DNA from: an uncultured Planctomycetota bacterium
GTDB taxonomy: Bacteria > Planctomycetota > Planctomycetia > Isosphaerales > Isosphaeraceae
Direction: 5' to 3'
Length of the DNA stretch: 64,000 nt
Assembly (NCBI GenBank): GCA_963845755.1
Contig: CAWJTV010000024.1
Span: 128,001 to 192,000 of the forward strand
Part shown: positions 1 through 64,000 of the stretch, in pieces
Layout of the letters: each line of letters opens with the position of its first letter
How positions within the stretch are numbered: position 1 is the first letter of the stretch
The notes under the pieces: model-generated
Seen by the model: the letters and a program-made list of their open reading frames with translations, nothing else
Told to the model about the DNA's origin: nothing
The model's database searches: none
Program-made: the position numbers and the translations under genes

Positions 1-308
1 TCGGCCTGAACCGCCAGCCGGTGCAGACGGGGGTCCATCTGCGACGCTTGCTGGGTCTGGCGCGCGTCTACGGCACGGCCGAGGTGGTCTCGGCCATCGC
101 CCGGGCCCTGGAGCTGGCGGCCTATGACGCGGCCTACGTCGAGAACCTTCTCCTGGCGGAGCGGCGGCGCCGGCAGCTTCCCACACCCACACTGCCGACT
201 CCCAAACGGCGCGAATTGATTGACGAGATCGATTTGGAACCGACGGATCCCGGCATTTACGACCGCTTCTGTAACACCAGCGACGAGGACTCTGATGGCA
301 CGGCGTGA
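1..308 (+). CDS. istA: IS21-family transposase IstA, C-terminal part (truncated by window edge)
   Basis: C-terminal segment LLGLARVYGTAEVVSAIARALELAAYDAAYVENLL resembles IstA C-termini, and its stop overlaps the start of istB. Confidence 0.75.
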   Translation, partial: GLNRQPVQTGVHLRRLLGLARVYGTAEVVSAIARALELAAYDAAYVENLLLAERRRRQLPTPTLPTPKRRELIDEIDLEPTDPGIYDRFCNTSDEDSDGTA

Positions 309-1065
309 GGATAATCTCCAGGCACGGCTCGACCGCGACCTGGCCGAATTGAAGCTGTGAGAGATCGCCAAGAGCTACCGCGACGTCCTCGACGAAGCCG
401 CTCGCAAAGGGAGCTCCTTCTTGGAAGTTCTGGCGATCCTGATCGGGGCTGAACAGGCCGCCCGTGAGCAACGAGCTCTGGAGCGTCGGCTGCGTGAGGC
501 GCGGCTTCCCAAGCCAAAGACCCTGGCTGAATACGACTTCAGGTTCCCCAAGCGAATCCCCAAGGCCGCGATCGTGCGCTTGTTCGACTGCGACTTCATC
601 GAGCAGCACGGCTGTGCCGTTCTGATTGGGCCGACCGGAACGGGCAAGTCCCATCTTCTCACGGCACTGGGTTACACAGCCGTTGAGCGTGGCCATTCGG
701 TTCGCCATACGCGTGTGGTGGACATGATCAATCATCTGACCGCGGCCCAGCTCAATGGGTCGCTGGGCAAAACGCTCCGAAGTTATGTCCGTCCCAGTCT
801 TCTCCTCCTTGATGAGCTGGGCTATCTGCCCATCGACAAGCGTGGGGCCGATTTGTTGTTCCAGGTTGTCGCCGCCCGTTATGAAGTGGGATCGATCGTG
901 ATCACCACGAATCGACCGTTCCGGGAATGGGGCAAACTCTTCGATGTGGACAACACCCTGGCCACGGCCTTGATCGACCGGCTGATGCATCACGGGGAGG
1001 GGATCGTGATTCAAGGAGACAGTTATCGCATGAAAGACAAAGATCCCGATTCGACCGACGAGTGA
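295..1065 (+). pseudogene. istB: IS21-family helper ATPase IstB with in-frame TGA at 358-360
   Basis: ATG at 295 is in frame with ORF 421-1065 and codon 22 is TGA. Walker A GPTGTGKS, Walker B LLLLDELGY, and IITTN / ALIDRLMHH / GDSYR motifs are typical of IstB. Confidence 0.9.
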
Positions 1066-1556
1066 CCAAATCGCGGTACGCCAACGTCCGGATCGGGTGT
1101 TCGACGCGATGAGAGTGGTTTCGGCGTGAGTGGTGGGGATCGTCCAGCCCACCCTTGAGCCAACCCAGCCACCGTGCTGGGTCACTCGAGCGGCCGGTTC
1201 CTTGAAGGGCGGGCTCGCGTTGGCTCCAGGCTCTGATCCAGAATCCGCGAGCAGCTTCCTGCGGGGGGCTTCGTCTCGGCGGCCTGGTCATCCTGTTTGC
1301 GGCCCGTGACGGTTCGCAGCGAGGAATTGGCGGTGGCCCCGGCCACCACGCCGGACTCAACAAGCGCGAACGCCTGGCCGGCTCGTCCGTTCCGGGCTTT
1401 GCCACGCTCAACTCCAGGTTCGAATGGACTCCGCGCTTTTCGCAACGTGCCGAGTGGTGCTGGTGTACGCGCCCATCGCGCCACACCCTCCGCAACCCGC
1501 AGCGCGCTGCCGTCCTGGTGATCGAAAACGACGCCATCTCGATGATCGGTCCCACA

Positions 1557-1746
1557 TGTCGTCGCTCGCGAGACCTACCACAGCCTTGAGGCGGTCAACC
1601 GTTACCTCGGCCAGTACGATCGCGTCCGTCATTGCCGTCTGGAGGGGCTCACGCCCGAGCAGACCGCTCACGCCTTGGGGTGCGGCCTGCCTCTGGTGAA
1701 GGAGTACCTCGCCATCGACGACCTGCTGGAGACGCGTCGCACTTGA
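1557..1746 (+). pseudogene. C-terminal remnant of a DUF1670-like protein, cut off by the IS21 element
   Basis: Frame 1 reads VARETYHSLEAVNRYLGQYDRVRHCRLEGLTPEQTAHALGCGLPLVKEYLAIDDLLETRRT* with no start. It is not in the ORF track. Confidence 0.55.
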
Positions 1747-2502
1747 CACGAGGGCTCCTCTCCCGCCGATAATCGCGGTTGGCAGGCGAGAGGATAGGGC
1801 TCTGCTGAGGAGCAACCCGAGCGCTCGTCCTGCTGCCGAAACATGGCTGGGGGCCTCCCTGATCCGGAGGCCCCCGCTGTGTCGCTCCCTTGCCATGTTT
1901 TGGCTCCAATGCGTTAAACCTTCGTGATTGGGGCGTAGCCCCAACCACGATTCTTTTGTTCAGATCAAGCCGCGCGGTCAGACATATGTCCGGATCTCCG
2001 GGGCTCCCCGAATCGGGGGAACCCGCCTCGTCCAGGGGCTCACGCCCCTGGCTACGTGCTTCCGCCCCCATCCGGGGGCTCAGGAAGGGACTTAGGGAAC
2101 AGACTCTGATGGGCGCCCGGGGCGTGCCAGAAGATGTAACGTTCCTTGTACTGGAAGTCGAGGTGGGCGACCGCCATGCTCGTGTCCTGGTAGATCCAGA
2201 TGGCGATCACCGTCCGCGAGGCGGAGTCCCTGGCGAAGGCCGAAGGGGTGAAGATTTCGATCTGCTTTCCCTGCTGCATCCCCTGCAATACCGCCCGAAC
2301 GGCCGACCGGCTCCGGTGCGCTGATCGCGCACGATTGCCCCTCGGGATGACCGCGAGCTCGTACTGCCCGACCGGGATGGTCCGGTGAAGCAGATCAGGC
2401 AGCAACGGAAAAGACTGGAAACTTGGTCTGACCCCGACCTGCCATTTACGACTTCCGAGCAAGCTCGAAGGCCAAGGCCAGCTCCTTGTCTTCTCCCTCT
2501 AG

Positions 2503-4150
2503 GAGCCTGTCCGAGAATTCGCCCGTGTCTCGCCTTGGCCCCTGGGTTCCCACCGGGCCTTGGCCATTTCGGCCTCGGCCGCGCCCTCGGCGCGCACTAT
2601 CCCACTCAACTCTCGGCGGCGGCGCAGGTGTGGCGCCAAATCTTCAGTAGATTGTGGGTCAGGCAGATCAGTTGCCACTCGGCGGAGACTTTCTCCAAGC
2701 CACGGAGCAGAAACTGGCGAATCCCCCGCGCGAATTTGATCTGGCCGAAGACCGGTTCGACGATCTGCTTCCGCGCCGCGTACAGGGCTTTGCCGGCCGC
2801 CGTACGCAGTTTGTGCTGCATCTTCTCGTTCACACTCGCTTCCGGTGCGGGAGCCGTCGTCGCCGACGTCACCGCAGCCACGTGGTGCTTCTGACGCTCA
2901 ACAGCCACATACGGGTCCATGCCGAGCTGCTCCAGTCCCGCCACCGCTTTCGCGCTGAAATAGCCCGTGTCCGCCGTGTTCGGAATCGGCGTCGGGGTCC
3001 CGTCGCTGGCCATCGGCCGCGGGATCCCAGCCGCCTCCAGATTGTTTAAGGCTGCTTGCGCCATCGGCACCGCCTGTTCCTTGTCGTTGGGCGCTGAGGT
3101 CACGTCCGGGGCGACGATGATCTGGTGCGCGCCATCCACCACCGCCTGGGCGTTGTACGAATAATCGAACCCCTTGTTGCTCTGCTTCATGATCTTCGCT
3201 TCGGGGTCGGTGAAGTTCATTTGCGCCTTCTCCTCGGGACTCGGATCGATCGGAGCCGGTGGCTTGCCCCGGCGTTTGCGGCCGTCCGCTTCCCGCTGGG
3301 CTTGGGCCTGATCCCGGCGGCGTTGTTCTTCGTCCGCCCGGGCAGCCGCCTCGGCTTCCAGCCGCGCTTTCGCCTCGCGAATCTTGGCCAACCGATCGTC
3401 ACGCCGCTTCAATTCCGCCGGCAGTTCGTCGCCGCGACGGCTCCCCAACGCCGCATCTTGCTCGGCGTCGAGCTGCTCAGCTTCCTGGAGCATTTGCTCG
3501 ATCTCGGCCTTCAGCCGTTCGATTTCCTTCCCCATGTAGCCGTAGCTCATCGCCTTGTGCCGCGAGGCGTTGGCCCCCATCTTGGTCCCGTCGGTGGACA
3601 GGTTCCCCAACTTGACCATCCCCAACTCGCCCGCGATGCGCAGCACCTCAAGGAACAGGGGCCGCAGTGCCGCCAGGTGGATCTTGCGAAAATCGCTGAT
3701 AGTGCGGAAGTCGGGCCGATCGATACCGACAATGGCTCGGAACGCCAGATTGCGCTCACAGGCGGCGGCGATCTTCCGGCTGGAGCGGACACCGATGCAG
3801 TAGGCATAGACCAGCAGCGTCACCATCATGGTCACGTCGAAGGGGGGTTGGCCGCGCAGTTCCTGGGCATAATGCTTGTGGAACGGAGTGAGGTCAAGCT
3901 GCGGGATGAGATCGATGAGGAAGAACACCAGATCGTCTTCGGGGAGCGCCTCCCGCGGCGAGATGGCGTCGTGACCATTCTGTCGAGGGTCCCAGGCTCG
4001 GTAGGTCTTGCGTCGGCCCTCCATGATTCGGCTCCCCGATCAGGCACCAAGGTAGAGGAAAGGTCGGAAACCCGCATTGTGCCCGAACCGACTCCGTCCG
4101 TACACCTGGCTCATCCGCGACAATGCGGGTCAGAGTTCTCAGACAGGCTC
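2503..4150 (-). mobile_element. IS1182-family insertion sequence with 18-bp terminal inverted repeats and CTAG target duplication
   Basis: Left IR GAGCCTGTCCGAGAATTC (2503-2520) versus reverse complement of right IR GAGCCTGTCTGAGAACTC (4133-4150), 16/18 match. CTAG at 2499-2502 and 4151-4154. Confidence 0.92.
2606..4024 (-). CDS. IS1182-family DDE transposase (472 aa, intact)
   Basis: LLVYAY..GVRSSRKI, PDFRTISDFR, DGTKMGANAS, TDPEAKIM, ADTGY and VEPVFGQIK motifs. Confidence 0.92.
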   Translation of the reverse strand: MEGRRKTYRAWDPRQNGHDAISPREALPEDDLVFFLIDLIPQLDLTPFHKHYAQELRGQPPFDVTMMVTLLVYAYCIGVRSSRKIAAACERNLAFRAIVGIDRPDFRTISDFRKIHLAALRPLFLEVLRIAGELGMVKLGNLSTDGTKMGANASRHKAMSYGYMGKEIERLKAEIEQMLQEAEQLDAEQDAALGSRRGDELPAELKRRDDRLAKIREAKARLEAEAAARADEEQRRRDQAQAQREADGRKRRGKPPAPIDPSPEEKAQMNFTDPEAKIMKQSNKGFDYSYNAQAVVDGAHQIIVAPDVTSAPNDKEQAVPMAQAALNNLEAAGIPRPMASDGTPTPIPNTADTGYFSAKAVAGLEQLGMDPYVAVERQKHHVAAVTSATTAPAPEASVNEKMQHKLRTAAGKALYAARKQIVEPVFGQIKFARGIRQFLLRGLEKVSAEWQLICLTHNLLKIWRHTCAAAES

Positions 4151-5636
4151 CTAGCAATTCCTCGATGGTATATTCGACGGGACAATCGGGGAGCACTCCG
4201 TGCGCTTTGGCCGGGTAGCCGCGGACAGCCATGTAATAGGTCATCAGCGGCACGGCCACCTGGACCTTCGAATGGGGCAAGGTCAGCCGAAGACGGGGGC
4301 CAGAAGTGTTGCCATAATAACCGCCACCGGACTCTTCGCCGATGAATGTTGCCCGCTTGTGAAAGTGGGCATGTGACAGGAACTCGGAGGTCGTCGAGAA
4401 ACTGCCACCATTGATGAGAATCAGCACCTTGCCGCGAAATGGCGGCTTGCTCGGCTGCTGCATTCCCCAGTTGGGATGTTTGACCATCCGGTACTTCCCG
4501 TCGGGCTGGACCTCAAGGAGGTCGGCCGGCAGCGGTTCCGTGTGGTCGGTGTACTTCTGGAAAGTAAACTGGCGCGCATTGATCACCAGGTCGTCATAAT
4601 ACTTGAACGGCTCATCCAGGAGGTAAGAAAGCAGTAACTTGCCCAACTCGTCCGCGCCGCCGCCGTTATCGCGCAGGTCGAGGATGAGCGATTTCGTGCC
4701 GCTCTCGTTCATGGCCTCGAAGGATTCACGGTAGAACTCCCTGAGCGACTTCTTGCGACCGTATCCACGAAGCCGCCAAATCCGTTGATCTTCATCACCG
4801 CAATCTTGCCCTTGTCCCTGAGCTTGAACTCGCCTGCTGCCTCGGCACGCTGATCCTGTGGGAACTTGGCGCGGGCGGCCTCCTGGAGCCGCGGTAGTTC
4901 TTTCCCCTCGAGATGCACCGTGGCCTCGCGGTTCTCCTTCGCGTCCCAAACGCTTACCTCATAGGGATTCTGCACCCCCAACAGCGCCGGGAGTCGACGG
5001 GCAAGTGTCCAGCCACTCATCCCCGATATTCGGCCGGTCTGACTGTCGCCATCTCCCGGGGTGGTTGCCAACATCGTCTCCACGATCTTGGCGGCCGGAA
5101 TGCCGTTTATCGATCGAATCTCCCGCCCCGCTAGGGTCGTCGCGCCGTCGGAGAAGTCCCGAAGGATATAGACCTTGCCTGCGAGTACACGGATCCGAAG
5201 AGGTAAGAGAAGCACCTTGGTGCTGTATGCCTTTTGCATTTCCTCGGGCAGGCCGACACCCGTGTGACCACACTTGATGGCCGCGACCACCGGGGCAAGA
5301 ATCCGATAGAACTCGACGGCATTCATCGGCCTGATCAGGGATTTCTCAGCACGGTCGAACAAACCGTCCAGTTCTTCCTTGGCAGTGTAGCGATAGATGC
5401 CGCTGTGCCCCTCTTCCAGCGCTTGCCGTGCGAGTCGGAAATCGACAACCAGTTTGTCTGGCTCGATCGTTTTTCCCATCACACCGGGCGGTAGCGAAGC
5501 TTCGGCATTGGCAGCATGTTCGTCCGGCCTGCCCGCCGCCAAAGCGCCCGTCCGTAGCATCGGGCCGGCCAGGAGCGACATGCAAAACACCGGGCTGATC
5601 AACGTTCGCAGACGGTTCATGGATCCCTCCGGTAAG

Positions 5637-6323
5637 TCAGACGTTCTTCTCGGATTCCGCTTGCACGAGAGCGTGCAACCGCTGAGCACTTCCTCGCCAA
5701 TTGCGGCGAACCGCCTGGCGCGCGGCAGGCAGGGAGCGGCCGGATACGGCCTGGATGATCGCGGCATGTTCACGGAAGGATGACAGTGCCCGGGCGGCCG
5801 CATCAAAATAAGCAAGCTCCACACGTCGTAACTTGGTCCTGAACTGACCCAAGAGCGCACTTAACTCCCCATTGTTCGCCCGCTCGATCCAAACCTCGTG
5901 AAAGCGTTCATCAGCAATGACCGCGGTCGCGGGATCCTGCAGCTCGGCAGCCCGCCGCATGGCTTGATTGGCCTCGCGCATCCGAGTCACGTCCTCGGCA
6001 GTTAAACGCCGAATCGCAGTCTCCAGCGCGAACAGTTCCAGGGCTTCGACAATGGCGTAGATTTCCGTGGCCTTGCTTATGTCGATGGGCGCCACGCGTG
6101 TCCAACGGTTCAAAGCAGTTTCGACCAGGCCTTCATCCTCCAAGCGGCGCAATGCCTCCCGGACGGGAGTCCGGCTCACGCCCACCGTGGCCGCAATGTC
6201 CTGATCCCGGAGGAGTTCCCCAGGCCGGAGCCTACCGTCGATAATCCAGGCGCGAAGACGACCGTAAACTTCTTCACGAGCGAGAGTCCGTGACAGCTTA
6301 CTCTCGGATTGCGGCAGCGGCAT
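5637..6323 (-). CDS. GntR/FCD-family transcriptional regulator
   Basis: N-terminal HTH GVSRTPVREALRRLEDEGLV, and FCD domain (ADERFH, EHAAII). Confidence 0.92.
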   Translation of the reverse strand: MPLPQSESKLSRTLAREEVYGRLRAWIIDGRLRPGELLRDQDIAATVGVSRTPVREALRRLEDEGLVETALNRWTRVAPIDISKATEIYAIVEALELFALETAIRRLTAEDVTRMREANQAMRRAAELQDPATAVIADERFHEVWIERANNGELSALLGQFRTKLRRVELAYFDAAARALSSFREHAAIIQAVSGRSLPAARQAVRRNWRGSAQRLHALVQAESEKNV

Positions 6324-6350
6324 GCCCTTGTTTCCACCGTCAACAATTGG

Positions 6351-6366
6351 ATGTTACATGTAATAT
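6351..6366. promoter_or_regulatory. Palindromic operator candidate for the GntR regulator
   Basis: ATGTTACATGTAATAT (perfect core TTACATGTAA) in an AT-rich patch about 30 bp upstream of the gntR start. Confidence 0.55.
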
Positions 6367-6452
6367 ATCACTCTCGGCTCGCGAGGACAAGTCCTGAAGT
6401 CTGAAGCCCCAGGTCTGCGGAGTGGCCGGTCCAGTGTGCGCGGAGAGGATCG

Positions 6453-7080
6453 TTCGACACGATCGACCGCGGCCATTTACGAGAGTTCCTCAAGCGTCGG
6501 GTGCGCGATGGTGTGATCCTGCGACTGATCGGCAAATGGCTTAACGCCGGGGTGCTTGAGGAAGGGATCTTAACGATCCCTGACGACGGCACACCTCAAG
6601 GCGGAGTCGTTAGAGCGCTTACCTTTTGCATTGCACACGCCCTGAGGCGCTGCGAATTCACCCCCCCGAACCCCCCTTCGCAAGGGGGGGACAGGAAACG
6701 GGCTTTTCCCGATCAATATCCCCCCCTTGCGAAGGGGGGCGTTCGGGGGGGTTCTTCGGGAGCAGGCTTCACGTGTGGGCCGCCCAACTGTGAGGCGTCT
6801 AGCCCTCTCTTGGCCAACATCTTCCTGCACTACGTGCTGGACGAATGGTTCGAGAAGGACGTTCGCCCTCGCCTGAAAGGAGAAGCCTTCGTGATTCGTT
6901 ATGCGGACGATTTTGTGATCGGGGTGGCCCGAGAAGACGACGCCCAGCGCATCCGGGAGGTCTTACCCAAGCGGATGAGCAAGTACGGCCTGACGGTCCA
7001 CCCGGAGAATGGAGAAGCGATACCGTCTTCCCCGCGCCCGAGTGGTCCACGGCCTGCGGAGCGGCGTAGCGAAGTCATGA
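6453..7080 (+). pseudogene. ltrA: Group II intron reverse transcriptase/maturase fragment
   Basis: [27 protein letters not shown] and YGLTVHPE motifs, then a jump to the IEP-like C-terminus [13 protein letters not shown] in another frame. N-terminal RT subdomains and the X domain are missing. Confidence 0.85.
6614..6802. repeat. 189-bp palindromic REP/MITE-like insert flanked by duplicated TAG
   Basis: TAG at 6611-6613 and 6800-6802. Internal arms CCCCCCCGAACCCCCCTTCGCAAGGGGGGGA / TCCCCCCCTTGCGAAGGGGGGCGTTCGGGGGGG. Excision restores [14 protein letters not shown]. Confidence 0.8.
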
Positions 7081-7086
7081 GATGAA

Positions 7087-7160
7087 GAGCCAGATGTGTT
7101 TAACGCACACGTCTGGATCTGTGGGGGGCCTGGGTGGGTGACCACCCAGGTCTACCCGGC
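7087..7160 (+). ncRNA. Group II intron domains V and VI
   Basis: GAGCCAGATGTG...CACGTCTGGATCT hairpin with AGC triad, followed by the GGGCCTGGGTGGGTGACCACCCAGGTCTACCC hairpin with a bulged A. Confidence 0.85.
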
Positions 7161-7174
7161 CCGACCTGCTCTGG

Positions 7175-7787
7175 TCAGGGCAGGATGTCGTCAACGGCGA
7201 TCGGGCGGAGCCGATGGCCGCCGATCGTGACCAGGATCTGCTGGCCGGGGAGGTAGTCCTTGCGCGTCTGGTAAACGCCCTTGGCCGGACGCGTGTAGAC
7301 CTCGACCTGGCGGGCGACCAGGTTGATGATCCAGTAGACGGGGCTCCTCCCCTTGGCGTAGGTCGAGCATTTCTTGACCCGGTCCTGGCTCAATGTCGAT
7401 TCGGAGACCTCGACCACCAGTGCCACGTCGGTAGCGGTGGGGATCCGACGGCGGTAATCGGCGTCGGATCCCCGAACGATCGCGATGTCTGGCTCCGGCT
7501 CGTCATACCGGGGAATTCGCACCGGCTCTTCCTTCCGCGACGTCCACCCGGCCGGGAGCCGGCTGTCCAGCGCCTTGAGGGTTTCCTTCGTCGAATAGCT
7601 ATGTCCTGCATTCTTGCCCATCTTGTCCACCATGTAGCCGTCGATGAGTTCGACCCGACTGGGGTCTTCCAGTGCACCCGCCTCGATGATCCGCTCGTAC
7701 TCGTCGACGGTGATCCGGTGGAACGGCGGCGTTGCCAGTGGGGGCCGGGGATGAGGCCGTCGGTCGAGTCGCTGTGGCCGTGGACAT
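7175..7787 (-). CDS. Uma2-family (PD-(D/E)XK-like) endonuclease; likely 1-nt frameshift near 7740
   Basis: RITVDEY, VELIDG, EPEPD, LVVEVS, DR..K..YA, YWIINL motifs. ATG 7787 with GGAG RBS is one base out of frame. Confidence 0.85.
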
Positions 7788-8078
7788 GGGGTTTGCTCCG
7801 TCTGTCTCCGGAATGGGGCCGCGGTTTCTGCCCTGACAGCCATCCTGTTCGATCCGTCCGCAGCACGCAAGTCGGCCTTCTACCATCCGGCGGGCGTTGG
7901 CGGGCCAGGACGATTCCAAGGCGGAAGCGTGCCGACCCGCCGTCGGGGTCCTCACGCGGCTTCTTCGGGCTGGGTCCCCTGCCCCGCCGCCGCCTCGGCC
8001 TGTGCCAGGGCCTCGCGCAGCGCCAGGATCTTGGTAGCCGCATCCTGGCATAGGCCACGCCCCTTGAGGCGTACTGGC

Positions 8079-8314
8079 GACTGGCGCTGGATGACCCATC
8101 GCGGGATAATCCGTGGTACCCGACCATGCGGATCTTCCGTCAAATCGAGCACATGGCCTGGGGTCCGGTCTTCGAGCGGATGGCGATGGTGCCGATGCGA
8201 GTGCGGACGCCCTCGGTGATGGTCGGGATCGCGCCGGTCGAGCTGCTGGACAAGATCGCCATCCTGGAGATCAAGACCGAGCGGATCACTTCAAGGATGA
8301 AGGATGAAGGATGA
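8079..8314 (+). pseudogene. Remnant of a glycosyltransferase C-terminus joined to a DUF6165-like N-terminus
   Basis: DWRW...DNPWYPTMRIFRQ...WGPVFERMA (C-terminal motif of TPR-GT9-like proteins), then IAPVELLDKIAILEIKTERI, truncated by a (GGATGAA)3 repeat. Confidence 0.55.
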
Positions 8315-8527
8315 ATCAGAAGCTGAGAAAGGCGGAAGGTTGAGTGAGGACCAGGCCTTGTCGCTGGATCCCGGGTCCCTTCGTCAACCAAGCATGGGTG
8401 GAACTCCGGAAGACACCGGAATTGAGGCGAGCCTCTTTCGGCCCCTCCCCTCCCCTGCCCTGCCCTGTCCGGCCCCTTCGCTTCCCCCCGCCCGATCGCG
8501 TATTGAGATCGGCGTTGCGACCGGAAG

Positions 8528-8989
8528 TCACGCGGCCTCGCCGTCGGAGTCGCCGCGGTCGAAGGACGGTTCGGCGTTGCGTCCGCCGCGACGTTCTCGC
8601 GAGTCGTAGAGCACCATGGAGGCGACGATGGGCCGCAGCAGGTCGTTGACGACTTCGGAGCGGTCCTTGCCCAGGTGGATGGCGTAGAGCCAGAGCTTCT
8701 TGTCGAGGTCTTCCTCGATGGCGAACATCCGCTGGACGCGCTTGGGCTTGGCGGGCTTGACCCGCGAGGCCCGCGACCGTGACGAGGGCGCGGCGACGGC
8801 TCGGGGCGCGGCCTCGACCTCCGGCGGTGGGGCGGCATCGTTCGGCTCGGCGGGGCTCGCGGGCTCGGCGGCGGCGGCCGGCTGGGCGCCGAGCCGCCGC
8901 TCGAACTCGGCCTCGGTCATGCTCGGCCGGGTCAGACCGGTCCGGTTCTCGGGACCCGGGATCCCGCCACGTCGCATCGCACTGCTCAT
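8528..8989 (-). CDS. Small ParA partner with low-complexity N-terminus and C-terminal ribbon-helix-helix (ParG-like, 153 aa)
   Basis: Directly downstream of parA. Ala/Pro/Glu-rich tail, then KRVQRMFAIEEDLDKKLWLYAIHLGKDRSEVVNDLLR (strand-helix-G-x-x-x-S-helix pattern). Confidence 0.7.
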   Translation of the reverse strand: MSSAMRRGGIPGPENRTGLTRPSMTEAEFERRLGAQPAAAAEPASPAEPNDAAPPPEVEAAPRAVAAPSSRSRASRVKPAKPKRVQRMFAIEEDLDKKLWLYAIHLGKDRSEVVNDLLRPIVASMVLYDSRERRGGRNAEPSFDRGDSDGEAA

Positions 8990-8991
8990 CT

Positions 8992-9083
8992 CTTTGGTCC
9001 TTGAGTCATTAAGTCCTTGAGTCATTAAGCGAGGACCCGGGGACCCAAGGACGCGAGGACCCAAGGACCCAAGGACCAAGAGG
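8992..9083. repeat. Eleven in-register 8-bp repeats in two opposed arms between parA and the RHH gene
   Basis: ctttggtc cttgagtc attaagtc cttgagtc attaagcg | aggacccg gggaccca aggacgcg aggaccca aggaccca aggaccaa. Confidence 0.9.
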
Positions 9084-9887
9084 TCAGGATGCCTTCAACA
9101 TCGCGTCGGCCGGCTCGGCAGCGGCGAGATAGGCGCGGGCCGCCGCACGGTATCCGTCGGCACCGGCGCCATACGGGTCGTAATGGATCAGGGGCATCCC
9201 CCGCGCATAGGCCTCCCGGAACTTGACCGAGGCCGGGATCACGCGCTCGTAGACCCGCGGGCCGAAGTAGGCCCGGACCTCCGACTCGATCTGCTTGGAG
9301 ACCAGGGTCCGGTCGGCTCGCGTGATCAAGACCCCGGCGATCGTGAGCGGCCCGGCGTCGGTGAACTCCAGGCGGAATTCGCTGACGGTCCGGATCAGGT
9401 CCTCCAGCGCCCGGACGCCCGCCAGTGCCGCGACGCAGGGATCGATCGGGATCAAGATCTCGGCGACCGCATAGAGGATCGCCACGTTCAACGGCGTCAG
9501 GACCGGGCTGGTGTCGACGACCACGGCATCGTAGCCATCGAGCCCCTTGAGCAGCCGGCGGATGCGGAACTCGCGCCCCTGGCCCAGGCCCTGCGCTGCC
9601 CATCTGCTCCGAGCAGAGGCTCAGGCGGTCGCCGGGAGGCACCAGGTCCAGCCCGGGATACTCCGACGGTACCGCCACCTCGTCGAGCCGGAGCCCGTCC
9701 AGCAGCGCATCGGCCAGCCCCACGGCCGGCGCCCCCGCGCGAAGAACCCCAGCGCGGCATTCCCGGAGGGGTCGGCATCGATCAGCAGGACGCGACGGTC
9801 GAGCTCCACCATCGCCGCCGCGAAGTTGATCGCCGTCGTGCTCTTGCCCACGCCCCCTTTGGCATTGGTCACCGCGACGCTTCGCAC
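9084..9887 (-). CDS. parA: ParA/Soj-family Walker ATPase (about 267 aa; two compensating frameshifts near 9735 and 9585)
   Basis: GTG 9887 after a G-rich RBS. Motifs [43 protein letters not shown]. No N-terminal HTH. Confidence 0.9.
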
Positions 9888-9959
9888 GAGCACCCCCCTT
9901 CCCCACCTCGCGGCCCCACGAGGCCGCCGGTTCCAAACCGAGAATCCACCGTGTCTTAT

Positions 9960-11240
9960 CGGACCGATCATGGTCCCTTGTTGAGTCGATCCCTCGACGC
10001 CCAGGGACCTGGGTTCCCAGTCGCCTCGACACCCAGCCCGCTCGATCCCAGGATGCCCGGCAAACTTGCCGAGTCGGCACCAACATCTTGATGTTCCATG
10101 GTGCCTCGGTCCCTCGATCCCTGGATGCCCGGCTCGATGGGCATCGAGGCTTCTTGAGAGCTGGGAACCAGCAGGTCCAGTCTTCAGCATCACCTTGGTG
10201 CCACGGTCCCCAGAAACCAGGGAACCTTGTCTCATCCCGCGACGAGGTATCTTGGGACCACTGTCCCATCGTTATGAGAGGTTTCTGTGAACCCCGATTC
10301 ACTGGCATCCAGCGACCGAGGACTCCACGCCGGCAAGTTGTCGACGGGGACTCGGCACCTTCTCCTCATCGGCCACCTTGGTCCCTGTGCTTGATCGGTG
10401 GCTCGTCAACCCGTGATCAAGTCCGTCATCCCACCAACGTTCCGCATTCAGCATGGTCCCCAGTTCCGCGAGCTTCCCAGGTGCTCGGGACACCTCGATT
10501 GACGTCAGACGTTGGTGTTGACCTGCACCATGCACCAAGGTTCCATCGCGAACTCGAGACCTTGATGCCCTGGTAACCTGGATCCCCAGGGAATCGGGGT
10601 ACCTCTGGAAACTGGGAACCCCGTTGCTCGATATCGCTCGACCCGCTTGATTTCTGGACAGTCCAGGGGTCAACAAAGACGGGATCCTTGGTATCATCTC
10701 CGTCTATGCACCATGGGCCTCGAGGTCCCGCATGGGCCCGGGTACCTTGGTTTCAACCGGGCTTGATGCCGAGGCGGCTTTTGATCAAGATTTCAGGATG
10801 ACTATGGTGCATTGATCTTCAAGGCAACACGACGACCTTGGAACCATGCTTTCAATGGCCCCCATCGACCTCGACACCAGGGAACTGTTGGATCAAGGCC
10901 TCGAGTTTCCCGCTTCCCATGGCGTTACAGGCGGTCCAGGTGCCAACATCCCCGCAGGAACGAGCCGCCAACAGGGTCGATTGACCGTGAACTCTCGCGA
11001 TCCAGGTGCCTGTGCGCCCCGCTGGACCAAGGTCAATTGCGACCAGGGGAGCAACTTGCCTTGATGGCAGGGCCGCCGGGAATCCTTGATCCTTTAGGGA
11101 ACTGGGTCCCTTGAAGTCCGGGCGCAATCGAGAGGTTGCTCCTCAACCGGCCATGATTCCAGGTTGCTGCTTATCCCATGACGACCTGGCTCACTGGTAA
11201 ACTGGTGCGATAGACGCCTTGGAACCTTGGAGATCCAGGC
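9960..11240. repeat. About 1.3-kb degenerate 8-bp-periodic non-coding array (consensus roughly CCWWGGNN)
   Basis: In-register runs such as ccatggtg cctcggtc cctcgatc cctggatg (10096-10127), ccttggtg ccacggtc cccagaaa ccagggaa (10193-10224) and acgaggta tcttggga ccactgtc ccatcgtt (10242-10273), ending in ccttggaa ccttggag (11217-11232). No credible ORF. Confidence 0.7.
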
Positions 11241-11512
11241 TGAGCGAGCCGCGGGGAGCTCATCGCGGAATTCCGCCGGCATGGCAACGGAGAAAAACGC
11301 GGAGAGGGCAGGGGGGCGCATCCCCCTTTGCACGGAACTCGCCGCAACGCAGAGGTCGGGCCAGCCTGGGTCGAAGCCTCGCAGGCGGCCCGCCCGCCCG
11401 CCCGATCACACCCCGATCGGCGGTCCCTCCGGCAGTCGCGAGTCGCGAGAGCAAGGAAGCCATCTTTGGTTTCGGCTGGCGACTCGGCGCTGGCGACTCA
11501 TCAGGATGTCCC

Positions 11513-11571
11513 AAAAAGGGGAAAAAAAATCGAGTGCGCTCTTGACATGAGTGATTCCTCGTATGCATGAT
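11513..11571 (+). promoter_or_regulatory. Sigma70-type promoter candidate for the giant surface protein gene
   Basis: A-tract upstream, TTGACA 11542-11547, 18-bp spacer, CATGAT 11566-11571. Confidence 0.45.
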
Positions 11572-11852
11572 GGCAAGGAATTGTGCAGTCATGCGATCTG
11601 CCCGATGGTTTCTAGGGATTGCGAAGACCAGGCAAACTCGACAGGAAATGGCGAAGTTTCCAGACGGACTGAAAACCGGCGGTCTCGGGACGAGAAATTT
11701 GACACCGCCACGTTGAGCCTGCATGTTTTGTCGATTCCTTGAACCTTACCTGGCCTCGGCGTTTAACGCAGGCCGCACAATCGGAATCCCCGCCGCAGGT
11801 GTTTCGCGGTGCTTTGATAGAGGCGACCAAGGCGAGAGTGGGAGGAACGGTC

Positions 11853-14800
11853 ATGGGTATGGGAGCGTGGGGCGGCCGGCTTCGAGGGCACCGAGGTCGG
11901 ATTCAGCCGAAGTCGCGGCTCAAGGAGGCCCGGAAGGCGCAGGCGCGATGGGGCGAGCTGGAGAGTCTGGAGCAGCGAACGCTCCTGGCCACAATCCCGG
12001 GGGCGACGGTCAGTCCGACCGCGTCCGGCCCCCAGAACATCTCGAACCTGTTCGGCAATGCCGGCGGCATGAACGCCAGCGAGAGCAGCGCGCTGGTGGC
12101 GGTGGATCCGGCCAATCCGACGAAGCTGGTGGCGGTCTGGATCGACAATGATCCGTCGGAGCTGCCCCTCACGAACAACTACATCCAGGTGGTGCTGGAG
12201 GGGGCGTATTCGGTCAACGGCGGCCAGAGCTGGCTCCCGTTCCTGGGCGAGCCGACCAACGGGTCTGGCATTCCCGTCGCCCCCTTGCTGTTCGACCCCA
12301 CGACCTCCGGGCCGACCCACCCCTACCAGTACCAGACGGATCCCAGCCTGGGATTCGACGACAGCGGTAACTTCTACATCCTCGACGAGTATCACAGTGC
12401 CGCCACGGCCGGCGCGTCGGGCAGCGGCGCAATCGCGCTCCAGAAGTTCACCTTCACCGGATCCACGCCTTCGGCAGACGCGTTCTCCGGTAACGATCAG
12501 ACTCCGAATCCTTACGGGTTTGGTGGCTTCGGGGGGGGGACCGCCGACCTGAAGGTCCTCTACCAGTGGGACTCGACATCCGATGACCTGGCGATCGAGC
12601 CGACGATGACGGTGGATGACAATGTGGCGACCGCTCCCACCGGCGTGACGACGCAGCCGGATGCGTTCAGCGGCGACGTCTACGTCGCGTGGACGAGCGT
12701 CAACCACAACACGGCGATTCCGATCGTGGATTTCAACCCCAACCGGATCAAGCTGGAGGTCTCCTCGGACGGCGGGAACAATTTCAGCCCGCTGACGATC
12801 ACGGGGAACGGGAACTTCCTGGACGACTTCCTCGTGCCGAATGAGAAGGATTCGACCCCGGCGATCACGGTCGCCCAGGGGCGGCTGCCCAACGAGAGCG
12901 GCCAGTCCGGCGATGCGGGGATCCCCGGCGGCCAGGTCGCGATCACCTTCGACGACTTCGGCAACAACCAGATCGTGGCCAACACGGTGTCTGCCGGCCG
13001 CGATTACTCGTACGGCGGCGAATCCGGGCTCATCCCGTTCGGGACCTACCTCACGGGAGGCACCGCGTTCGGGCTGCAGACGCCGGTCTCGATCCCCAAC
13101 ACCACCGACCTGAATAGTCTCGAGGTCACGGTCAACATCGTCAACTCCAGCGATGCGGACCTGGGGCTCTACCTGGAAGCTCCCAGCGGCGACCTGTTCG
13201 AGCTGGTCGACAACCAGACCATCGACACCAGTCCCACGGCGAGCACGAGCATCACCAGCGAGGGATTCAGCGGCGGCAACGTCGGGGTCGTCACTTACAC
13301 CAACAACAACATCGCCAGTTACGCGATGGGGACGACGTTCGCCGACACCGCGACGCGCGACATCTTCGACCCCACCACCAGCGGCACGAACGGGAATACC
13401 GCGCCGTACATCGGCCAGTACGCGCCGGAGTTTGGCGGGACCCAGCCGCCGGGCGTGAGGGCCACCTCGGGGTCGCTCGACGGGTTCCTCCAGCAGGAAT
13501 TGGCCAAGGGCATCAACGGCACGTGGAAACTGGTGACCTTCGACTCCAACACCAGCGCACCGTCCAGCCCGAATTTCATCATCAACTGGTCGCTGACCTT
13601 CGGCCGGGGGCTGTCGCCGGACGTCCGCACCCTCGTTCCCGCCACTAAAGGGCTGGTGGTCGCCGGCTCGGTCACGGCCTCGGGCACGGTCACGGAGCCG
13701 TCCTCGCCGGTCGCCATCGGCCCCGGCGTGGTCATGACCGAGGACAACACGCTGGGCCAGAACAGCCCCTTCGAGGGGCGGATCTACGTCGCGTTCGTCG
13801 GCTATTACAACGTCAAGATCGACGGCTTCCAGAACCCCGCGAGCAACACCGACATCTTCCTGAGCTATTCCGATGACGATGGCCGGAGCTGGAGCGAGCC
13901 GGTCCAGGTCAACGACGACAATGGGCAGTCCGACGGCAACTCCGGGTCGAGCGAGATCAATCCCTTCGACCAGGTGAGCGGCCACAGCCAGTACGATCCG
14001 CAGCTCGCCGTGGACCCGACGACCGGGACGCTGGTGATCTCCTGGCGCGACGCCCGCAACGATCCCGCGAACGTCCTGACGTCAACCTACATCACCGCCA
14101 GTATCGACGGTGGCAACACGTTCAACGCCCAGGTCTACGCCAACCCGCAGTTAACCGCGATCGACGCCATCACCGGCAAGACCGACGTCCTGGGGCCGGA
14201 GGGCGACAACGCAACGGCGACGGACAACAGCGTGAATGCCACCTACGGCTTCGGCACCGTGATGGGGCTGGCCGTCTACGCCGGCCAGGTCTATCCGCTC
14301 TGGGCCGGCAACTTCGACGAGGCCACGATCGTCAATAGTGCCGCGGCCGGCAATGCCCTGTCGGCCATGTTCCAGCCGATGGTCATCGCCGCCGGCCCGC
14401 GGATCGTCAACAGCACCATGGGGCCGATCCCGCTGTCGGAGGCCAAGAGCGGCCAGGTCAGCTTCACCGTCACGTTCGACCGGCCGATCAATCCGCCGGG
14501 CATCGCCGCATCCTTCACCACGTCCGACATCCAGGTCTTCTACCACGATACCACCAACGGCGACGCCTCCATCCCGCTCGATGTGCTCAGCATCTCGCCG
14601 GTGATCTCCAGCGGCGTCGGGCCGGGGAACAAGTTCGGCTACACCGAGTTCACGGTCGTCTTCGACCCCGCCAAGGTGACCGGCGGCGGCGCCAGCGGCA
14701 TCGCGAATTACACGGGCACCTACAGCTACATGATCACGCCCGACGACGAAGCGGGCGACCCGATCGTGTCGGCGATCCCCTCGTTCGTCATCACCGACGT

Positions 14801-17800
14801 CACCCAGCAGCCCGTCGGCCCCGACTCGTCGGGAACCGTGGATCTGCGGCTCCCCAGCTCGGGCACGGGCGGGTCGAACACCTCCGACGATATCACGACC
14901 TCGACGATCAACGTCGCGGGCTTCGCCAACCAGATCATCACGGGGGTCACGGTCAACCTGACGCTGACGCATCAGAACGACAGCGACCTGGAGATCACCC
15001 TGACGGCGCCCGACGGCCAGGCGAACACCTTCTACACGGGCACGTTCAACGGCCCGGTGACGTTCAACAACCAGGCGTTCAACGTCAACGGCCTGGCGGG
15101 CAGTCGGGTCGGCGGCACCTACACGCTGACCATCGACGATACGGCGTCCAACAACACCGGCACGCTGGATAGCTGGACGGTCACCATCGACTCGACGCTG
15201 CCGACCTACGGGTTGGTGGCCGGCGCCCCGATGGACCAGAACGCCGACGGCACGGCCGACCAGAACCCGCTCACGATCCCGTTCACCGGGCTGACCCCGG
15301 GCGACGTCTACGCGGCGCCCGCCCCGGCCCCGACCAAGAAGGTCACCTTCTCGAACGCCGCGAGCATCCTCAACCCGCCGTTCAACCAGAACACCCTGCC
15401 GCTGAGCGTCCCCGGTCCGCAGATCCTGTCCACCACCGTCGTCGGCACTTCGGGGCAGACCACCAGCGGCGCGTACGGCAGCGCCAACCTGGTGACCGAC
15501 GATACGACCAGCAAGATGCAGGTGACCTTCGACCGGCCGATGCTGGTCAACGCCGCCGGCGCCGGCCAGACGCCCACTCCCGGCTCGTTCAACCCCGGCC
15601 AGGTCCTGTCGATCATGGGCCCGTTGGGCTCGATCCTGGCGCCGCAGAGCTTCGCCTCCAGCTCGGCGGACCAGCAGGTCAACGCCGCGACCTCGCCCAC
15701 CGCCCCCGGCACCCTCAACTCGTCGCTGACGATCAATTCCGGCGGGACCCTCCAGATCGCCGACATCACCGTGGACCTGAGCATCGCGACCACCGCGGAT
15801 TCCGCGCTCACGGCGGTCCTGGTCGCGCCGAACGGGACGACGATCCCGCTGTTCTCGGGCGTGGGCGGCGGCGCCGGCCAGAACTTCATCAACACCGTCT
15901 TCGACGACTCGGCGCCGACGGCCATCAATACGGGGACGGCCCCGTTCACGGGGAGCTACACGCCCGAGTACACCCTCAACTCGGCCACGCTCACCAGCCT
16001 GAAAGGCATGGTCGCCGACGGCACCTGGCAGCTCAAGCTCACCAACACCAACACCGGGGTCACCGCCACGCTCGACACCTGGTCGTTGAACATCACGCCG
16101 CAGGTCACGGTCGCGCCGGTGGCCGCGACCGAGAGCACGATCAACGGGAAGAAGTACGCCACCGAGTTCACCATCGCCTTCCCGCAGCAGCAGCTCAGCG
16201 GTACCTACACCATCCAGCTCGGCCCGAACATCCAGGACCAGTACGGCGACCAGATGGACGTCAATCAGGACGCGGGCCTCGACGTGCTCCGCGGCCAGAG
16301 CCAGAATGGCCCGACGGCCACGGTCTCGTACGTCGCCTCCGATCTGCCCAAGACGGTCTCCAAGGCGTCGACCAGCTCATCGGGCACGGCCGTCGACGGG
16401 CAGGTCGCATCGAGCATCGTCGTGCCCGACAGCTTCGTCATCCAGGGGGATGCGACCTCGTCCCAGATCAGCGGGATGCAGCTCCAGCTCAACATCTCCT
16501 TCGCGAACGATCCCTCCCTCACGGCCACGCTCTACCATTACGACGCCCAGGGCGACCTGATCGGCCAGGCGACGCTGTTCAACGGCGTGGGGACCGGCAC
16601 CAATACGGCGGGTTTCGCCAATACCATCTTCGACGACAACGCGCCCACGCCGATCCAGGAAGGTAGCGCACCGTTCGCCTTCAGCTACAACCCCCAGCAG
16701 TCGCTGGCCACGGCCTTCGCCGGCATGAACGCCCAGGGGACCTGGACGCTGGTCGTTCAGAACGCGTCGAATTCGGTCACGGGCACGGTCAATAACTGGT
16801 CGCTGAGCTTCCAGAAGCCGCTGCCGACCAGCGGGCTGGGCGAGCCGGGCAGCGACGACGCCAGCCTCGGCTTCCGCATCTTCACCCTGAGCCCGACCAG
16901 CGCCCTGTCGAGCCAGGCCTGGACGGCGGTCGGCGGCGCCTCCAGCACCGTCGAGGCCGGCCAGGTGAACGCCATTGCGGTGGACCCGTCCGACCCGTCC
17001 GGAAACACCGTCTACGTCGGCGGTGCCTCCGGCGGCATCTGGAAGACCACCGACTTCCTCACCACCAACCCCGCCGGGCCGACCTGGATCCCCTGACCAA
17101 CTTCGGTCCCAACGCCGCCATCAACATCGCCAGCATCACCGTCTTCCCCAGGAACGCCGACCCCAATCAGTCGATCATCATCGCCGCCACCGGCGGCAAT
17201 ACCAGCGGCCAGTACGCCTCGGACGCGCCCGGCGTCGGCTTCCTGATCTCCTCCGACGGGGGTGCCACCTGGAAGCTGGACGACAGCACGAACAACGTCG
17301 ACTCCAGCGGCAACCCGCTGCCCATCAACTCCACCAGTCGCGATCGCAAGTTCGTCGGCACCACGGCGTACCAGGTCACCGTCGACCCCCAGCTCACCCC
17401 CAACGGCGGCGTGATCATCTATGCCGCCTTGAGCGGGACCAACGGCGGCATCTGGCGGAGCGAGGACACGGGCCAGACCTGGACGCAGGTGCTGACCGGC
17501 AACGCGACCGCCGTCGTCCTGGACCAGGACAGCGGCCTCGCCCTCGACACGCTCACCCAGACCGAGGTCGAGGGGAACCTCCAGATCGTCTACGCCGGGA
17601 TCGAGGGCCAGGGCGTCTTCATCAGCACCAACCAGGGCCAGAGCTGGACCCTGATGGCCGGCGGCGTTGGCAATCCGCTGATCATCAACCTTTACAACGG
17701 GAAGAACGTCAACCCGGCCACCAACCCGACCCCCAACGGTGCCAACGGCCGGATCGTCCTGGCCGTCCCGTCGTTGACCGGCAATACCGCGGAGGACGAG

Positions 17801-20800
17801 ACCTACGCGGGCTGGCTCTACGCGGGGGTCGCCACCGCCGGCGGCGGATTTGACGGCCTGTTCGTCACCAAGGACTTCGGCGAGAACTGGACCCAGATCG
17901 AGATCCCCAGCTTCGCTCCGATCACCAACGGCGGCGTGTACAACCAGGCCGTCCCGACCCAGCTCGGCGACGTGAACGCCCCTCCGGGCGGCACGCCCAA
18001 TTACGCGATCACCGACGATGGCGAAGGCAACCTGGACTTCAGCCTGACCATCGATCCGACCGATCCCAGCGTCACCTACCTGGGAGGCTTCGGCGGCGAC
18101 GGGTACAACAGCGACAGTGGGCTGATCCGCATCGACTCCACCAATCTCCAGGATGCCCACTCGCTGGTATCGCCCCTCGACCAGACTCCGGGCCACGGCG
18201 TGGACATCGGCACGACCGGGGCGACCACGTTCAATACCGTCCTGAATCAGCCGTTGATCTTCCCCCCGCCGAACTTCAACTTCGACTCCAACCCCTACCT
18301 GAACCTGATCCGCAACCCGAACGAGCCGTTCCTGAACGATGCGACCATCGAGGTCAACAATTACAACACCTTCACCAACACCGGCGGCGGCGCCACCTGG
18401 ACGCCGTTCGACGTCCCCATAACCTCCGTGTTCGTCGCGCCGGGGTCGAATAACGAAATCTCCGGGACGGGCTACCAGATCGCCATCTCCGAGGTCAACC
18501 CGACGACCGGGCTGCCACGACTGCTCTTCGGCAGCAATACCGGGATCTACAGCGTCCTGGACAACAAGGGGACGTTCGAGACCACCATCGGCAGCTCGGA
18601 TGCGACGCCCGCGGTCAATCGCAACGGCAACCTCCAGCTCGCCCAGTTCTATTACGGCGCGGCCGAGCCGAGCAGCGCGGCCGCCCAGGCCGCCGGCGCC
18701 CTCTTCTACGCCGGCGCCCAGAACATCGGCGGCCAGGCTTCGGACGCGCTCGAGGTGGGCGACGGCAATATCCAGTGGAGCACCATCGGCCTGGGCGTTC
18801 CCGGTTACAGCGCGGACGCCGCTTTGGACCCGCTGGGCGGCACCTTCTGGATCGCCTCCGGCACCGCGGTCGACGAGCAAGGGAGCGGCGACGCCTTCCA
18901 GTACTATTCGCCCGGCCAGGGGGGCGACTCTACCGATTTCGTCATGGTCAACGGCATCAGCCGGACCTTCGGGCTGCTCCAGGCCAGCAATGGCCTGCCC
19001 GCCCCCGATCCGCAGTGGACGATCACCGGCGATGAGAGTGCCCCCACGAGCTGGGCGAACCTCATCGTCAACCCGGTCAACGACCAGGACATGCTCGTCA
19101 GCTCGAGCACCGGCAACGTCTTCGAAACGACGAACCAGGGCAATACCTGGTTCCCCCTCGGCACCCCGGCAACCTTCGGGCTGCCGACGACGGCGACCGG
19201 CGCCCACTTCAATACCAGTTTCGCCCTGGCCTATGGCGCCCCCGACCCCCAGGCTCCGGAGGGCGTCGGCAACCTCGGCAACTTCATCTACGTCGGCACC
19301 TCGCCGAACAGCGCGGGCACCGCGGGCCAGATCTACGTCACGCAGAATGCCGGCGGCAACTGGACGAACATCTCCACGGGCCTCGACGGTTCCCGCATCC
19401 AGGAAATCATCACCGACCCCGCCCGGGGCAGCCACGACGCCTACGCCGTCACCGCCCAGGGCGTCTATTACCTGGCCAACTCGATCACCTCGGCCACCAA
19501 TCCCACTCCGACCTGGGTCAACATCACCGGCAACCTCAAGACCCTGGCCTACACCATCTTCGGCCAGAGCTACAATCCGGCGACCGACACGAACGCCACG
19601 ACATATGACCTGGCGACGGTCCTCAACTCGATCGCGGCCAACTGGAATTACGCCATCCCCAATAATCCGCAGGCGCTCAGCCAGGGATACCATCCGGTCC
19701 TCTACGTCGCCGCCAACTCGGGCGTCTACATGTCCATCGACAACGGGACGACCTGGAGCCTCTACCCCAGCACGACCTTCGGCGCGGTGGCCAATGGCGG
19801 TTATCTGCCGGACGTCAGCGTCACCGACCTGAGCCTCTCGCAGGGCAACGTCGCCGTGGCCACGGGGATGCCCAACCTGGGCGGCCCCTACAACCCGGAG
19901 GATCCTAGTTCCACGGCCGACCCCGACCTCTTGATGGCCTCCACTTACGGCCAGGGTGCCTTCGCCATCAACCTGGCCCCGATGCTGTTCAACACCCCCA
20001 CCAACCCGGTGCAGGTCAACTCGAGCGATACGGGGGGGACCACCGCCAACGGCACCACGATCGTCAACACCTCCTCGCCCATCATCGACGGCTCCAGCGA
20101 GACCTCCGGATTCGGCAACGCCACCTGGGTCTCGATCGTGGACGAGACGCCGGGCGACACGACCAAGGGCCAGATCATCGGCGGGTTCAACCCCCAGACG
20201 ACCGTGCTCGGCAAGGCGAACTCGGCCAATGCGACCAACTCGACCGACTCCTTCGGCAACTTCAAGATCCCGGTCTCGACCGCGTTCAACTCGAACGGCC
20301 TGAAGACGGTCGAGGTCTACACCACCGACGATGCGGGGGCCGAGAGCACCAAGGTCACCCTCACCTTCATGGTCCAGGCGACCAACATCATCCCGCCTCC
20401 GCCGACGACGCCTCCGCCGTCGCCCACGCTGGCGCTCTCGCCGTCCTTGTCCCTGGTCGGCGGGGTCCCGATCACCAGCAACACGTCCCCGACGTTGACC
20501 GGCACGACCATCCTCGGGACGTTCGTCACGATCACCGAGACCTACGAGAACGGCACCACCAACCCCACCATGACGTTCGTCGTGCCGTCCTCGGATATCA
20601 ACACCGACGGCTCGTTCAGCTTCACCTTCGAGGATTTCACGGACACGAACGGTAACCCGCTCGAGAACGGGAACTTCGAGGTCTCCGCCACGGCGACGTA
20701 TTCGGTCGATCCCCATCATGTCGGCGCATCCGCCCCGAGCAACACCTTCACCGGCACGCTGACCAGCGGATCGGCGAGCGTCACCGGCGTCAGCAGCACG

Positions 20801-23062
20801 GCGGGCCTGGCCCCCGGGGATGTGGTCACCGGGACCGGCATCCCGTCCGGGACCACGATCCTGTCCGTCAACAGCCTGACCTCCACCGTCACGCTCTCGG
20901 CCAATGCCACGACCACCGGCTCGGAGAATCTCCTGGCCGCGGTCTTCTTCGAGATCGACAACACGAAGCCGACTCCGGTGACCAACCTCCACCTGAACCC
21001 GGCCGACGATACCGGGATCGTGGGGGACAACGTCACCACCGACCGGACGCCCCAATTCATCGGGACGGCCCCGGCCGGCGACATCATCGAGCTGTTCGTC
21101 TCCAACCAGGCCGGCATCCAGAACACCGCGGTCGCCTCCGCCTCGACCACGAATAACTTCGCGATCGCGTTGCCTCACAGCCTGAGCGAGGGCCAGACCA
21201 CGGTGTACGTCGAAGTGGTCGATCCGGCCGGGAACGTCTCCCAGGCCAGCAATGACCTGACCGTGGCGATCACCTCGACCCCGGTCGACTACATCGCCTC
21301 CACGACCGCCGATCCCACGGGTGGCAGCACGTCCGACCCGGCGCTGTTCACCCGCAACACGACGACCGGCCAGCTCCAGTGGCTGGTGCAGACCCCGACG
21401 GGGGCAACCCCGCCCTGGTTCGGCGCCAGCGGCACCCTCACCTCCGCGGGACCCGGCACGGTCCAGGTCGTCCCGTTCTACGGCGACTTCGACGCCGATG
21501 GGCTGACCGACCTGGCCTATTACAACACCAGTACCGCGACCTGGACGATCGACGAGTCGTCGAGGTACCAGCCCTTCACGTTCACCGGCACCCTGACGAG
21601 CGGATCGGCGACGGTGACCGGCATCAGCAGTACAACGGGCCTGACGATCGGCCAGGACCTCGCCGGCACCGGCATCCCGGCCGGGACCACGATCCTGAGC
21701 GTCAACCCCCTGACCAACACCATCACGCTCTCGGCGAGCGCGACGGCCAGCGGCTCCAATAACCTCACCGCCACCGAGCCCCCCGTCTCGTTCACGATAG
21801 GCACCCCGAATTCGAGCGTCCCCGTGGTGGGCAACTTCGACACCAACGGCCCGACCGAGACCGCCGTGTTCACGATCAACGGCCAGGGTCAAGGCGTCTG
21901 GACCATCAACAGCGCCCTCACGGGCACCTACACTGTGGCCTTCGGCCAGGCCGGCGACATCCCCGTGCCCGGCGACTACGACGCGATCGGTCACGACGAG
22001 GTCGCGGTCTATCGGCCCAGTACCGGCCAGTTCCTGGTGCTCAACCCCGTCACCAACACCACCGAGACCCTCAGTATTCCCGGGATCAGCACCGGAGTGT
22101 CCGGCTCTTCGTCGTCGCCGGACCTCAGCAGCCTCGTTCCCGTCCCCGGCCAGTACGACAATCTGGCCTATTACAACGCATCGGCCCTGCAGGGCCAGCA
22201 TGTGCCGATCTTCGGGCACACCGAAGCGGCCGTGTTCGACCCCAAGACCGGGGTGTTCACCATCCTCGGGCCCGCCGGCGACCACAGCACCAGTGGCGTG
22301 TACACGGTCTCCGGGTTCCAGACCGGCGTCATCCCGGCCGTGGCCGACTACCTGGGCACCGGCGAGGACCAGGTGGTCGCCTACCAGCCGAGAACGGGTC
22401 AATTCATCGAGGGAACCGTCGGCTCCAATGGACAGACGACGCTGACGACCCTCGCCACGCTGGGTCAGTCGGGCGACATCCCCGTGATCGCCCCGCTCTC
22501 CTATCGGCTGCCCGCCAATGGCATCGGCGGCTCGTCGGGCACCGGCTCGTCGGGCACCGGCTCCAGCGGCGGTGGCTCGACCAGCGGCGGCGGCTCGACC
22601 AGCGGCGGTGGCTCGACCAGCGGCGGTGGCTCGACCAGCGGCGGCGGCTCGACCAGCGGCGGCGGCTCGACCAGCGGCGGTGGCTCGACCAGCGGCGGCG
22701 GCTCGACCAGCGGCGGCGGCTCGACCAGCGGCGGCGGCTCGACGTCATCGGGGCAGAGCACGCCCACACCCGCTGCCGCGCCCACTCCCGTGTCTGCCTC
22801 GAAGCACCACAAGAAGGTGGTGACGAAGAAGGCACACCCGAAGCATCCGGTCAAGCCCAAGAAGGTCGTGAAGCCCCATGCGAAGAAGGAGGCGCACCCT
22901 GTCAAGAAGGTGCACGTGGCTCCGACCGTGAAGCACAAGGCCGTCAAGCCTGCGGCCGTGACCGACGGCCAGGCGTCGCAACGGGCCCATGTGGTGGATC
23001 TGGCCCTGCAGGACGTCCACGTGAATCTACGCCGGTCGCACTCGAAGCATCACGGCGAGTGA
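11853..23062 (+). CDS. Giant secreted surface protein (about 3,736 aa; -1 frameshift near 17092): LEPRxLL signal, Asp-box propellers, four proprotein-convertase P-domains, Ig-like domains, FG-GAP-like repeats, GS linker, K/H-rich tail
   Basis: ATG 11853 with GGAGG. LESLEQRTLLA signal. Asp boxes SSDGGNNF, SDDDGRSW, SIDGGNTF, SEDTGQTW. P-domain ends GTW.L...W.L.F. GDFDADGLTDLA / GDYDAIGHDEVA repeats. Adding one C at TGGATCCCCTG (WIPLTNF) joins ORFs 11739-17096 and 17411-23062. Confidence 0.85.
22565..22744 (+). repeat. 18-bp tandem repeat x10 (AGCGGCGGYGGCTCGACC) encoding a (SGGGST)10 linker
   Basis: Directly visible in the sequence. Confidence 0.95.
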
Positions 23063-23261
23063 GCCGAAGCCGGTGGAGGCCCGCGGGGGACCGGAACAGA
23101 GAACCCGCGGGCCCCCCGGCCGGGCATCAGGGCAGGGGGGGCGCCGCTCACCAAACGGCTTGCGAGGGCCGAAGACCTCGCGATAGAATCCGCTGACGGA
23201 TACATTGGTTAACGATGACCCATGATTCGGGGACGACGCACATGGCCGGTTTCGAGCCCGG

Positions 23262-23335
23262 ATGAAGAAGACTGGCGGCGCGACGGCCAGGCTTCACCTC
23301 GATCGAGCTCCTGGTAGTCATCGGCATCGCCGACG
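23262..23335 (+). pseudogene. Remnant of a prepilin-type (DUF1559-like) N-terminus
   Basis: Reads RRPGFTSIELLVVIGIA with no continuation. Confidence 0.5.
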
Positions 23336-23792
23336 GGCCGCCGGTCAATCACCAGGCAAGCTGTCGCATTCGTTCGACGACGTTCCGGCAGACGTGCGCG
23401 GCGCCCGCTGCCCCGAAGGCCGTCCCCCAAGTCAAGTTCGACGAAGCTCGGTAGAACCCGGGCAGTGAAGCGAAGCTGAACTCCTACGGGATCCCGATTC
23501 GGAGACCCGATCGACGAGGAACGACTTCCTCCGTGAAGATGCGGCGGTTCTTCCTCCTTCCCATCGAGCTTCGCAAGAAGCGACGTCGATCGGCGATGCT
23601 TCCAGGAAATCTCTGATTTTGCGCGCCCCGTTCGCCGGTCAAACGGCGCCTTCATGGGGTAGGGGACACTGCAATCTGACGAAGATTGTCCCGCGTGTGA
23701 GCGTACAGAATTCCGACCGGTGTCTTGGTAGGGGTCTGGACCAGGTTCTTTCTCATTACCGGCACACTCAAGCTGGACCGAATGGAACGACC

Positions 23793-26700
23793 ATGAACGG
23801 CATTCTTTCATCTCGGGATCGTCGGTTGTCGGAGGTTCCGTGTGACGCCCAGGGATCGCGGCGGAGACGAGCAGTCGGGCGTCGGCGTCAGCGCCTGGAC
23901 TTCGATCCGCTGGAATGCCGGCGGCTGTTGAGCATCTCCAATCCGGTCGCCCAGTTCCCGCTCCGAGGGTCCGGAGGCACGCCGGAGGCGGGCGCGTATG
24001 ACGGCAATGGGAACCTCTGGGTCCTGCTTTCGAACCAGAACATCGCGGAGGTTGGCGGGAGCGGTGCCCAGTACCATATCCCGACGTACGGCTCGCTCGG
24101 CGGTGCTCCGACCGGCAGCGAGCTGGGCCTGATCACCTACGACGCGGTCGACGGCAACCTCTGGTTCTACGAGACCAACAGCAACCAGTTCGGCAGCCTC
24201 AATCCGACGAGCGGCGCGATCAATGAGTACCCCGCGTTGGCCTTCGCGACGGACCCGTTGATCAAGCAGATCACGGCCGGTCCCGACGGGAACATCTGGT
24301 TCACCGAGCCGAACCTGAACCAGATCGGGATGTTCGACGTGACCACGGGCCAGATCAGCCAGTTCACGATGCCGGTGCCGGACACGCAGCCGCAGGGGAT
24401 CGTGGTGGGCGCGGACGGGAACCTCTATTTCACCGAAGGCGGCCTGAACAAGCTGGGCAGTCTGAACCCGTTTACCCACGTGCTCAACAACATTCCCTAC
24501 GAACTGCCCACCTACACCACCAATGACCAGGCCGAGGGGATCGCGACCGGGCCGAACAACACCATCTGGTTCGTGGAGACCGAGAACAACTCGGTCGTCG
24601 AATTCGACATTAAAACGCAGGCGTTCACGAAGCTGCATTACCCCGTTGCCCCCTTCGTCTACCCGACCCCTAACCCGCTCCCTAATCCTCCGGGACCCTC
24701 CGCCGGCCTCTTCTCGATCGCGGAGGGTCCGGATGGGAATATGTACTATACCGAACCATCCTATGGCTCGGAGATCGGAGTCTACGATCCGTCGAGCGGC
24801 GCCGCGAACTATATCGTGCCTGCGCCGATGCAGCCGGCGCCCAATCTGACGGGAGCCCTGATCGTGCCGGGCACCACGGGCACGACGGTTAATATCATCG
24901 ACCCCGCGAGTGGAGCGATCTCCAACTTCGGCACCCCCGTCAACATCGGCGCGACCCCGCCGCTCATGGTCCTCTTCACCGCCACGAGCGGCGCGACTGC
25001 CGCCGACGATGCGAATGATGTCATCAGCTTAGGGGGCGAAATTTACTATACCGACGACAACGATATCAACGGCGAGATCGGGGCGTTCGACCCGGCGACG
25101 CAGATCAACACCATGTTCCCTCTCCCGCCATATCCGACGACCCCACCGCCGCAGCAGGATCCCGGCCAGATGGCGGTGGACGACAACGGCAACATCTGGG
25201 TCACCGAGACGACCGTGAATGCGATCCAGGAGTTCAACCCCACGACCGGCTACGGCGGCACGATCGCCTTGACCACGCTCAGCAGCAACCCCACCGGGCT
25301 GAGCTGGGACAGCATCGAACAGCTCTTCTGGATCACCGAGCCCGGCGCCAACCAGATCGTCAGCTTCGACCCCAAGACCACCGGCAGCGCCGTCGCCCCG
25401 GTCCTGACCCCGAACCAGACGATCCAGGACCCGATCGACATCCTGGTCGATCCCTCGACCGGCTACCTGTGGATCAGCGAGGGATCGGCCGACAAGATCA
25501 TCGAGTACAGCCCGGAAAATGAACAGATTCTTTATTCTTACACCACCAAGGGCAGTCCCAATCAAATGGTGTGGGGCCCCGACGGCAACATCTGGTTCGG
25601 CGAATCGGGCGGCTACGTGGGGGTGTTGAAGCCCGGGACGGGGATCGTCACGGAGATCCCGGTGAGCGGGACGGCGAACTATCTGGCGGTCGCCCCCAGC
25701 ACCGACTCGAGTGGCCAGGCGATCTGGTTCACCGAGTCGGGCAGCAACCAGATCGGCGAGATCGACGTCAACTCCCAGTCGCTGGTGGGTTATGTGACGG
25801 CCCCGGATACCAACGCCCTCGCGATAGCGCTGGGCCCCGACGGCAACCTCTGGTTCAGCAGCGGGCAGGGCAATCCGGGCATGATGGGTGCCGTGGTGCT
25901 CAATCCCAACGACCTGGCCGGTAAGGTGGTCATCACGTCGCAGCCGCCGAACGTCGAGGAGACGATCTTCGGCGGGTTGACCTGGGGCTTCGGTACGACC
26001 GTGTCCATCGAGAGCGTGGGGGGCCAGACCCCCGACCCGTTCATCCAGGAGGGGACGATCACGATCGCGCTGGATAGCAATCCCGGCAATGACACGCTGG
26101 AGCCCTCCCCGGGCGAGTCGCTGACCGAGTCGGTGGTGGACGGTCAGGCGATCTTCGGCGGCATGACGATGGCGATTCCGGCGCAGGGGTATACGATCCA
26201 GGCGACGTACAGCCTGGGGTTGAACGCGCCGGTGACCCATCCGTTCGATGTGGCGGGCCAGCCGACGAAATTGATCGTGACCGAGCAGCCGACGCAACCT
26301 TCGCAACCGACGCCGCCCCCGATCGAGGTCCAGGCCGGCGTGACCTTTACCTTGACCGTCACCGCCGTGGACGCGCTGGGTTCGGTCGTGCCCAGCTTCG
26401 ACGACCCGGTGCTCCTGTCGATTGACAACAACCCTTCCCCCGGCAACGGCGTCCTGAACGGCACGAGTCCCGTGGGCGCCATCTTTGGAGTGGCGTTGTT
26501 CGACGACCTGACGATCGATCAGGCGGGTAACGGTTACACGCTCCAGGCGACCGACGACCAGGCCCAGGCGGCCACGGTCTTGCAGAACCCGGCGGCACCC
26601 GCGGTGACGTCTCCGTTCGACGTGGTCCCGGGCCCGGCGACGCAGTTGGTGTACGCGGCCACCGGCGAGCCGGTGGCGACGGCGACCGCGGGCCAGGATT

Positions 26701-29700
26701 TCGCGGCGTCGCCGCACCAGGTGGTGGTCAACGCCGAGGACCAGTTCGGCAGCATCGCCACCTCGTATAACGGCCCGGTGACGCTGGCGCTGGCGAACAA
26801 TGCCACCGGGACGTTCGTCGGCACCCTGACGGTCAATGCGGTCCACGGGGTGGCGACGTTCAGCAACCTGGCGATCGACACGACCGGGACGTATCAGCTC
26901 CAGGCGACGAGCGCCAGCCTGACGCCGAGCACCTCGACGTCGATCGCGATCACGGCCGCGGCGCCGGCGCAACTGGCCTGGACGACGGAGCCGCCGAGCC
27001 AGGCCACGGAGCTGGTGCCGCTCGGCGCGACGCTCGATGTCGAGGACCAGTACGGCAACCTGGAGACGGGCTACACCCAGAACGTGTCGGTGTCGCTGGA
27101 CCTCAACGGCCACGCCGCCAATGGCGAGCTGGGCGGGACGACGACGGTGGCGGCCACCGGCGGGGTGGCGACGTTCACCAATATCATCATCGATACGATC
27201 GGCAACCCGTACACGCTGATCGCCACCACCGGTGTCGCTCCGAGCACGGTCATCATGTTCAACCTCGAGTGCGATCAACGTGGTGGCGCCGCAACTGGTG
27301 GTGACGACCGAGCCGCCGTCGTCGGTGACGGCCGGCAGCGGGTTCGGCCTGACGGTGACCGCGGAGACGTACCAGGGGACGACGGACACCTACGCGACTG
27401 GCAGCGTGGTGCTGTCGGTCAATTCGGGGCCGTCGGGCGGGGCGATCACGGGGACGAGCTCGGCGCCGTTCTCCAACGGGGTGGCGACGTTCAGCGGGGT
27501 GACGCTGGACAAGGTCGGCACCTACGTCCTGGAGGCCTCGAGCGGCAATGCGGTAACGGGCCTGACCAACAGCATCACGGTGGTTGCCGGTACGACGGCC
27601 GCGCAACTGTACGTGGTGTCGCAGCCGCCGACCAGCGTGCAGGCGGGAGCGACGTTCAGCTTGGTGGTGGGCGCCGAGGACCAGTACGGCAACCCGACGC
27701 CGCTGACGGGGAGCGTGGCGGTGGCGATTGCGGCCAATCCGGGCGGTTCGACGCTGGGCGGTACGACGCCGGTGACGGCCAGCGGCGGCGTGGCGACGTT
27801 CAGCGATCTGACGCTGAACAAGGTCGGCAATGGTTACACGCTGCAAGCGACGGCCGGTGCGTTGAGCGTGACCAGCCGTGGGATCGACGTGACGCCGGGT
27901 GCGGCCAAGCAGTTGGTGTTCTCGGCGACGGGCGAGCCGGTGTCGACGGCGGCGGCGGGTCAGGACTTCGCGGCGTCCCCGCACACGGTGGTGGTCGACG
28001 CCGAGGATGCGCTGGGCAACGTGGTGACGTCGTATAGCGGCCCGGTGACGATCGGCCTGGCGAACGGGGCGACGGGCACGTTCGACGCCAGCAGCGTGCT
28101 GACGGTGAATGCGGTCAATGGCGTGGCGACGTTCTCGAAGCTGGCGCTCGACACGGCCGGGACGTACGAGCTGTCGGCGACGAACCCGAGCGTGCTGACG
28201 AGTGGCACCTCGACGTCGATCACGATCACGTCTGCGGCCCAGGCGAAGCAACTGGTCTGGGTGGTCGAGCCGCCGAGCAAGGCCGCCGACCTGGTCCCGC
28301 TGAGCGTCACGCTGGCCGTCGAGGACCAGTACGGCAACCCGATCACGGGCTACGACCAGGATGTCACGATGGCCCTGGACCTCAACGGCAATCCCGACAA
28401 TGGCAAACTGAGCGGGACGACGACGGTCGCGGCATCCAACGGCGTGGCGAACTTCACCAACATCATCATCGATACCATGGGGAATCCGTTCACGCTGATC
28501 GCCAGCAGCGGCGGCTTCACGTCGGCACCGTCCAGCGCGATCGACGTGGTGGCACCGCAGTTGGTGTGGTCCACCGAGCCGCCGAGCCAGGTGGCGCACG
28601 GGTTCCCGTTCGGCGCGACGGTCGAGCTTCTGGACCCGTTCGGCAACCTGGAGACGTCCTATAACGGGAGCGTGACGGTGGCCCTGGATAACAAAGTGGG
28701 CAGTGGCACGCTGGGTGGGACGACCACGATCACGGCCAGCGGGGGCGTGGCAAACTTCACGGGCCTGACGATCAACGCCATCGGCAACGGTTACACGTTA
28801 CAGGCCAGCAGCGACGGCGTGAGCACGCCGGCGTCGATCGGGATCGACGTGACGCCGATCCCGGCGGCGTCGCTGGAGGTGACGACGCAGCCGCAGTCGT
28901 CGGTGCCGGTGAATCAGGGTTTCAGCCTGAAGGTGACGGCGCTGGACGTGAACGGGGATGCGGACCCGGACTTCCACGGTAATGTGAGCGTGGCGATCAC
29001 CGGCAGCCCGGGGAGTCCGATCCTGGCTGGTACGACGACGGTGACGGCCAGCGGCGGAGTGGCAAGCTTCTCGGGTCTGACGCTGGACACGGTGGGGAAC
29101 TATACGCTGGACGTCACGAGCACGGGCCTGAGCCCGGTGACGACAGGAACGATCGGCGTGACGGCCGGCGCGGCGTCGAAGTTGGTGGCGATGACGGAGC
29201 CGCCGAGCAGCGAGACGGCCGGCGGCGTGTTCAGCTTCAAGGTGGAGGCGGAGGACTCGTACGGGAACCTGGCGACGGGGTTCAACGGGACGGTGTCGGC
29301 GGTGCTGTCGGCCAACCCGGGGCACGCGACGCTGGGCGGCGGTACGGTGACGGCGACGGCCAGCGGGGGAATGGCGACCTTTACGGGTCTGGCGGTGGAC
29401 AAGGCGGGCAGCGGGTACACGATCGGTGTGTCCAGCGGCACGCTGACGGGCCTGACGAGCAGCGCGTTCGCCGTGACGGCGGGCCCGCTGTCGGAGCTGG
29501 TGATCGCGAGCCAGCCGTCGGGTTCGGTGACGGCGGGCACGCCGTTTGGCCTGACGGTGGATGGAGCGGATGCGTTCGGGAACGCGGTGCCGAGCTTCAA
29601 CGGAGCGATCACGCTGTCGCTGTCGAACGACCCTGCGGTGGGCCCGCTGGCGGGCTCCAGCGCGCTGAACGGGACCCTGAGCGGGACGGCGAGCAACGGG

Positions 29701-31275
29701 GTGGCGACGTTCCCGGGTCTGTCGCTGGACGTGGCGGCGTCGGGCTACACGATCGCGGCGACGACGTCGGGATTGAATCCGGGTGGGACGACACCGATCG
29801 ACGTGGTGGCGGGGACGGCGACGCAATTGGTGTTGACGGTGGCGGCGCCGACGGTGATGACGGCGGGAGCGGACTTCGGCCTGGCGATCTCGGCGGAGGA
29901 CGGCTACGGGAACGTGTTGACGGGATTCACGGGGACGATCACGCTGTCGCTGTCGAACAACCCGGGGGATGCGACGCTCCGCGGGGGCGCGCTGTCGAAG
30001 CCGGCGGTGGGCGGGGTGGTGAATTTCGGCCCGGCGTTGACGCTGGACGAGGCGTCGTCGGGTTATACGTTGCAGGCGACCAGCGGCGTCCTGACGAGCG
30101 TGACGACGGGCGGGATCACGGTGGTGCCGGGAGTGGCGACGCACCTGGTGGTGGAGGCGGAGCCGCCGTCGTCGGTGACGTCGGGTCAGGGATTCGGGCT
30201 GGTGGTGGCGGCGACGGACCCGTTCGGCAACGTGAATCCGAACTACGCGGGAACGGTGGTGGTGACGGCGCCGTCGGGTACGGGTGCGAGCGTGGGGGGC
30301 AAGACGACGGTGACGACCGTCGGTGGCGTGGCGAGGTTCGCGGGCCTGACGCTGAGCGGGGCGAGCGAGCCGGTGTCGTTGCAGGTCACCAGCACGGGCG
30401 TGGCGGGGACGACGACGACGGCGGTGGGCCTGGCGGGAGCATCGCAGTTGGCGTTCGCCAGCGGCGGAGTGAGCGTGGATGAGACGTCGGGTACGGCGAC
30501 GTTGCAGGTGTTGCGGACCGGCGACCTGTCGGAGCCGGTGACGGTGGAGGTGTTGACGTCCGGGGGTACGGCGGTGGCGGGAGTGAATTACACGTCGGTG
30601 AACCAGGAGTTGACGTTCGCGGCGGGCCAGGCGTCGCAGACGATCGCGGTGCCGGTGAAGGACGCGGGAGTGCTGTCGCAGCCGTTGACGGTGAACGTGG
30701 TGTTGAGCAGCCCTGGGGGGAGCGGAGCGTCGCTGGGGAGTCCGTCATCATCGACGCTGACGATCCTCAACGCCGGGCAGACATCGACGCCGACATCGAC
30801 GCCGCTGGTAACGCTGGAGGGCGTGGAGATCGTCAAGAAGAAGGGGAAGGTGAAGGAGGTCGTGCTGGGGTTCAGCGGAGGCCTGAACGGATCCGAGGTG
30901 ACGAGCATCGGCGAGTACGAGCTGCTGGTGGCGGGGAAGCATGGGTCGTTCACGGCGAAGAACGCGAAGGTCCTGAAGCTGAAGTCGGCGGTGTACAACG
31001 GAACGACCCATACGGTGTCGCTGACGCCGAAGAAGGGATTCGTGCTGAAAAAGCCTGTGGAACTGATCGTCAATGGCGAGGGGCCGTCGGGTCTGGAGGA
31101 CAGTTCGGGTCGGCTGATCGACGGCAACGACGACGGTCAGGCGGGGGGCAACGCGGTGGCGGTCCTGACGCGTCAGGGAGCGAGGATCAGTGCCTTGACC
31201 GCGCGGATGGCGGCGGTGGATGCGATCCTCGCACAGGGTGAGCGGGTGGCCGTCACCAAAGTTCAGCGAATCTGA
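23793..31275 (+). CDS. Secreted surface protein copy 1 (about 2,493 aa; +1 frameshift near 27259): LEPRxLL signal, Vgb/NHL-like propellers, tandem about 100-aa Ig-like repeats, Calx-beta-like domain
   Basis: FDPLECRRLLS signal, repeated GPDGNIWFTE, repeated QLV.T.EPP...GVATF..L....G.YTL units, and GGTAVAGVNY. Copy 2 lacks the extra T (ATGTCAACC versus ATGTTCAACC). Confidence 0.87.
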
Positions 31276-31324
31276 TCGCGATAATTCCCTTCCTCTTCGT
31301 AGGGGAAGGTGGCCCTTGGAAAGA

Positions 31325-31392
31325 AAGGCTGAAGGAGGAAGGCTGAGTCATAACCGGGACGGCCTTGATTTAGCCTTCAGCCTTCCAGTCTT
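31325..31392. terminator. Imperfect hairpin built from AAGGCTG/CAGCCTT heptamers between the duplicated genes
   Basis: AAGGCTGAAGGAGGAAGGCTGAGTCA...TGATTTAGCCTTCAGCCTT. Confidence 0.45.
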
Positions 31393-31594
31393 CCCCCAGA
31401 TTCCAGGAATTCCTTCGTTTCGCGCGCCCCGTTCGCTGGACGAACGGCGCCTTCATGGGGTAGGGGGCACTGCAATCTGACGAAGGTTGTCCCGCGTGTG
31501 AGCGTACAGAATTCCGACCGGTGTCTTGGTAGGGGTCTGTGACCAGGTTCTTTCTCATTACCGGCACACTCAAGCTGGACCGAATGGAACGACC

Positions 31595-34500
31595 ATGAAC
31601 GGCATTCTTTCATCTCGGGATCGTCGGTTGTCGGAGGTTCCGCGTGACTTCCAGGGATCGCGGCGGAGACGAGCGAGCGGCCATCGGCGTCAACGACTGG
31701 ACTTCGATCCGCTGGAATGCCGGCGGCTGCTGAGCCTCACCAATCCCGTCGCCGAGTTCCCGCTCCGGACGTCTGGAGGCACTCCCCTCGGAGGCGCGGT
31801 AGACGGTAGTGGGAACATCTGGGTCCTGCTTTCGAACCAGAACATCGTGGAAGACAACGGTAGCGGAGGTACCGTCGCCCAGTACCATATCCCGACATAC
31901 AACTCGCTCCAGGGTACTCCGACCGGCAGCGAGCTGGGCCTGATCACCTACGACGCGGTCAACGGCAACCTCTGGTTCTACGAATCGAACAGCAACCAGT
32001 TCGGCAGCGTCAATCCGACGACCGGCGCGATCACCGAGTACCCCGCGATGACCTACGCGGTCGATCCGCTGATCATGCAGATCACGGCCGGTCCGGACGG
32101 CAACATCTGGTTCACCGAGACGAACCTGAACCAGGTCGGGATGTTCGACGTGACGACGGGCCAGATCAGCCAGTTCACGATGCCGGTGCCGGACACGCAG
32201 CCGCGAGGGATCACGGTGGGCGGCGACGGCAACCTGTGGTTCACCGAGGGAGGCCTGAACAGTCTGGGGAGCCTGAACCCGTACACCCACGTGTTCAACA
32301 ACTATCCCTACGAGCCGTCCACCTATTTCCAGGACGATGAGGCCTACGGGATCACGGCGGGGGCGAACGACACCATCTGGTTCGTGCTGAAACAGGCCAA
32401 CGAAATCGTCACATTCAGTACTCAAACTCTGACGTTCACGAATCGGTCTGGTCCTGTCCCCCCTCCTAACCCTCCCACCCCTCTGCCCCCCGCCAATCTC
32501 TTTTCGATCGCGGAGGGACCGGGTGGCAACATCTACTACACCGAGCCGACCTTCAATGGGATCGGGGCGACGACCGGCTTTTACGCGGCTCTGACCTTCC
32601 CCGGACCCCCCTCTCTCACCGAGGCCACGCCCAACGTGAATGGGGCCTTGCTACTGCCGACCACGGGCGCAGATATCTGGCTCACGGATCCCGCGGACGG
32701 TAACCTTCGTTATGTTGACGACAAGCCCACAGACGGCATCCAGCCCGCAGTCCCCACCGGGGAGACGCCTCCTACATTTCTCCCACCCGTGATTCCCGCT
32801 ACCGACGCGAATGATGTCGTCAGCGTGGGCGGCACGCTGTACTATACCGACACCAACGATGTCAACGGCGTGATCGATGCGTTCAACCCGGCGACCCAGA
32901 TCAACACCGTGTTCCCTCTCCCAGGATTCCCGCTGCCTCCACCAACGCCGCCGCCCCAACAACCCAACCAGATGGCCGTGGACGACAATGGGAACATCTG
33001 GTTCACCGAGACGGGTGTTAACGCGATCGGGGAGTTCATCCCCACGACCGGCGCGTTCGACCAGGTCAGCTTGACCTCGTTCAGCAGCAACCCCACCGGC
33101 CTGGCCTGGAACAGCATCGAACAGCTCTTCTGGATCACCGAGCCGGGCGCCAATCAGATCGTTAGCTACGACCCCAAGACCACCGGCAGCGCCGTCGCGC
33201 CGGTCCTGAACCCGAACCAGACGATCCAGGATCCCATCGACATCCTGGTCGATCCCTCGACCGGGTATCTCTGGATCAGCGAGGGCTCGGCCGACAAGGT
33301 CATCGAGTACAGCCCGGTCGATGAGAGGATTCTTTATAGTTACACCACCAAGGGCAGCACCAATCAAATGGTGTGGGGCCCCGACGGCAACATCTGGTTC
33401 GGCGAATCGGGCTACGTGGGGGTGCTGAAGCCCGGGACGGGGATCGTCACGGAGATCCCGGTGAGCGGGACGGCGAATTATGTGGCGGTCGCCCCCAGCA
33501 CCGACTCGAGTGGCCAGGCGATCTGGTTCACCGAGTCGGGCAGCAACCAGATCGGCGAGATCGACGTCAACTCCCAGTCGCTGGTGGATTACGCGACGGC
33601 CCCGGACACCAACGCCAACGCGCTGGTCCTGGGCCCCGACGGCAACCTGTGGTTCACGAGCGGGGCGGGCGGCAATCCGGCCATGATGGGCGCGGTGGTG
33701 CTCAATCCCAACGACTTCGCCGCGAGCGTGGTCGTGACCTCGCAGCCGCCGAACGTCGAGCAGACGGTCTTCGGGGGCCGGACCTGGGGCTTCGGCACGA
33801 CCGTGTCCATCGAGAGCGTGGGGGGCCAGGCCCCCGACCCGTTCATCCAGGCGGGGACGATTACCATTGCGCTGGATAGCAATCCCGGCAACGATACGCT
33901 GAAGCCGGCGTCGGGCCAGTCGCTGACCGAGTCGGTGGTGAACGGCCAGGCGATCTTCGATGGCATGACGATGGCCGTGCCGGCGCGGGGCTACACGATC
34001 CAGGCGACGTACAGCCTGGGGTTGAACGCGCCGGTGTCCCATCCGTTCGACGTGGCGGGCCAGCCGACGAAATTGATCGTGACCGAGCAACCGACGCAGC
34101 CCGGTCAGCCGACACCGCCCCCGATCGAGGTCCAGGCCGGCGTGACCTTCAGCGTGGCCATCACCGCCGTGGACGCCCTGGGCACGGTCGTCCCCAACTT
34201 CGAGGACCCGATCATCCTGTCGATCGATAACAATCCGCCGGGTAACGGCGTCCTGAACGGCACGACGACGGTAGGCGCCCTCTGATGGCGCGGCGGCTTT
34301 CAACGACCTGACGATCGATCAGGCGGGCAACGGTTACACGCTCCAGGCGACCGACGATCAGGCCCAGGCGGCCACGGTCTTGCAGAATCCGGCGGCGCCG
34401 GCGGTGACAGCCTCCTTCAACGTGATCCCGGGCCCGGCGACGCAGTTGGTGTACGCGGCCACCGGCGAGCCGGTGACGACGGCGACCGCGGGCCAGGATT

Positions 34501-37500
34501 TCGCGGCGTCGCCGCACCAGGTGGTGGTCGACGCCGAGGACCAGTTCGGCAGCATCGCCACCTCGTATAACGGCCCGGTGACGCTGGCGCTGGCGAACAA
34601 TGCCACCGGGACGTTCGTCGGCACCCTGACGGTCAATGCGGTCCACGGGGTGGCGACGTTCAGCAACCTGGCGATCGACACGACCGGGACGTATCAGCTC
34701 CAGGCGACGAGCGCCAGCCTGACGCCGAGCACCTCGACGTCGATCGCGATCACGGCCGCGGCGCCGGCGCAACTGGCCTGGACGACGGAGCCGCCGAGCC
34801 AGGCCACGGAGCTGGTGCCGCTGGGCGCGACGCTCGATGTCGAGGACCAGTACGGCAACCTGGAGACGGGCTACACCCAGAACGTGTCGGTGTCGCTGGA
34901 CCTCAACGGCCACGCCGCCAATGGCGAGCTGGGCGGGACGACGACGGTGGCGGCCACCGGCGGGGTGGCGACGTTCACCAATATCATCATCGATACGATC
35001 GGCAACCCGTACACGCTGATCGCCACCACCGGTGTCGCTCCGAGCACGGTCATCATGTCAACCTCGAGTGCGATCAACGTGGTGGCGCCGCAACTGGTGG
35101 TGACGACCGAGCCGCCGTCGTCGGTGACGGCCGGCAGCGGGTTCGGCCTGACGGTGACCGCGGAGACGTACCAGGGGACGACGGACACCTACGCGACTGG
35201 CAGCGTGGTGCTGTCGGTCAATTCGGGGCCGTCGGGCGGGGCGATCACGGGGACGAGCTCGGCGCCGTTCTCCAACGGGGTGGCGACGTTCAGCGGGGTG
35301 ACGCTGGACAAGGTCGGCACCTACGTCCTGGAGGCCTCGAGCGGCAATGCGGTAACGGGCCTGACCAACAGCATCACGGTGGTTGCCGGTACGACGGCCG
35401 CGCAACTGTACGTGGTGTCGCAGCCGCCGACCAGCGTGCAGGCGGGAGCGACGTTCAGCTTGGTGGTGGGCGCCGAGGACCAGTACGGCAACCCGACGCC
35501 GCTGACGGGGAGCGTGGCGGTGGCGATTGCGGCCAATCCGGGCGGTTCGACGCTGGGCGGTACGACGCCGGTGACGGCCAGCGGCGGCGTGGCGACGTTC
35601 AGCGACCTGACGCTCAACAAGGTGGGCAATGGTTATACGCTGCAAGCGACGGCCGGGGCGTTGAGTGTGACCAGCCGTGGGATCGCCGTGACGTCGGCGG
35701 TGGCCAAGCAGTTGGTGTTCTCGGCCACGGGCGAGCCGGTGGCGACGGCGACCGCGGGCCAGGACTTCGCGGCGTCCCCGCACACGGTGGTGGTCGACGC
35801 CGAGGATCAGTTCGGCAACATCATCACGTCGTATAGCGGCCCGGTGACGATTGGCCTGGCCCACGGGGCGACGGGCGCGTTCGACGCCAGCAGCGTGCTG
35901 ACGGTCAACGCGGTCAATGGCGTGGCGACGTTCTCCAAGCTGGCGCTCGACACGGCCGGGACCTATGACCTGTCGGCGACGAGCACGAGCGTGCCGGCCT
36001 TGGCCGCGGGTACCTCGAGCTCGATCACGATTACCTCTGGGACGGCTTCGCAACTGGCCTGGACCGTCGAGCCGCCGAGCAAGGCCGCCGACCTGGTCCC
36101 GCTGAGCGTCACGCTGACCGTCGAGGACCAGTACGGCAACCCGATCACGGGCTACGACCAGAATGTCACGATGGCCCTGGACCTCAACAGCAATCCCGAC
36201 AACGGCAAACTGAGCGGGACGACGACGGTCGCGGCGTCCAACGGCGTGGCGGCTTTCACCAACATCATCATCGATACCACGGGGAATCCGTTTACGCTGA
36301 TCGCCAGCAGCGGCGGTCTCACGTCGCCGCCATCCAGCGCGATCGACGTGGTGGCGCCGCAGTTGGTGTGGTCCACCGAGCCGCCGAGCCAGGTGGCGCA
36401 CGGGTTCCCGTTCGGCGCGACGGTCGAGCTTCTGGACCCGTTCGGCAACCTGGAGACGTCCTATAACGGGAGCGTGACGGTGGCCCTGGATAACAAAGTG
36501 GGCAGTGGCACGCTGGGTGGGACGACCACGATCACGGCCAGCGGGGGCGTGGCAAACTTCACGGGCCTGACGATCAACGCCATCGGCAACGGTTACACGT
36601 TACAGGCCAGCAGCGACGGCGTGAGCACGCCGGCGTCGATCGGGATCGACGTGACGCCGATCCCGGCGGCGTCGCTGGAGGTGACGACGCAGCCGCAGTC
36701 GTCGGTGCCGGTGAATCAGGGTTTCAGCCTGAAGGTGACGGCGCTGGACGTGAACGGGGATGCGGACCCGGACTTCCACGGTAATGTGAGCGTGGCGATC
36801 ACCGGCAGCCCGGGGAGTCCGATCCTGGCTGGTACGACGACGGTGACGGCCAGCGGCGGAGTGGCAAGCTTCTCGGGTCTGACGCTGGACACGGTGGGGA
36901 ACTATACGCTGGACGTCACGAGCACGGGCCTGAGCCCGGTGACGACAGGAACGATCGGCGTGACGGCCGGCGCGGCGTCGAAGTTGGTGGCGATGACGGA
37001 GCCGCCGAGCAGCGAGACGGCCGGCGGCGTGTTCAGCTTCAAGGTGGAGGCGGAGGACTCGTACGGGAACCTGGCGACGGGGTTCAACGGGACGGTGTCG
37101 GCGGTGCTGTCGGCCAACCCGGGGCACGCGACGCTGGGCGGCGGTACGGTGACGGCGACGGCCAGCGGGGGAATGGCGACCTTTACGGGTCTGGCGGTGG
37201 ACAAGGCGGGCAGCGGGTACACGATCGGTGTGTCCAGCGGCACGCTGACGGGCCTGACGAGCAGCGCGTTCGCCGTGACGGCGGGCCCGCTGTCGGAGCT
37301 GGTGATCGCGAGCCAGCCGTCGGGTTCGGTGACGGCGGGCACGCCGTTTGGCCTGACGGTGGATGGAGCGGATGCGTTCGGGAACGCGGTGCCGAGCTTC
37401 AACGGAGCGATCACGCTGTCGCTGTCGAACGACCCTGCGGTGGGCCCGCTGGCGGGCTCCAGCGCGCTGAACGGGACCCTGAGCGGGACGGCGAGCAACG

Positions 37501-39081
37501 GGGTGGCGACGTTCCCGGGTCTGTCGCTGGACGTGGCGGCGTCGGGCTACACGATCGCGGCGACGACGTCGGGATTGAATCCGGGTGGGACGACACCGAT
37601 CGACGTGGTGGCGGGGACGGCGACGCAATTGGTGTTGACGGTGGCGGCGCCGACGGTGATGACGGCGGGAGCGGACTTCGGCCTGGCGATCTCGGCGGAG
37701 GACGGCTACGGGAACGTGTTCAACGGGATTCACGGGGACGATCACGCTGTCGCTGTCGAACAACCCGGGGGATGCGACGCTCCGCGGGGGCGCGCTGTCG
37801 AAGCCGGCGGTGGGCGGGGTGGTGAATTTCGGCCCGGCGTTGACGCTGGACGAGGCGTCGTCGGGTTATACGTTGCAGGCGACCAGCGGCGTCCTGACGA
37901 GCGTGACGACGGGTGGGATCACGGTGGTGCCGGGAGTGGCGACGCACCTGGTGGTGGAGGCGGAGCCGCCGTCGTCGGTGACGTCGGGTCAGGGATTCGG
38001 GCTGGTGGTGGCGGCGACGGACCCGTTCGGCAACGTGAATCCGAACTACGCGGGTACGGTGGTGGTGACGGCGCCGTCGGGTACGGGTGCGAGCGTGGGG
38101 GGCAAGACGACGGTGACGACCGTCGGTGGCGTGGCGACGTTCGCGGGCCTGACGCTCGCCGGAGCGAGTGCGCCGGTGTCGTTGCAGTTGAACAGCAGCG
38201 GTTTGACGGGGACGACGACGACGGCGGTGGGCCTGGCCGGGCCATCGCAGTTGGCGTTCGCCAGCAGTGGGCTGAGCGTGGATGAGACGTCGGGGTCGGC
38301 GGCGTTGCAGGTGTTGCGGACCGGCAGCCTGAGTCAGTCGGTGACGGTGGAGGTGTTGACGTCCGGGGGCACGGCGGTGGCGGGAGTGAACTACACGTCG
38401 GTGAACCAGGAGCTGACGTTCGCGGCGGGCCAGGCGTCGCAAACGATCATGATCCCTGTGAAGAACGCAGGGTCGCTGGCGTCGCCGTTGACGGTGAACG
38501 TGGTGTTGAGCAGCCCCGGGGGGAGCGGAGCGTCGCTGGGGAGTCCGTCATCATCGACGCTGACGATCCTCAATGCGGGCCAGTCGGCGCCACCGCCGAC
38601 CTCGACCTCGCCGGTGACGCTGGGGAGCGTGGAGATCGTCAAGAAGAAGGGGAAGGTGAAGGAGGTCGTGCTGGGGTTCAGCGGAGGCCTGAACGGATCC
38701 GAGGCGACGAGCATCGGCGAGTACGAGCTGCTGGTGGCGGGGAAGCATGGGTCGTTCACGGCGAAGAATGCGAAGGTACTGAAGCTGAAGTCGGCGGTGT
38801 ACAACGGAACGACCCATACGGTGTCGCTGACGCCGAAGAAGGGATTCGTGCTGAAGAAGCCTGTGGAGCTGATCGTCAATGGCGAGGGGCCGTCGGGTCT
38901 GGAGGACAGTTCGGGTCGGCTGATCGACGGCAACGACGACGGTCAGGCGGGGGGCAACGCGGTGGCGGTCCTGACGCGTCAGGGAGCGAGGATCAGTGCC
39001 TTGACCGCGCGGACGGCGGCGGTGGATGCGATCCTCGCACAGGGTGAGTTGGTGGCCGTCACCAGAGCTCCGAAGCAGTGA
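31595..39081 (+). CDS. Secreted surface protein copy 2 (about 2,494 aa; +1 frameshifts near 34280 and 37720), paralog of 23793-31275
   Basis: Same architecture. ORFs 31526-34285, 34380-38285 and 37810-39081 tile onto copy 1. Confidence 0.87.
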
Positions 39082-39117
39082 TCCCTTTCCCCCTCGTGGG
39101 CGAAGGCAGCCCCGGGA

Positions 39118-39162
39118 AAGGCTGAAGGCTGAGTCATCCGACCCGACTCAGCCTTCAGCCTT
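39118..39162. terminator. Perfect 18-bp inverted repeat between convergent genes
   Basis: AAGGCTGAAGGCTGAGTC-9 nt-GACTCAGCCTTCAGCCTT, overlapping the stop of the peptidase gene. Confidence 0.65.
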
Positions 39163-40340
39163 GATCCTTCATCCGGTTGTACTTCTTGAGGATCTCTCTC
39201 AATCGTTCGTGTGGGATGGCATGAACGGTGTTTCCGTCGATTCCCTTCATCGTCTCTGCGGCGATCATCGCGTTAGCGATCGCTTCCTCGGTCGCGTTGA
39301 CGGTCGCCTGGAGCAGGGGGTTGATCCGTTCATTGGGCAGCATGGTCAATTGGGCGGTGCCGGTCGTCTTGCCGGCCTCGGGGTTGGCCGAGGAGAACGC
39401 GATGAAGATGTCGCCCGAACTGTTCTCACCCCGGCCGCCCATGAGACCGATACCGATCGGCACACGTCTGGCCAACCGTTTGAGCTGATGGGGCAGGAGG
39501 GGTGCATCGGTCGCGACGACGACGATAATCGACCCCTGGCCCGAGTCGGCTTGCCCGCGTTCCGGCATCAGATCGGTGATCTCTCGGCCCACCGGGACGC
39601 CCGCGATTCGCAACGACTCGCGCCGGCCGTAATTCGCCTGGACCAGGACGCCGACCGTGTATCCACCTTCATCCGGCCCGATGACCCGGGATGACGTGCC
39701 GGTCCCCCCCTTGAAGCGATGGGCGACCATGCCGGTCCCACCCCCCACGTTCCCTTCGGCGATCCGTCCCGACCGGGCGCCGTCCAGCGCCGCGAAGACA
39801 TGGTCCTTCCGCACGTGGAAGCCGTTGATGTCGTTCAGGAACCCGTCCCAGGTCTCGGTGACCAGCGGGAGGCTGAAATCGCCGGAATACTCCTGGCTCG
39901 CACCCTGTTTGACGTTCCACTCAATCACCGCGTCCCGGACGACGCCGACGCTGTGCGTGTTGGTGATCAGGATCGGCGTCCCCAGGCATCCGGATTCCTC
40001 GACCCAGGTGGTCCCGGTCATCTCGCCGTTGCCGTTGAGCGAGTACCAGGCGGCGAAGACCCGGCCGTGGTCGGACTTCCCCCGCGGTAGGATGGCCGTG
40101 ACGCCCGTCCGGACCGGCCCTTTCCCGACGACGAGCTTCCCGTTACCGGAGATTAGCGTCGTATAGCCGACCTCGACGCCCTTTATGTCGGTGATCGCGT
40201 TGAAAACCCCCGGCGAACCCTCGAACGGGATGCCGAGGTCCCGCGCGGGGCCTCGCCGGTTGCGCCAGGCAAGTCCTCACCGTGAAGACACAATGAACCG
40301 CGAGTATGAAGCTCAGGATGATTGAGTCATGAATTTTCAT
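39155..40340 (-). CDS. dmpA: DmpA/P1-family (S58) aminopeptidase with signal peptide; frameshift near 40245
   Basis: RARDLGIPF..NAITDI.GVEVG, LTNTHSVG-like, EGNVGGGTGM, VGVLVQANYG, autocleavage site G/SIIVVVATDAPL, SGDIFIAFS. Confidence 0.88.
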
Positions 40341-40584
40341 GATTAACGTGCTTGGATTGGTTGCCTGGATTCGACCGCGGACTCGCGAGCGACGCGATGT
40401 CCTTGGCTTCGGGTGGCTCAGCTTAGCATCATGGGGGACAAGATGCCACCAACGGCTCGCACTGTCGCGGGTCGCGCTATAGAATAAGGATGAGTGACCC
40501 ATGCGTGATGTGGCGCGGAGTGCCAGCCCCAGCCTCCTCTTCGCCTTCCCCTGTCGACAAGCCTTTGATATAAGGGTCGAACCG

Positions 40585-41196
40585 ATGCCTGAGGCAAAGG
40601 GCCATGAAGGTCTCCAGGTCGATCGGGAGCATGAAGCGAGTCCACCGGCTACAGGACAGGATCGGCCGGTTCCCTTGGACACTCTGCTTCTTGAGCTCGA
40701 TGATCAGCTCGAACACATTGCGGCCAAGGCGTCGTACTACTCCGATGACGACCCTTTGCTCTCCCGCATAGCGATGAGAGCTGTTCTGGAACTCGCCAAG
40801 CGCTGGCTGGAGGACACCGAGTCGGGGTCCACTCACGCCTCGAGTCGCGAGCGATCCACTGCGCGAATCGATGACGCATGGAGACGTGCCATGATTGAAG
40901 CCCAAGGACAGGCGCGGCGGGGCTCGTCGGCCGACGACGAAACGAAGGGTACCGTGGATGTCTCCGTTGCAGCACTGGCCGAAGAGATGGCAACGTATCG
41001 ACGCTGCCTGCCGGAGTTGCTTCGCGAGCACGAAGGCGAATTCGTCCTGATCAAGGGAACCGAGATCGCTGGCATCTTTCCCGATCGTTCCGCGGGTCTC
41101 AGGGAAGGCTACCGTCGATTCGGTATTGTCCCCTTACTGGTCAGGCAGATCACCGCATCCGATCCGGCAGTCTATCTCCCCAACGTGGTGCTCTGA
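40585..41196 (+). CDS. Hypothetical protein with C-terminal DUF5678-like domain (start uncertain)
   Basis: EMATYRRCLPELLREHEGEFVLIKGTEIAGIF...GYRRFG..PLLVRQI, directly upstream of an aspartyl protease. Confidence 0.55.
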   Translation: MPEAKGHEGLQVDREHEASPPATGQDRPVPLDTLLLELDDQLEHIAAKASYYSDDDPLLSRIAMRAVLELAKRWLEDTESGSTHASSRERSTARIDDAWRRAMIEAQGQARRGSSADDETKGTVDVSVAALAEEMATYRRCLPELLREHEGEFVLIKGTEIAGIFPDRSAGLREGYRRFGIVPLLVRQITASDPAVYLPNVVL

Positions 41197-41200
41197 TCCC

Positions 41201-41647
41201 ATGCCGCGCCTCGAAGTTCCGGTCGGCCCGGACGGGCCGATTATCGACGTCAGGCTTTGGGTGAGCCCCGAGCAGAGTGACCTCTTGGTCTCCAGCGGTT
41301 TCCCGATTCCCCCACCACTCTCGGTCGCGGGGCTGGTGGACACGGGCGCCCAGTGGACAGCGATTCCGCGCCCGCTCGCCGAGGGGATAGGTCTCAATGT
41401 TTCTGATTGGAAAAAGCTCTGCTCCTCGGCTTTCGGCGATGAGGAGCGTGAGGCCCCGGTCTATCAGGTCCGCATGACCTTCGGATCCTTCGATGCGCCG
41501 GGTCCGCCGAATTGGCGGACCATCCTTGTCGTCGGAGTCACGACCATCGTTTCACCCGGGGCCATCGTCCTGATCGGACGGGATCTGTTGGGGACGTGTC
41601 GCTTCACATATGATGGCCGTAAGCGGCGTTTGATGATGTCATATTAA
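41201..41647 (+). CDS. Retropepsin-like (clan AA) aspartyl protease
   Basis: GLVDTGA catalytic motif and LIGRDLL motif. Confidence 0.8.
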   Translation: MPRLEVPVGPDGPIIDVRLWVSPEQSDLLVSSGFPIPPPLSVAGLVDTGAQWTAIPRPLAEGIGLNVSDWKKLCSSAFGDEEREAPVYQVRMTFGSFDAPGPPNWRTILVVGVTTIVSPGAIVLIGRDLLGTCRFTYDGRKRRLMMSY

Positions 41648-41665
41648 TATTAACATTTGTAATGA

Positions 41666-41947
41666 TCAACGGTTAACCATTTTCACCCCGTGGGCGTCGT
41701 AGCGATTGCCGGCCACGGCCCGCCGGGGCAAGCCGTAGGCAACGACGGAAACACCCAGCTCGCGCAGGGCCGGCAGCGTCTCGCCCTCGATGTCGCGGGT
41801 GAGCACGGCGTACTCGGTCTCCAGGGCCGCGATCGGGTGGACGGCATGCGCCCGTCGCACCGTCGCCGCCGACATCTCGGAAACACCGACGTGACGGACA
41901 TACCCGGCTTTCACCAGCTCGGCCTTGCCCAGTTGGCGTTGCTCCAT
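41666..41947 (-). pseudogene. Aldo/keto reductase remnant with two internal deletions
   Basis: N-terminus MEQRQLGK fused to mid-protein [15 protein letters not shown]...[16 protein letters not shown]...VVAYG, fused to the C-terminus AVAGNRY. Confidence 0.8.
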
Positions 41948-41950
41948 CGT

Positions 41951-42181
41951 TCAGGCTCCCTCGACCACGGAATAGGTATTCGCCATCTCCCGCTTCAGCT
42001 TGCCGGCCTTGACCAGCTCTTCCCAGATCCCGGGCGGATGCCCGGGCGGGGGAGTAATTCCCGTGATCCCCGACTTCTTGCCGCCGCCCCGGCTCAGGCC
42101 GGACTCGTCGTCGAGCCGGGCCAGTTTCAGCTTCTTCTTGATGGCCTTCAGGGCCTTCTTGAGTTCTTCTTCCGTCGCCAT
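41951..42181 (-). CDS. Small basic hypothetical protein (76 aa)
   Basis: ATG with GGAGG RBS, clean codon usage, KKKLKLARLDDES...ITPP...WEELVKAGKL. Confidence 0.7.
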   Translation of the reverse strand: MATEEELKKALKAIKKKLKLARLDDESGLSRGGGKKSGITGITPPPGHPPGIWEELVKAGKLKREMANTYSVVEGA

Positions 42182-42225
42182 GGGGACCTCCGATCGCTCC
42201 GGGAACTCCTCGCGTCCGACTGGAC

Positions 42226-43323
42226 TCAATACGCATCCGCGCTGATGACTTCTCCGCCCTGGATGGTGCCGAGAGCCCTCCATGTCATGCCGTCAACCGT
42301 GGACTTGACGAACCGCACGCTGCCATCGGCGAGCAGGGCGTTGACGCCGCCGGGGTGGTAGCTCCGGGCGGTGATCGCTCCGTACAGCGGCTGGTCTCTG
42401 CTGATCAGGAGCGTCAAGATGTCGAGGTCGGCGAGACTGGTGGGGTTGATGGCCGCCTTGTTGGGCGGGAAGGCTGTGGTCATCCCCGTCTCCTGGGAGT
42501 TGCCGTCGACCCAGGCGGTGTGGCCCTGGCCCGGAGGGATGGCGTTGCACGCGGCGACCGAGGTGTATTCCGCCGCGACCGACAAGGGGTTGGCATAGGG
42601 GGAGGGCAGGGGGGCCGTCGGCGAGCTGAGGTTCGCCTCGGAGAACGGCCCGCCCACCTGGCAGAACGGATTGAGCGCCTTGACGTCCGTGGCCAGGAGC
42701 GTCTGGCTCGTGCCGTCGGTGAACTCGGCGATCCGCCGGCTCAGGTTGGGGCCGAAGACGCCGCGGGTGTTCGGTCCATTGTTGGCGCCGCTGGCGGACA
42801 GGGCGTTCCAGATGAACCAGTCGCCTTCGTTGAAGCCATAGCACGGCACGCGGGCATTGACGCCCGAGGGGAATGCCGTCAGACCCCCCAGGTTCGGGTC
42901 GCTCGGGCAGAGGAAGCAGGTCAGCGCCAGGCCCACCACCGTCGAATTCTGCACCGTGCGGTGCGTGAAGGAGAAGTTGATCGCGTTGAACGCGACCCCC
43001 TGTTCCATGAACGGCAGGATCCGGGCGTGAACGCTGAAGCCGTTGTAGCTGAACGCCCCGTTGATGATGGTGGCGATGTTCGACGGCGGAAACGCCCCGG
43101 TAATCCCCTCGTAGTTATGCAGCCCCAACCCGATCTGCTTCAGGTTGTTGGTGCACTGGATGCGACGCGCGGCCTCGCGGGCCGATTGCACCGCGGGTAG
43201 GAGGAGCGCAATCAGGACGCTGATGATCGCGATCACGACGAGGAGTTCGATCAGCGTGAAACCCGCCGCCATCGTCCCCCTGGCGCGGGCGGTCTTCGTG
43301 CTCATGCTTTGGGCCCGCACCAT
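42226..43323 (-). CDS. DUF1559 prepilin-type protein (H-X9-DG)
   Basis: [38 protein letters not shown], and [20 protein letters not shown]. Confidence 0.95.
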
Positions 43324-43404
43324 GGTTAAGGATGACCAACTCGGTCGCTATTCCCTATTCTATCACGCCGAAACGGCCGCTGACACGCCCCATCCGCCCG
43401 GAGG

Positions 43405-44523
43405 TCATCCCGGGGATTTCAGGCCGGAGAGGAGTCGAACCGCGTTCTTGGAGTAGAGCTTCTCCAGCACGTCCTTGGGCAGGAAGACCCCGTAGATCAT
43501 CCAGAAGCCTTGCCGGTGGTGTCCGCCGGCCGGGTCGAAGTATTCGTCATCGGTCTCCAGGAACCGATAATAGATCTGGTAGGCTTCGCGATTGGGCCGG
43601 GTGTCGGTCCCGAACATGACCCGATCTTGATACTTCAGGAAGAACCGGCGGGCCGAGTAGGGTTGCCGGCCGAGTTCGGAGATGCGGGCATCGATATCGA
43701 CGTACATGTTCGGATACGCATCGAGCCAGCGCCCGACCTCGGCGAGATCTTCGCCGTCGTTGGCCATGTGGGCGCAGATGAACGTCGTATTCGGGTGGCG
43801 GGCGATCACCCTCATCCGCTGCGCATGCAGCTCGGAGCGCCTGGGGAAGTCCTTGCCGTGGAAGAGCCACTCGGGGTGTTCGTTCAGCTCGTGCCAGCGT
43901 TCGCTGAAGCGGTCGAGCGGCGTGAAGAACGCGCCGGGATCGCCCGTGTGGATCTCGACCGGTCGCTTGTAACGGGCGCAAACCTCCCAGATCGGGTCGA
44001 GCTTCGGGTCGTCGACCGGCACGAGGCGGCCGTCCTTGTAGCGGGCGCCGAGGCCGAGTATCTTGTGGAACTTCAGGCCCTTGGCGCCGGCCTCGAAACT
44101 CTCGGCCAGCCGCGCGGCTTCGCGATCCGACCAGCTCGGCTCGTCGATGCCGGAGAAGTCGATCAGCGCATACGTCAGGAACCGGCCGGGGTGGGCCTCG
44201 TCCAGGGCGGCGATCGTCTCCTTGAGCTGCGGTCCCCAGCCGCCGTCGAGATTGACCACAGTGCGGATGCCCGCCGCGTCCATCTCGGCGAGGTAACTCT
44301 GGACGCGCCGGGGTGTGAGGGTCGCCTTGCCGCCGCCGAGGTGGTTGTGCACGTCGATGACCGGGAATGCCGGCTTGAGGACCTCGGTCGTCTTGGTGAT
44401 CAGCATGGAACGCGGCTGCCAGTCGCGGAGTTTCAACTCCTTGATGTCGTCCTTCGCCTGGCCAAGAGTGATGCGGGGAGCCAGCAACCAAAGGGTGAGG
44501 AACCAACCGACGGATCGGGACAT
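43405..44523 (-). CDS. Secreted amidohydrolase-family (Amidohydro_2) metallo-hydrolase
   Basis: IDVHNH, GLKFHK, IHTGD, CAH and MFGTD motifs, plus a signal peptide. Confidence 0.88.
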   Translation of the reverse strand: MSRSVGWFLTLWLLAPRITLGQAKDDIKELKLRDWQPRSMLITKTTEVLKPAFPVIDVHNHLGGGKATLTPRRVQSYLAEMDAAGIRTVVNLDGGWGPQLKETIAALDEAHPGRFLTYALIDFSGIDEPSWSDREAARLAESFEAGAKGLKFHKILGLGARYKDGRLVPVDDPKLDPIWEVCARYKRPVEIHTGDPGAFFTPLDRFSERWHELNEHPEWLFHGKDFPRRSELHAQRMRVIARHPNTTFICAHMANDGEDLAEVGRWLDAYPNMYVDIDARISELGRQPYSARRFFLKYQDRVMFGTDTRPNREAYQIYYRFLETDDEYFDPAGGHHRQGFWMIYGVFLPKDVLEKLYSKNAVRLLSGLKSPG

Positions 44524-44809
44524 GGCGATCCCCTCGCAGGGTCAGGGCTTCGGGTCCGGGTTTCCTTCGAGTCGCCCTCAGCTTCGGCGAAGCCAGGCGA
44601 GCCGTCAAGAGTTCAGTTTTCCGTGTTCAATGGGTAGAACCAAGGCGGAACGAGGGCGACCTCAATCCGCGCGCGAGCATGCGGGAGCAGGCACTGCAAC
44701 CCAGTCGGAAACTGCCCTCAGTTCGGTGGCCTGTCACCCAGGTCGCCAGCCGCATCGCATGATGGGCGCGAACGTGGCGACGGGATTGCGCCGAGGAGTG
44801 CGCGTGGGG

Positions 44810-46169
44810 TCAGATCAGTTCGCGTATCGGGTCTCGGCGGTCGAGGAGGAAGTGGGGGCGGTTCGTGGCGTCGTAGATCATGGTGTTCTGAACGTCGATG
44901 CCGAGCTGGTGATAGAGGGTGGCGAAGACATCCTGATAATGCACGGGCCGACTCTGCGGTTCCTCGCCCAGGCGGTTGGTCGAACCGATGACCTGGCCCA
45001 TTCGCATGCCGCCGCCGGCCAGGAGGGCGCAGGACGCCCTGGGCCAGTGGTCTCGACCGGCGGATTTGTTGATGCGTGGGGTGCGGCCGAATTCGCCCCA
45101 GGCGATGACGCTGACATCCTGGTCCAGGCCGCGGGCGTGCAAATCTCCGACCAGCGCGGTGATTCCCTGATCGAACTTGTCGAGCTGAGGGGGAAGCTGG
45201 GCGAAGTTGCCGCCATGTCGGTCCCAACTGCCGAAGGAGAGGGTGACGCAACGGGCGCCTGCTTCGACCAGACGCCGAGCCATCAGGAACTGGTCCATCC
45301 AGTGGGGGCCGGCGTCTTCGCCGAAGGCGGGGTCGGCACTGCCACGGCCGTAGCGATCTCGGGTTCTGGGGTCTTCGCGTTCGAGGTCGAGCGCTTCGGC
45401 CAGCTTGCTGGAAGTGAGGACCTCGAAGGCGGCGCGGTTGAAGGCGTCGAGTCCCTGGAAGGTGGCCTGTCGTTCGGCCCCGCGACGGAAGTCGTCGTAG
45501 CTGGCGAGGAGAGTTCGGCGGTCACGCAGGCGGTCCAGGGTATGCGCCGTGAAGTCGCATTTCGGTCATTTCGGGACCGTCGGGGAGAAACGGAGAGTGG
45601 GACATTCCTAGAAAGCCAGGGTCTCCCGGATTGGAATAAGGGAGATGTTTGGTCTTGATCGTGAGTCCGATCGACGGGGGTATGGCCGGATCGATGGGGC
45701 CCTGGAGCTTGGAGAGGACGGAGCCGAGCGAGGGATGGCCGTCCTGTTCGCCTCGTGGACCCCGGGGATAGCCGCTCAAGCACATGTCGGAATTGTGCTG
45801 ATCGGGACTGCCGTAGAGCGAGCGAATGATGGTGAACTTGTCCATCATTCTGGCCAGGCGCGGCATGTGTTCGCAGATTTCGATGCCGGGGACGTTTGTG
45901 GGAATGGGGCGGAAGGAGCCGCGGATCTCGGCCGGGGCGTTCATCTTGAGGTCGTACATGTCCTGGTGTGAGGGGCCGCCGGACAGGTAGATCATGATGA
46001 CGGCTTTGTGCGATCGCGGGCGCGGGCCCAAGGATTCCGTCGCCGCCTGGGCTTTGAGGACCTGGGGCAATGCCAGCCCACCCATGGCCAGGCCGCCGAT
46101 CCTCAGAAAGTGGCGCCGAGAGTGGCCATCGCAATACGCCGCAGGTCTTTGGCCAAGGATGGAAAGCAT
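44810..46169 (-). CDS. DUF1501 protein; frameshift near 45545
   Basis: SRRHFLRIG, IYLSGGPSHQDMYDLK, ARRLVEAG, WD.H, WGEFGRTP, GRDHW. Confidence 0.92.
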
Positions 46170-46695
46170 TGCGTGGTTCTCTCGAGAATGACACGGCGCT
46201 CTCGGTCGCGACTGGCGGGATCGTTTGGGCCCAGTCGGGTTACTTTCGTGAGATTCAAGCACGACTGTCCGGGACGGCTCGAGATCCTGTCATGGACCTC
46301 CGAATTCCTCGTGCCAGCTCACAGTGGAAGGTCATTCTGCGCAAGGAGTGAGGTCTGCCTGGGCCGTCGGATCGCTCGTGGGTGGAGCGGACATCGCTCG
46401 CTGTTACCCCAGTATCGACCTTATTTTAATCCGGTGTTGAATTTTTGTCAAACATGCGATGCGTCGAGAAAACATCCGAGTCTCGCGGCTGGGCCGCGTC
46501 ATCATCGTCGGCGTGATGGCCAACGTCCTGGTTGCGGTCGGCTGGCCGCTCGGGTTGCAAGCGCTGCCGACCCTCCCGGTCTTCCGGACGACCCCTCTCT
46601 TGGCAACTGAACTGGTCGGGCTGGACCAGGAGGGCCAGCGATCGCGTGTTAAGTTTATTGAAGTGGAATCTTCTTATCGATTCTTTCCCCTTTTT

Positions 46696-47868
46696 TCAGG
46701 GCTTGTCCTCGCGGAAGAGCAGGGGGGTCAAGTCGGTCAGGTAGCGGCGCCAGACCATCCAGGTGTGTGCGCCGGGCGTCTCCTTCGAGCTGAACTTGAC
46801 GCCCTTCTCCTTCAGCCAGCCTTCGAGCTTTCGGTGCCGCTGGATCAGGAAGTCCTCGGTGCCACACGCCAGCCAGACTAGCCGGAACTTCGAGCCCGTG
46901 TCTTCGTTCAGCGACGGGAAGTGGCCGGCGTCGTCATCGCCATACATCACGAACGCGCCGCTGAAGGAGCCTACCCAGCCGAAGCGGTCGGGGTGGTTGA
47001 GCCCGATGTAGAGGGACTGCGCGCCGCCCATCGACAGCCCGGCGATCGCGCGCGCGTCGCGGCCCTTCGCCACGCGATAGGACTTCTCCACCCGCGGGAT
47101 CAGCTCGTCGAGCACCGTTCTCGCGAAGTCCTCCAGGCTCTTGCGCTGCGCGGTCGGGTCGCGGAAGAGCCGGAAGATGGTCCCGGGGACGTCCGGAAAG
47201 GCGTACCCGAGCGGCATAACGACCAGCATCGGCCTCGCCTTGCCCCGGGCGATCAGATTGTCGAGGATCACGTGGGCACGGCCGGCGTTCGTCCAGGCGC
47301 TGGCGTCATCGGTGATGCCGTGCAGCAGGTAGAGCACCGGGTACTCGTCCCGTCCGGCGGAGTCGTAGCCGGGCGGCGTGTAGACGTAGAAGTCGCGCCC
47401 CTCGCCGGCGGTAGCCGACTTGTAGAAGTGGTGGTGGAGCGTGCCCCGAGGGACGTCATTGACCTCCCAGCTCAGGTCCGAGGGGCCCGGGACGTGGACG
47501 AGGCTCTGGTTGCCGCCCATGACGATCGGCTTCACCAGCGGGTTGCCCGGGTCGGCCAGCCTGGTGCCGTTGACGTCGAAGCTGTAGGGATAGACGTCGG
47601 GGGGAAGCGGATCGGTCGTGAGGGTCCAGACGCCCTGATCGTCCTTCTGCATGTCCGCGGGCCGGGCACCATCGCGGGCGACGGCCACATTCTTGGCATT
47701 GGGGGCGCGGAAGCGGAAGGTGACGCGTCCGTCCTTCTGGACCTCGGGCGAGCGTACCGGCACCATCGGGCCGCGCGGTCGGCCTTTCACGGGGGCCTGG
47801 CCCAGTACGACGGCTGGGGCGACCGCCAGGAGGGCCGCCGAGAGGAGGGACAGGTTTACGGGTCTCAT
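46696..47868 (-). CDS. Secreted esterase (CE1-like alpha/beta hydrolase with N-terminal CBM48-like domain)
   Basis: VTFRFRAPNA, YVYTPPGY, YPVLYLLHG, AGLSMGG, GAHTW. Confidence 0.9.
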   Translation of the reverse strand: MRPVNLSLLSAALLAVAPAVVLGQAPVKGRPRGPMVPVRSPEVQKDGRVTFRFRAPNAKNVAVARDGARPADMQKDDQGVWTLTTDPLPPDVYPYSFDVNGTRLADPGNPLVKPIVMGGNQSLVHVPGPSDLSWEVNDVPRGTLHHHFYKSATAGEGRDFYVYTPPGYDSAGRDEYPVLYLLHGITDDASAWTNAGRAHVILDNLIARGKARPMLVVMPLGYAFPDVPGTIFRLFRDPTAQRKSLEDFARTVLDELIPRVEKSYRVAKGRDARAIAGLSMGGAQSLYIGLNHPDRFGWVGSFSGAFVMYGDDDAGHFPSLNEDTGSKFRLVWLACGTEDFLIQRHRKLEGWLKEKGVKFSSKETPGAHTWMVWRRYLTDLTPLLFREDKP

Positions 47869-47943
47869 TGCGATCGGCTCCTGTTGTGGAATGGGTCGTC
47901 GGACGACAATCACGGACGTCGGTTCACCGCGGTGCGGCCGGCG

Positions 47944-48432
47944 CTAGCGTTTCGCAGCCTTCGGTCCACGCGCCCCCTTCGCACGAGGGGGCTCGCCTTC
48001 CGGGCCATCGGGCGGGTTCATTGCCATCGCCACTCGTTCCAGCCCCTCGATCAGCGAATCCATCACATCCGGCGGGAAGAGAGACTCCAGCTCCGCCCGA
48101 AGCCGGGCGCTCCGTTCCCATAAGGTTCTCTGCACTTGACGGCCGCGTCTCGTCAGGGACACGCTCCGCGCCCGGCCGTCCTCGGCGTGCCGCTTGCGCC
48201 CGACCAGCCCCCTCGCTTCCAGCCGTGCCAGCATCTGGCTCATCGTGTTCGGGTCCGATCCGGTCCGTCCCACCAGCTCCTTCTGGGTCACCCCTTCTCC
48301 CTCGGCCAGGGACGTGAGCAGGACGAACTGGTCGGCGGTCGGGCCGAGCGGGGCAAGCTCCGCGTTCGTCCGGCGGTGCAGCGCCAGGTAGGCGACTCGG
48401 AGCCGCATCGCGAGTTCGTGTCCGTTGGGCAT
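47944..48432 (-). CDS. MarR-family transcriptional regulator
   Basis: TADQFVLL, TQKELV, MLARLEARGLV.R...EDGRARSVSLT..G. Confidence 0.9.
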   Translation of the reverse strand: MPNGHELAMRLRVAYLALHRRTNAELAPLGPTADQFVLLTSLAEGEGVTQKELVGRTGSDPNTMSQMLARLEARGLVGRKRHAEDGRARSVSLTRRGRQVQRTLWERSARLRAELESLFPPDVMDSLIEGLERVAMAMNPPDGPEGEPPRAKGARGPKAAKR

Positions 48433-48460
48433 GTTCGCTCCTGGTCGAAACGCGGTCGGG

Positions 48461-49633
48461 CTAATTGCGGAAGAGGCGGGGGGCGAAGTCGAGCAGGGCC
48501 CGACGCCACGTCTGCCACTCGTGGGCCGTCCCGGGCGATTCGAAGACGACGACGTGCCTGATGCCGGCGTGATCGAGGCTCTCCTGCATCTTCCTGACGG
48601 CAACGAGGAACCGCTCCTCCTTGGTCCCAGCCCCGAGCCAGAGAAGGCGGACCTTCGCGTGGAAGGCCGCCGGGTCGCTGTAGGCACCGTTGGCCGCCGT
48701 CTTCGCGTCGAATGTGCCGATAGGTGGCGGGCTGAACGCGCCGATGTAGGCGAACCTGTCCGAGTGGGCCGGCGCGATCTGGAGCGTCTGCATCGCGCCC
48801 ATCGAGAGCCCGGCCATGGCGCGGTGCTCGGGGTCGGACATCGTGCGGTAGGTCGCATCGATCTTCGGGATCAGCTCGCCGAGGAGTACCTCCTGGAAGC
48901 CCCGAAAGTTGAACATCGGCGGCCCAGGCCGGGCGCCCTTGGCCGGCGCGGGTGCTGCGCCCGCCTTCGCGGCGTAGCCGTTGTCCATGACGACGATCAT
49001 CGGCACCGCCTTCCGGACGGCGATGAGGTTATCGAGGATGAAGTTCGCCCGGCCCTGGGTCGTCCAGCCCCGTTCGTCTTCGCCGGCCCCGTGCTGGAGG
49101 TAGAGGACCGGATAGCGCTTGCCGGCGTCGGCATCGTAGCCCGGTGGCGTGTAAACGAACGCCCTCCGCGGCGAGCCGGTGACCTTGGAGTGGTACCACA
49201 GGCTCCGCACCTCGCCGTGGGGCACGTCTTTCGCGTCGTAATAGTCCGCGCCCGGCTCGGGCACCTCCACGCCGCTGGTGGGCTTGCCATAGCCGAAGAA
49301 CGTCTCGCTGCCGGGGTCGTTGACCGGGACGCCGTCCACCACGAACCAGTAGTAATGAAAGCCCGGGACGGCCGGCGGTATGGTGATCGTCCAGGTCCCG
49401 TCGTCGGCCCGCTCCATCTCGTAAGGGCCCTTGCCGAGCCCGTTGTCGGCCCCGCCGGGCTGGACCTTGACGCTCTTCGCGTCCGGTGCCCTCAGCCGGA
49501 ACGTGACCCGGTTGTCCGGGTGGATGCGCGGATACCCGGCGCGAGGCACGTTGGACGTCGCCGGCTTGGCGTCGTCGGCCCGCGCTCCGGAGAGGCCGCA
49601 CGCCAGGAGTGCCAGGGCCAGGAGAGTCCTCAT
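48461..49633 (-). CDS. Secreted esterase (CE1-like with CBM48-like domain)
   Basis: VTFRLRAPDA, FVYTPPGY, YPVLYLQHG, AGLSMGA, AHEWQTWRR. Confidence 0.9.
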   Translation of the reverse strand: MRTLLALALLACGLSGARADDAKPATSNVPRAGYPRIHPDNRVTFRLRAPDAKSVKVQPGGADNGLGKGPYEMERADDGTWTITIPPAVPGFHYYWFVVDGVPVNDPGSETFFGYGKPTSGVEVPEPGADYYDAKDVPHGEVRSLWYHSKVTGSPRRAFVYTPPGYDADAGKRYPVLYLQHGAGEDERGWTTQGRANFILDNLIAVRKAVPMIVVMDNGYAAKAGAAPAPAKGARPGPPMFNFRGFQEVLLGELIPKIDATYRTMSDPEHRAMAGLSMGAMQTLQIAPAHSDRFAYIGAFSPPPIGTFDAKTAANGAYSDPAAFHAKVRLLWLGAGTKEERFLVAVRKMQESLDHAGIRHVVVFESPGTAHEWQTWRRALLDFAPRLFRN

Positions 49634-49712
49634 CCGATGCTCCCTTCCTCGCTCGGTGTCGGTGGGCCGCCTACGGCACGTCGGTCTCATGAGAAACCGA
49701 GCCTGGCGATAT

Positions 49713-49730
49713 TAGTACGGTGTCGTACTA
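49713..49730. promoter_or_regulatory. MarR operator candidate (7-4-7 inverted repeat)
   Basis: TAGTACG-GTGT-CGTACTA about 80 bp upstream of the esterase-marR-esterase operon. Confidence 0.65.
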
Positions 49731-49809
49731 TACGAGATCGCCGTCGAGATAGCACCGGGGAGCCGAAAAAGCGAAGAAGTCTGGCGATGTTCCCTGGTCG
49801 AATACACTT

Positions 49810-52011
49810 CTATGGCAGGTACGCTTGGAACTTTGCCTGGAAATTGTAACGGTCGTTGGGGGCGGCATCACCGTTCAGGGTGAAGTCCGACCAGTCGCCG
49901 GTCTGCTGGGGGTTGTCGGCCCATTTGAAGTCGATCGCGGCCGGGAGGGTGGTGAGGCCGAGCGTCGCGCGGGGGATGGCGAGCTCGATCGCGTTATCCG
50001 CGGTCTTGAACGGAATCTCGACGGGCGAGCCCCATTCGAACTTCCCGCCGATGTTCCGTTCGAGGGTCGTTCGGGAGGAGTCGCGGATCATCCGGTTGAC
50101 CACGAAGTCAAAGCCGAGCCAGCCGGTCTTCGGGTTCTGGTCTGCGTCGATGAACAAGAGCATCCAGTTCGGATCCGCGGGGCTGGTCAACTTGTCCTTC
50201 GTCCGAACGAAGAAGAAGACGGCCCGTGCGTCGAGGCTGATCTTCGCGGCCACGATGTCATTGCGACCCGTCGTGTTGACGTAGTGCAGGCGTGTGCCCC
50301 ATCCCGGCTGATCGCGGTGAACGGGGTCGCCGATGGTGTCGCGGAATTCCGGCTGGACGCGGGCCCAATCGTCGAAGCGGCCGTCGATCGTGATCGGCCG
50401 AGGCTCGACCGGCGGAATCGGGCGTGCCCCCTTGTAGCGCCGGATGTTCGCCGCCATCTGGTAGACGTAGTTGTCGCCGTGGCCTCCCCTCATCGGCTCG
50501 ACATCGCGACTGAACTCCGCGTTGAACTCGTCGACGAACGTCACCGGCCCGCTGCCGTAGAGCGGCATGTGGGCCGGGGTGAATCGGCCCGCGATCCATT
50601 CGTTCCAGTTGGTGACGAAGACGAATGCCGGATCGATCTCCAGCGCCCGCCGCCACTGCTCGGCGAAATTCCGGCCGGAGCCGTCCCGCCCTTCGGGGCC
50701 GGGCTCCTTGCCGTCGTGGAAACTGCGGCCGTGAGCGCCGGGGTGAGTGAACACGCTCAGCTTACCATCCGCCGCGTTCTGCGCGACCCCGACGGGGACC
50801 TCCTCGGGGATGCCCGGTACCTTGTAGAAGGCGTGCTGGGGGTAGACCTCGAGCCAACCCCACTGGCGGAGGCCGGTCGGTCCGACGAAGTAGTCCGGTT
50901 GGGGCTTACGGAAGGTGAAAAAGCGGCGGATCTGATCGGTTTGGTCGTCGATCAGCTCGATTCGCAAGGTCCGTGCACCCTCAACGACCGCACCGTCAGC
51001 AAGAGCTTGACCCGACGCGGATCGGTCGCGGCCTGAAGGGCCGCTCCACCAGCCCACTTTGCCCTTGGGATTGGACATTTCCAGGTCATATGTACCGGCC
51101 GGCTGCGCGGGATTGGACTCGAGCGCGAGCCAGGCGTTATCCTCGAAACTTTCGAAGCGTCGCGAGGCGACCTGCTCGCGTTTCACGCCGTGCCTCCAGA
51201 GCGAGAGGGTGACGGCCGAATCGCGATGCGCCCAGGTCGGAGCCGCGGCCCCGACGGCGCGGAACGGCCGATCCACCGTGAACGTCTGCCCGAGCGTATG
51301 ACCCGTCGCCAGTTCGACGGGAGTGGTGCGACGACCCTGCTCGATGCCCGCGCCGAGCCGTTCGGGGTCGGCGAGAATCAAGGGCTTTCCCTCCCAGCGG
51401 AACCAGAGATCCTCATGAAGACGCCGGTTATAGAGATCCTCCCAGAGCTCTCGCACGACCTTCCGGGGTTCCCCGAAGGGGCAGAGGAAGGCGATCTGCG
51501 GCACCCGATTCCCCTCGCGCTTCACCCGGTCGAAGACGCGGCAGAGCGTTTTCCAGGTTTGAGGATATGTGATTTGATTGGTGACGTCGAAGACGATCAT
51601 GTTGACACCGGCGTCGGTCAACATCTGGGCGTGCTTGCGTAGGACGCTCTCATCGTCCGATCGGTAGTAGCCGAAGATGGACTCGCCCCAGTGATGCGGG
51701 ACGAACGCGGGTCCCCACAGCGGACTATTCGGGTTGCGGATTGCGGTCGGGTCCTTGACGAGGATCCTGGCGATGTCGAACGGTCCCGCGTCGCCGGCCT
51801 GGCCGAGCCAGAGGAAGTAAAAGACACCGACGAACTTGTTCGTCCGAGGAGGCCCGACCTTCTCAGCCAGGGGCAGACTTCGTCCGAGTGCATCGGTCGC
51901 GACCCAGGTATCACTGCGGATGTCCCGCGGTTCGTCGGCGTGCCCGGTCCCGGCCAGAACAACCGAAGTCATGATCGTGAGCCAAAGCTTCTGAGTTCGA
52001 CGATTGCCCAT
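49810..52011 (-). CDS. Secreted putative glycoside hydrolase (GH99/GH71-like barrel plus beta-sandwich domains)
   Basis: VGVFYFLW, HHWGE..FGYY.SDD..VLRKHA.ML.DAGV, WEGKPLI, FVTNWNEW, FSRDVEP. Confidence 0.6.
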   Translation of the reverse strand: MGNRRTQKLWLTIMTSVVLAGTGHADEPRDIRSDTWVATDALGRSLPLAEKVGPPRTNKFVGVFYFLWLGQAGDAGPFDIARILVKDPTAIRNPNSPLWGPAFVPHHWGESIFGYYRSDDESVLRKHAQMLTDAGVNMIVFDVTNQITYPQTWKTLCRVFDRVKREGNRVPQIAFLCPFGEPRKVVRELWEDLYNRRLHEDLWFRWEGKPLILADPERLGAGIEQGRRTTPVELATGHTLGQTFTVDRPFRAVGAAAPTWAHRDSAVTLSLWRHGVKREQVASRRFESFEDNAWLALESNPAQPAGTYDLEMSNPKGKVGWWSGPSGRDRSASGQALADGAVVEGARTLRIELIDDQTDQIRRFFTFRKPQPDYFVGPTGLRQWGWLEVYPQHAFYKVPGIPEEVPVGVAQNAADGKLSVFTHPGAHGRSFHDGKEPGPEGRDGSGRNFAEQWRRALEIDPAFVFVTNWNEWIAGRFTPAHMPLYGSGPVTFVDEFNAEFSRDVEPMRGGHGDNYVYQMAANIRRYKGARPIPPVEPRPITIDGRFDDWARVQPEFRDTIGDPVHRDQPGWGTRLHYVNTTGRNDIVAAKISLDARAVFFFVRTKDKLTSPADPNWMLLFIDADQNPKTGWLGFDFVVNRMIRDSSRTTLERNIGGKFEWGSPVEIPFKTADNAIELAIPRATLGLTTLPAAIDFKWADNPQQTGDWSDFTLNGDAAPNDRYNFQAKFQAYLP

Positions 52012-52121
52012 GCGGACGTCCCCTCTCGCTGGATGCCTTATCCTACCCAACGGGGCCGGTGGTGTCTCCACGCTCCAGCGCCGCAACACCGGAAGAATCG
52101 CGGTGAAGGCGACCTAGGAGT

Positions 52122-52940
52122 TCAGACATAGAAGTCGCGGAGCAGACGGGCGGCTGTTTCATCGAGCTGGTCGGAACGGCGGAGCTCTTCGAACTTCTCG
52201 AGCAGGTCGTGGGGGCGGAGGCGGTGTTTCGCGGCGCCCGAGACGTCGAAGATCAAGCGGCCCTGGTGGGCCATGATCAGCCGATCGCCGAGCGAGGCGG
52301 CGTGGGCCATCGAGTGGGTGACCATCAGGGTGGTGAGATGCTCGCGGCGGACGACCTGGTCGGTGAGCCGGATGACCTGCTCGGCGCTCTTGGGGTCGAG
52401 GGCCGCGGTGTGCTCGTCGAGCAACAGCAGCTCGGGGCGCCGGTAGGTGGCCATGAGCAGGGTCAGCGCCTGGCGCTGGCCGCCGGAGAGGCTGCCGATC
52501 GGGTTGTCGAGCCGGTCTTCCAGGCCCATCCCGAGCGGTCTGAGCCGGTTGCGGAAATCATCGACCTTGCTCCGGGACACCGCCCGGCCGAGGCCGCGGG
52601 GAAGGCCCCGCCGGGCGGCCAGGGCGAGATTCTCGGCGATCGAGAGCGATGGCGAGGTGCCGGCCAGCGGGTCCTGAAAGACCCGGCCGATCAGCCGGGC
52701 GCGGCGGTGCTCCGGCCAGTGGGTGATCTCCCGGCCGGCCAGGCGGATCGTACCGGCGTCGACCCGGAACGATCCGGCGACCGAGTTCAGCGTCGTGCTC
52801 TTGCCCGAGCCGTTGGTCCCGATCACGACGACGAAGCTCCCCGGCTCGACCGTCAGGTCGACGCCCCGCAGGGCGCGGACCTCGTCGGTAGTACCGGGAT
52901 TGAATGTCTTGCATACCCCGCGAAGCTCGAGCATCGCCAT
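52122..52940 (-). CDS. ABC transporter ATP-binding protein
   Basis: GTNGSGKST, LSGGQRQ, LLLLDEHTAALDP, MVTH. Confidence 0.95.
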   Translation of the reverse strand: MAMLELRGVCKTFNPGTTDEVRALRGVDLTVEPGSFVVVIGTNGSGKSTTLNSVAGSFRVDAGTIRLAGREITHWPEHRRARLIGRVFQDPLAGTSPSLSIAENLALAARRGLPRGLGRAVSRSKVDDFRNRLRPLGMGLEDRLDNPIGSLSGGQRQALTLLMATYRRPELLLLDEHTAALDPKSAEQVIRLTDQVVRREHLTTLMVTHSMAHAASLGDRLIMAHQGRLIFDVSGAAKHRLRPHDLLEKFEELRRSDQLDETAARLLRDFYV

Positions 52941-52942
52941 GA

Positions 52943-53890
52943 TCAGACCCCCCCAGACGGTACGGCTCCGGGCCTGGGCCGGGTCCGGCCGGCGAACAGC
53001 TTGGGCAGTACGAGGGCCGCGAACACGAAGGCGGCCGTGATCAGTTTCAGGTCGTTCGGGTCCAGCCCCCAGCGCAGCGCCAGGGCCACCATCAGCCGGA
53101 ACAGGAGTGACCCGAGTACGGCGCCGGAGATCGACAGGCCCAGGCCGCCGCTGCCGACCAGGGCCTGGCCCAGGATGACGCTCGCCAGGCCCCAGACGAT
53201 CATGCCGATGCCCATCTGGATGTCGGCGAACCCCTGGTACTGCGCCAGGATCGCGCCGGAGAGCGCGACCAGCGCATTGGACATCATCAGCCCGAGGGTG
53301 ATCATCCGGCCCACGTCGACGCCGAGGGCCCGGATCATCCGGGGGTTGTCTCCGGTCGCCCGCATCGCGGTCCCGAGACTCGTCCTCAGGAAGGCGCGGA
53401 GCGCCCAGGCGAGGGCGGCGACGAGGAGTCCGGTCGCGGCCAGGTTGACCGCGTCGCGGAACCGGACCTCCCGGCCGAGGAGGCGGACGGTCTCGACCGG
53501 GCCCGACATCTTCGTGAGGGTGTCCACGAGGTCGGTGCCGATGGTCCGGGCGTCGAGGAGCGGGATGTTACTCCGCCCCATGACGTGGAGGTTGACCGAG
53601 TAGAGGGCGGTGGCGACGAGGATGCCGGCGAGCAGCCCGTTGATCCGGAACCGGGTGTGCAGGACGCCCGTCGTCCCCCCGGCGAGGGCGCCGGCGAGCA
53701 TCGCGGCGGCGGTGGCCGTCCAGGGGGCATAGCCCCGGACGATCAGGGCCGCGGCGACCGCCGCCCCGAGCGTCAACGACCCATCGGCCGTAATGTCGGG
53801 GAATGCGAAGATCCGGAAGCTGATGAACACCCCGAGCGCCAGCAGCGCCAGGATCAGCCCGACCGTCCACGATCCGATGAGCAGCGTCAT
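52943..53890 (-). CDS. ABC transporter permease
   Basis: Hydrophobic, with FPDITADGS, G.AMRATGDN and QYQGFADIQMG.G motifs. Confidence 0.92.
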   Translation of the reverse strand: MTLLIGSWTVGLILALLALGVFISFRIFAFPDITADGSLTLGAAVAAALIVRGYAPWTATAAAMLAGALAGGTTGVLHTRFRINGLLAGILVATALYSVNLHVMGRSNIPLLDARTIGTDLVDTLTKMSGPVETVRLLGREVRFRDAVNLAATGLLVAALAWALRAFLRTSLGTAMRATGDNPRMIRALGVDVGRMITLGLMMSNALVALSGAILAQYQGFADIQMGIGMIVWGLASVILGQALVGSGGLGLSISGAVLGSLLFRLMVALALRWGLDPNDLKLITAAFVFAALVLPKLFAGRTRPRPGAVPSGGV

Positions 53891-55153
53891 GACAACTCCG
53901 TCCCTCCTTCGGCTGCCAGAGGGACGTACCAGATGACCCCCCGGGTGAACGTGCTCTCACCAGCCCCGAGGATCGGCCGCGCGTCGCCGAGCAGGTGGAG
54001 GATAGTCTCGATCCGGCCGGGCTCGAACAGGTGCGAGACCGTCGCCGCCAGCTCGACCGCGCCGCTGGGAAGAGGCCGGTAAGGGATCACCGCCGCGTGG
54101 AAGTGGCCCTGGAGTTCCGGCGCCGACGCTCCCGAGAGCGGCCGGACGAACGGCTGCCAGCGCCGGGCCGGCCTGCCGGGTCGCCACCCCGACGACCAGG
54201 GCCGTGCTCCGGGCGTGCTCGGGCTCCGGTGTGAGCGAGAGCCAGTCGCGCACGTCGGGGTGGGCGAATGGGTCGAGCCGGTCGGGGAAACCGACCGGTG
54301 ACCGCCTCAGCGCCGCGCCGACCAGCCCGTCGGTCTCGCCGGCAAGCACGACGCCCACCACGTCGCTCCCGGCCTGGTCCAGACAGGCCGCGGCGATCTG
54401 GCTCAGAGGGACGGAGGCCCTGCCGGGGTCCCCCTTCGCCTCGAAGCGGACCAAGGCCGCCCGTTCCACCGGGAACGCCAGCCCGTAGAGGAGGCGCACC
54501 CCGGGAACGAACGCGCCGGCCGCGTGCTCGAAGTCGGGCCGCCCCGGCCCCGCGCTCGGCCGGTAGGCCGCGACACCCGCGATGGCCAGGAACTCCCCGA
54601 ATCGTTCGCGGCAGGCTTCGAAGGTCGGGCCCAAGGCGCCCAGGCCGAAGGCCACCGACCCCGGGACCGCCATCCAGGTCCGCTCGTCCTGCGCGTCGTA
54701 TCCGCGCCCGGGGAGCCGCGCAGGGTCGCCGATCAGTTCGAGGCGCTCGGTCCCGCCACCGCTGGTTTTCGGGAAGACTTGCAGGGTCATGCCGTCCCGC
54801 TCGACCGCCTCGCAACGGGCCGCCGGCCTCGCCCCGGGTGCCGGGGGCGGCCCATCGTCGTGGAGGATCCGGGAGACGCCGGTCAGCCGGAGCACCTGGC
54901 TGACCGCTTCGGAGTCGGCCACGATCCGGAGTCGGCCGCCGATCTTCCGCAATTGTTGGTGGTAGCCGAGCAGGAGGGCGATCCCGTTGGAGCTGAGGTA
55001 GGTGACGCCCGCCATGTCGAGCCGGACGTCCCGTGCCCCGCTCCGAATCACCTCGTCGATCCGGTCGGCGAGGTACGACGACCAGGACGAGTCGAGACTC
55101 CCGACGAGGACCAATTCGGCGACACCATCGGCGCGGCGAATCTGGCAGTCCAT
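53887..55153 (-). CDS. STAS (anti-sigma antagonist-like) domain fused to an uncharacterised about 300-aa domain; frameshift near 54150
   Basis: LVGSLD, LDMAGVTYLSSNGIALL, VSQVLRLTG. ORF 53887-54090 supplies the C-terminus with an ATGA overlap to the permease. Confidence 0.78.
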
Positions 55154-55163
55154 GGCGCATCCT

Positions 55164-57185
55164 CTATGGCGTCGCGAGTCGGGCCGGAATCACCTCGTCG
55201 GCCGTCTTGACCCATTCGGTGGGGACCGAGACCCCGAGCCGCCGGGCGTTGTCAAGGTTGACCGAGCGGCTGATCTTGGTCGTGGCGTGGAACGGGAGCC
55301 GTGACGGGTCCTTGCCGCGGATCACCTCGGCGACGAGCAGGCCGGCCTCGCGGCCGTTCTCCGCGAAGTCGGTCCCCACGCCGAGCACAGCCCCTCCCTT
55401 CACGAGCGACGGCGAGAACGTGAAGAGCGGCGTCTTCGTCATCTCGCACGCGCGGGCGATTGCCGGGAACGACGAGTTACTCAGGTTGTCCGCGATCTGG
55501 CAGAGGACGTCGACCCCCGACTGGCAGAGCGTGAGGGCCGCGTCGCTCACATCAGTCGGGCCGTTGACCGGCAGGCTCACCAGCTCGAGCCCTTCACGCT
55601 TGAGCGGCTCCTCGAATCCTTGCCGGCCCAGGACCGAGTTGACCTCACCGGGCGTGAACAGGGTGCCGACCCGGCGGGCCCTCGGCAAGACCTCGCGGAC
55701 CGTCCGGGCCATCGCGGCGTAGGGGTACGCGAGATAGACGCCGCTCACGTCCGGCCGGTGGTCCGAGTCCGACTTTCCCGCACCCGCGGCGATGGGATCG
55801 AGCACGCCGGCAAAGACGACCGGCTTCCGATCCAGCTTCCGGAGCGCGGCCTGCAACGTCGGCGTGGAGATGCTGACGACCAGGTCGGTCTCGCTGCCGT
55901 TCAGCTCGTCGACCAGGGCGTTGAGCGTGGCGATATCCCCCTGTGCGTTGCGGTAGGTCGTCGTGTAGTCTTTTCCCTCGACGAGGCCAGCCTCCTTGAG
56001 ACCTCGCCGGAACCCCCCGAGCACGTCCTCCAGGATGGGCGATTCGCTGTACCCGGCCAGGCCGAGCTTCCAGGTCCGCGACGGCCGCCGCGCCTCGGGC
56101 GCCCGCGCGGCGATCTCCTCCCGTGGGTGGCGCCGGACCGGCCCCCCCTTTTCGACCACGACGTCGGCCTTGGCGTCGATCTCGGGAGGGACAGACCAGC
56201 CCCCGGTTTGCGCCGCGAGCGCGGGCCGGTTGATCCAGAACTCGGGCGGGACTTCGTAGAGGATCGGCATGTCCGCGGGCGACTCGCCGTCCAGCACGCG
56301 AGCGGCCAGCCGACCGACCGACTCGCCGACCCGGTGATAATCCGCCCCAAGGTCGAACAAGGCCCCCCGCGAGGCGGACCCGGGGATGCTCGTGAATACC
56401 GGCACGCCCGCCGCTCGCGCCGGGCCGATCACGGCGTCGAGCGAGGTGAGCACCGTGTTGTCGCCCCCGACCCAGATCGCCTCGACCCCGCGACCGACGA
56501 GCGAGGCGACCGCTTCCCGGACGGCCGCCGAGCCATCGACGTTCGCCTCCAACAGTTCGATCCCCAGCTCCTTGCAGACCGTCCGGGCAAGCTTTGTGCA
56601 CGCTTCCGAATTCGCCTCCGACGGATTCCAGGCGACCCCGACCCTCGCCAGTCGCGGGGCGAGCTGCCGGGCCATCCGGAAACCCTCGGCCACCGGCTGC
56701 ATCGTCCCGAGGCCGACCATGTAGGGGGGGTGCTTCCTCGGGTCGTCCCGGGCGATGCCGACGCCGGCCACGACCGGGTCGCTCACCATCCCGAAGACGT
56801 GCGGGCGTTTCGCGTCCCGGTTGGCCCCGGCCACCGCCTGGAGGCTGGGCGTCGACAGGGTAATGACCAGCTCGTCGTCCCCCCCGACGATCGCCCGGGC
56901 GATCGTATTCGCGGTCGCGGCGTCCCCCTCGGCGCTGTAGCGGCGGACCCGGAGCGTCCGGCCTTCCTGGTATCCCGACTGCGCCAGTCCCGCCAGCACG
57001 CCTCGGACCCCCTCCTCCATGGTCGCCTGCGAGACGTGCTGGAACAACGCGACCGAGCGGATCCTCCCGGGCGACCCCGTCCCTGCCTCGCCGCGCGGGC
57101 GCTCGCGGTCGGTCAGGAGCAACACGGCCGACGCCACCACGATCAAGGAGGAGGCGAGCCATAACCGAAGGAAACTCTTGATCAT
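55164..57185 (-). CDS. ABC substrate-binding protein with two tandem ABC_sub_bind-type domains
   Basis: Two homologous halves (AEGDAAT..ITLSTPSLQA..VFGMVSDP / AQGDIAT..SISTPTLQA..VFAGVLDP) and an N-terminal membrane anchor. Confidence 0.88.
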   Translation of the reverse strand: MIKSFLRLWLASSLIVVASAVLLLTDRERPRGEAGTGSPGRIRSVALFQHVSQATMEEGVRGVLAGLAQSGYQEGRTLRVRRYSAEGDAATANTIARAIVGGDDELVITLSTPSLQAVAGANRDAKRPHVFGMVSDPVVAGVGIARDDPRKHPPYMVGLGTMQPVAEGFRMARQLAPRLARVGVAWNPSEANSEACTKLARTVCKELGIELLEANVDGSAAVREAVASLVGRGVEAIWVGGDNTVLTSLDAVIGPARAAGVPVFTSIPGSASRGALFDLGADYHRVGESVGRLAARVLDGESPADMPILYEVPPEFWINRPALAAQTGGWSVPPEIDAKADVVVEKGGPVRRHPREEIAARAPEARRPSRTWKLGLAGYSESPILEDVLGGFRRGLKEAGLVEGKDYTTTYRNAQGDIATLNALVDELNGSETDLVVSISTPTLQAALRKLDRKPVVFAGVLDPIAAGAGKSDSDHRPDVSGVYLAYPYAAMARTVREVLPRARRVGTLFTPGEVNSVLGRQGFEEPLKREGLELVSLPVNGPTDVSDAALTLCQSGVDVLCQIADNLSNSSFPAIARACEMTKTPLFTFSPSLVKGGAVLGVGTDFAENGREAGLLVAEVIRGKDPSRLPFHATTKISRSVNLDNARRLGVSVPTEWVKTADEVIPARLATP

Positions 57186-57339
57186 CCACGAGTCCGGGCG
57201 TGGGGAGGACGTACACCATTGCGGAGGCAGGGGATGGGCTCGGTCACGACGCCGGCCACGTCCACGTCAAATTAGATAGCAACCCTGCGTCATTGTCCAG
57301 TCGCGGGCTCCCCGAGGGCGGAACCGGACAGGGACCTCA

Positions 57340-57543
57340 TCAAGGCTGCGTCTGGGTGCTCGTTGCCTGTCTGAGCGGTCGCACGACTGTATCGGTTTTT
57401 CCCGTCTGTTTGACCGGCCGCCACACGGCATAATGCGCCGGTCGAGGGACCGACCTGGCCCTTTCGATCTGCATCCCGACCCAAATCGACAGGGCGATGA
57501 CCGCGATCAAGGCTATGATCGAGCGTAGGCGATACTGTCGCAT
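57340..57543 (-). CDS. Small membrane-anchored hypothetical protein
   Basis: MRQYRLRSIIALIAVIALSIWVG N-terminus of a type common in small planctomycete proteins. Confidence 0.5.
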   Translation of the reverse strand: MRQYRLRSIIALIAVIALSIWVGMQIERARSVPRPAHYAVWRPVKQTGKTDTVVRPLRQATSTQTQP

Positions 57544-57630
57544 CGTTCATCCCGGCTGAGATTGCAAGAAGGCCGATCGGGGACGACTCCCGCGACCGGC
57601 CCTCGATTCGCGATCGGGTGGATTCCGGCT

Positions 57631-58875
57631 TCAGGCCAGGTGCCGATCGACCCTGGGGAGGAGCTGGGCGAAGTCCAGCTTGTTGGGGCAGGCGTCGCGA
57701 GCGGCCTCGAGGTCGGCGCCGGACCAGTCGCGGGCCTCGAGAGCCAGTGCGGCGTACTGGCGGCGCGCCTCGGCGCGGATGCCATGGTGCTCGTAATAGG
57801 TGAGGAACCGCGTCAGGTCGCCCAGCTCGGCCTTGGTGCCGGCGGCGACCGAGCATCGGCCGTCGCAGTCGGCGCAGAGCGTGGGGCCGAAGGCCAGCGC
57901 GGCGTCGCGAAGCTGCTCGATCTCCGCGGTCTTCATCGGCTCGTAGCGGCGGGCAGCGTCGGCGTCCTCGCGGAGCTGGTCGGTCGTCTTGATCGAGACG
58001 CACGACCCGCTGATCCGCTCGTCGGTCCAGATCGCGTGCAACAGGCCCTGGTAGGGCGTCAGCTTCTTCTCCGCCAACATCGGTGCCCGGCGCACGACCT
58101 CCTCCAGGACGTTGATCTTGGGCCGCGAGGGGAACTGGCCAGCCACCTGCTTCATCGAGATCAGGCCGATTCCCTTGGCGTGGCAGGCGTCGAGCGCCTT
58201 GTTGAGCGGGGCGTCCTTGTCGAGCCACGGGGTGTACTGGAGCATGATCGCGTTGACGATCCCCCCCTCGGCCGCCGCCTGGATGATTGCGGCGCGGTCG
58301 CGGTGGTGAGTCGAGAAGCCGAGGAACTTCGCCTTGCCCGACTTGCGGATCGCCTCGGCCGTCTCCTTGAACTCCTGGCTCTTCACGAAGTTGATGGCGG
58401 CGTCAAGGCCGTGGTCGTCGCCCATGCCGTGGATGAAGAACAGGTCGATGTAGTCGGTGGACAGGGCTTCCAGCCGGCGGTCGAGCATGGCCAGCAGGTC
58501 TTTCGGGGTGCGCGGGTTGTCCTTGGTGACCAGGACGATCTCTTTGCGGACATCGGGATTCTGCTCGAGCCACCTCTTGAAGCCGGGCTCGGAGCCATAA
58601 GCCCTGGCGGTGTCGAACGTGCGGACACCCTGGGCGTACGACTGGCGGATCAGCCGCTCGAGGGTACCGCGTTCGCGCAGGGCCCCGGTGCCCATCTCGA
58701 GCATCGTGATCTCGAGGCCGGTCTTGCCGAGCTTCCGCTTGGGCAGGACCGGCGTCCTGGCGGGGGCATCCTGCGCCTCCACGGTGGAAGACGCACCCAG
58801 GGCCGCGGCCGTGGCCAGCGCACCGGCCTGGAGGAACGCGCGGCGGTCGGTGCCGCTGGTCTGGTCGTGGGACAT
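57631..58875 (-). CDS. Tat-exported aldo/keto reductase with Cys-rich (putative Fe-S) C-terminus
   Basis: DRRAFLQ Tat motif, FDTARAY, VTK, DYIDLFFIH, GFSTH, CADCDGRC...ACPNKL. Confidence 0.88.
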   Translation of the reverse strand: MSHDQTSGTDRRAFLQAGALATAAALGASSTVEAQDAPARTPVLPKRKLGKTGLEITMLEMGTGALRERGTLERLIRQSYAQGVRTFDTARAYGSEPGFKRWLEQNPDVRKEIVLVTKDNPRTPKDLLAMLDRRLEALSTDYIDLFFIHGMGDDHGLDAAINFVKSQEFKETAEAIRKSGKAKFLGFSTHHRDRAAIIQAAAEGGIVNAIMLQYTPWLDKDAPLNKALDACHAKGIGLISMKQVAGQFPSRPKINVLEEVVRRAPMLAEKKLTPYQGLLHAIWTDERISGSCVSIKTTDQLREDADAARRYEPMKTAEIEQLRDAALAFGPTLCADCDGRCSVAAGTKAELGDLTRFLTYYEHHGIRAEARRQYAALALEARDWSGADLEAARDACPNKLDFAQLLPRVDRHLA

Positions 58876-59035
58876 GGCTTTCGACTCCTCGATAGATAAA
58901 GAACTTCGATACGAGTCTGCGCTCCCTGACGCAGGGATCATAGCACGCCCGGGCCGTTTTCGCACGACCGAGCTTCCCGGCAAGGAAGCCTCGCCGGTGT
59001 CGGTTTACTATCGCACGGCCGGTCCCGGCAGGTCT

Positions 59036-61492
59036 TCAACGGCTTCGATATTTGCTCTCGTGCCCGCCTTCGCTCTTCGTGCTCCCCGTCAACGCGGTCA
59101 GGAGTTTCTCGAGATCGCGGATGTCGACCGGCTTGACCAGGTGGCCGTCGCACCCCGCTTCCCGCGACTGGACGCGGTCTCCCGCCTGGCCCCAGCCGGT
59201 GAGTGCGATGATGATGATGGGCCGTCCCCACGGCTGCTGGCGGATCCGGCGCACGGCCTCGTAGCCATTGAGGCGCGGCATCCCCACGTCCATCAGGATG
59301 ACCTCGGGCCGAAATTCTTCGGCGGCCTCCAGCGACTCGAGGCCATCGTAAGCCGTGCGGACCTCGTTGCCGCGGAGCTTGAGCACCCTGGACATCGAAC
59401 GGGCCGAGTCCTGGTTGTCGTCCACCACCAGGATGCGCCAGCCGCGGTCATCGGTGGCCGGAGTGCGCTCGGGTTCGTCCTCGGCCACCCGTTCGAGGTG
59501 GGTCTCCAGGGCGGGTAACTGGACGGTGAACCGGCTTCCCTTTCCCGTGCCGGGACTCTCGGCCATGACGGTGCCGCCGTGCATCTCGACCAGCCCCTTC
59601 ACCAGCGCCAGTCCGATGCCCAGGCCGCCGGTGGTTCGCTCGATGCTGCGGTCCACCTGCGCGAACATGTCGAAGATGCTGTGCAAGGACTCGGCCGGGA
59701 TGCCGATCCCATTGTCGCGGACGGTGACGATGACATTCACCCCTTGTCGTTCGGCGGCGAGCCGGATGAGCCCCCCGCGCGGGGTGTACTTGGCGCTGTT
59801 GGTGAGCAGGTTGGCGAACACCTGGGCCAGGCGGGTCAGGTCGGCGTCGAGGCAGACCGGCTCCATCGGCAGCGACACGGTGAGTTCGTGCCCGGCCTCC
59901 TCAATGAGCGGGCGGGCGGTCTCCACCGCACTGCTGACGACGTCGGCCAATAGCACCCGGGACCGGCGCAGATCCATCTTGTCGCGGTTGATGCGGGAGA
60001 TGTCGAGCAGGTCGTCGATGAGCCGCACCATGTGCTCGAGCTGCCGCTCCATCATCCCTCGGACCTGGGTCTCGATGGTGGCGTCGCCTTCCGCGAGCCG
60101 CATGATCTGGAGGCCGTTGCGCAGGGGGGCCAGCGGGTTCCTCAACTCGTGGGCCAGGAGGGCGAGGAACTCGTCCTTCCGCCGGTCCTGCTCCCGCAGG
60201 ACGTCCTCCATCCGCCGCCGCTCCGTGACGTCGACGCCGGTGGCGGCCACGAAGAGGACGCGTCCCGCCTCATTCGTCACGGGGGCGAGGATGAGGTCCA
60301 CCACCCGCTCGGAACCGTCGGCCACGAAGTAGTCGGTCTCCGTGCGGAACTGCCTCCCACCGGCCGCACGGAGGGAGGCCGCACGGACCATGTCCATCAG
60401 GGGTTCCGACCGGTTCCACCAGCCGCAGTCCCAGAACGGCTTGCCGATGACCTCCTCGCGGCTGAACCCGCAGGCGTCGAGGCAGAGCCGGTTCGCCTCG
60501 ACCACCGTGCCGTCGAGGGCCAGCACGCCCGCGAAGTTCGTCCCCTGCTCGAAGAAGGCCCGGAACTTGGCGTTCGCCTCCGCGGCTCGTGCCGCCTCCA
60601 GCGCCGCCCGCCGGTAGCGCTCCTCGCTCTCCCGCAGGGCATCCGCGGCTCGCTTCCGCTCGGTGATGTCGCGGGCGATCTTCGACGCGCCGATGATCTG
60701 GCCCGCGTCATCGCGGATGGGCGAGACCGTCAGCGAGATATCGAGGTAGCGGCCGAGCTTGGACATGCGGACCGTCTCGAAGTGCTCGATCCGTTCCCCG
60801 CGGCAGAGTCGAGCCAGGATCTCGCGTTCCTCGTCGTGCCGCTCGGGTGGGATGATCAGGGTGATGGCTTGACCGACGGCCTCCTGGCGTGAGTATCCGA
60901 AAATTCGTTCGGCGCCGGCGTTCCATGAACGGATGACGCCGTCGAGCGTCTTGCTGACGATCGCATCGTCGGATGACTCGACGATGGCGGCCAGCCGCGC
61001 CCGCGCCACTTCCGCCCGCTTGTGCTCGGTGACGTCGCGGAAGACCAGGACCGCGCCCAGGAGAGCCCCCGACTCGCCGTGCATGGGGGCGGCGCTGTCG
61101 TCGATGGGCCGTTCGGTCCCATCTCGGGCGATGAGGACCGTGTGGTTGGCCAGCCCCCGGATCCTCCCGTCCCGCAAGGTACGGAGGGCGGGGTTCTCGA
61201 CCGGCTCGCGGGTGTGCGCGTTGACGATCTGGAAGATCTCTGGGAGGGGGCGGCCGGTCGCTTCGGCCAGCGGCCAGCCGGTCAGGGCCTCGGCGATGAC
61301 GTTCAGGAACGTGACCCGGCCCTCGGCATCGGTGCTGATCACGCCGTCGCCGATGCTGGAGAGCGCGATCCGCAACCACTCCGACTGCTTCTGCAACGCG
61401 TCTTCGGCACGCTGGCGAGCGAGGAGAATGCTCCTGGCATTCTGCATCGCGACGGAACGTAGCAGTTCCTCCTCGTCTTCGTGTGGAGTCAT
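59036..61492 (-). CDS. Cytoplasmic hybrid histidine kinase (3 PAS, HisKA, HATPase, receiver)
   Basis: LAHELRNPL, NLLTNSAKY, DNGIGI, GLGIGL, ILVVDDN, MDVGMP, LVKP. Start overlaps the upstream stop (TAATG). Confidence 0.93.
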   Translation of the reverse strand: MTPHEDEEELLRSVAMQNARSILLARQRAEDALQKQSEWLRIALSSIGDGVISTDAEGRVTFLNVIAEALTGWPLAEATGRPLPEIFQIVNAHTREPVENPALRTLRDGRIRGLANHTVLIARDGTERPIDDSAAPMHGESGALLGAVLVFRDVTEHKRAEVARARLAAIVESSDDAIVSKTLDGVIRSWNAGAERIFGYSRQEAVGQAITLIIPPERHDEEREILARLCRGERIEHFETVRMSKLGRYLDISLTVSPIRDDAGQIIGASKIARDITERKRAADALRESEERYRRAALEAARAAEANAKFRAFFEQGTNFAGVLALDGTVVEANRLCLDACGFSREEVIGKPFWDCGWWNRSEPLMDMVRAASLRAAGGRQFRTETDYFVADGSERVVDLILAPVTNEAGRVLFVAATGVDVTERRRMEDVLREQDRRKDEFLALLAHELRNPLAPLRNGLQIMRLAEGDATIETQVRGMMERQLEHMVRLIDDLLDISRINRDKMDLRRSRVLLADVVSSAVETARPLIEEAGHELTVSLPMEPVCLDADLTRLAQVFANLLTNSAKYTPRGGLIRLAAERQGVNVIVTVRDNGIGIPAESLHSIFDMFAQVDRSIERTTGGLGIGLALVKGLVEMHGGTVMAESPGTGKGSRFTVQLPALETHLERVAEDEPERTPATDDRGWRILVVDDNQDSARSMSRVLKLRGNEVRTAYDGLESLEAAEEFRPEVILMDVGMPRLNGYEAVRRIRQQPWGRPIIIIALTGWGQAGDRVQSREAGCDGHLVKPVDIRDLEKLLTALTGSTKSEGGHESKYRSR

Positions 61493-62553
61493 TAACCACC
61501 CCCGAGTCGTTCCCACGCAAGTTCCGTGCCGAGGACGCGAGCCCGGATCTTGGCGAAGGCCGTATCGCGGGTGGTGGACGTGTCGTCGCAGAACGGCGAG
61601 AAGCCGCAGTCGTCCGTCGTGCCCAGTTTCTCGGCCGGGAGGTACCGGGCCGCTTCGAGGACCCGGTCCCGGACTTCCTCCGGGGTCTCGATGCGCGGGT
61701 CGATCGGCGAGACGACACCGATGAAGACCCGCTGATCGGCCTTCATGTACCGGCGGATGATCTTCAGGACCCGGCCGCGGTCGCGCTCGCCGGCCAGCGC
61801 GATGTAGAAGTTCCCGACCATCAGCTCGAAGAGGCAGGGCAGCAGTTCGGCGTAGTCGACCTCCCCGCTGTGGGTGGAGTCGCGGTCGCTGCCGGGGCAC
61901 GTGTGGACGCCGATGCGCCGGCGCTCCTCGGCGGAGAACCGCGCCAGCGCCAGGTTGTTCAGGTCGATGAAGCGGTGGAGGAGATCCCCGGACGGGTCGA
62001 TCTTGACCGCCAGCCGACCCTCGGTGAAGTCGATCTGGACCTTGTGGGCACCTTTCCGCAGGCAGTTGCGGACCTCGGTCTCGTGCTCGTGCAGCAGGTC
62101 ATCGAGGAACTGCTCGCGCGGGTAACCGGGAATCTCCTCGGGCGGGTACATGAGGCTCAAGGCCGACGGCGAGATGACCGCCTGCTTCACCGGCACATGG
62201 GCGTACTTCAGGGCCATGTCCAGGTACTCGTCCGCGTACCGCCGGTAGCGGAACGGGCCTTCGGTCAGCCGCAGCATCCGCCGCGTATGACCGGCCGAGA
62301 AGGGGATCTTGAACCCGTCCGGAGTTGTGTTCGGCAACCCCTGTACGGAATAGGTCCAGAAGTTCTGGTACTTCCTCTGCTCGCCGTCGGTGATCACCGG
62401 CGAGCCGGTGGCCTCGAACCGCGCGATGGTGTCCCGGATCGCCTCCTCATAGAGCGGGTCCAAGCACGGGTCCGCGCCGTCGGTGGTCGTCAGCGCCTCG
62501 ATCAGGCGAAGGGGTCTTGGTATACTTCCAATCGGCTCGGTGGGAATCGTCAT
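61492..62553 (-). CDS. Single-barrel cobalamin-independent methionine synthase II-family (MetE-like) protein
   Basis: IGSIPRP, ITDGEQR, GVHTCPG, GVVSP...ETPEEV, DDCGFS, AFAKI. Confidence 0.88.
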   Translation of the reverse strand: MTIPTEPIGSIPRPLRLIEALTTTDGADPCLDPLYEEAIRDTIARFEATGSPVITDGEQRKYQNFWTYSVQGLPNTTPDGFKIPFSAGHTRRMLRLTEGPFRYRRYADEYLDMALKYAHVPVKQAVISPSALSLMYPPEEIPGYPREQFLDDLLHEHETEVRNCLRKGAHKVQIDFTEGRLAVKIDPSGDLLHRFIDLNNLALARFSAEERRRIGVHTCPGSDRDSTHSGEVDYAELLPCLFELMVGNFYIALAGERDRGRVLKIIRRYMKADQRVFIGVVSPIDPRIETPEEVRDRVLEAARYLPAEKLGTTDDCGFSPFCDDTSTTRDTAFAKIRARVLGTELAWERLGGG

Positions 62554-62686
62554 CGATGTGACTCGCTGGTCTTCGCGGTTCGGCTTCGGAAAACCTGTTC
62601 CTGCCGCTTCGTGGAACGATGTTGATTCTAGCAAGTTGTCGCGTGAGAAGGCAGTTCACCTTCACCAAGAGGTCGAGTCTTCCCAG

Positions 62687-63412
62687 GTGTCTTTCCCCCT
62701 GGCTTTTCTGCGAGAGCGGTGCCGGCAGCCCGAGTTGATGGACCAACCTGGACTGGAACTTGCCGACCATGCGCGCGCCCTCGAAGGCCTGGGACGAATC
62801 CACGCGCTGAGCGGGACTGTCACGGTACTCTGGCGCCCGATCGCCCGGATGGCGCGAACCCTGCGAGCCGAAGAGGGGACGCTCCGCGTCCTCGACGTGG
62901 CCACGGGAGGCGGCATCATTCCCCTCACCCTGGCGCGGTGCGCGGCACGGGCGGGGTTGGACGTGAGTGTTGATGGCTGCGACATCAATTCCCAGGCCGT
63001 CGAGCTGGCCCGGAAAGAGGCCGCGGCGTGGGGTGTCCCGACCCGGTTCTTCGTTCTCGATGCCTTGAGCCAGCCGCTTCCCCGGGACTACGATGTGGTG
63101 ACCTGTTCCTTGTTCTTGCACCATCTTGACGAGACGGACGCCATCGCGCTGCTGGGCCGGATGGCCGCGGCGGCCCGACGGCTGGTGCTGGTGGATGACC
63201 TGGTCCGGAGCCGTTGGGGTTACCTGCTGGCCCAGGTCGGTTGCCGATTACTCTCGGGCTCTCGAATTGTCCATGTGGATGGACCTCGATCGGTCGCTGC
63301 CGCGTTCACTCCCGGCGAGGCGCTCGCGCTGGCGGCAAGGGCCGGGCTCCCGCAAGCCGGGCTGATCCGCCACTGGCCGCAACGCTTCCTCCTGAGCGGG
63401 AGCACGACATGA
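62687..63412 (+). CDS. SAM-dependent methyltransferase (start uncertain)
   Basis: PELMD, VLDVATGGG, CSLFLHHL, DG..SV..AFT. Confidence 0.85.
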   Translation: MSFPLAFLRERCRQPELMDQPGLELADHARALEGLGRIHALSGTVTVLWRPIARMARTLRAEEGTLRVLDVATGGGIIPLTLARCAARAGLDVSVDGCDINSQAVELARKEAAAWGVPTRFFVLDALSQPLPRDYDVVTCSLFLHHLDETDAIALLGRMAAAARRLVLVDDLVRSRWGYLLAQVGCRLLSGSRIVHVDGPRSVAAAFTPGEALALAARAGLPQAGLIRHWPQRFLLSGSTT

Positions 63413-64000
63413 CGGAGCCCAGCCTGGCCCTTGCCGATGTCCCGGACCAGCTCTGGGACGTCATCGTCCTGGGAGCTGGTCCCGGGGGGGCCATCGCGGC
63501 CGGGCAACTGGCGCGGCGTGGGGCACGGACCTTGTTCGTGGACAAGAAGGCGTTCCCCCGCGGAAAAGTCTGTGGCGCCTGCCTGAACCTCTCGGCGCTG
63601 GACGCGCTGAGATCCGCGGGCCTGGGCGATCTGGCCGGCGATCTCGGCGGGACGCCGCTCGAGGCGATGGAACTGGCATTCGCCGGCCATTCCATCCGCC
63701 TGAAATTGCCGGGAGGGATCGCGCTTTCGCGGTTGCAGTTCGATGCCGCACTGGTGAATGCCGCCGTGGCCTCGGGCGCGACGTTCTTGCCGCAGACCGA
63801 AGGCCTGATTGGTCCGGTCCAGGGCGAGGCGCGGCGGGTCGCCCTGGTTCAAGATGGGCAGAGAGTCACGGCCCGGTCACGCGTCGTCATCGCCGCGACC
63901 GGCCTGGGGCAAGTCCGTTTCGTCGGTGAAGAAGGCGTCCGGAGCCAGCCCGCCGAGAGATCGCGAATCGGCGCCGGATGCCGTCTGAACATGGCTCCTG
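63409..64000 (+). CDS. FAD-dependent oxidoreductase (geranylgeranyl-reductase-like), truncated by window edge
   Basis: ATGA overlap with the methyltransferase. WDVIVLGAGPGG, DKKAFPRGKVCGACL, SRLQFDAALV. Confidence 0.85.
   Translation, partial: MTEPSLALADVPDQLWDVIVLGAGPGGAIAAGQLARRGARTLFVDKKAFPRGKVCGACLNLSALDALRSAGLGDLAGDLGGTPLEAMELAFAGHSIRLKLPGGIALSRLQFDAALVNAAVASGATFLPQTEGLIGPVQGEARRVALVQDGQRVTARSRVVIAATGLGQVRFVGEEGVRSQPAERSRIGAGCRLNMAP

Follow-up and report, generated by a model that had tools for sequence, protein, structure and literature searches.

Which protein and which DNA site act together with the short ParA of pPALBO1-type plasmids, and what is the long non-coding stretch upstream of its gene? 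We addressed this question in a 64,000-nt stretch of Isosphaeraceae DNA (the window), in which a gene for a small protein, parA and a periodic array of about 1.3 kb follow one another.

The locus lies on a pPALBO1-type replicon

The parA gene (9084..9887, minus strand) encodes a short ParA with a deviant Walker A motif. The protein starts directly with the Walker A region (KGGVGKS at residues 10-16), matches AAA_31/CbiA from residue 1 and is 75% identical to the ParA of pPALBO1. The initial annotation had called it an HTH-less parA, and the absence of an N-terminal HTH was borne out. Two frameshifts, near 9731 and near 9600, had gone unmentioned; they interrupt the gene in this assembly and are probably assembly errors. 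Orthologs measure 233-317 aa, with an open frame of at least 233 aa in 39 of 41 relatives, and among public runs we found no read set of the same strain spanning both frameshifts.

By sequence comparison, the carrier contig (C24, 221 kb) is an ortholog of the pPALBO1-type Isosphaeraceae plasmids (rep_cluster_171). We queried 58 of the 84 features in the pPALBO1 record; 53 genes could be mapped, 28 with their best match on C24 and nine on C15. C24 also carries the only RPA initiator of the genome, a RepA 74% identical to that of pPALBO1 (C24:119905-121401). No tRNA was found on the contig, and no ParB_N (PF02195) match was found on it in this incomplete assembly (G000) or on the carrier contigs of five out of five near-complete relatives. 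Since three homologous array-bearing replicons (pPALBO1, pPL62-1, and pOJF2_1) are closed plasmids, these features support the plasmid location proposed at the outset. C24 terminates in repeated elements and its ends do not overlap; its cumulative GC skew tracks giant genes and gives no origin signal.

The array is a degenerate lattice of symmetric boxes

The array (9967..11240, no strand assigned) is a candidate centromere/operator composed of 154 units, close to the figure of up to about 160 given initially. Each unit consists of a two-fold symmetric C-NN-G box and a spacer of 4-5 bp. Autocorrelation of positions 9960-11240 against 500 dinucleotide shuffles gave the anticipated peak at lag 8 (z = 7.3), followed by lags 17 (z = 5.7), 25 (z = 4.8), 34 (z = 5.1), and 42 (z = 4.2). 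The strict 8-bp period first assigned to the array did not hold; the mean period, which is also the periodogram peak, is 8.35 bp and reflects a mix of 8- and 9-bp steps. Among 56,985 windows of the 14.3-Mb genome, the array region ranked first for the 8-bp signal. A second 8-bp-like signal, on contig C33, was a coding 27-bp repeat.

A matrix built from other genomes, with the window left out, placed the bounds of the array at 9967-11240 and scored 277 and 263 bits on its two strands, compared to 17 bits for the next best site on the same contig and 19.5 bits at most across 1.6 Mb of other contigs. The same scan detected no second array on the carrier contig and no lattice sites above background elsewhere on the replicon, including upstream of repA. 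In two plasmids, the region upstream of repA gave weak periodogram peaks (3.1-3.3). Four pieces of the array are present, with 0-1 differences, in short-read contigs of two public runs. Tandem-repeat finders miss arrays of this kind, so more of them have probably gone unnoticed.

The commonest of 4591 boxes were CAAG (543) and CTTG (516), the two orientations being equally frequent, and 59% of the boxes had the conserved core C-NN-G. Such two-fold symmetric boxes in equal orientations would suit a symmetric dimer. The consensus is weaker than the CCTTGGNN proposed earlier, with CCAAGG and CCTTGG together making up 289 of the 4591.

The lattice is conserved while its distal sequence turns over

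An array was present upstream of parA, and the small gene directly downstream of it, in all 42 family loci, so that homologous loci do carry the flanking periodic array expected of them; with the short ParA, this supports the initial "type Ib-like" reading. In the 41 loci uncut by a contig end, the array measures 884-1741 bp (106-210 units) and its edge lies 61-191 nt before parA. These lengths and unit counts come from a matrix trained on those relatives themselves, which leaves the score of the window as the only one out of sample. Over the 41 loci, self-trained models scored 32-236, whereas shuffled sequences reached -12 to 9 and coding DNA of parA -9 to 14. Three rows were left out: L076, whose contig stops before parA; L078, a paralog counted separately; and L068, whose array is cut by the contig end. 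The locus set draws on 43 of the 50 genomes with a match, and the weak small-protein matches in G094, G095, and G122 either had no lattice match or were seemingly prophage-borne. The position and box type of the array are the same across many genera, and the box type, like the predicted DNA-binding domain, is near-invariant among family loci. The array remains linked to parA and the small gene, not to repA, and this type of large plasmid is common to many soil planctomycete bacteria.

Two zones were distinguished. The parA-proximal zone (9967..10190, no strand) comprises about 25-27 strict 8-bp units, is the sole part of the array alignable between genera, and is likely the operator; here 116 of 820 pairs could be aligned, compared to 10 and 19 of 820 in two distal segments. 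The distal zone (10191..11240, no strand) mixes 8- and 9-bp steps. Steps longer than 8 bp account for 2-5% in the first 20 units versus 28-33% in units 50-110, and within the distal zone the 9-bp steps avoid each other (209 adjacent long steps observed versus 343.5 expected; 444 versus 455 in a simulation control). The C or G of the box was the best-kept position in 10 of 11 diverged pairs. Thus, the distal sequence turns over between genera and the lattice persists. This arrangement, about 25 strict 8-bp units beside parA followed by a long 8/9-bp zone with sequence turnover, is new here. A long-range helical phase lock, in which 5 units (42 bp) would make 4 turns, was rejected, as shuffling the order of the units did equally well and p < 0.05 was reached in only 3 of 42 loci.

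The proximal end of the array is marked by a conserved non-periodic motif (9934..9962, minus strand), CCGATA followed about 18 nt further by a TTTG-like word. CCGAT(A/C) precedes parA by 69-80 nt in 25 of 43 loci, and the CCGAT motif also closes the arrays of two paralogous plasmids. It is likely a promoter element; a sigma-70 scan found no promoter for parA.

The small protein is a putative centromere-binding protein

The gene downstream of parA (8528..8989, minus strand) encodes a putative centromere-binding protein of 153 aa, annotated as "hypothetical" on the three closed plasmids. The protein has 1189 homologs. A conserved Arg-rich N-terminal motif (residues 6-32, with R6, R7, R16, and R21 invariant) is followed by a variable, low-confidence linker and by a predicted RHH domain that is near-invariant (residues 84-131). 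When the protein was searched directly against Pfam and PDB sequences, no match was returned, ParG Pfam included; among 301 genomes of the phylum, a ParG-family search found 3 weak matches, none in its own genome.

Indirect evidence nevertheless supports an RHH fold for the C-terminal domain. A profile-profile comparison connects the family to a paralog family (92%, E 6e-7), of which 24 of 44 members match Pfam RHH_5 and 23 of 44 a FitA-like RHH, weakly in each case (best E 4.5e-4). In the Atlas, the ten best family-bearing matches fall in one clan with RHH families at scores of 0.86-0.88, below 0.9 and to be taken as a lead only. A fold search gave weak, register-consistent matches (Z ≤ 5.1) that were tied with non-RHH chains, and two AlphaFold monomer models (pTM 0.30 and 0.48, built on a shallow alignment or none) placed a helix at the expected RHH strand. 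The predicted strand, Q86-R87-M88-F89-A90-I91, also appears atypically apolar for base readout. Of the initial description of a small protein with an RHH-like C-terminus, the reading frame is real and conserved; the fold has indirect support from the profile bridge and the Atlas, and its strand is absent from the monomer models.

A candidate partition complex and its alternatives

Taken together, these results make it quite probable that the locus is the partition locus of a pPALBO1-type plasmid, whose predicted RHH protein likely coats the 1.3-kb array and would use it as centromere and operator. By analogy with TP228 ParG/parH, one predicted dimer would occupy each C-NN-G box. We propose that affinity would come from cooperative contacts between neighbors at 8-9 bp steps, because each single site would be weak, and that the result would be a long nucleoprotein tract reaching up to about 0.4 micrometres. 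The N-tails with their conserved Arg residues could then stimulate the ATPase of nucleoid-bound ParA and so move the plasmid, and the strict 8-bp zone near parA would in addition serve to repress the par promoter. A bolder proposal, which we regard as doubtful, is a regional centromere encoded in the sequence itself: 100-200 weak symmetric boxes would replace the spreading of a CTP clamp from a point site, so that a CTP-independent RHH protein could build a partition complex of ParABS scale. The strict 8-bp zone would be nucleator and operator and the 8/9-bp zone the load-bearing tract, and in budding planctomycetes a large low-copy replicon would depend on the full kilobase to segregate faithfully.

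Other explanations of the array fared less well. Short tandem elements are frequent between genes here, as would suit a decayed neutral minisatellite, and a cryptic gene or structured RNA might also occupy such a region, but any of these is barely credible: no internal repeat exceeds 2.9 copies, period-3 power is 0.4 versus 28 in the neighboring gene, Rfam gave no match within the array, RNA folding had a z of -1.5, and position and box type are constant across many genera. Conservation of the lattice without conservation of sequence largely refutes this idea. A replication origin or iteron field for the RPA-family initiator is highly improbable, even though repA is a direct neighbor of the par genes in all three closed plasmids and was located in the fetched stretch for 26 of 41 relatives, and the array has a lower GC content than its flanks. 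Iterons are near-identical repeats, whereas 149 of the 154 units differ. The par genes, moreover, separate the array from repA; in this genome, 15 kb lie between repA and the small gene with the array still beside parA, no lattice match occurs in the 16 kb around repA, and two plasmids with no annotated RPA gene carry comparable lattices upstream of parA.

We likewise give very little credence to a CTP-binding ParB that serves this ParA in trans, with the lattice read by a host nucleoid protein or acting as structural DNA. A ParB in trans has been proposed for P. borealis in the published account (PMC5352709), ParB_N genes do occur on other replicons of these genomes, and the indirect support for the RHH fold leaves room for it. 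The small gene nonetheless follows parA in every family locus, neither plasmid contig of G001 has a ParB_N match, and the lattice occurs once in this genome, with no 10.5-bp bending period. The lattices also differ between paralogous systems of one cell, which a shared host protein does not predict. The strongest competitor, itself improbable, accepts that the protein binds the array but confines the centromere and operator to the proximal 200-250 bp, the distal kilobase being a titration sink or a buffer of Par levels. Strict period and alignability between genera are indeed limited to the proximal zone, paralogous plasmids have arrays of just 547-741 bp, and eight boxes are enough for TP228 as described in PMC3130281; this need for only about eight boxes, versus more than 100 kept here, counts against centromere function of the full array. 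On the other hand, the distal lattice has its own spacing rule and is kept in 41 of 41 complete loci, with arrays never below 884 bp, despite sequence turnover.

Comparison with known and paralogous partition systems

The locus resembles TP228 ParF-ParG-parH/OF, as described in PMC3130281, in its short Walker ATPase, its small downstream adaptor (with a flexible N-tail and RHH C-domain in TP228, the RHH being only predicted here), and its degenerate tetramer boxes, which lie upstream of the operon in both orientations and are set apart by 4-bp spacers. The operator is proximal and the centromere distal in TP228, roles for which the array zones are candidates. Unlike TP228, which by that account has 20 boxes of the type ACTC with AT-rich 4-bp spacers, the family has 106-210 symmetric C-NN-G boxes in one run, spacers that are not AT-rich and are strictly 4 bp at first, then mixed 4/5 bp, and an adaptor of 153 aa with no ParG Pfam match. 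We conclude from sequence features that this is a type Ib-like system with a candidate centromere 5-10 times longer than that of TP228. The "ten times longer" of the initial annotation is right relative to parH alone (12 boxes); relative to parH plus OF (20 boxes), it becomes 5-10 times.

The type Ib system of pCXC100 (ParA-ParB-parS) resembles the locus in unbroken degenerate repeats upstream of parA, to which binding is cooperative in pCXC100, and in an adaptor whose RHH fold, only predicted here, is unrecognisable from sequence, but its site has nine non-palindromic 9-bp repeats (~90 bp; PMC3074162) versus more than 100 palindromic 8/9-bp units here. In the type Ib system of pSM19035 (delta-omega-parS), according to PMC5016525, RHH dimers act as repressor and centromere binder, roles only proposed here, and wrap around straight DNA at direct and inverted iterons; its iterons are grouped in dispersed sites of 9, 7, and 10, with two copies of each site, in contrast to one continuous kilobase array. 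The type Ib centromeres characterised so far comprise about 9-20 sites at each locus, and our literature search found no published description of the present one.

Paralogous Isosphaeraceae ParA systems (pOJF2_2, pEP7_03, and G061) are undescribed, uncharacterised relatives. As in the family, parA is accompanied by a small RHH-like gene and by an 8-bp lattice upstream; the N-tail likewise has an L-x-R-P-(S/T) motif, and two plasmids also have the CCGAT end motif. Their ParA is about 36-40% identical and the small protein is related but different; their shorter arrays have another box geometry, no long 8/9 zone and, in two plasmids, a nearly strict period of 8.0. Across these three loci only, lattices cross-scored at 9-54, compared to self-scores of 208-292 and shuffled self-scores of 14-40, so that the lattice differs with adaptor lineage; pOJF2_1 and pOJF2_2, from the same cell, did not cross-score (15 and 18).

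With 106-210 continuous sites whose sequence turns over across genera, the size of a partition complex becomes testable as a selected quantity, as does the question of whether coating encoded in sequence can replace ParB spreading. The locus offers the "orphan" ParA of pPALBO1-type plasmids a candidate adaptor together with a candidate cis site, as an alternative to the ParB from a second plasmid that has been suggested in the literature (PMC5352709). Parts for building stable vectors for planctomycetes, the need for which is expressed in a plasmidome preprint, are defined as well.

The intergenic repeat block

An 8-mer repeat with hairpin arms (8990..9083, no strand) lies between parA and the small gene. 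The block reported initially does exist, but it is strain-specific, not conserved in relatives and a member of a dispersed repeat, and is probably not a core part of the partition system. Among 43 loci, five of them with no usable spacer, only the spacer of the window scored above 10 bits. Similar hairpin-armed repeats occur on five other contigs, and short tandem elements are common between genes in the Isosphaeraceae genomes examined.

A periodic array upstream of parA

The non-coding DNA upstream of parA is strongly periodic. Autocorrelation of positions 9960-11240 gave peaks at lags 8, 17, 25, 33-34, 42, and 58-59, separated by troughs (z reaching 7.3 relative to 500 dinucleotide shuffles), in agreement with the lag-8 signal predicted in the initial annotation, but the periodogram was highest at 8.35 bp, with a power of 12.9 over a median of 0.64, and 8- and 9-bp units are mixed, so the period is not uniformly 8 bp. 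A cyclic model parsed 116 of 157 units as 8-bp and 34 as 9-bp, scoring 170 compared with −8 to 10 for five shuffles. The 8-bp-type signal of the array ranked first of 56,985 windows across the whole 14.3-Mb genome. The runner-up, on contig C33, was discarded as a coding 27-bp repeat (L001:6340-8250, about 1.9 kb), which encodes an Asn/Pro/Gln-rich tract. Tandem Repeats Finder detected only 2.9 copies of one 8-mer inside the array, and no codon periodicity was seen in it. Four array pieces were recovered in short-read contigs of two public runs with 0-1 differences, indicating that the array is not an assembly artefact.

A matrix trained without the window set the array limits at 9967-11240 with 277 bits, compared to a best background score of 19.5 in 1.6 Mb. 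We counted 154 units, close to the 160 first proposed as an upper figure; since 149 of the 154 are distinct, we infer a lattice maintained by selection rather than a slippage repeat. A C-NN-G tetramer, present in 59% of the 4591 boxes from 41 family loci, forms the conserved core; the commonest boxes are CAAG (543) and CTTG (516), followed by CGAG, CATG, CTGG, and CCAG, and the box matrix is nearly self-complementary.

The small gene occurs in 50 genomes, 43 of which, with 44 loci, were examined for arrays. After a paralog and a locus whose contig ended before parA had been set aside, the flanking array expected from the initial annotation was present in 42/42 remaining loci (period 8.0-8.46), in genomes that are kin and not independent samples. 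Where the flank was long enough (41 loci), array scores lay far above those of both shuffled and coding controls. The array is a real, family-wide feature with a conserved two-zone geometry, and we regard the locus as a probable type Ib partition variant with a candidate centromere. The gene beyond the array varies, being a giant secreted-type protein gene in the window and two plasmids and a different gene in pPL62-1; the array thus occurs without that particular neighbour as well.

Counted from the parA end, steps exceeding 8 bp made up 2% and 5% of the first two ten-unit groups and climbed to 28-33% in units 50-110, and the strict 8-bp run had a median of 25 units (41 loci). Farther out, in the distal zone, long steps tend not to neighbour one another: 209 adjacent pairs were observed where 343.5 were expected, compared with 444 and 455 when independent steps were simulated. 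No long-range phase lock was seen across the array. The proximal segment was alignable between genomes in 116 of 820 pairs, compared to 10 and 19 for farther segments. Array identity was 59-70% in 11 diverged pairs and fell below identity at parA four-fold sites in 7 of them (2 exceptions involve frameshifted parA, and four-fold sites are inflated by GC bias), with the box C or G as the best-kept position in 10 of the 11. In 25 of the 43 loci, the array terminates 69-80 nt ahead of parA at a conserved CCGATA motif, presumably a promoter element; a sigma-70 scan gave no promoter at this motif or parA. In one genus (L064, L067, L068, L072, and L073) the array is almost strictly 8.0 bp throughout and the adaptor carries small changes (V85I, K97R, and an altered N-tail), which offers a natural experiment on how the spacing is determined.

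ParA, the adaptor, and the intergenic block

The parA frame (9887-9084, minus strand) opens with a Walker A region and, as originally described, lacks an HTH. Compared to an 87%-identical ortholog, a single base is missing near 9731 and two bases near 9600. The base near 9731 is present in a related short-read contig, 14 of 53 test genes in the same assembly gave several-frame matches, and the parA frame stays open over at least 233 aa in 39 of 41 relatives, all of which makes assembly error the likely source of the frameshifts.

The 153-aa putative adaptor (8528-8989, minus strand) has 1189 homologs; a variable linker joins its invariant N-terminal block (residues 6-32) to a near-invariant domain (84-131). 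Using the window protein as query, we detected the small gene in 49 of 120 further genomes from the family, and a single weak small-protein match (E 0.008) among 327 genomes of the class outside it. One genome carries the par locus in two copies (L047 and L069; G071:C9 and C18), with arrays 98% identical. The RHH-like C-terminus proposed initially is indirectly supported. The adaptor family profile matched that of a paralogous Isosphaeraceae adaptor family (92%, E 6e-7; E 2e-4 with trimmed alignments, reversed control 0.05), in which 24/44 members match Pfam RHH_5 and 23/44 FitA-like RHH (E up to 0.1). The paralogous profile also matched MatP (E 0.0017), whose C-domain is RHH. The ten best family-bearing Atlas matches share one clan with RHH families (scores ≤0.88, one source), and fold searches returned RHH-titled chains (2rbf, 7ycv) and several antitoxins in consistent register, at Z ≤5.1, tied with unrelated chains. 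In contrast, a helix occupies the predicted RHH strand in both monomer models, and direct Pfam and PDB sequence searches with the adaptor gave no match.

The 94-bp spacer between parA and the small gene (8990-9083) consists of 8-mer arms in inverted arrangement; it fits the box consensus, and the adaptor could bind it. Among 43 loci (five without a usable spacer), the window spacer alone scored above 10 bits, and its 17 bits lie inside the background range. Unrelated 7-mer-armed elements occupy the spacer in some relatives, and similar elements lie on five other contigs (C20, C5, C28, C29, C1). The block does not form a conserved part of the par system, and its earlier assignment to that system is not supported. 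Such dispersed REP-like intergenic elements, present also in the L039, L058, and L061 spacers, have inverted arms of tandem 7- or 8-mers, the 8-mer form resembling the centromere box.

The carrier replicon

Homologous loci on the closed plasmids pPL62-1, pPALBO1, and pOJF2_1 are arranged as parA, small gene, convergent repA, and each has the array. On C24, the contig holding the window, a RepA ortholog (74%) sits 15 kb from the small gene. The portion of this gap that falls within the window holds a DUF772/DDE transposase (2606-4024), a reverse-transcriptase fragment (6501-7085), a Uma2 endonuclease gene (7175-7750), and other genes. From ORF reading, the transposase of this stretch interrupts the gene of a probable tail-specific-type peptidase. 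C24 carries the sole RPA match of the genome and gave no ParB_N match and no tRNA; of the 53 pPALBO1 genes that could be mapped, 28 matched it best. Repeated elements form both ends of C24, which showed no terminal overlap. Five relatives (1-5 contigs) without the small gene also lack a ParA ortholog (best ParA 28-38%); the replicon is therefore not universal among relatives, so that, between the plasmid and chromid first suggested, a plasmid is better supported than an essential chromid.

Partition model and alternatives

We consider it probable that the locus is a type Ib system, in which adaptor dimers would coat the boxes cooperatively, their tails would engage ParA, and the proximal zone would also serve as operator; adaptor binding, operon repression, and plasmid segregation are extrapolated from TP228, pCXC100, and pSM19035. 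TP228 has 20 tetramer boxes with 4-bp spacers, of which eight suffice (PMC3130281), pCXC100 has nine 9-bp repeats (PMC3074162), and the type Ib definition and pSM19035 sites are covered in PMC5016525. The candidate centromere is 5-10 times longer than TP228 parH-OF; the "roughly ten times" first proposed becomes this range.

That the proximal part alone acts is unlikely. A neutral or RNA role is the least probable reading, with no Rfam match within the array and nothing unusual in its folding (z −1.5).

A replication origin, or a lattice read by a trans ParB or host protein, would each be very improbable. PMC5352709 reports plasmid synteny and proposes that pPALBO1 ParA and pPALBO2 ParB cooperate; ParB_N was absent from the carrier contig in 5/5 near-complete relatives. 

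Paralogous par loci, with ParA 36-40% identical, lie on pOJF2_2 (L110:23100-23642 and 1-1081), on pEP7_03 (L111:40270-40894 and 1-1090), and at L103:5100-7310. Each of the three pairs parA with another, RHH-like adaptor gene and has an 8-bp lattice of its own, 547-741 bp long and of different box geometry. Cross-scores with the window family were 9-54 bits (self 208-292; shuffled self 14-40), and pOJF2_2 and pEP7_03 showed partial mutual cross-scores (64, 112). The low cross-scores, the lattices of two co-resident plasmids that do not cross-score, and the lack of a lattice in 16 kb around repA indicate that the lattice tracks the ParA-adaptor lineage, not RepA. pEP7_03 also bears an annotated terminase gene (phage-plasmid-like).

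Our search of full-text literature, where subscription journals are largely not covered, found no description of the adaptor or array. A plasmidome study (bioRxiv 10.1101/2024.01.22.576637) counts ParA in 19 plasmids and ParB in 12; the text searched mentions neither "ribbon" nor "parS", and its Table S5, on tandem repeats near rpa, might touch such arrays.

Beyond the array, the giant secreted-type gene (11739-23059; proprotein convertase P-domain, Ig-like, sortilin-like) is frameshift-split and orthologous to a 3300-aa pPALBO1 protein, with a sigma-70-like promoter at 11542-11571 and ten copies of an 18-bp repeat at 22563-22743. Two tandem paralogous giant genes (23469-39078; Vgb-lyase-like propellers, Calx-beta) share 94% identity over 6.3 kb (25007-31258 and 32803-39064).
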